Assembly (NCBI GenBank): GCA_951406725.2
Contig: OX597830.1
Span: forward strand, 22,258,001-22,322,000
DNA from: Octopus vulgaris
Taxonomy: Eukaryota
DNA length: 64,000 bases
Direction of reading: 5' to 3'
Every line of letters starts with the position of its first letter. Within the stretch, counting starts at the first letter, position 1. The translations under genes and the position numbers were made by a program. This document shows, piece by piece, positions 1 through 64,000 of the stretch. The notes beneath the pieces were generated by a model. It did no database searches. It saw only the letters and a program-made list of their open reading frames with translations, and had not been told where the DNA came from.

Positions 1-20971
<20,971 letters not shown>

Positions 20972-21273
20972 ATGGACATATGCAAGAGCCTAGTTTTGAT
21001 ATTTATATTATTGGGTCTATATGAAATCCAAATTGAGGATTGAGGTGTGAAAGTCATGTTGATGTGTTTGATTTTGGAGTGGCAGATGGAATTTCAGACA
21101 GACTATAAAACTCTGCCCTACAGCCATACATCACCCACGTCTTTCATTCCAGTTGCCACCTGGTGCTTGGTTCTTGGACATTCAGTCATATTTCTGTCCT
21201 TCCATATTTTTACACACAGTCATGCACACACACACACATATATATATATATATTTATATAGAGAAGACCAACC

Positions 21274-21324
21274 AATAAAGAAGTGGAAAGAGACCACATG
21301 GAAATTAATATATGGAGAAATAAA
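21274..21324 (+). terminator. Paired AATAAA poly(A) signals, copy 1
   Basis: AATAAA at 21274 and 21319, both conserved in copy 2 (54213, 54253), T-rich downstream. Confidence 0.55.
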
Positions 21325-21589
21325 ATTTTATTCACTATAAAACACTTGTAAGGTATTATATTTGTCATTTTTATTCATTCTGTATGTATTCCTCATGCCT
21401 TTCTTTCAATATATTTCTTCTTTACCTCCTCTGGCTTTGCCATGTCACTCTTTTATCTATCCTCTTTCTCACTCTCTTTCAACATGTCACAGTTTTGTTT
21501 ACCTTGAAGCTTCTGGCAGAACAGTCAAAATGTTTGTTTTTGCTATCGACCTAATTTTGACAACTTTTGCTTGACTTAATTTCCACAAA

Positions 21590-22010
21590 AAGTTCATTCA
21601 CTCAAAGAGATTGTTTCTGTGGTGACCTCTTTTGGAATTGCTGCAACTTTGCTCACAGGTGGCAGGACCTGTTGTTTTTGCTATCAGCTGTTACTGAACC
21701 TTGCACACAATGACACTCCTGTATGCAATATTGGCAGATGATTTAGAAAAGTAGGGATCCTGAAGTAGACCTAACTAAAAGTATGAGTGCATGATGTCTC
21801 CCAGACTTGCATTTGAGGCTGTCAATCATACCTTACAAGCTCACAGAAGTAACACCCACATCATATATAAAATTGTTCTCCAGTTATTTGAGGCAGACTC
21901 AGACAATCATCTCGAATAATACATCTGCTGATGAGTGGAGAGGATGTCTCAAATAAACTTATATTTAAAGATAAGAGTAAAATTTTTTATTCCTACAAGC
22001 ATAAGAGCTG
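21590..22010 (+). mobile_element. Old Helitron PIF1-helicase remnant (homologous copy at ~54520-54910)
   Basis: GIAATLLTGGRT and ECMMSPRLAFEAVNHTLQ resemble Helitron helicase motifs; further piece at ~23310-23510 (LKPHVIEAPILTGCTKE). Confidence 0.65.
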
Positions 22011-22306
22011 CATCAGCTACTAACTGACCCTGAGAATAGAATTGTGGGAATATAAACAAAATCAAAAATTTGTTACACAATCATCAACATTTTAAGAAAT
22101 ACTATTAAATATTTAGTCTAGCTTCTTGCAAAATTATAGAAACTAAGGGTGGCTTTTTGAAATATCCATCCTAACTCCAAAAACTTACATTGTGCAGGGT
22201 ATTCTGCCATTATTCAACAGATACAGTCCAGTCCAAGGTGTACAACTCAGTTTATACAGTCATCATCATCATCATCATTTAATATCTTTTTATTATGTTG
22301 GCATGA

Positions 22307-22732
22307 ATTGTGTTATGACAAGAGTCATTGACACCCCTGGTGGATTGGAGAATGGACTAGCCGAACTCTTATAAAGAGTAGTAGTGGGGAGTGTTTTGGT
22401 AGACTCATGAAGTACCTCGTTTGAACACATTGATTAAACCTCTGCTGCATAATTTTATATATTCCAAGCTGTAGCAGGATATGAAAGATACATACACACA
22501 AGCAAATAAATGAAAATTTTAAAAAGATTCCTTTATTTGCTTGTGTGTATGTATCCTTTATATCCTGCCACAGGTGGTATATATAAAATTATGCAGCAGA
22601 GGTTTAATCAATGTGTTCAAAGGATGTACTTCCTGAGTCTACCAAAACTCTCTCCCCACTACTATTTATAAGAGTTCGGCTAGTCCATTCTCCAATCCGC
22701 CAGGTGTGTTGATGACTCTCACCACAACAAAT
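22307..22732. repeat. ~425-bp near-perfect palindrome (foldback element) nested in a SINE
   Basis: ~200-bp arms, e.g. ggattggagaatggactagccgaactcttataaa / tttataagagttcggctagtccattctccaatcc; centre ~22520. Confidence 0.9.
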
Positions 22733-25700
22733 TGCATGGTTTGAAAGTATCTGATAAGCTGTCAGGCTCCAATTTTATCTTGGGTGTGGTTTGTATGGCT
22801 GGGTGCCCTTCTTCATGGCAACCACTTTACAGAGTGTACTGGGTGCTTTTCTTGCGACATTGGCATGAGTGTGGTCACCAAAGAACTTACAAAAGAAAGG
22901 GAAAATCCCCCTTGACTGTGTAGGAGTGTGTTTGAGCGGAGAGGTGGCTTTATGCCAGGTGTAGCAAACTTAAATATGATAGAAAGACAGGTACAAGGTC
23001 TCTTGCTGTAGAGGAAATAAATGGCTATCTCACATTATGCAAGGATGGGTGAGAGTTGCTGGGAGGAAGTCATAAAGATGTTGGTGACTGGATGCTAGAG
23101 CATACTCTCAAGATACAAGAAGATGAGTATAAGGGAAAATATAGACTGTGGATCAGAGATGGGGAAGTAAATGGTGGGTAATTTCATAAGAGTGTGGAAG
23201 GTGGGTAGAAACTGGACTAGAGGTGAATAGTTTTATGTAGTTTAGTTTAATGATGCTGCTGACTGACACAGCTTTTCAATTCTCTTCAACCCACTGATGT
23301 CTTTCATGATATTCAAATGAAATTAGAATCATCCAGTATGGTGTTAACAAATTTGATAACAAAGCTAATAAAACGAGATTACCTGTCAAAAACTCTTAAG
23401 CCCCATGTGATTGAAGCTCCCATTCTGACTGGTTGTACTAAGGAAGGTGTTTCCATTCTACTCATTTCCGATCCGATATGCTTTTTTAACTTTAACACGA
23501 AGTCAAATTGAAGTTTGAACATAGAGAAGTCCAAGAACAACAATTTTAGTGTCTTTAAGAACTGAAAATAACTGGGCCTTAATCTTTGGCAGATCACATC
23601 AAGAGTTTCTTGTGTTTGATGGGAAAAGAAATGACCATTTTGACACAGTATTGAAGCTTGAGTGCTGGTTGTTATGATTACAAGTAAGTTTGCCACGATC
23701 AAATATCAGGAGGGTTCACTGCCCTCAATTCAGCATGAAGAGAGTTCACTGTGAGGTAAGTTTACTGAGAAAATACATCCATAGTATCTCACCATTAATA
23801 TTAAAAACTATTTTAGTAACAATAAATTGTGAATTGGTGGTGAACTTGCCCTGTGGTGAATTGATGACGGTGAACTTACTGGACATTGGTTGTTATGCTG
23901 TTGAGGTTTTAGGATGACAGTTGAAGGTTTGTTTCCAAATTTGCATGTAGTAACTGAAATGGAGTAAAATCTGGAAAGAACTAAATGATGATAGCTGGCT
24001 GTTTTTTGAGAGTTGTACTGATGTCAGCTGTTCTAAAAAAAAAGAGTGTGAAAGTGTTTCTCCAAACCAACTTGTAGTCTAGCAGTCTACTGAGGCAACT
24101 CTGATTTGTTGGCTAAAATCTCTGTTTATTCATAGTTCTTCTTTGTGCAAGTTAGGTATCAAAACAATAAACTGAAAATAGTGCCAACTAGTCAAAAAGT
24201 TATTTATAAGGCATGATCCATCCCCAAAAGCAACCCATTCCAGAAGAAAGCAGGTTGATTGGCTGAAAATAGCTAAGAAAACGAACCATTCATGTGACGG
24301 TTTTTACTATTATTCACTATGTCTGCTACAAATTCAGTTTTCTTTAAGAGGGAAGAGTCTAATACTGGTTTCAAATTTTGGTACAAGGCCAGCAATTTTA
24401 GGGGTGGAGCAAATTGATAACATCGACCAGTGTTCAACTGGTACTTATTTGATCAACCCTGAAAAGATAAAAGGCTGAGTCAACCCCAGTGTAATTTGAA
24501 CTCAGAATGTAAAAACGGATGAAATACTTTAACGATTCTGCCAGCATGCTGCCTTGGGGAAGAATCTGATATTGTAGATCCTTTCTGTTCATCTGAGAGT
24601 GAAGCTGGAAGTATTGTGGTAGCCATTTAAAGCATATTTTCTCTTCTTTCTTTTTTCTACTTTCTGTCAAAGAACAAAATCCCAAAATGCTACATTCTTC
24701 ATTTCCCTTGTAAACTGAACTTATTACATTCCAAAAATGTTCATTTGAAAACAATTGTTGTTTAACCTGGAACATATTAATCTTTTCCTCCATGAACAGA
24801 TTTGAGCTAGACATAGAGTTGATCTTAGAGATTCAGAGGCCTAAATTAAGGACTTACAAGAAAATGGCATTTGGTGAGCTAGGCAAAAATCTACTCCAGG
24901 AAATGGCTTTTAGTGAGGGAATACCCATCAGCCATTGGAGTGATGTTGGGTACAGCAGACTCCATTAGGGTCAAGGATGATACAAATTGGGTTTGGAGGC
25001 TATCAGTTCCCTATTTTACATTGTACCATACATGTGAAGATTTTTTGCTTCTAAGATTTACAAACAAATTTTGTGAAAAAAGAATGCTGAACACAAAGAC
25101 CAGTGACTGTGAAAGCAATTGCTTTGTAAGACCATGTCAGCTTAGTTCAAACAGTTTCATGATAAATGGCATTCCCACCATGACCGTTCAAATTTTTTTA
25201 ACTGTATGTAAGATTACATTGAAATGATGGGGTTTGATTCGAGGGAGATTTGGCAGCTATTTCAAGCAGGCCAAATGACCACATAGAAACTCTAGCAATG
25301 AGTAGCTGTTTTACAGGAGATAGCAATTATTATCGTGAGTGTATATTACAGACTTGCTTTTGTAATACAAATTGTAAAAAGATGGCTGAGGAGTTGCACC
25401 AAGAGAGGAAGGTTTTCTGGTCTTTAGTGATAATGATCCTAATTGTTAGCATAACATAAAATTTACGAGGAGTCCGTGATAGATTGAAGTCTTACACTCG
25501 CTATACAAGGAGATGGGGTGCTGTAACTGCGAACAAGTTTGGATAAGTTCTTAGTCCACGAAACAGATCTTGCTGATATACACTCGAGAGGGAGAAGATG
25601 GATCTCTATCTTCTCCCACTAAACAGCTACAATTTCTTGTAATCAGTATGTACTCTACAGCACTACATCAGCATTATTTTTGTCTATATGAATTTCTCTT

Positions 25701-25772
25701 CAAATGCTTCACGTATACACACTAAATTGCGTTTAAAAATAGTTATTTTCATAAAAGTACTTTTACTTAGAT

Positions 25773-26320
25773 CAGGGGTTTTCAACCATATTTTATCTAT
25801 GGACCCCCTCTCATTACTGTTTTATTCTGGTGGGCCCCTATAGCTATTCAATGTTTAAAATAATAGAAATTTCTTTTAAAATTCCTATTTTGGTTTTCCT
25901 ATTAACTTGTGTAGGTCAAACTATGTAAAATGTTAGAGAAATAAACCTATCTGTTTCGGATCTTTTCACTTTGACCGGCAGATTTAAAAAATAATTTCTT
26001 TGTAACTAAACACTTTTAAACTTCTCATACAGGTACAATGTGTTACATAAAACATCTTTTTCACTTGGCTTTCTTGAGAAAATCCTGTAGTTTGTAAGCT
26101 ATTTGTTGTTAAATTTCTTGCATTTCGGCAATTTCAACCAATCAATGACGTCTATTGAGGTGAATACAATACATACCAATGCATACATCTAAATCAAAAA
26201 TTTCTTCAGGGGCCCTTTAAATATTATTGTGAATTCCAAAGTTGCTATTTTATTATGTGGACCCCCTAAAATTTTATATAGACCCTCAGAGGCAACATGG
26301 ATCCCGGTTGAGAACCACTG
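25773..26320. mobile_element. hAT-type MITE
   Basis: TIRs caggggttttcaacc / ggttgagaaccactg; exact 8-bp TSD acttagat at 25765-25772 and 26321-26328; empty site ~55915. Confidence 0.88.
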
Positions 26321-26699
26321 ACTTAGATCTTTTACTTACAATGCTGGGGCACTGTTTTGAAGGGTTTAGTGGCACAAATCAACCCCAGTGCATATTTTTT
26401 AAGGCCAGGCTCGTATTGAATCGCGGCTCTTTTTGCTGAACAATAAATTACAGGGGACGTAAACAAATGATCACCGGTTGTGAAGCTGTCGTAGACAAAC
26501 ACAAACATAATATCGATAAACGAAGGGCTTCCACGGTTTTCATTCACCAGATTCACTGAGTATTGGTCTCCTCCGGTGCTATAGTAGTAGACATTTGCCC
26601 AAGTGCAGCGCAGTAGGACTGAAACCCAGAACCACTTGGCTGTAAAGCAAGCTTCACAAAAAACCCCCCAAAAAATAGCTTTGTAGATTTTTCTTTCAA

Positions 26700-27056
26700 A
26701 ACAACTACAAAAAAGAGTCCATCGGAATGCACCTCAGTTATAACCCGTAACCTGTAAAGGAACTCTACCTTACGATTTTCAGAAACGCATTATAAGCAGC
26801 AAGAATGAGAAGACTGTTATAAAGCAGACGATCATTGCCATAACGATACATTTAATTTTGACACTTGTGCCATCTGGTGGCAACAACAAAAGAAGTAGCT
26901 TCAACGTCACCGCGAGAGAAGGGAGTTAACTGTTGTATAGAGATAAATATTAACACAGTATTGCGTCCTTAATAAGTTTCTGCTTCAACGTGAAGCCAGT
27001 GGGTCAACATCTCTCGTCGTTGACTTACGCACATAATAATAATAATACATCGTACC
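26700..27056 (+). promoter_or_regulatory. Promoter/5' region of copy 2, CpG-retaining, with CTCF-like motif at 26866-26884
   Basis: CpG dinucleotides are visibly common here but scarce in gene bodies; tgtgccatctggtggcaac is the reverse complement of gttgCCACCAGATGGCACa. Confidence 0.55.
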
Positions 27057-27192
27057 CTGGCTTGTGTCAGTGGTGACATCTCCAGTGACAAGTTAATAGA
27101 CTTAAGGTTTGTGGATCTTTGCAGTGGACTGGAAAAAACGAGGTCTGGACAAGACTGGAGTAAAGGCTGTGCTGTTGGAACGTCTGGAAAAG
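27057..27192 (+). pseudogene. SAFB: Decayed SAP-domain first exon of SAFB copy 2
   Basis: KLIDLRFVDLCSGLEK / RGLDKTGVKAVLLERLEK is a SAP motif split by one extra A in the A6 run 27133-27138; starts accCTGg at 27057 with an in-frame TGA at 27021 upstream; donor aag|gtagga at 27193. Confidence 0.8.
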
Positions 27193-27904
27193 GTAGGAGA
27201 GATCTTATAATCAGCGACGGTGTTTATATATAATATATATAAAGGCATAGCAGTACAATATGTATAATAATGTTTAGGTTTTTTGGACCGTCAAAACTCG
27301 TACAAAAATGTCGAACAGATCAAAATAAACATGCGAATATTGAAAGAAAATTAAGGTTTCGTTGTCGGAAAAAGTCATTGTAGCCATTTTAAACACAACA
27401 TGTAATGACTTGTTATTATTTTATAAAAGCATAATTGATTATTTATTATCAAGTATGAACATCCTTCGTTGTACATGTGTTGTTCCCTGTTCACCAGCAC
27501 CATTTCACTATTTACGGGAATCTAATGGAAATCCAGTGTCAGTGACTTAGTTGTAAACGGACGGCGAAAGACATGAGTAATGGCGGAGTTTCGAAACAAG
27601 TTCAACCACAGAAGTTGAATTTTCTCTCTTTCCGCCGGGATTTTTGAAAATTTCTGTTGCACCACGCATTTCAGAATGATGGAGCGGGGGAGCCTTTTAT
27701 AAAAATACATAGTTTGTTTTTAACGTTGTACTCTTGTATCCTCAGAACCATCACCATTAAAAAAAAAATTTTTTTAATTTCCCCCCTCATTATTATATTC
27801 CATATTTTGGCATACCGACTGAAGTGAGCCTCTCCCCCTCCGACGACTTTGTTTCCTCGTAAATTCAAGAGTAATGAATATTTTTCAATGAAATTTACTA
27901 CAGA

Positions 27905-28168
27905 TACTCTTCCGATGGTTACTATTTATTGTGAAAAGTAATTTTTCTGGGAATGGGAGGGGAGGAGTTTGGGAAAATTCACAGGAGTCCGCTTTGTTTT
28001 CTCATAGTAATTTATACTGTCTTCGTAGAAATTTTCATTAACAACAGATTTTTCTGCAATTTGTGAGAAAACAAAGCGGACTCCTGTGGATTTTCCCAAA
28101 ACTCCTCTCCTCCCATCCCTAGAAAAAAGACTTTTCACAATAAATAGTAATAACCACCAACGGAAGGG
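27905..28168. repeat. Inverted repeat (~100-bp arms), probably the core of a larger MITE ~27640-28440
   Basis: ttactatttattgtgaaaag..cacaggagtccgctttgttttctca / tgagaaaacaaagcggactcctgtg..cttttcacaataaatagtaa. Confidence 0.8.
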
Positions 28169-28539
28169 AATCTAGAAAATTTCGGCGGGCAAGGCGGTCC
28201 GCTATCACACCTCCTTCCGCTTTTTTATTTTTATTTTTTTCTACAGAAACCTATGCTTTCGGCTACAGAGATTCCGAATCTGAAAAAAAAATTAGCAAAA
28301 ATTTTAAAGCGTCACTTTTCCCCCGCCCTCCCCAGTTTCTTCATTTTTTAAAAAACTTTTTCAAATTTTTTTTCTTTTTTTGCGAAATACGTGAAAAAAT
28401 ACGCTGATTATGATTCTAAAAAATTTTTTTTCAATTTAAAAAAGAAAAAATTAACCAGCTAGTTCTGCTTTAATGTCAGATTTTCCTGTGATGCGATCAG
28501 CCTGGTGTGCTTCTGATCAGGTATTAGAAAATGTAGCAC

Positions 28540-29038
28540 CCACTGAGTAGTAGAAACCACTGTCATGCCAGTGCAGAATATTCTCAACTCTGTCATGGGA
28601 TATGCCAATATAGTCAGTCACCTGTCATCCATTAGCTTTTGGTGAACATGGTCAATGTTTTTGTTGGTGGTGCTAGTTGCAGGACATTTAGTTCTTAGGT
28701 CAACTTCAAGATTCTCCTTTCCTCTCCTAAATTCCGTTGCCCACTTTTGCACTCTTGATAAAGCTGGAATGTCATCCCCTAATGTAATAGCCATATCAGC
28801 ATGAATATACTTGGGGGAGCTAAACTCTTTATGTAGCACAATGCCAAATTTTGTCCATTTTCAACTGAAGTTACTATTAGTTACTCTTGAAGTCTTCTTT
28901 GAACAGTTAGTTATCAGTTTACCTGGAGAGAAACAATACAGTTATGAAAAACGAGAGTTGAAATTAATGCATACAATATTTCACTGCTCTTGTATCACTT
29001 CTTTATTGTCAGCCTATGAACTATGTCAGCTCACCCTC
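28540..29038 (-). mobile_element. mariner transposase 5' fragment
   Basis: IHADM..TLGDD.PALSRVQKWATEFRRGKENLE.D.R...PATSTT..NID.VH HTH region; TIR-like end at ~29038. Confidence 0.8.
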
Positions 29039-29579
29039 ACAATCCTGTCTCATAGCAAAATTCACAACCCATCTCCTCGAAAACCCTACCACCCATTGCA
29101 GGCCCCTCCAGTTTCTCTCAACATCATTTGTTATCTCTAAATAGCTCTCCTCACACTTTTATGATACATCTCCTCTATCTCTTCTAATCTACTTATCCTC
29201 CCCCTACAGTTTTCATTAATATTAATACATGTGTTTGTGTCCTCAGGCAAAATTTGCAACTTATGAGTGTAACTTTTGCCCAGGGAGGAAATGAACACAT
29301 ATTAATACTTCCCTTAAAATCTATGTATTTTGCAAATCATATTTGTAATATCCAATGGATGGAGAATACAACAACTAAAGCATGAGGTTTGGAGAAACGT
29401 ATGTAGCAATGCATTAAAAGATTTATTAATTCCCATCCAAAAGTTCTTGTTACTGGTATATTCATCCTCCATTACAGTGGCACCAGACTAAAAATCTTTC
29501 CAAAAAATTATTCTGGAAGATGGGATGAATAAACAGTAGCATAGGGGCTTTTCTAGGTGTACTCAAAAACATTTTACAT

Positions 29580-29817
29580 ATATGTATGTATGTGTCTATA
29601 TATATATTTGTCTATGTGTATGTTTGTCTATGTATGTATTTGTCTATGTATATGTTTGTCTATGTATATATTTGTCTATGTATATATTTGTCTATATATA
29701 TATTTGTCTATGTATATGTTTGTCTATGTATATGTTTGTCTATGTATATGTTTGTCTATGTATATATATATGTCTATGTATATATGTATATATATGTCTA
29801 TGTATGTATATATGTAG
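29580..29817. repeat. Minisatellite, ~16-bp unit tgtctatgtatatgtt
   Basis: Direct reading. Confidence 0.9.
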
Positions 29818-29892
29818 CTGAATTCTTAATTACATATCTGACCTGATATTCATTTTTGTTCCTCTTAATCACATGTTCTTATTATTTTTCAG

Positions 29893-29921
29893 AACATCTA
29901 GCTGCTTTGGTAAAAATTGAG
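29893..29921 (+). other. Candidate small 5' exon of copy 2 (HLAALVKIE)
   Basis: tttttcag|aacatc...attgag|gtgagg; phase 1-0 fits the next exon 30462-30513. Confidence 0.5.
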
Positions 29922-30482
29922 GTGAGGGTTGGTTTTTTAATGAAAATTTCTTTCTAACAGTTTTTTTTTGGACTTGTAATTATCTCAACTTAGTCTTGCT
30001 TAATAATTTCACTAAATTACATAAAATACCATTGAAGAATTTTGCCCCATTCTCATTCCATGCTGTTTCACAGCCAATGTTAGTTTGTTTACATCCCCAT
30101 AATGTTACAGTTTGGCAAATCACTCCAATACAATTAGTACAAGACTTAAAAATGTAAATACTAGGGGCAATTTGTTCAAATAAACCCATGGCTGAAATAA
30201 GTAAATATTAAAAGGTAGTTAATTGTATTAATCTGATTTCAAATAGAATTCACAGATGTTTTCTATCAGCATTTTTCTAAGAATACTTTCATTTCCTTCC
30301 TACATCAATTCTCCCCCCCCCTCTCTCACACACATCTCATTCTAATTACATATAAAAAATTATATTATGTGTCACTTTCTCTAGACATTTTAGCAGCCAT
30401 ACAGAATGTCATGTGTATGTGGACTTTTCTGTTGGTTAACTTGATATTTTGACAATTTTAGGCTTTCTGTGAAGAGAAATAA

Positions 30483-33400
30483 ATGGAAGAAAATCAATCT
30501 ACTGAAGATATTAGTAAGTATCAGAATTACATAACTAATGATACAAATTTTGTATATGTATTTATGTGTGTTAAGATTGTGTGTGTATATGTTATGTGGT
30601 GTGTGTTTCAAATTTTATTGTTGACTGATCACCTCTCTCTATGCCTCTACTTTTGCTTTCTATCCTCTTTTCTGAGCTATATCTTAAGATTGCCATACTT
30701 TACCTTTAATACCTTCTTGTATCTGCTATCATTGTCATACCGTCTCATATCATAACCCTCCCTACACCTTTGTCTCCCATTCTCTATAGCCACCGCTACA
30801 TACTTCTGACATTTATCTCTGTTGCTGTATATCCCCACTTTGTCGATCTGTTTCTCTCTCTTAAGCCCCTCTTTTAATACTGTCTTATTTTCTGGTCTGT
30901 CCACAGGTTTATTATACTGCTGCTTTCCACCTTTCTTGCACTGCCACTTGTCAACTCTTCCTTCCTGAGCCATTCCTATGTTTTCCACATTCCTTTCCCT
31001 TCTCCTACTGATATTTACAATCAACCACACCTCCAGCATTGTTCCTTTACTACATCCACCTCCACCCCACCCCTTCTCTAACCATCTTTTATCACTCTCA
31101 TTTCTCTTTATGATGAACATACCCACCCATCTGTCCTCGCCTTCTTTTATTTTGAGAGTACTCTCTGACACTTTGTCACTACCATCACTGTCTTCTTTCC
31201 ACTTACTCCCACCCATCCTTACATAATGTGGGGTAGCCATGTATTTTCTCTATAAGAAGACACCTGAGCCTGTCTCTCTATCATACTCTGGCCTCTCAAC
31301 ACCTGGCATAACTTCCAACTCTACTGCAATCCCATTCAATGCTGGGTTCTTTTCTTTTGTCTTCAAGTTACTTGGTAACCTCCCTAGTGTTGGTGTCATG
31401 GAAAAATTACCCAGTACACTCTGTAAAGTGGTTGGCATTTGGAATGGCATCCAAGATGTAGAGACCATGTCAGGGCTGACATTGTAACTTGACACAGTTC
31501 TCTGGTTCTGTTGGATCCTGTCAAACTGTTCAACCTACGCCAGCATCAGAGATGGATGTTAATTGGTGATGACACTGATGATAATTCTTGCAAGAATGTT
31601 AGTGGTAACACTGGGAGATGTATCAATCATGATAATTTTAGATTGTAAATAAATTAGATGTGTTGTTCTCCTTACCAAACTGTTTTGTTTCTGTCTACTG
31701 TGCTGACAAGTTCCACTTCCGACTGACAGTAATATATCTTATGGGCAAGAAGTGCATTAAAACTTTTCCTGCCAATGTCAAAGTGTTAATTGGATATAAA
31801 ACAGCAACTTATTTCATGTTCTTATTACTAGTTAATATATAATACAATGTTCTTGTATTCTGGTTTGTCTCACTGAATTTTAGACTGGTCAGATGCATGT
31901 AACAGCATTATGTAATGTAGTGTGATTAATTCACTGTTATGTCTTACACAGCTCTATCAGACTATTTTAGTCTGTGTTCAGATGTGTGTAATACAAGGGG
32001 GTGTGTATGTGTAACTGAATAATGTATAATCCTGAAATTACTGATGTGGTGTTGAAATATTTTTATTTCCAGAAAACGAACATACTACAATCAACATGGA
32101 TGAGGTTGGTGAATTTTTTCATATTTTTATGGATTAATTCTGTCTTGTATGTATTTTCCATTTATCACTGTTTAGCATACTATTTTTTGGGTGACGTTTG
32201 CCAGTTGTTATTTTGAAAAGAAATTCATAACTGGTTATTATTAAAATATTCATTCATTCATACTCTACTGTGATATGTTCAGTTGGTTCACTCTATTGTT
32301 AGAATGTAAATGTCACTTTGATGGGGCTATCCATGAAAAAACCCATTAAACTACACAAATTCATTCTGATTATTAATAACAGTAAAATCTCACAACTGAA
32401 AGGAGCTTTACCTGTCTCACAGCAATGATCACTGTGAATCTCAAACAAGTACCATTATTCTATAATAATACTATAAAGATCATTATAGTAATAAAGGAAT
32501 ACAGTAATAATTCAAGTATTCAAGAAGAATAAGATACTAAAGGATATTACAGTGAGCAAAGGTTAAGTATAGGATGGTTCAATGTTGAGGTGTAACAGAA
32601 ACCTGTTTTGTTTTCATTTTCAGAAAGAGTCAGAGACATCTAATGTGGCATTAACAGATGTCTTCTTAAACACCACCAATCCAGATGGATATTCTTTGCC
32701 CGCTGATAAAACTGTGGAAGACCTTTCTGAAGATCAACTGCTTTCAAGTGATACCAAACCATCAGATATGCTGGCAGATAACACCTTTGATAAAGACCAA
32801 TTTGAAGAAGAACTACCTATCTCTACCTTAGAATCAGACAAAGACACTTGTACTCTGCAGGTAATAAACATTTACTCCAGTTGTTGTTCTACTAACTAAA
32901 TTACACTACTTGATAATTAGTGTTTGATTTGTCTATTAACTTAATAATACATATGAAAATATTTCTTGTTGAGTCTGGTAATTACCTACATTCAACAGAG
33001 TTAACCAGCTATAAATTTCACAGATAATTCTTCAAACAAAAAACCTTTTGAGAACCAAATATCTTGTCACATTTACACAATTACATTAAATATAAAGAGA
33101 AGCAATGTAATACTACTGTATGTATTTTGTATCATCATTTGTTGCTGTTCCTCATGTCAGGTATTTTCTTTCTTTGCTTTTTAGGAAGAACCTGATGAAT
33201 CATTAATGGATACCACAGGTATGTCCTTCACATGTGGTAAATTTTAAAAAATTATCATCTTGTTGTATACTTTGGTTGACTTTACTCCAGCTGTTGAGTC
33301 CTTCTCTATCTTTCAGTGAATATAACAAAACACAACTCTAAATATAATATTCACACAGATTGTGATTTTCCAATGATATATATGTTGTTAATGAAGGTTT

Positions 33401-36400
33401 GTGTTATTGAGATCATATAAATTTCTGGTTATGGATGAACTATATTGGTTCAATACATGATAATCAACTACTAATTTGCCATATGGTGTTATTTGAAAAA
33501 AATGTTTACTGCCATTCCACCACTGACAGTTGGTTTGTACAGTTTAGTTTTGAAAATTATAATCGGTTTAATTGAAAGGTTTATATCCAGTTCTTGGTAT
33601 AGTGCAGTATCTGTTTTTGTAGAAAGCTGTAAAAGCAAAAATATTGTTTGACCTTTTCTTTTTTATAAGGATAGTCAATTCTGGCTCCTCTACTATAGTG
33701 TGTGTGTGTGTGTGTGTGTTGCTTTGAGTTAAGTGGTTTATATTTTTATTGTTTATACCATGTGTTGCTGTATCACATGTATTTTATTTTTTTATATTTA
33801 TATTTGTTTAGTTCAACATTTTTAGCAATTAGATTACTCTGCTTACTTATTCACATTGTTTTGAATTAATCTTTCATTATCTCATAACTTTGACTTTTTG
33901 ATGATGTGGTTATTTTTAGATTGGTATTGTTGTGTATATGTGAGATGCTGGATCCGACTAGTTTGAACATAAAGCAGGTAGAATATTTGGACTGAGTTAA
34001 AATTAGATTTAGATGTATAACTTTGGATATCTACTTGTTTCATCGAATTCAGAGTTTTTCATGGGGATGCGTGCCATATTTTGAATATTGCTTTGTTGCT
34101 TTAACATAAGCAAAAGGTGACTTCATTTATAGGTGAGGTGGAATAAGATTGTGTGAGACTCGTGCTTTTTTATATTGCAATAACATGAAATAAAAATATC
34201 ATTTAGAAACAGAAACAAAACCAGGATTTAGATAGTTGTCTGATCCTTACCTCTTTAACTTATGTATTATCAATTTGTCATCTGACATAAGCAAAATACT
34301 CCAGAGATGTAAAGAAGAAGAATTTGAATGTTAGCTCATTCATGCCATTCCACTCTGATAACAAAAATTAAAATTTGGTTGTGAACTTGATTACATGGGT
34401 GAGAGAATTAATTTCTTAATGTTTGAAGAAAAAATGATTACAAAATAGCATAAAATAATTTCTAATAATTCATGACATCACTTGCAGAAGTGGTTCTGAA
34501 TAGCGAAAGTTCATTTTAGCACAAATAATAAAATGATGAATAATTGTTGATTCAAGATAATGGTTGACAGGTCTTTTTTCAAGGAATATAATTATTACTT
34601 GAATTCAGAAATTTTGAAACCTGTATTCAGAATGTGTTGTATATGGCATAACTACAGATTCCTGCCCGCCCCACCAACTTTGGATGATCATAACTCTGAG
34701 AAAAATGGATATTTTTTTATGTAATTATCTATGAACATGTGTTATATCATGTAGACTCCAAATATACAAAACTTTTGGAGGAAAGTGTTTTAGGAGGGGA
34801 TGGGGTGGGGAATTCGTAAAATTCACCGGTGTCCACTTCAATTCATCTTAACTTTCAAGAAAATAGATATCTTTTAATGAAATTTTTTACAAATATACCT
34901 CGGACTATGTAGATTCCGAGAACATGAATTTGGGGGGAAAACAATTGGGGATTACTTTTGAGGACTGCTCCCCACTCGGGGGTGTTTCGGAACAAGTCCA
35001 TATTTGTTTCATTTTCTCTGTTTGTGTGTCTGTAGATTTCTAGTCCTCACATGCACATATATATGTAATTTAAAATGTTCAAACGGGGAATTATTCTATT
35101 CAATGTCTTTCTGTTAGAAACGTTTAGACCTTTAGCTGGTATTTTTAGCATAACGAGTTTTCTTGTGACAGCTTAATTGCCTGCTGCTTCAGTAGAAATC
35201 TGCAGATACACAAAATGGAGAAAATGAAACAAATACGGGCGACTTGTTCTGCCCCTCCCCAAGTGGGGAACGGTCCTCAAAAGTAACCCCTAATTGTTTT
35301 CCCCCTAAATTCATCTATTTTCTTGAAAGTTAAGATGAATTGAAGTGGGTGCTGGTGAATTTTCCGATATTCCCCACCCATCCCCTCCTAAAACACTTAC
35401 CCCCAAAAGTTTTGTATATCTGGAATCTGCATGATATAACATATATTAGTAAAAAAAATTTCATTAAAAAATATCCATTTTTCTCAGTTATGATCATCCA
35501 GAGTTGGTATTTGGGCGGGGACAGGAATCTAGTTATGCTGTGTATATTTGTATATGCATATATATATATACACATACATACATACATATACACACACACA
35601 CATATACAGAGGGTTTGTCATAAACTGTTATACACTAACAGTGTATAATAATCATGGAGTTGAACTGTGGTAACCAATCTAATTTACTTAAAATAATACC
35701 ATATAAACGAAGTTTATATGCAAACATTTTCATTGTAGAAATATGAGTTAACGACATTACGTCACTGTAACATAGGCTCAGTTCTGCAAGGAAATGTTGA
35801 TGTAGTTATGCAATGGTCTTAGTTTTGTTGTTTGTATATTTTAGTCAGATGAGGTAACATTTCATGTGGATGGCATCATCATTCATAAGCTCAGTGTAAT
35901 TGGAAACTTCTTGTTTGATATCAGCCTACTAGCTTTCAGCTTTGTCTGTATGGTGTTGAAATGTATTCATAAGGCACATATTGGCATCTATCGTAATGCC
36001 CATTTTCCTTACAATAAAAGTTGTTAAAAAATATTGCATAACATAATTTAACAAAATTAGTTAAATACAGAAACTAATATAGATAATAATAGAGAAAAGT
36101 ATTGGACGAAAATTATAAAACATTTATAGAACTTCAGTATTCAGAATGTTTTTAACTTTTTTCTTTGGAGCATATATAAAGAGTTCCTGTGGGCTTTCTA
36201 CTCTGGAACAACCTACATACAATTGACCATCCTCTTCTAGATGGAGACTGACAACCAGCAGTGTTTGACCTTGGGACTTATTAATGGTCAATGTGTAACT
36301 GACTCTCACTGGAAATTGCAATCGTTTGAAACGAAAGGGGACACCTGTATGCATTAGTGGTGTTCTAGGTATAAATACAATGTCTCCCTTACTACATCCA

Positions 36401-39400
36401 AGAGGGTTTTTACTTCGATAATGTGAGTCTGTAGTTTAGTCACAACCATACGTGTACCATTGCACAATCTTGGCTGAACCAGGTTTCTGTGAAGCATGAT
36501 GACTATGCCTTTCTTCAATTCAAGATTGTGTGGTAGCATACTAGATGGTTCCAGACTATTGAGGAATTCAACAGGATAATGAACAGCATCGTCCTCATCT
36601 ACAACTTTGTTGATAGATTTATAGACGTGGCTACCTTCATCCCCCCTCCTCTGTCTCACTTGTTTTTTCTCTCTCACCCACTTTCTTTCTGTCTCGCGTA
36701 TTTTTTCTCTAGAAAGAAAAAGAGGTAGAGGTAGTGGAAGAGAGACACATAACCAGTGTGAGAGGGGGAGATAGAGAGCTAGAGACAGAGAAAGCAATGG
36801 TCTGACAGTGACTTCAAAGGAGTAAATGTAATATATAAAATTAGAGAAAGTTTGAGGTGGATTGAGTGATAAGTGGCGTATTTTTTCACGCTCTAAAATG
36901 CATTACGGTGAAATAGACAGTATGTGGATTGCTAGAATTAGGAGCCAATACACCACCAACTCCCCTGTTCCCTTCTGAACACAAAAGTTCTGAAATATTA
37001 TCAGTTTTATTTAGTGTTTCCAGCAGTCAATGTACAAACAAACAGACAAATTTTGTTTTTTATAAGGATAGAGATAAGATGTATGTATAATATGACTATA
37101 TTTTATATCTTTTGTATATATATATCTGTTTTGAAATTTTCTTATGGTTTAGTCAGAGGAAGGTTGCACCAATGACATTTGTAAGACATTATAGGCCAGT
37201 GGAAGTAAAAGGTGGAAAAATTAGATGTTGCTAACCACTATTTGATCCTTTAAGTAACACAGTTGGAATTCACTGTCTGTGTGTTTCTTTCAGATAGGCT
37301 GTCCTCTTGGGGTGTTATTCATGAGGTTGGGCCTCAGTTATATCTTGTAGCAGCACTTCACTGGAGGAATACTCTATCTGTACTCTTTAACAAACTATAG
37401 CACTATACAATGGAAGCTGCAATCTGGAGCAGCACATTAAGATATTGGTGTTATACTGAAACCTTGTTCCAATGTTTGCGATAGAGTAGGTCTACCGCTT
37501 GATAATTTCAAATTTACATATATTCTGGGTATGCCAGGTGTTTTGGAAGAAGACCTAACAATTTTACACGGTGTATACCACATTTTAACTTTCTCATTTC
37601 TCTTTCAGACACATCAGCAATCCAACATAGGAAATATAAAGGCATGCTGTTCTTGTGTCTCTAACCGCCAACCACAGTGACTTGGAGACTGACAGCTTCT
37701 TAAACATGGTCAATTCCTTCGTGTTTAAGATCAGGAAAGAGCTAGAGATCACTGGCAAGGATATATGAAATATTTTCTCTGGCCAGACATCATGAGGATG
37801 GCTATATCCATCCAGCAAGTCCAGGATATGAACAATGATGATGATGCCTATCAAATTTATGAGATCTGTTGCCAAGCATCTCAGTGTGGTAGTGTCCACT
37901 AGAAGACGTGTTGTGCATGAGGACGTCATGTACAAGTCCAATATGATGAGGAGAGAGCAGTTTATGTCTGGCAAAACCTAGGAGATCCATGTAATCTGAT
38001 TGAAGTACTTGCTGGACAATCTCAAACCAAGAAACCAGTCGTTCCTTGGTTTTTCTTTAACAAACGTTGACCAGGACTAGAAGCTGTACAGGGGAAAATG
38101 ACAGGTAGCTTAGCATGAAGTCTAGCATAGAACTTAGGGTGATGAACATCATCTGTGATAGTCCTTGGGGGTCATGAATAGTGAGGGCCATGCCACACTG
38201 TCTTAGCTTCTTCTCATAGGGCTTGAGGTAAGCTCTTCCACTGGGACTATGATCCATCCTGTGTGGCACTTGAACCCATGTGTAGTTGCCTGAGAATTCT
38301 CGTGATTATGTGATATCCTAGGTTTCTTGATTTGGACTCCCATGGAGTACCGTGTCAGGGGCATTGTTGAGAGAGATACTAACTGGTGGCTCCACAATAC
38401 CAAGGATTCCTTGAAGGCTACCTTTGTGAATGTGATTGGTAGCATGTTTGAGGACCATCTGATACTGGCATAGTCTTTTCTGTGGTCACATAAAGGCCAT
38501 CATTGAGGCTGGCTGGGGGTGGTTTTAGTGAACAACCTGCTTCTTTAACATATCCCGTTGAACATGTGTATGCATTTTTGAAAATGTTCTGTCTATTATT
38601 TTTGTTTTTCTTTACACTTAATTTCATTGTGAATTACAATGTGCATCCCCTGTGTGTGTTTGTATTCATATGTCCAGATACAAAGCAGCTAATGGAAGAG
38701 GTCATTGAAATACCAGCATATTCTTGTGGTTTTGCTTTATCTTTGAGCTGGACACATTTGTGACTCTCAGTGCATTTTGATATTGGTAAAAACTCTGCAT
38801 CCAGGGATCTGGCTTGCAACCAACTGATATCCTATTTCAGAATATTCTTCTTTTCCTCATTTATTGCTACAGAATACTCTAATCTCTATAGATCTGTGGA
38901 AAATGTAATATACATTCAGTACAACTGAGAAATTATTTTTCTGAACGACTGATGACTTAGTGATGAGTTTCAAACCTTACTACAGTCATTTTATTGCATC
39001 TCTGATAAAATTACTTGCCATTGCATAGACAGTGCACAATTATTGAAATTTACTAAAACCCTCCTGCTTGTAGTTACACAGGCAAATGATGCAATATATG
39101 CATATGTGTTGCTTGCCATTGCACAAGCAGCATAGTATGTTCCAACGTATATCCAGATCCCATAATTTCTGAGAGCCTGTAGCTTTGTCTAGTGTTCTAT
39201 ACAAGTACTTCAGTTGTATTTTGAATGTATGTTGTGGGCAATACCATTGAAGACATCTGCAGTGAATATTTAATGCTAAATTTCTATGTGAAGTATAATT
39301 ATTATCCATATTTCAGCTATAGAGCTTATAGTCCATTGATCCTGTAGGATTACTAGACTAAGAGCTTTTATTAGTAATGTTTTCTTAATTGCATTCTTTA

Positions 39401-42400
39401 TTCCTTATTTAAACTCTCAACACAGCACAGTCTGTTGTGGAGTGAGATTTAACAAGTTTTCATTTCGTATCAACTATTTCATTCTAAATTAACTTTCTGT
39501 AGCACCTCCAGAACAGTCATCTTCATCAGCGGAGACAAATACTAAAGAAGAAAAGAGTGAAATGTCCTCATCAACAGAGAATGACACAAAAGAAGAAAAT
39601 AATGAAGAAAAGTCCTCGTCAGCCAGTGTGAAAAGCACAACTCCATCACAGAAATGTAATGAACTGAAAGGAGATAAGGTGGCCAAATCAGCCCTCACGG
39701 ACAGTTTACCTTCAACACCAAGTGTTCCACACAAAGTGCCATTTGCATTAAAAAATAAAATGAATATGGACACTTCCACCAGTCAACAGGGTGAAGAAAA
39801 TGAATCACTGATTGTACATGTTGATGATACACAGAATGATTTAGATGCTGATCTTGTGGCATCAAAGGACAAAGTGCGTGGCAAAACTGAAGCAAAGAAA
39901 ACAGATGGAAGCAAAGTTGAAGAAAGGGCTAAAGGTAAAACAGAAGGAGGGCAAACTGAGAAGAAGGCTGATGAAAAGAAAGATGATAAAGATGTAAAGT
40001 CGAAGAGGTTGGTTTTCATGTCATCTTTCCCACTGCTTTGATTCAAAGATGTCATTAGTTAAATGATCTTACTTCTCGGTAACAGATGTTGACATCTTGA
40101 CTGCAACTGGGGTCTACAACTGCCAATGGGAACAGATTTTCTTAAACCTTAAGTTAACCTGTTTAAGTAGGTTTTCTTCAGAGAACATCCTCTCATGGCT
40201 AATCGTGAGTTATTTTAAAAGAGAATGTGTGTATGTGGTTTGGTTGTTAGATTCAGGTTCAAACTACTAATTATAGCAATGATAGACATTTTCCTAGTCT
40301 TCTTCATAAAACATGAGAATCTGCTGTAATGATTGTACTTTGGAAATACTATTAAAGACATGGCCTGGGCTGTAATTGATCTGAACTTATCTGAGGTATA
40401 TTTCCATTAGTTATTCATGTTTGAGACAAAAAGGAAAACCCACGTTTTCTCCTGGGTCATTTCTTAGTCTCTTAAAAAATTGATGTAAATTGTTGTGAGT
40501 GTACATGTGATGGATGATACCAATGAGGATGTTTGCTAGGTAATGTTGCGCTAGTATTCATCATATTTTAGATGGTTATTGTAAACTATAGTTCATGAAC
40601 TAAAAAGGGCCAGCAAAGTGTTCGGGGGTTGGCTGGAAATCAGGAATCTCAGTTGAAATATAATTACACATGCTCAGAGTTAGATGTTAAACGATTACCC
40701 AATTACTGATGAGTTATCTACAGGAACAGATAAATCAATGTCAAGACGCAATAATGTCTGGATGAAGACACCAACAAACAATTGAAACGGAAGAGGATGA
40801 GGGATCCCAAGTTCCCAAGAATACACAGACATGATTCAGTGGATGTTAGATAATTCATAATTTTTTTGACAAGATACAAATTGGAAGATGTTTGGAAAAC
40901 CTGAAGACTAAGTCAGTGGTTCCTGTATTCCAGCCATGTTACTGCTAAATTAGCAGTTATCATTTAGGGAATTCCACATTGCTTGCTGACCTCTTTTTAG
41001 CTTCATGAAGACTATAGTTCTTGTCTTTTTGTACATTTTCTTTCAAAAGTGTCAGTTGTATGTTGCTGATGTGTAGTGTCAGTTGTTAGCTAGTTTAGGT
41101 ATTCCATTTATTGTCTTAACCAATATCTTCGTTTGAGATTAGTGTTTTTTGTATTCATTTATTCCTGAAAGGGGATAATAAATGACTATTACAAAAATAC
41201 AGCAGGTAAGCTTCTTTCATCATGATACTTTTCCCTATGTGCAATAATAATTTGTTAATAGAAATATTTATATTACAACATAATGTGTAGAACCTCTTTA
41301 CTTTAATAAATGTTAGTTATTTTGTTACATCATTCTTCCTCCCTTACATAATAAACATGTCTTTAAGAAGTGTGTGTGTATGCGCATATGTATGTGTATG
41401 TATATATATATATACTTCCACATACACACACATAACTAAATAAATTCATAGCACTCATTTGCTTCCTTTAATACATATCTCTACATATTTATTTAGAGTT
41501 AGGGTCCTAGGATGAAGTGATATCGTTTGAGTGTAGTAGTTGAAAGTAATTCACATGAATAATCAAAAATTGTTCCAATAGCATTCCTATGACATTCACT
41601 ATTGATGGCAGTCATACTAATATTTCTAAGTATTGTTTTATTGTTGCAGTTCTTCAGCTTCTAAACCCAAAGTTATCAAAAGTATCAAGAGTAAGTATTT
41701 TTTCTTGTTTTGGACTTCATTCACTAATCTTATGTTTTTGATGTGAGGTATTTGAAATCTTAACCTTGAAGGGTCAGATTTCCTGGTAATCTTTCCATAT
41801 TCATTTGTTTCTGTACTTCACAGGCAATGACCAAAACAGTCGGAATTTGTGGGTCAGTGGTCTTGCCACAAGCACCCGTGCTACAGACCTTAAAGTGCTT
41901 TTTACCAAATATGGCAAGGTATGTTGAATAATATCTGTTTCTTATATTTCATGTAATTTGTTACTAATCATATTTATTACTAATTAGTACTTAGATTCAC
42001 ACTATGCTTGTCTAGAGTGTGTTTACACTCTAAACAACTCTCTCTTCTCCAAATGTAGTCACTGTCAGACCATCAGCACTCTCTGCTTTGTGTGTGGTTG
42101 TCCACAACACAAGCTCAACATAACTTCCCTGCTCACTTCAGGTTAGCCGACTGGTTAGAATTCCACCAGTTCTACACTATTTTCTTTGACACATGTACTT
42201 GACTCTGGACCCATCAGAGACAGCTAGGTAGGTGACAGAAAACATACTCTTTGGCATGTCCCTTTATATCCCATGCAAAACCAAAATTGTCTCGGGTCCT
42301 CTAAGTGGTTCAGTCTTAGCTGTGTTGCAGCATTTCATGCAAAGCATACAGCCTGAAATACTTAGAGAAAAGTCACTCTTACAATCAAGGCTTTTATCTT

Positions 42401-45400
42401 GTTAGTGACATTGTGTGTACACCCTATAATAACTCCCATTTTTAGTCCTTTTTCCCAGAATGTGAACTTTCTAGAATCTTTTTCTGGCAGCTGTCATTTG
42501 CAACTATTTAAGCAAAATATCAGTCATATAGATTTGTCCAATCTTAGAAAACCTACAAAGATCATGGACCCTGCCTTTTTTTTAATTTTTGGACTAAACC
42601 AATTAAATGCTTGTTGTAAAGAGTTTTACTTAATCTCTGTTTAAAACATTTACTGCTTTTAATCTACAGTACCATTGTAAAAATCTTTTTTTGAAATAAT
42701 TTATTAGTATTGGTAATATTGGGTTGAATAAATGCCAAAATAAATTTTTGTGTTTAAAATTTAATTTTGTTTTTGTTTTTGTCTACATCAGGTTGTTGGT
42801 GCCAAAGTAGTGACAAATGCACGAAGCCCTGGTGCTCGATGTTATGGTTTTGTAACTATGTCTTCTTCACATGAAGCTTCTAAATGTATTCAACATTTGA
42901 ATCAGACTGAACTGCATGGCCGTATGATATCAGTTGAAAGGGTGAGTTATCCAAAGTTCATTATTTTGTTTACAGACCCAATTATCAGCTACTGAATTAA
43001 ATGTTATCAGCATTTCATTGTCAGCTGTTAGAAACATGCTCAGCATTTGAAATAGATATCGGTCATCTTTAGAGTAAGGTTGAGATCATCAATTATGGTC
43101 AGTTATTGAGAAAAATATGTGTTGTTCAACTCACAAACCCAGGCCATCAGTTCATCAAAGCCCTTCAGCATCCTCCTGGTATTTCACGACAAATTTTGTT
43201 TCATAGTCAGTATGTCCTTAATGGGAACCTATTAGACACCAGTGTTGGTGAGCAGTCCTGTTCACTACACATCAACCAGCTTAGTATTTTCATAGCATGT
43301 GTGTTAAGGATCACTGAAATGGTTTTTTAGTTACAGTACACTTGTTGGGTTTGTGCCACTCTGATATTGTAAATCTGACAGAGACTAAAGCAGTAATCCA
43401 GAATGATGTCTTTTAATTTGTGTTCTGTTTAAAAAGCCATTTGTAAGGTCCAGCCACAATAGTACCAGTTCTCTTGTTGAAGGTTTCTCTGATCAACTGA
43501 TTAACCATACTGGAATATTCCAGACACCTTGATGTCCTTTAAGAACTGAAGTATCAGCATAGAAGTTTCATTGGAGGTAATTTGTCAGGTGGCTAGCAAC
43601 AGTGCAGAAGAATAATGTCCTTTCAACACCCCTTCTTCACACTACCACTGCAGGGCTTTGCTGAATTCTCTGTAAGGTATTGATCATCTTCTGGGGCTTA
43701 ACCTGCCCTTTACCTTCTTAACCATTTCCTAGACCTCTTTCTAACTGGGTCCTTTGTTGTCAAATTCCAGAGCTCGTGAAGATGGATTGCTCAAGGGCTT
43801 TAAGTGGCTTATATCGTGGTCCCTGAACTCACTTCTTAAAGTAACTCATATGACTCGATCGTGCCTCTGGAGCAAGTGAGCTGACCCTTGCCCCAGCAAC
43901 TATTTTGTAAACCCACATGTGTTTGCTTGAAAAGTAGCTTGCTTCCTAGTCCATTGTCTCCTTTGCTATTCAGCTGTAAGGGCCATGACCTTTTATTGAG
44001 AGGTCTCCTTTCCTCCCCTCTTGCCTTTTTGAGCTGCTATCGTAAGCTCTTGAGTTCCCATTTAAGCTTATGGATTGTATTATCCCTGCTATGTATGATG
44101 TAAAGAAGTTTCACTGCTTTCTTCTCCAACCTGAATATCTTAACTGCTAGACTGATGATGGTCATAGTTATGATGTGTGTGTGAATGTATAACATGCAAT
44201 GATATCAGTAATAATCTATTGGTAGAGAGATGTGTGATGATAAACTGTTGAATGTATGTACGTGTTTGAAGGGAGTACAAATACATCGTTAATAAGGGTT
44301 TAGAGAAAGTAATATTTCCTGTTTTTTTTTTTTTTAGGCTAAAAGAGAACCTACAACTCAGGCTAAAGCACCAGAAACCAAAACAGGAGAAAAGAAAGTA
44401 GAAAAGGGTGAAGTGAAGAAAGATGGTATGACTTCTTCCAGTGTTTCATATTTGTACCCTAAACAGAATTTGGCTCTAGAATTCCACTGGTCATTGAAGT
44501 TAGCTGAACTTAGTGTTTCATGTTACTAACAAAGTAATTAGTTTAATAAAACCATTGGCATTTCACAATTACTTAACAGTAGTAATAGTATTCAAAGAAT
44601 CATAAATATCAGGTGTGACTGTGTGGTAAGAAGTTTGCTTCCTAACCACACGGCTTTAGCTTCAGTCCCACTGTGTGGTACCTTAGGCGAGTGTTTCCTA
44701 CTATAGTTCCAGGCTGACCTAAGCCCCATGAATGGATTTGGTAGGCAAAAACTGAAAGACGTCTGTTGTACATATCTTACATATATAAACATATCCGTGT
44801 GTTTGGGTGTGCCTGTGTGTATGTTGCTGTCTCCTTGCCTTGACTTTTTGTGATAGCTGTAAAGAATTGTTGCTATGATGTAAACAATTTGCTGTGTTTC
44901 CAATCTTCCATGAAAACATGCCTGGTCATTAGAGTATATTATTGTACTTGGAACCAGATAAGGGTTCATGATAGGAAGTGCATCTGTCCATAGCAAAATC
45001 TGCCTCAACTAATTTCCTGTTCTCCATTCAATCATGGAAAAAGTGGACATTAAAAACTGTGATGATGATGATTAGTTGACACTTATAGGCAACTCTGTAT
45101 TGCCTTGAAGTCTCCAGATTGTGATAGTGTTTCTATGTGTGTTTGTGCTGTTTGCAGAAAAAAAAGATGGTGATAAGAAAGTTGAGAAGAGAGAATCAAA
45201 GAAAGATGATAAAAGCAGGAGAACGTCCAGCAGAAGAGATGACAAAAGACATAGTAGCAGGAGCAGCAGAAGTCGTCACAAAAGCTCAGGTCAGTCTTAC
45301 TAAAGGTCGCACGTGTGTGTGTGTGTGTGTTTTGTCCTTGTACAAAAGCTTGGGTCAGTCTTACTAAAGGTCACGTGTGTGTGTGTTTTGTCTTTGTACA

Positions 45401-48400
45401 AGAGTAGCTTGTTCTGAAGAGAATATGGTACTGGAATAATTTCCTGATTTGTGCTGAGTTCGACTGGCAAGATTTATAGAAATACATTTATTGCTGGATC
45501 TTCGGTGCCAGTGTGGCTTTGTAGTTATGCGTGGTACCTTGGGCTAGTGTCTTCTGCTTTAGCCCTGAGATGCCCTAAGCCTTGTGAGTGGATTTGGTAG
45601 ATGGAAATTGAAGTAAGCCTATTGTATATGTTATACCATTGTCTTGGTGTCATAAGATGGTTGTAAAGAAGCATTGCCATCGGACAGATTAATTTGTTGG
45701 TTTTAAGTCATCTCTGAAAAATTTGTGTGGTCATGGGAAATATCACCTTGCTTGAAAATAGGTGAGAATTGGCTACAGGAAGAATATGGACATTAAATGA
45801 TGGTGATAAATGATTCACTGTTTCAGATAAATCTCATGCAACTACACCAAATAAGAGTACAGCTGAACCAGCTGCAAAAGAAGGCTCTGAGAAAAGTGCA
45901 GAGCCTGCAGCAGCAGCAGGCGCCAAGGAGAAAGTTCCCAGTACAACAAAGCCTAAACCACGAGGACCTGGTGACCCTGCTTCCAAGAAAGATATTTTAT
46001 CATTTGATCAAATAAAAGTAAGTACAATTTTATGTATGTGTTTTTAATGTGGCTAAAGTGTGTAGTTGAAATAGAATAAGATAAATAATTTCACCTTGAA
46101 ACTAGAGTGGCTAATACCACTTACTTGACCCTAAATTTAGAGTGTATTATCCCTGATATCATCTTGAAATCTTGAGATAGAGCTCCCCTGCCTTAAAACT
46201 GGTTATAACTGGTGTGTTAGCTTTGAAATGCATTGTCTTCCAGTGAAGGTCTTAGTGTGTAGCACGCCTGAGATGTAACCGAAAGAAATTGTTTAAATTA
46301 TGCAGATTGATTCAGATGTGACTCTGCAATAGTCACAATAGTTGTGATAGTAATTGTGGCTGTTGCAATATAGAATATGTAAAGAAATTTCAAATCAGAT
46401 TAGGTGGAAGAAGGTCAATTATTTCATTATAATAGAAGCGCTGGGCTACTGGGAACATGATTATAATTTCAAATCTTTCTGCAGCTGTTATGTTTTGTCC
46501 TATTTGCTGTAATAAATTATATAATTATACTTACTCAAGTTTGCTCAACTGATAAAATTTATTCCAATTTTACTTCAAGGTTGAATGCTTAGCAAGAGGA
46601 GGGAAATGTAGCTCCTAGTCTAGTGGGGAAAAATTATGTAAAACAAAAGATTTGTTTCTATATCTGGGTACAGGAGTATTATGATGTTTTTGTGTTTTAT
46701 TCAGAATAACAAAAATCTATGATGTGTCTGTATTAAATTATTGTGGTATTTAGATTTGCCATTTTTTATGTCCCTATATGTATTATATCAGTAGTCTTAT
46801 TTTGTACGGTTATTTAGCTTTGTGTGTGTTTCTTTGTTGATTTTGTGTTTGTTTTATTCTTTGCTTTGTAATAATTATTCTCTTTTCATATTCCATTCTT
46901 GAAAATAAAAACAAAACCCCACCAAATTTCTTGACAGAAGGAAAGAGAGCGACAGCGTTTACGTCAGAGACAAAGGAATCGTAGGGAACAGGAGAGGCGT
47001 CGGTTGAAAAAACTTGATATGGCTCGGATGCTTCAACAGAATGTGGAACGAGAACAGAAGGAGGAGGTGAAAAGATTGGGCAAAGTCAGAGAGCAGATAA
47101 GGTTTGTGAAAAGTGCATTCACATTTAAACTGTTTTAGACAGAATGTCGTGATTTTGTGAGAAAGAAGTTTACTTCACACCGCCATGATACCAAATGTTA
47201 AAAGCTGTCTCAAGGCCCAATCCTATTTTTGGTGGTAGAATTATTTTGTTGTCTTGTTTAAGACTACATCTGGTCCTTGGGTGCCTTTACCACATTACAC
47301 ACTTTTTCAAACTTTCAGGCCTGGTCTTTAATCTAAGGATAACTTCTGCCCTTCTTCAAATTGGTCTTGGAGACTCTGAGAAAGCACTTTAAATATTGCT
47401 ATACCTTAAAGACTTAAGTACTGTTGTTTTAGATGTTTTTGTAGATAGTAGTTGTGACGTATGAGGAATTAGGAAGTTGTTACAAAAGTAGAGAGTAAGT
47501 TATTTTAAATGAATAATGAAAGAAGGAAGATATTCAGTATATATGGGAAAAAAAGTAAAGATTAGAATATGTAAGATGTATTGGCTATGTATTTACTATC
47601 TATATTCTTTCTTCAGATTGTTTTAGCAATCTCCTGATATCATTTTAACCCTCTTGGGACACCCAGGCTGATTGATCAACCTGAATGATACAAGCTGTAA
47701 GGATTTTGAGGCCAGTCCATCAGTCTGGTGGAAGAAATGTTGTGAATGGTTGGTTTTGAAATGTAATAGCTAATCAGAGATTGTCTTCCAGTAGATGTAT
47801 CTCAATATAAAAAAAAAAATGTTGGTCCTTTTGTCTACACATACCAAAACATCATGTGTTTCAAAAGGGTTAAGATTTTATAATCAGTGGATTGGTTGGA
47901 CACCATTGTAAATTTTTGACTCTTGTTTCAAGATAAAGAGAGAACGATATATTTAGAGTAGTTTTCCTCGATACCCTTTCAAAACCCAAAGAAGAATTGA
48001 ACTTAGTTGCAATGAAAGTTAAGGAAATGATTGTCAGACAAACATTTCCTCATTTCTTGTGAACTTTTCTTTTTTTTATTGTTTATTTATCTTACAGGTC
48101 TATGATCAAGGACATTATAAGTTTATCTGTTCCTTTTTTTTTTTGGGGGGGGTATCTATAGTACTATATTGTCTATGTATTTTGTGTTTTAAAATGATAG
48201 GATGTTATATGATACCTTCACATTGTACTTATTAAGTTGTGGGTGAATGTTTATGTAAGACTTTAGTATCTTTGTCCAAATTGTTTTTCTGTTATATGTC
48301 AAGAGGCTTTTCTTTATTCTTCCTGTCTTTATAGTTTATGTGTAGATTCCTCAACATCATCTAACAATCCTAACATTTAATGTTAATCTAAAAATATACA

Positions 48401-51400
48401 ATCACGTTGTTGAATTGTCAAATCTCTGAGATAATCCAAGATCAATTCACAAACAATGCTTATGCATTACATTTGATAGGGAAATCTTTGTGCCAAAGGG
48501 TTAAGTGTATTTATCCATTCCATAGTGATGTTGGTCCATTGTTTAGCAGATTGTTATTCTGTTATTTTGTCCACCCTGCTCACTTCTCTCTCCCCAGGGA
48601 TGAAATGTGTTTATATTCTATATCAACAGGATCACCTTTATAGTTCTTGTGTAGATTCCTCAATATCATCTGACATTCTTAACATTTAAGTTGCGTAAAG
48701 TGACATTTCGACAAATACATAATTTCTCTTAGGTTCGAAGGAATGTCACTCCGGTATTATTGCAGAGTAACATGTGTTAGAGTGTGTACAAGTTGGTGTG
48801 ATTTGGCAGGGGTTCTCACTTTTTATTTTCTGTTTAAAATTCTTAATGTTATCTTTATAATCTTTCACTCTTTTCAGGTTAGAGAAAATGAAATTGGAAA
48901 AAATGAAACTGGAAAAAGAGAAGCTATTAAGATACAGAATGGAAAAAGAACTTCTTGAAATAGAAAGGCGTAATGTAGAGATGCGTTCTGCTGAGATGTT
49001 GCGGTGAGTGAGACAGATTATGTTGTTACTGTTACAGAAACAGAAGGAGGAGGTCATAAGATTGAACAAAGTTAGAGAGAAAATTAGGTTTGTTAAAAGT
49101 GCATTCACATTTAAACTGTTTAAGATAGGACAGCTTAATTGTGTGGGTAAGAAGTTTACTTCATGTCTACACGATATCAAATTCAATGTCATTGTGCATC
49201 ATATTGGACAGGTGTTTTCTGACATAGTCTTAGGTTGACCAATGCTTTGATAGATGGACACTATGTTAAAAGCTGTCTGAGGGCAGGGGGCATCCCTGTT
49301 TTTGGTGGTAGAATTATGTTGTCTAGTTTAAGATCACATCTAGTCCTTGGATTCCTTTGGCAGAGTACTCACTTTTTCAAGTTAGGTCTCTAATCTAAGG
49401 ATAGCTTCTTCCCTTCTAATCAGTTGTGGACATCCTGCATAAACACATTGAGTGCTGCGCTTCCTTTTTGAGCTATAAAAAACATTTTAAAGATCTTTTA
49501 AAGGGTATGAGAAATTTGGAAATTTTCACAAAGTAGGGCAAAGATATCTTTTAAAAATGGTAAAAGAAGGAAAATATTCAGTATATATGAGAAGAAAATT
49601 GAATATTGGAATTTGTAAGATGTATTCAGTGATAAATTTTTACTGTTTATATTCTTTGGTTAAATTGTTTTAGCAGTTTCTTGATATTTTTATTTTTAAT
49701 ATCTGATAATTCAGTGGTTTGGCTAGACACCATTGTAAATTTTTAACTTCGTTTCAAGATAAAGAGATGACCTATTTTGAGCACTTTTTCTCAATACCCT
49801 TTCAAAACTCAAGGACGAATTGAACTTAGCAGCAATGAACATTAAAGAAATGATTGTCAGACATAGTTTCTTGATTCTTTTAGTAAACTGTGTTGTTGAT
49901 TAGTTATGATGCAGACCTATGATCAAAGACTGTGATCATTCTACTTTTTATGGCTATCTATACGGCTATATTATCTTTGTAGTTTGTGTTTTGAAATGAT
50001 AAGGTGTTATATGATACCTCTGCATGGTTCCTATTTGGTGTTATGTGAATGTTAACTTAAGACTTAAATGTCTTTGTCCATCCCACAGCGATGTTGGTCA
50101 GTTGTTTAGTAGACTGATATTCTATTATTTCGTCCACTTGCTTCTCTTTTCCAAGGAATGAAATATGTTTGTATTCTATATCAAGAGGCTTTTCTTTATT
50201 CTGCTTACTTTTATAGTTTATGTAGATTCATCAATGTCATCTGACATTCCTAATATTTAAGATTTGTAAAGTGACATTTCGACAAAAACATGCGATTCCC
50301 TCTAGATTCAAAAGAATGTTTCTTGGGTATTCTTGCAGAGGAACATGTATTAGGGTACATACAGGTTGGTGTGTGTCGGCAGAAATTGTCTTTTTTTTTC
50401 TGTTTGTATTCTTAACGCTATCTTTATGTTCTTTCACACTTTTCAGGTTAGAGAGAATGAAACTGGAGAAAATGAAGCTGGAGAAAGAGAAATTATTAAG
50501 ATACAGGATGGAAAAAGAACTTTTTGAAATGGAAAGGCGTGACGTAGAGATGCAGTCTGCTGACATGTTGCGGTGAGTGAGACAGGCTATGCTGTAAACT
50601 TAATGATTAATTTTTATCTGTAGAATTTAAAAGTAGATAAAGCCATGAATAACAGCATGTAAATATTGGGTTAGGAACCCCTTTTGGATAGAAAAATCCC
50701 AAAGGCTGTCCTTGAGCATGTACCTACATCTTCTGTAAATCTAACAGACATTCTACCATTGTTCCACCGGCAGCCTTTGACTTTTTTCTATATGTAAGCG
50801 TTTTTAAGCCAATATTTACATGTTATTATTTGTAGCTTCATGTTCTTCAAGCTCTACATATGAAAATGAATTATTTCACATTCCCCCAAAGTTTCTAAAT
50901 ACTTATGACAAACTTATTGCTGTTATTTTGGTGTTTTTTTTTACTGAATTATATTTTATTTCCCTTGGATAATTTCATGTTTGTTTTGTTTGTTAGATTG
51001 GCAATTAGGAGGTAGGATTTTTTGTAATAGTGGAAAATAACCTCAAATGAGATTCATATGTGTAAAATGATAAGATATGCATGGAAAGATATGGTAATGT
51101 TGATGTGTTGATCTCATAATGGAGGAAGCAAGACAATGCATCAGTGGTGCTAACACCACCCCTAGCTGAATTATCCAACATCCAAAATACAACCACTCAT
51201 CATCATCACTTAACGTCAATTTCCTGCGGTGGCATGGATTGGATAGTTTGACAGGAACTGGCCAGCTGGATAGCTACACTGGGCTCCAGTTGTCTGTTTT
51301 GGCATGGTTTCTATGGCTGCATGTCCTTCCTAACATCAACCACTTGACAGAATGTGCTGAGTCCTTTTTATGTGGCACCAGCATGGATATTTCATGCATG

Positions 51401-53738
51401 GCACAGGCACACTGATAAAAAACAACAATAGAACACTTTGAGGAAACATGTATTTGGTATTGTCACTTGATCTGCTAGCAATAACAACTAAATCATCACA
51501 TTCCACTGGTTATGGCTGGAAGGAATTCTTTACATCATTGTCACAATAAATGGCAATAGTAGTTCTACAAAGCATTGTTATATATTGACATGAAATTATT
51601 TACTGTGATGGTATTTAGCTACTTAGTAGCAAGGAATTAATCCCATTATCTACTTTGGTATGTAATCTGTAATTTTTTGGTGGGGCTGTTTACTGCTTTG
51701 TTTTTGTTACATGGATATTAAATCACTGGTGATGGGTTTGTTTAGCCCTAAGTCAGCCCAGAAGGAGCAGACCTATAATTAAGGGTGTTCCAGCTATGAT
51801 CATTCTACTTTTTTTCTTTTTCCTTTCTGATCTTTGTTTTCTTCTGGGTATAATGTTGGACTACATTATCCAGTACATCCAACATTTTGTTTTTCTTCCA
51901 AGACAGCTGGGGATGATTTGAGGATGTTTTGATTGCCGTTTCTAGTATGTTTAATGACTGCATGGTGTGTTAGCTCAACTGGTGTCCTGGTTGTTAATTG
52001 TTGAAAGTTAAGGTTGTTTACTATTTTATCATATCTTTCAGCTGCATGTCATTCAGTACAGCTGCAAATTACTTGATTTTACTGTTATTTTTCTTTTTTC
52101 TTTTTTAATATCAGGTTTGATGATATGAGACATCCTTCAAAAAGACCCCATGATCGAAGTAGCCTACGTGATGATGACCTCTGGGATGAACGTAAACGGT
52201 CCAGGATGAGTAGTTCTGGTAACCCCTCTAGATTTGAACTTCCTTTCCAGAATGAATCGCGGTAAGTTGCCAGTGGTAGAGACAGTATTTTGTCATTGAT
52301 TTCTAAATTAAAGTTTCTTTTGCCTTTCTCAATCGTTGGCTTCTGAATGTAGTGTATGCATTCTTATATATCTTTTTACTCCTTCCCCACACCTGCTGCT
52401 GTTTTTTTTTCTCACATGTTTCAGTTCAGTCAATAAACTGCAGCTTGAAGGTTTCAGCTATATAAATTGTCTCTGGCACGTGTTCTGTCTGTCTTTTGCG
52501 GAACTGCTAAGTTATAGGGACATAAACAAATAAATAAGTACTGTCAAGCAGTAGGAGGGAACAAACATAAACACAAAGACACACAGATGCGCACGTATGT
52601 ATGTGTGTTTGTGATGGGCTTCCACATAGTTTGTCTATTGAATTCACTTGGCCAAGTTTCCACACAGTAAAACTGAACCAGAAACCACATGGTTGCAGAG
52701 TGAGGTCCTTAACCACACAGCTACACCTGTGCCTAAATTTTGTCCAGTATCACGACATTGTTGTCCACTATATACTCTGAGTTGGTTCCATCTTAAAGGT
52801 GAATATCTATTATTTGCCCAGCTTCTATACATTGTCCCTTTACAACGGTTCTAAGCAATTAGGAAATAATTTTCTAATTTTGTATCTCATTTATCTCTCT
52901 TTATAGGATGCCTTTTGAGTTAAGAAGAGATATGGGACCAAGTGGGGATCCTGATAGGAGATATGTTGGTCCTGATCGAGGACGTGATCACGACCGACGA
53001 AATATATCAGCTCATGATAGATTGGGAAGGGTGAGAAATTCTTTTGGTAAGCTTACACTTGTTTTAATCATTTCACTTTCCCTCTCACTTGAATAAAATC
53101 TCACCCCCATCCTCCACTTTTTGGTAGCTGTCCTTCTCTGTTTTTTTCTTTTAACACTTAAGCATTGAAATTGGCTACATTGGGCCCAAATATTCTACCT
53201 GTTTTATGTTCATCCAGATCTAGGTTCTCACACCTACTCTACAATGTCATTATAAATAAAGAAACATTACTTTTGACTGAATAATCTGAATGCTAAAGGG
53301 TTAAACCCTATTCTTCCGTGTATCCATCAATCTTGATATTAATCAACATTCTCCTTTTTTATTCCTTCTCTTATACAATTCTTTTAACTCTTTATTTTTC
53401 ATATTTGTGTGTCATTAACTAATGTTTTCTCTGTCTTATTCCTTCTAGGTGGTGGACCTGACCAGAGACCTCCTTGGGGTTCTGGCAGTGTAGATAGGAA
53501 AATGGACAACTGGTCTCACATGCATGGAGACATGGACCAACCGAATGAACAATGGTTTGGTAACCCCATGGACAAAACGGGGCGTGATGCCAGTGGGGCA
53601 TTTGTTGACAATAGTAGACCTGGTAACAGTGGTGGGGTGGGGCAGAACTTGGGACCTAGTAACATGTTTGGCAATTCTCAGTCGCGTAGTGGGATCATGA
53701 TGGTTACACACGAGGGTGGTAGTGGTGGTGGTATATGA
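30483..53738 (+). CDS. SAFB: SAFB/SLTM-like RNA-binding protein, tandem copy 2 (canonical RRM, predicted SAP-less, ~842 aa)
   Basis: Exons 30483(ATG)-30513, 32073-32104, 32624-32860, 33185-33218, 39503-40007, 41650-41690, 41824-41918, 42792-42941, 44338-44425, 45158-45289, 45827-46017, 46938-47101, 48878-49003, 50447-50572, 52115-52261, 52907-53046, 53449-53738(TGA) = 2529 nt, open. [53 protein letters not shown]...[13 protein letters not shown] and [15 protein letters not shown] are hallmark SAFB sequences. The start codon is the uncertain part. Confidence 0.88.
34647..35538. mobile_element. ~890-bp foldback/MITE with ~350-400-bp inverted arms
   Basis: gcataact..agattcctg..ggatgatcataact..gagaaaaatggatattttt / aaaaatatccatttttctcagttatgatcatcc..caggaatctagttatgc; absent from copy 1 (~2070). 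Confidence 0.85.
36050..36640 (-). mobile_element. Helitron PIF1 helicase C-terminal fragment
   Basis: [36 protein letters not shown]; [34 protein letters not shown]. Confidence 0.9.
37527..38652 (+). mobile_element. Degenerate Tc1/mariner, same family as 2697-3952
   Basis: aggcatgctgttcttgtgtctctaaccgccaaccacagtga matches the reverse complement of ~3740-3785; ttcttgatttggactcccatggagtac is a degraded PDLNP.DY motif. Confidence 0.7.
41824..42941 (+). CDS. SAFB: Copy 2 canonical SAFB RRM (exons 41824-41918 and 42792-42941)
   Basis: Translation closely matches the SAFB-family RRM consensus (RNLWVSGL...[34 protein letters not shown]). Confidence 0.95.
43030..44100 (-). mobile_element. Degenerate non-LTR RT fragment, Hero/NeSL-like
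   Basis: Minus-strand [14 protein letters not shown]...LWLDLTNGF resembles GCLEH...QLI...WLDLANAY. Confidence 0.5.
44605..45072 (+). mobile_element. Old tRNA-headed SINE with (GAT)n tail
   Basis: gtgactgtgtggtaagaagtttgcttcc..agtcccactgtgtggtacctta; tail gatgatgatg. Confidence 0.65.
47649..47869. mobile_element. piggyBac-like MITE
   Basis: TTAA-ccctcttgggacac ... gtttcaaaaggg-TTAA; absent from the three homologous intron copies. Confidence 0.7.
48878..50572 (+). repeat. Tandemly duplicated 126-nt coiled-coil exon, copy 2 (48878-49003 and 50447-50572)
   Basis: Same exon pair as copy 1 with intact ttttcag acceptors and cg|gtgagt donors. Confidence 0.9.
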
Positions 53739-54212
53739 GTGGATGTATGCAAGAGCCTAGCTTTGACGTTTACAACATTATGGGGTCTATGTGAAACCCG
53801 AACTGAGGATTAAGGTATGAGAGTCATGTTGAGGTATTTGATTTTGGAGTGGCAGATGGAATCTGATAGATAATAAAATCCTGCCCTACAACTGTATATC
53901 TTCCACATCCTGCATTCCATTTGTCACTTAGTGTTTGGTTATTGGACATTCAATCATATTTTTCTCCTTCTATACTTTCACGCGCACAGCCACACACACA
54001 CACATACATACTGCCGTCTCCCTATCTTCACTCTACTCCCTCTAACATTACTGTCTTAATATATTTATTTCCTTCATATTTGTTGCTATATTTTATTAGT
54101 TATTATTGACAGACATACAGTTCCCACAGTTGATATATTTTAATAAAAGAGGAGGGGGTGGAGCCCAGATAGGCTGTATTTACTAAAGAGGGGAAGAGCA
54201 ATCACAGAATGT

Positions 54213-54258
54213 AATAAAGAAGTGAGACCACATAGAATGTAATATATGGAGAAATAAA
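54213..54258 (+). terminator. Paired AATAAA poly(A) signals, copy 2
   Basis: Homologous to 21274/21319. Confidence 0.55.
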
Positions 54259-56561
54259 TTTTATTCACTGTAAACCACTCGCAAAGTGTTATATTTATTC
54301 ACTATGTATTCCTCATGACTTTCCTTTATTCTATATTTTTTCTTTATGTTCTCTGGTTTTGCTCTATATTACTCAACTTTCCTCTTTCTCTCTCTCTTTC
54401 TATCTTAACATGTCCCTGTTTGTTTTCCTTGAAGTTTCAGGTGGAACAGTCAAAATGTTTATTTTTGTATCAGTCTGATTTTGATGACTTTTTATCAACT
54501 TAATTTTCACAAAAAGTTCATTCATTCAAACAAATTCCTTCTGTGATGGCCTCGTCCAGAATTGCTGTAGCCTTGCTCATAGGTATCACGACCTGGCTAT
54601 TTTGCTATGTGCTGCCACAGAACCTTGCACACAATGACATTTTTGTGTGCAATTATTGGCAGAGGATTTGAAGAAGGAGGTCCAACTGAAAATATAGGAG
54701 TTCATAATGTCTCAGACTTGCATGAGGCTTTCAATCATACCTTATAAGTTCCCAGAGTTAACACTCACATCATAAGTAAAGTTGTTCTCTAGTGATTTCA
54801 GGTGAATTCTGACAATCATCTCAGGTAGTACATCAGCTGACAGGTGGAGAGGATGTCTCAGAGAAACTTATATTTAAAGATAAGAGTAAAAACTTTAATC
54901 TTCCTACATGTCTGAGTGCTGCTTGTAACAACTGTGTGTCAGTATCCCAATTTGCAAAACTTTTCCTTCAGTAAGGAACAATGATCAGCCACTAATGAAC
55001 TTGAGAACGTAATTGTGAAAATACAAACAAAAAATTTGTAATACAATCATCAATACTACAATAAATACTATTAAATATTTATCCTAGCTCCTTGCGAAAT
55101 TATAGAAATTAAGCCCGACTCTTTGAATGTGCTCTCCTAACTACCAAAAATCACATTGTGCAGGATATTAATGCTGCTAACATTCAACAGATACAGTCCA
55201 GTCTGGAGGGAACAAATCAGTTCAGACACGCATCATGGGTTGGATGGTTTGAAAGGATCTGACGAGCTGTAATAATGTCTGGCCCCAATGTTGTTTTTTG
55301 GCATGGTTTGGGTGGCTGGATGCCCTTCCTAATGCCAACCAGTTCATGGAGTGTACTGGTGCCTTTTTCCTGAAACTGGCTCTTCTGATGTCACTAAATA
55401 ACTTGCAAAGATGAAGTAAAGGAAGGAAAAAAGATCTCCACTGAATAGGAGTGTACTTGAGAGAAGGGAATTGGCTTTATGTCAGGTGTTGAAGGCAAAG
55501 GTGTGATAGAGGGACAAGCATAGTTGTCTTGCTACAGATGAGATAAATGTCTACCTCACATTATTGCAAGGGTAGGTGAGAGTAGCTGGAAGGAAGATAA
55601 AGCTGTTGGTGACAGGTTGCCAGAGCATACTCTGAGTACAAGATGAGTATAGTAATTTCATAACTAGAGGTGAATGCAATTGTTTGTAGCTGACTTTAAT
55701 GATGCTACTGACTTACGAGAGGAGTCCATTATGGATTGAAGTCCTGCATTAGCTATACAAAGAAATGGCGTGCTCTAACTGTAAACAAGTTTGGATATGT
55801 TCTTTACTCTTGAAGCAGATGTATTATTTATTTCCATGTGTATTTCTCTTCAAATGCTTCATGTATACATACTACACTGTGTTTAAAAATAGCTATTTTC
55901 AAAAAAGCTACTTTTAACTTATGTTTTTTGCTTGTTTCAACCATGCAGGGGTACCACTTGAAGGATTTAGTCCAGGCCTGGCCAACTCAAATTGCATAGT
56001 GGGCCACTGGTATACTGAATTGAAAGTATTTTGCTTTCTCGTGCTATTATTACAATAATGAATGAATGATAGTTGATTCAACATGAAATATTATCGTTGC
56101 AAAAACAGTAATATCTTTCTTTTTTACTTTTCATGACAATCTTTAATTTTTGATAATTTTTAAAAAATGATTGTTTAAATAAATCCATTTCAAGAAAGTA
56201 TGAAGCAGACCTCAGGTTGGCCAGCCCAGTCAAACAAATCAACCTCCAGTACTTATTTTTTAAAATTCTAGCACTTGTTATATCGTGATTCTTGCTGAAC
56301 CAATAAGTTACAGAGGTGCAAACAAATGATAAATGGCTGTCTAGCAGTGGTTGAGAAACAAACACACACGTATATAGATATCCAAAAGGCTTCCACAGTT
56401 TTAAGGCATTGGTCGATCTGGGGCTAGTATCTTTTCAATTACTGTCACAGATTTGGACATTTTAAAATTGAAATTAAGTGAAAATTTAAAAAATTTTGTA
56501 TACTTGCTGGACCTAATTTACAGATTCATTTAAATCAGAAAAAAGTTTAGTAAAATGTTAT

Positions 56562-56955
56562 AGGCGCAGGAGTGGCTGTGTGGTAAGTAGCTTGCTTACC
56601 AACCACATGGTTCTGGGTTCATTCCCACTGCGTGGCACCTTGGGCAAGTGTCTTCTACTATAGCCTCGGGCCAACCAAAGCCTTGTGAGTGGATTTAGTA
56701 GGCAGAAACTGAAAGAAGCCCGTCGTATATATATATGTGTGTGTTTGTGTCTGTGTTTGTCCTTCCAACATCGCTTGACAACCGATGGTGGTATGTTTAC
56801 GTCCTCATAACTTAGCGGTTCGGCAAAAGAGACCGATAGAATAAGTACTAGGCTTCCAAAGAATAAGTCCTGGGGTCTATTTGCTCGACTAAAGGCGGTG
56901 CTCCAGCATGGCTGCAGTCAAATGACTGAAACAAGTAAAAGAGTAAAAAGAGAGT
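56562..56955 (+). mobile_element. Full-length tRNA-derived SINE (Octopus-type)
   Basis: A box tggctgtgtggtaag, B box ggttcattccc, ccttgggcaagt core, gagtaaaa tail; partial copies at ~58633-58725, ~45505-45630, ~26350-26650. Confidence 0.85.
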
Positions 56956-58184
56956 ATGTTAAGTTTGATAATTTTTAGCCAATCAGAAAACAGGATTTGG
57001 AAGATGCGCATCCTCTTCCTTGATGTGATAGCTGTATGTTAGCAATTACGAATGTTGTGAGAAGCTGTAATGAGTTTTAATGAATAAAGCCATGTGAAAC
57101 GAACGGTCAAATACGAAAACAACAAAAAAAAACCCAAAATCCTCAATGTTAATTTTTTGTGGAAAAGCAAAAAACAAACCGGGAGATATATTTTAAATGT
57201 TCATGTAAACAAATCGGAAATTCAAAAACGCAAGTTTGAGATGCACTAGAAGTTTATCGAATAAATTATAATATTCGTGCTATGAAACTCTCAAGAAAGC
57301 TAAACAATAGGTCTTCTGAGAAGAAACCCCTTCTTAACCTTAAGAAGGCTTGGTTGCATCTACGTCATAACACCTGGGTGCCCTTCTACTGATTCTTTTT
57401 AGCACCTTAGATATCAGAGACTAACCGATGAGAAATTCCATCTTGTTGGAACTGTTCTCTGTTGTCTCAGCTTTCAAATCTACAGCTTAAGTAAAGAATT
57501 AACGTTTTATCATGGCAACGGTGAAACGTGAATGCTACCACATAGAATGATCGTGAGTTACTTCCCTTAGTATTAAAATACGAAAATATTGCTTTTAAAC
57601 GGTAGCCATTTTAATTTCCTTGACCAGATCCAGTCGGAATTCTTCTCCAGAGTTTCTTAAGCGAAAATTATAAATTATTCGATAAACTCCAACAGTTTGT
57701 CTGAATTTTCGTACTTTTTGCGTCACGTATACCCGCAAAGATACGAGTCAACCATAGAACGGTGGCTACCACACCATCGTTTTAAAGGGCACGTACATTG
57801 TTGCGTATAGATCCTAATTTAAAGTTAATAACCTCAGAGCTGTGGTTCACCGTTCTGTGTCGAAAATTATACCCAACAATTTCTGAAATATGAGAGTTTT
57901 AAATCATTGAAAATTGTTTTTCTTGAAAGAACGTGAAATCGTTCGCCGAAACTTGTGGTGGTGACAGCTTTGCTTGCTACTATGGAAACATTGTTGTTGT
58001 TTTGATTTATCTTTAAAAAAAAAAAAAAAACCTGGAATTTTTTTTATTCACTATATAACATTTAAGGTTCCGTAATGTTTTTAGTTTCAAAACCTCGCCT
58101 TTCATTCAATTTTGACGGTTCCCTGTATGTTATCATTTTCAAAACTTTGTATACAGTTCCGAAGGTAAACAACGCTACACTGGA

Positions 58185-58198
58185 GTTGCCATGGCAAC
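58185..58198. promoter_or_regulatory. Perfect RFX X-box palindrome GTTGCCATGGCAAC
   Basis: Exact consensus in a CpG-retaining region; X-box-like gctactatggaaac at ~57976 and catggcaac at ~57511. Confidence 0.55.
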
Positions 58199-59699
58199 AA
58201 ACGGTTTCTACTTATGCTTGTGAAAACACCGGACTTAATAGTTTGGCTAAAATTTACGCAATTTAAATGCTTGTAACTTCTTTATTATTAATGTTTCGAA
58301 AAAATAAATGCGATTTTCGTCGAAAGTATGCAAAACTATATCAGTGTGGGTTTGAAAACTGAAAAAATTCTTTAAGTAGGAACAGACATGGCTTTTGTAA
58401 GGACGTGGAGGCCATTTGTGAAAAATGTAAGAGGCCTCATTTGAAAGGACCTTCTGTATAGTAAGAGGTTTATAACCTCAATTGGTTTTATAAAAGAGAA
58501 AAAAAAGAACAATGTTCTTGGGAAGCATCGATCGGCAGGCATCGTCTGTTTCTCTCACCAATATCATTATTTTGCTCATCATTCATTTCATTTTTGCTGT
58601 TGTCCAATGAAATAAAGAAGTTTGTTTTTCGATCACATGGTTCCTGGTTCAGTCCCACTCCGTGGCACCTTGGGCAAATGTCTTCTACTATAACCTCGGG
58701 TTGACCAAAGCCTTGTGAGTGGAATGTTGTGTGTGTGTGTAGGAATGCATATAGGGGATGAAACTAATTGATGTAGAGAATTAAGGATTGTGTAAGAGCT
58801 GTGCGATACGGGGTGACGAGAATGGCTCTTTCGCACCACATCACACAAACCGTTACAATAAAGAGAAATTGGATAGAACAAATAAATTCCAGGTGGAAAA
58901 GAAACACAACCGCGAAGAATGATTAGGAGAACATTTATGGATGTTAATATGTGTGTGCGTCATGTATACAGAATAATAGACAGGCCGTCATGAGAATGAA
59001 ATGTATGTGTTTGTGTAAGCATAGATGTATGCGCGTGTGTTAAGAACATTTAAGTGAAGAAGATAGTGAAAAATGTCTATTGCCATCGAAGTGAGAAGTT
59101 CATAGACACAAGAAAGATGATAATACCAGTTCGTAGTAAGTTGTATCCGGTAGGTGAAATACCGTATCAAGAAGTCGTGGTCATGTTGCTGATCCGGTAA
59201 CAGGTACATGTCGTACGTGAAGTCGTGGCTGTGAAGCTGCTGCCTGGGTCACTTGATACAGGAGTTCATGCAGGTTGTATATTCGCTGTTGATCCGTAGT
59301 GAAATGATTTACAAACAGTGAACTGTTGAAACCTGGGTGAATTGCTTGTTGAGCTGTGTTCGAAGAGAGATGATGTTGACAACGTTAAGGACATGATGGT
59401 GGCAACGAAGAAAGAGGTTACCACAATGCTGTTAAATCTCCTTGTGACAAAGTTGGCAAGTCAGTACTGTCGCTGGAACTAGCTGTGTCTTTGTGGTCAG
59501 TGGTTAGACCTTAAAAGGTCTGGAACCCAAAACTTTGGAACGAGGAAAAGCTGAGTTTTTTTTTATAAGGAGCTGTAGGCTAAAACAGGGTAGTAAAAAG
59601 TCTGTCACCCGTGATCCTATTTAGAGCCTCCGACTAGTTATACACGGCAAGCTGGCGTGACCGAGTAAGAGACAAATTGTGCCAATACCAACCGATCAG

Positions 59700-60960
59700 A
59701 GTAGTGGCGATCTTTTGGTACAAGTACCATAACTGCCAATTATAAACCCACATGGGTTTATTTACATTTCTGAATGGAATATCTTCCACTCATCTCCCTT
59801 GGTATTGAATCCACGATGTAAAAATTAACACTTCCTTCTCCAAGCCGAGATTCAAAAGCGAATCTAAGAATTCTCGGTCGTCCAAACCACGACGATCAAC
59901 AGGTGCGAAAAAAGGTTTTCTTTGTCCTGTCAAAAATTGATTGATCATCTCCCTTTGACCTACGACCTCAGCCATGTCAGGCGAAGTTCAAATGGACATG
60001 AGCTGACCTATTTAGGTACAAACTCTGTCGCAGTATGCCTGTCTTTCTAGCTGCCACGATTATTATAAATACGCTGATCAACAGAGACGAAGAGAAAGAA
60101 AATCCCTGCAGGCATCGAGGAAGGTCGACCACACAACAGGTTTTGAATGACAGCACAGAATGTTCGAAGTGCCACGATAGACTACTGTCTCAAATAAACT
60201 ACGCACACATACAAACATATTCATTCCTGATATATGATTTCCACAAATGTACCCTGTTTATATTTCTAGCAACTCGTAGCAGTTGTCAACATTTTGTATG
60301 TAATGAAGAATTAAGTGTACCTATAACAAATCAAGTCCAGTGAATACATTATTTTCGATTATGGATCAGTTCACGCATTTGTTTACTTTAAAGACATATA
60401 CATTCCATTTGCATCTGTTTTCCATGATACACACCTAACCACTACAACGGTTAAGGAGGGAGTTGGCCATACTCCGGCTGAACTGATCTATGGCACTGCA
60501 CTCGTCTTACCTGGGCAGATGATCGACCCTGTTTCACCACAAGAGTTTCCCGACCTAGCAAAATACGGACATCTATGTTGCATTTGTCCCCTGCAGGCCT
60601 CAGACAACAGAACGTCACATCACAAGTCCAAAGGACATCAATACTTGGACGCATGTTTTCGCCAGAAATTATGGAATATCTTATCGACTTTGGCCACCAT
60701 ATTCCAGACCCTACAAAGTAACCCACAAAGAACCAAAGTATTTCGTTCTTGATATTAAGGGAAAACGAAATACTGTCACTGTTGATCGCTTAAAAAAAAA
60801 AAAAATTCTTAGAACAGGATTTACTATCAATTCCAATCATTTCTCAAACTGACTCAATAACGTCAGCTTCAGCCTTCGCAAACACCTCAGATTCTGCACA
60901 ATGCCGGCACACCAAATAGGGAAGAACAGTTTGATGGCTCGCAAGGTATGTTCAAGTCTT
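59700..60960 (+). mobile_element. Gypsy/Ty3 LTR retrotransposon remnant
   Basis: ELIYGTALVLPGQM...THVF...PPYSRPYKV..KEPKYFVLDIKGKRNTVTVDRLK is a typical Gypsy integrase C-terminus (60480-60795); boundaries approximate. Confidence 0.7.
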
Positions 60961-62606
60961 TCGGATAAGTATAAATTCTTCAGCTTCCCGTCATTTCAAT
61001 TGAAATGTCCATATCAACGAGTAAAAAAAAATTGATTTTTTCATGGTTATGAAAAATTGCCCTTCACATAACCCACAAGACAGTAGCAGTTGCAGATCCC
61101 GAGCTGACGGAAGAAAAAACCCACACAACCCGACTAAATGACAAACGCATACACACACACAAAAGATGCGGTGTACTATCTCGGGATCTTTACCTTTTGA
61201 TGGGCAACTCAATTAATTAATTTTCTTTAACTAAACACTTTGAAACTTTGGATACTGGTAGAATGTGTCATATAGAACATCTTTTACTCTTAGCGTTGTT
61301 GAGAAAAGTTTCTATTTTCGAAGTTATTTCGTGTTAAAGTTGTCGTATTTCGCTAGTCGGATAAACAAATAAATATTTGTAAATAACCTTCCTTCTTGGA
61401 GTTAATTCTTCGATGTTCACTGGTTACTCCGACGCGAGAACCTTGAAGCTACATTTAGTATCGAATTGATATGGCACATCAAATCTAGCCTGCTACACCT
61501 TCCTCTGCTGCTCTTATTTCTTCCAACCAACAATAATTCGACCATATCTCTTCCTGCATTCAGGATAAATATTTCACTTCACCCTCTTTCAAATTATCGT
61601 CTTTGTCTGCAACTCTTCTAGGCTCCCACACTGTCCAGATGAAATAAACATCGGAGACGCTTTGCTCCCATACAGAAACTGGTAGGTGCTACTTAGGTTT
61701 TGCAAGAGTTTCTGAATGCATAGCAATGTAGGAAACCCTCCTTCATCATCAGCAGCTATCTCAGGGTCACAAGCATATCACCCTGTAGCGTGATGAGTAG
61801 CGGAAGAGACAGAAAATTCTCTGTTATATAGGCTAAGGTCAGTAATGTAAGTCAAACCTTAAACAAGGGACTGACTTTTCCTTGACCAGTACAGGTCCTA
61901 GCGGGTGGAGCGTTTCCTCATTAATCATCTAGTGTGGAGGATTTCCCGCTCGTTTTGATAAGCAACAAGCCGGTGGATTTGGTTTCAAATTTCAGGCAGG
62001 GTCAGGCTAGACCTCTACAAAGGTGTATTTAGAGATGTGTGAGTGGTCAGTATTTCATCAGTCTTCGGTTTTGAATTCCTCATCTGTGCCTTCATCTTAC
62101 AATTGTCATTCTGTGTTTCTTTTGTGGTATTTCGGAATCCAGCCTGTTAACTGTTTCGTCCTTCATCCTCTAGACATGTCCAGCTGAATTCAATTTCATC
62201 GATTACCAAATGTAACAACAATTTCTTTTATTATTTGTCGATGTAAGGCAGCGAGCCACAGAATCGTCAGAGCCTCGGACAAAATGTTTAGGGGCATTTC
62301 TTTTGACTTCACTTTCTGAATTCAAATTCTGCTTTGTCTTTTTTTCCCATTTTTCTTTTCGTGGCTGATAAAATATGTACCACTAGCTTGATGGAATTGA
62401 CTAACCTGCTCCTCTAAAACTACTGACCAAAGTTCGAAACTATTATTTGCCTATTTAGAACGTCACTAGTTCCTTTGGATTCTACTCATTTACGATATCA
62501 TTTAGTTATGTTTTGTTCTCTGATACATTTAATTGCTTCATTGTCCTTTCGCCTTATTCCACATGGATTATATTGGTGGTCTTGCTTGTTAATTATTTGT
62601 TTACTA

Positions 62607-62826
62607 CCCACAAAGGGTTAAACATAGAGGGGACAAACAAGGACAGACAAACGGATTAAGTCGGTTATATCGACCCCAGTGCGTAACTGGTACTTAATTT
62701 ATCGACCCCGAAAGGATGAAAGGTAAAGTCGACCTCGGCGGAATTCGAACTCAGAACGTAATGCCAGACGAAATACGGCTACGCATTTCGCCCGGCGTGC
62801 TAACGTTTCTGCCAGCTTGCCGCCTT
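62607..62826 (-). mobile_element. Young tRNA-derived SINE
   Basis: Minus strand aaggcggcaagctggcagaaacgttagcacgccgggc...ctgagttcgaattccgccgaggtcgac; CpGs intact. Confidence 0.85.
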
Positions 62827-64000
62827 CTTGGTTGTTAGTTGTTTTGTAGATGTTGCAGTCATTGTAAAACTCTGCTTTTTTTTTTAATAATTGAACTTCC
62901 TCTCTTGAAGGTCTGAAAACTTAAAGTAATTCGTCGATTAATTTCCTATTTGTATTGTTGTAATTGACTAAAGTAATTTATTTTAAGGGCTATTTTAAAA
63001 TTCTACTTTAAGTGGCAATTTTATTTCTCAGTTTCTTTCATTCCCCATTCCCAAATTTGCTTTTCAATTAGTTACCGTTGTAACTACCTAATTATTTCCC
63101 CTTTGTTAATTTGGTTGCTAGTGACCACTAGAGTGCGATGTCACATTGTTATTACAACATGTCAGCGCTTTAACACTGATTTAAGATTAATTCCTCTGTG
63201 TAATATATTCATATTTATTATGAAATGATGTTCTGTTACAACACTTCTAACGTCGATACACCCTGTGAATAAGCACACATCTCTTCGTAGCAAGTACTAT
63301 TAATGAATATATGGCAACGGCCGATTATGTCTCTTCAACAGATAAAACAAAACACATTTCTAAGTAAGACAAACTTTTTACCAAATTTTTACCTCTTCGC
63401 ACTTTTGGTAGATTTTAAAGCTTTGGGTTAAAACCAAAGGGGCCTTAAGTTTTGTAATATCGGAGTACAAAAATTAGAGGCGGTAATGGAAGCGAAACGT
63501 TTATATTTTTTATTGTAAGAAAGTCAACATTGAGGTAATCTTTACAAAGAAAACATTCTACGTACCCGAAGAGCTAAAGAATAAAACTGTATTTAAAATA
63601 CAAAGATTTAGGGGGGAAAATGTTCGTAATAATTTGTCCGGTGCAGTTTTCCTTTCTTTGATAACATTTATTGCTGGGATTTAATGCAAAACATTCGGAC
63701 TGTATTTCAAATTATGATTAAAAAAAAAAAAAAAACTCGACAAACTGAAAATTCCCACGTGTAGAATACAAATTCGCAAAAAATTTCCTAAAAATTCTGA
63801 AAAGCAAAACGTTATGAGGGGAAATATGACATGCTTAAATCAGAATTCCGCCATTTCAAAGTTTGAATTAGCCGCCTTTTTTCAGGTTGTGTAAACTCAA
63901 CTTTCACCTCCCGCCACACTGCTATCCTCACGATACTCAAATATTTTGTCTTAGCTCTAGGTCAACCTTAATCAAATAGACTTTTGATCAAAGCATTCCA

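Follow-up and report, generated by a model that had tools for sequence, protein, structure and literature searches.

The SAFB family, which includes human SAFB1, SAFB2 and SLTM and Drosophila SAF-B (CG6995), is defined by criteria that include a nuclear matrix location and the binding of purine-rich RNA. SAFB proteins are reported to repress splicing into transposon RNA, and the same source gives one SAFB copy for invertebrates (PMC10901741). Drosophila SAF-B deprived of its SAP domain remains in the nucleus, and RNA mediates its recruitment to transcribed loci (PMC2857882). Loss of a start codon, or an early stop, is reported to be rescued by a downstream in-frame AUG with production of a shortened protein from an internal Met, while reinitiation is described both within a main ORF and in the TURBS type (caliciviruses, influenza B), whose layout places stop and start within 20 nt of each other (PMC10275272). 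A literature search for octopus or cephalopod SAFB, whose coverage mostly excluded subscription journals, found no paper on the subject.

The DNA analysed here, a 64,000-nt stretch of the Octopus vulgaris genome (the window), is part of an Octopus SAFB tandem array. Judged from sequence, the array appears to hold about seven copies, two of them without SAP. Genomic DNA of paralogs was read within the window, and all features below lie on the forward (+) strand unless stated otherwise. The 3′ part of an upstream paralog (gene 1) occupies positions 1 to 20971, its 5′ end falling outside the window; blastn blocks match it to the second gene with 69–86% identity, covering introns and the 3′ flank too, and by eye it resembles O. 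sinensis XP_036366413.1. The second gene carries an ORF of 842 codons, as the sequence-only reading of this DNA had proposed, in 17 exons (30483–53738). Homolog search and tree both trace this gene to SAFB genes. In the tree, built without gene 1, it forms one clade with its O. sinensis and O. bimaculoides counterparts (support 98/99); type E went into it in the form of cut segments, so that its placement is not to be read from this tree and an independent loss of SAP in type E is no more than a possibility.

The coding exons lie at 30483–30513, 32073–32104, 32624–32860, 33185–33218, 39503–40007, 41650–41690, 41824–41918, 42792–42941, 44338–44425, 45158–45289, 45827–46017, 46938–47101, 48878–49003, 50447–50572, 52115–52261, 52907–53046 and 53449–53738, and all 18 introns of the gene model are of the GT..AG type. 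Two exons encode the RRM (41824–41918 and 42792–42941), the second with a Pfam RRM_1 match of E=1.1e-6, and an R/E-rich exon is present in two copies of 126 nt (within 48878–50572), both also found in O. bimaculoides models. The octopus copy thus shares with the SAFB family the RRM (PF00076) and the K-rich, R/E-rich and G-rich regions, the R/E-rich and G-rich C-terminal regions being recognised from translation and exon-wise identity to paralogs. The ORF is identical to O. sinensis XP_036366415.1 at 818 of 837 residues, including all 111 of the first four coding exons, and to O. bimaculoides XP_052829889.1 at 652 of 689 (94.6%), including all 50 of the RRM exon, in a species whose split is reported at about 34 Mya (10.1101/2023.05.16.540928). 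Both annotated orthologs (P0002, P0016) contain the RRM and give no Pfam SAP match, and the records, in which they are auto-named ‘scaffold attachment factor B2’, do not mention a relic SAP exon. The O. sinensis protein starts at the same MEENQ as the window ORF, and in O. bimaculoides the models begin (MDTT) some 108 residues further on; since the model of a further paralog in O. bimaculoides is likewise N-terminally cut, the absence of SAP in that species may reflect an assembly gap. The earlier suggestion that the DNA-binding module was lost and the RNA-binding protein kept agrees with this comparison of sister species and with the intact RRM and R/E-rich ORF. The gene is a direct paralog of the SAP-bearing octopus SAFB proteins, but it has no translated SAP, and its sequence marks it as a derived SAP-less SAFB paralog rather than a canonical family member.

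Upstream of the ORF, the remains of the SAP-coding part are readily recognised. Exon 1 (26970–27192, the 5′ limit being the end of a contig rather than a mapped transcription start) comprises a former 5′UTR and the SAP-coding exon, now likely a leader; it matches paralog residues 1–45 by tblastn, and its 3′ half has a Pfam SAP match (E=4e-6). It sits in a CpG-rich region (26250–28250, no strand assigned), likely a promoter, in which the CpG observed/expected ratio is 0.63–1.18 in 500-nt windows starting at 26250–28000, versus 0–0.2 at 28500–33500. Four lesions distinguish this end of the gene from its intact paralogs. The initiator Met is replaced by CTG (27057–27059), whose context accCTGg (27054–27060) is inherited from the old ATG, and no ATG occurs between 26806 and 27192; a run of six A (27133–27138) adds one nucleotide relative to the paralog reading; a 55-nt exon is missing; and TAA stands in place of Tyr80. 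The SAP remnant is consequently split across two frames and has no ATG. Seven of its 45 residues depart from types A and B, which show 0 of 45 differences between themselves, and all seven changes fall in codons 1–24, with none in codons 28–45 (P about 0.03, post hoc), a clustering that plain decay does not predict and that conversion from paralogs may explain.

The CTG and the A-run, both already noted from the sequence, are not assembly errors, since they recur in the DNA of a second organism and the CTG also in a contig of putative RNA. In run X6 (organism C), DNA contig 22 (26650–27165) keeps the C at 27057 and is gap-free at the A-run, although the run lies 27 letters from the contig end, just below the 31-letter bridging rule. 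Contig 6 of run X13 (organism A, 26970–27138) keeps the CTG and breaks off at the A-run, where a single letter is left unaligned. The unusual DLCSGL of the SAP remnant is indeed present in the window, but its Cys (T27120) is private, both runs having C (Arg) there. This comparison covered the window up to 29570 and showed no contig in which exon 1 is joined to 29893; the RNA status of X13 and X15 is a guess; two of the four runs (X6 and X13) have contigs over 27057, X8 and X15 being without coverage there and uninformative on expression or absence, and the X15 contigs near exon 1 derive from paralogs only. Over 27057–27165 all four differences between the remnant and organism C change amino acids (chance expectation 77%), which fits an absence of constraint without proving it.

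The loss of the 55-nt exon was overlooked in the sequence-only reading. In intact paralogs exon 1 is followed by this exon and then by the 29-nt one, and putative paralog RNA contigs extend into the 55-nt exon. Neither its DNA pattern nor its peptide was found in intron 1 of the window gene (27193–29892), the best peptide score being only 16–18 against 91–92 for the exon with itself. The 29-nt exon (29893–29921; HLAALVKIE versus paralog NLAALVNIE) is ancestral exon 3, now likely non-coding. Loss of the 55-nt exon cancels the +1 of the A-run, so that in the two exons that follow, the ‘shifted’ frame is the ancestral one. A frame read from the CTG through 27057–27192, 29893–29921 and the exon at 30462 does remain open, as first noted, for 61 codons until TAA at 30480–30482, but only 18 of these codons (27139–27192) are new. 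The ancestral frame on the e1–e3 path ends after 20 codons. Restoration of the frame (1/3), absence of stops from the 18 codons in that frame (94/825) and a stop adjoining an ATG (2/29) are individually modest coincidences, which accumulate and are counted against the best reading. As the +1 and the lost exon offset each other and the frame stays open, it is plausible, if a little less than evenly probable, that the two once made up for one another while the original ATG was still in place; this would be history rather than present control. A programmed ribosomal frameshift at the A-run was considered and rejected: by inspection the A-run heptamer does not lie in the register that a –1 shift requires, the downstream fold has z=+0.67, and no long ORF is regained.

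The junction itself has a simple origin. In the 52-nt exon (30462–30513), the TAA at 30480–30482 corresponds to Tyr80 of the paralogs and the ATG at 30483–30485 to Met81 of the type A paralog. Among 22 proteins with the EEKxxEENQ motif, which are isoform models of about three loci, the position of the TAA is Tyr in 18 and Cys in 4, and the following residue is Met in 11 and Leu in 11. In the window sequence the TAA-ATG is the ancestral Tyr80-Met81 in which one nonsense change turned the Tyr codon into a stop, the adjacency thus being inherited. The ATG has T at –3, a point against the best reading; the TAA might improve its context through the A at –1, a possibility that was considered.

We consider it likely, with a probability of roughly 0.65, that this tandem SAFB copy, its SAP exon broken, is translated into a SAP-less protein of 842 aa from Met81, which ribosomes would reach by ordinary scanning through a decaying 5′ leader. 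Exon 1 would be spliced to the downstream exons, giving a leader that, as modelled, is 273 nt long and contains no ATG, so that scanning reaches Met81 and reinitiation is unneeded. Met81, an ancestral internal Met and the first AUG, would serve as the start, with the old SAP-coding exons probably persisting only as a decaying leader. Such a protein would presumably act on nascent RNA through its RRM and R/E domains, as the engineered Drosophila SAF-B does; that protein was made in the laboratory, whereas the octopus copy is a natural gene, known here from sequence alone. A shortened product from an internal Met would be the feature shared with the rescued start losses and early stops of PMC10275272. 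Compared with the reinitiation within main ORFs in that source, the octopus gene differs in that its upstream AUG is gone.

The sequence-only reading had instead suggested that the remnant may act as a CUG uORF under termination-reinitiation control; the 61-codon uORF would end at the TAA and ribosomes would reinitiate at the adjoining AUG, tuning output. A strong-context CTG is kept in two organisms, its frame is open up to a stop next to the ATG, the coincidences stack in its favour, and, given inclusion of the 29-nt exon, stop and start adjoin as they do in TURBS. Yet this adjacency derives from the ancestral Tyr-Met, and skipping of the 29-nt exon would end the frame after 48 codons instead. 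The octopus gene also lacks an AUG-started upstream ORF, apparently a conserved upstream protein as well, and the UGGGA core of TURBS, the 273-nt leader having no match to UGGGA and just words with one mismatch. Folds of the leader and exon 1 are not significant (z = –1.0, –1.1 and +0.7), and an Rfam search of 25500–33500 gave no match. Reinitiation is reported to drop with uORF length and normally to require a spacer (PMC5972666). The uORF peptide appears not to be conserved, as the differences from organism C suggest; in organism C, the one other organism covered, the CTG frame persists as far as the contig reaches (27165), short of the stop codon. Four further near-cognate codons of the leader have an equally strong context. 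A regulated CUG uORF may exist but lacks support, and we regard it as unlikely, the proposed switch being likely an accident of decay. Equally unlikely is its fuller version, in which dead SAP exons were kept after the compensating insertion and exon loss as a CUG-started 61-codon uORF that sets the dose of SAP-less SAFB; if true, at least two octopus copies would be RNA-only, and on nascent RNA rich in transposons, SAP-less SAFB would compete with the full-length paralogs.

About as little credence is due to the idea that the 842-aa mRNA mainly uses a first exon other than exon 1, its 5′ end being supplied by another promoter or by read-through splicing out of the paralogs upstream, a route by which SAP could be restored. 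It is suggested by the end of X13 contig 6 at 27138 without continuation and by the O. vulgaris models CAI9735053/54, in which a SAP-bearing N-terminus of type A is fused to the C-terminus of the 842-aa gene; these joined models may stem from mis-mapping among near-identical paralogs, and exon 1 is favoured by its CpG-rich surroundings, by the putative RNA contig found there and by the canonical splice sites of the gene model. Appreciably less probable is a protein that starts at the CUG and carries half a SAP as an N-terminal extension, the TAA being a private allele, splice-skipped or edited from UAA to UGG. A-to-I recoding is common in coleoids, the private T27120 makes a private TAA conceivable, and the paths e1–e3–e6, e1–e5–e6 and e1–e8 keep the CTG frame open, but the extension peptide appears unconstrained, and the shifted peptide (45-codon CTG frame) had no match among proteins of 24–79 aa in what was a weak search. 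That the whole copy is a pseudogene, as four lesions at its 5′ end might suggest, is very improbable in view of 842 codons open over 17 exons, the 94.6% identity to O. bimaculoides and the invariant RRM exon. A homopolymer is an error-prone site, but the attribution of the lesions to assembly errors is the least credible reading of all, given the CTG in X6 and X13, the A-run in X6 and an O. sinensis model that also lacks SAP.

Duplication, loss of a start and use of an internal Met are an ordinary process, and all the steps of SAP loss are still visible in the 842-aa gene copy. The more interesting part is not the CUG stop-restart but the array itself. With about seven copies, of which two apparently have no DNA-binding domain, it would be a natural test of whether the RNA and DNA roles of SAFB are separable.

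Gene 2, the SAFB-like gene that carries the SAP remnant, lies on the forward strand at 27057–53738, head-to-tail with the 3' part of SAFB-like gene 1 (1–20971, same strand), and the two are 69–86% alike across introns and 3' flank. The top protein matches of the window are Octopus SAFB models (13 hits, 1651 candidates in the homolog search); the 3' exons of gene 2 fully match O. vulgaris models and its ORF is 97.7% identical to an O. sinensis model, which places the source octopus in the vulgaris–sinensis group. All 18 introns of the gene 2 model are GT..AG, exon 1 (the SAP-coding exon, to 27192) sits inside a CpG-rich region, and the ATG at 30483 opens, as proposed earlier, a frame of 842 codons in 17 exons. 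In both genes a 126-nt R/E-rich exon is duplicated with its intron flanks (13440–13572 and 15574–15700; 48878–49003 and 50447–50572). Intron 1 of gene 2 holds a high-copy element (28400–28990; depth in the thousands in X6, a DNA run from organism C), which presumably resembles a mariner-type fragment.

The main ORF is identical to O. sinensis at 111 of 111 positions of the first four coding exons and to O. bimaculoides at 652 of 689 (RRM exon, 50/50), with split times given as ~2.5 and ~34 Mya, respectively (10.1101/2023.05.16.540928). In a tree of 18 rows, built from the last exons only, gene 2 and the copies of both species form one clade (support 98/99). The annotated orthologs in both species lack SAP, although the start of the O. 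bimaculoides model is unreliable, because another paralog model of that species is also truncated. Over the 45 residues of the SAP remnant, paralog types A and B agree throughout and the remnant departs from both at 7; its four differences from organism C all change the residue (0.35 by chance), which fits drift but does not prove it. Loss of SAP with the RNA-binding protein kept is supported by the lesions of the SAP exon, the open 842-codon ORF and the SAP-less annotation of orthologs, and a pseudogene is very improbable.

As to these lesions, contigs of four runs were compared over 26000–29570, two being informative, X6 and X13 (RNA by guess, organism A). The accCTGg at 27057 is present in the window, and the C of its CTG recurs in both runs, X13 with a contig over 26970–27138 and X6 with one 518-nt contig over 26650–27165. 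A6 at 27133–27138 is also present, and the X6 contig, whose end is 27 letters from the A-run, has no gap there. The X13 contig stops at the A-run, a single letter there being unaligned, and nothing that continues it in the window's letters was seen; its end at 27138–27139 may reflect a variant in A-run length or a filtered contig. At 26475–27165, X6 contigs have depths of 170–211 against 23–39 nearby; contig 22, the 518-nt one (170), is therefore possibly a collapsed or non-orthologous copy, and organism C may carry several copies of this promoter-exon unit. An assembly error is the least probable of the alternatives. The motif DLCSGL stands in the window, but its Cys is private to it, both runs reading C at 27120. 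Five in-frame ATA codons (27033–27047) precede the CTG, and A-to-I editing of any would give an AUG for its frame; no A>G was found at them in the X13 contig.

Read through exon 1 and the exons at 29893–29921 (29 nt) and 30462–30513, the CTG frame of the window sequence runs for 61 codons to the TAA at 30480–30482, directly before ATG 30483, but if the 29-nt exon is skipped it ends at codon 48. In intact paralogs, 18 extra residues separate the SAP exon from the 29-nt exon, and paralog RNA contigs continue from 27193 into that extra exon, its length of 55 nt being inferred from exon phases. It is absent from intron 1 of gene 2, where the best peptide score is 16–18 (self, 91–92) and its DNA pattern has no match. 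Since +1 and –55 sum to a multiple of three, the ancestral frame is regained in the next two exons; the claimed shift thus holds for 18 codons only. Frame restoration has a chance of 1/3 and 18 stop-free codons in that frame one of 94/825, jointly ~0.04, which favours an earlier phase when the insertion and the loss of the exon offset each other under the original ATG, but does not demonstrate control today.

For the proposed termination-reinitiation through a CUG uORF speaks the stop adjoining an ATG, for which the chance is 2/29. However, paralog models, isoforms of about three loci, have Tyr (18/22) or Cys (4/22) at the TAA position, followed by Met or Leu (11/22 each), so that TAA-ATG derives from Tyr80-Met81 by a single base change; no internal Met of the type A paralog comes before Met81. 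As modelled, the leader of 273 nt contains no ATG; scanning therefore reaches Met81 and reinitiation is unneeded. No UGGGA core, described as the defining feature of TURBS elements (PMC5972666), was found for the leader, nor any significant fold, and reinitiation is reported to drop as the uORF gets longer (PMC10275272; PMC5972666). The observation is real and SAP loss supported, while the reinitiation idea is unsupported; a regulated CUG uORF is unlikely, another first exon or read-through splicing about equally so, and a CUG-started extension improbable. We favour, with a probability of roughly 0.65, an mRNA whose leader is a relic and whose translation would start at Met81, giving an SAFB with RRM and R/E regions and without SAP.

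Plain decay does not account easily for the remnant, as its seven changes all fall in codons 1–24 and none in codons 28–45 (P about 0.03, post hoc); read in the ancestral frame, the dead exon keeps every amino acid from 27139 on. One X6 contig, probably from a paralog and dissimilar to the window further upstream, matches 27135–27235 with 3 differences in 101 letters (97%), including 43 nt of intron, a pattern compatible with conversion by a paralog; 27139–27235 is possibly a conversion tract or under splicing-enhancer constraint. Over 39503–41918, the O. sinensis model (201/214 against the window) has paralog-type residues where the window and O. bimaculoides (206/214) agree, and conversion seems likely from this pattern, a mixed O. 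sinensis model being the alternative.

O. sinensis has ~7 SAFB-like loci (types A–E, gene 1, gene 2), counted by distinct C-termini. Type E (O. vulgaris CAI9735044.1; O. sinensis XP_029646838.1, misnamed "epsin"; models P0031 and P0032), outside the window, is a second SAP-less SAFB-derived paralog. Its RRM is diverged, its tail is rich in repeats, and the later Met at which it starts corresponds to one within exon 39503–40007. The O. vulgaris model P0049 fuses a 320-aa ORF, which we take to be retrotransposon gag-like, to type C SAFB, while O. sinensis annotates this ORF separately (P0050). For Argonauta, the homolog searches gave a single SAFB cluster; invertebrates are said to have a single SAFB orthologue (PMC10901741), and no description of the octopus array was found in the literature searched. 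The RRM is strongly diverged in gene 1 (exons 7830–11030) and type D (whose main RRM exon matches that of gene 2 at 21/50 positions), which suggests that RNA specificity has changed among the copies of the array. SAP-less Drosophila SAF-B is described as nuclear and reaching chromatin via RNA (PMC2857882); by analogy, the SAP-less product of gene 2 would remain in the nucleus, with RNA bringing it to chromatin.
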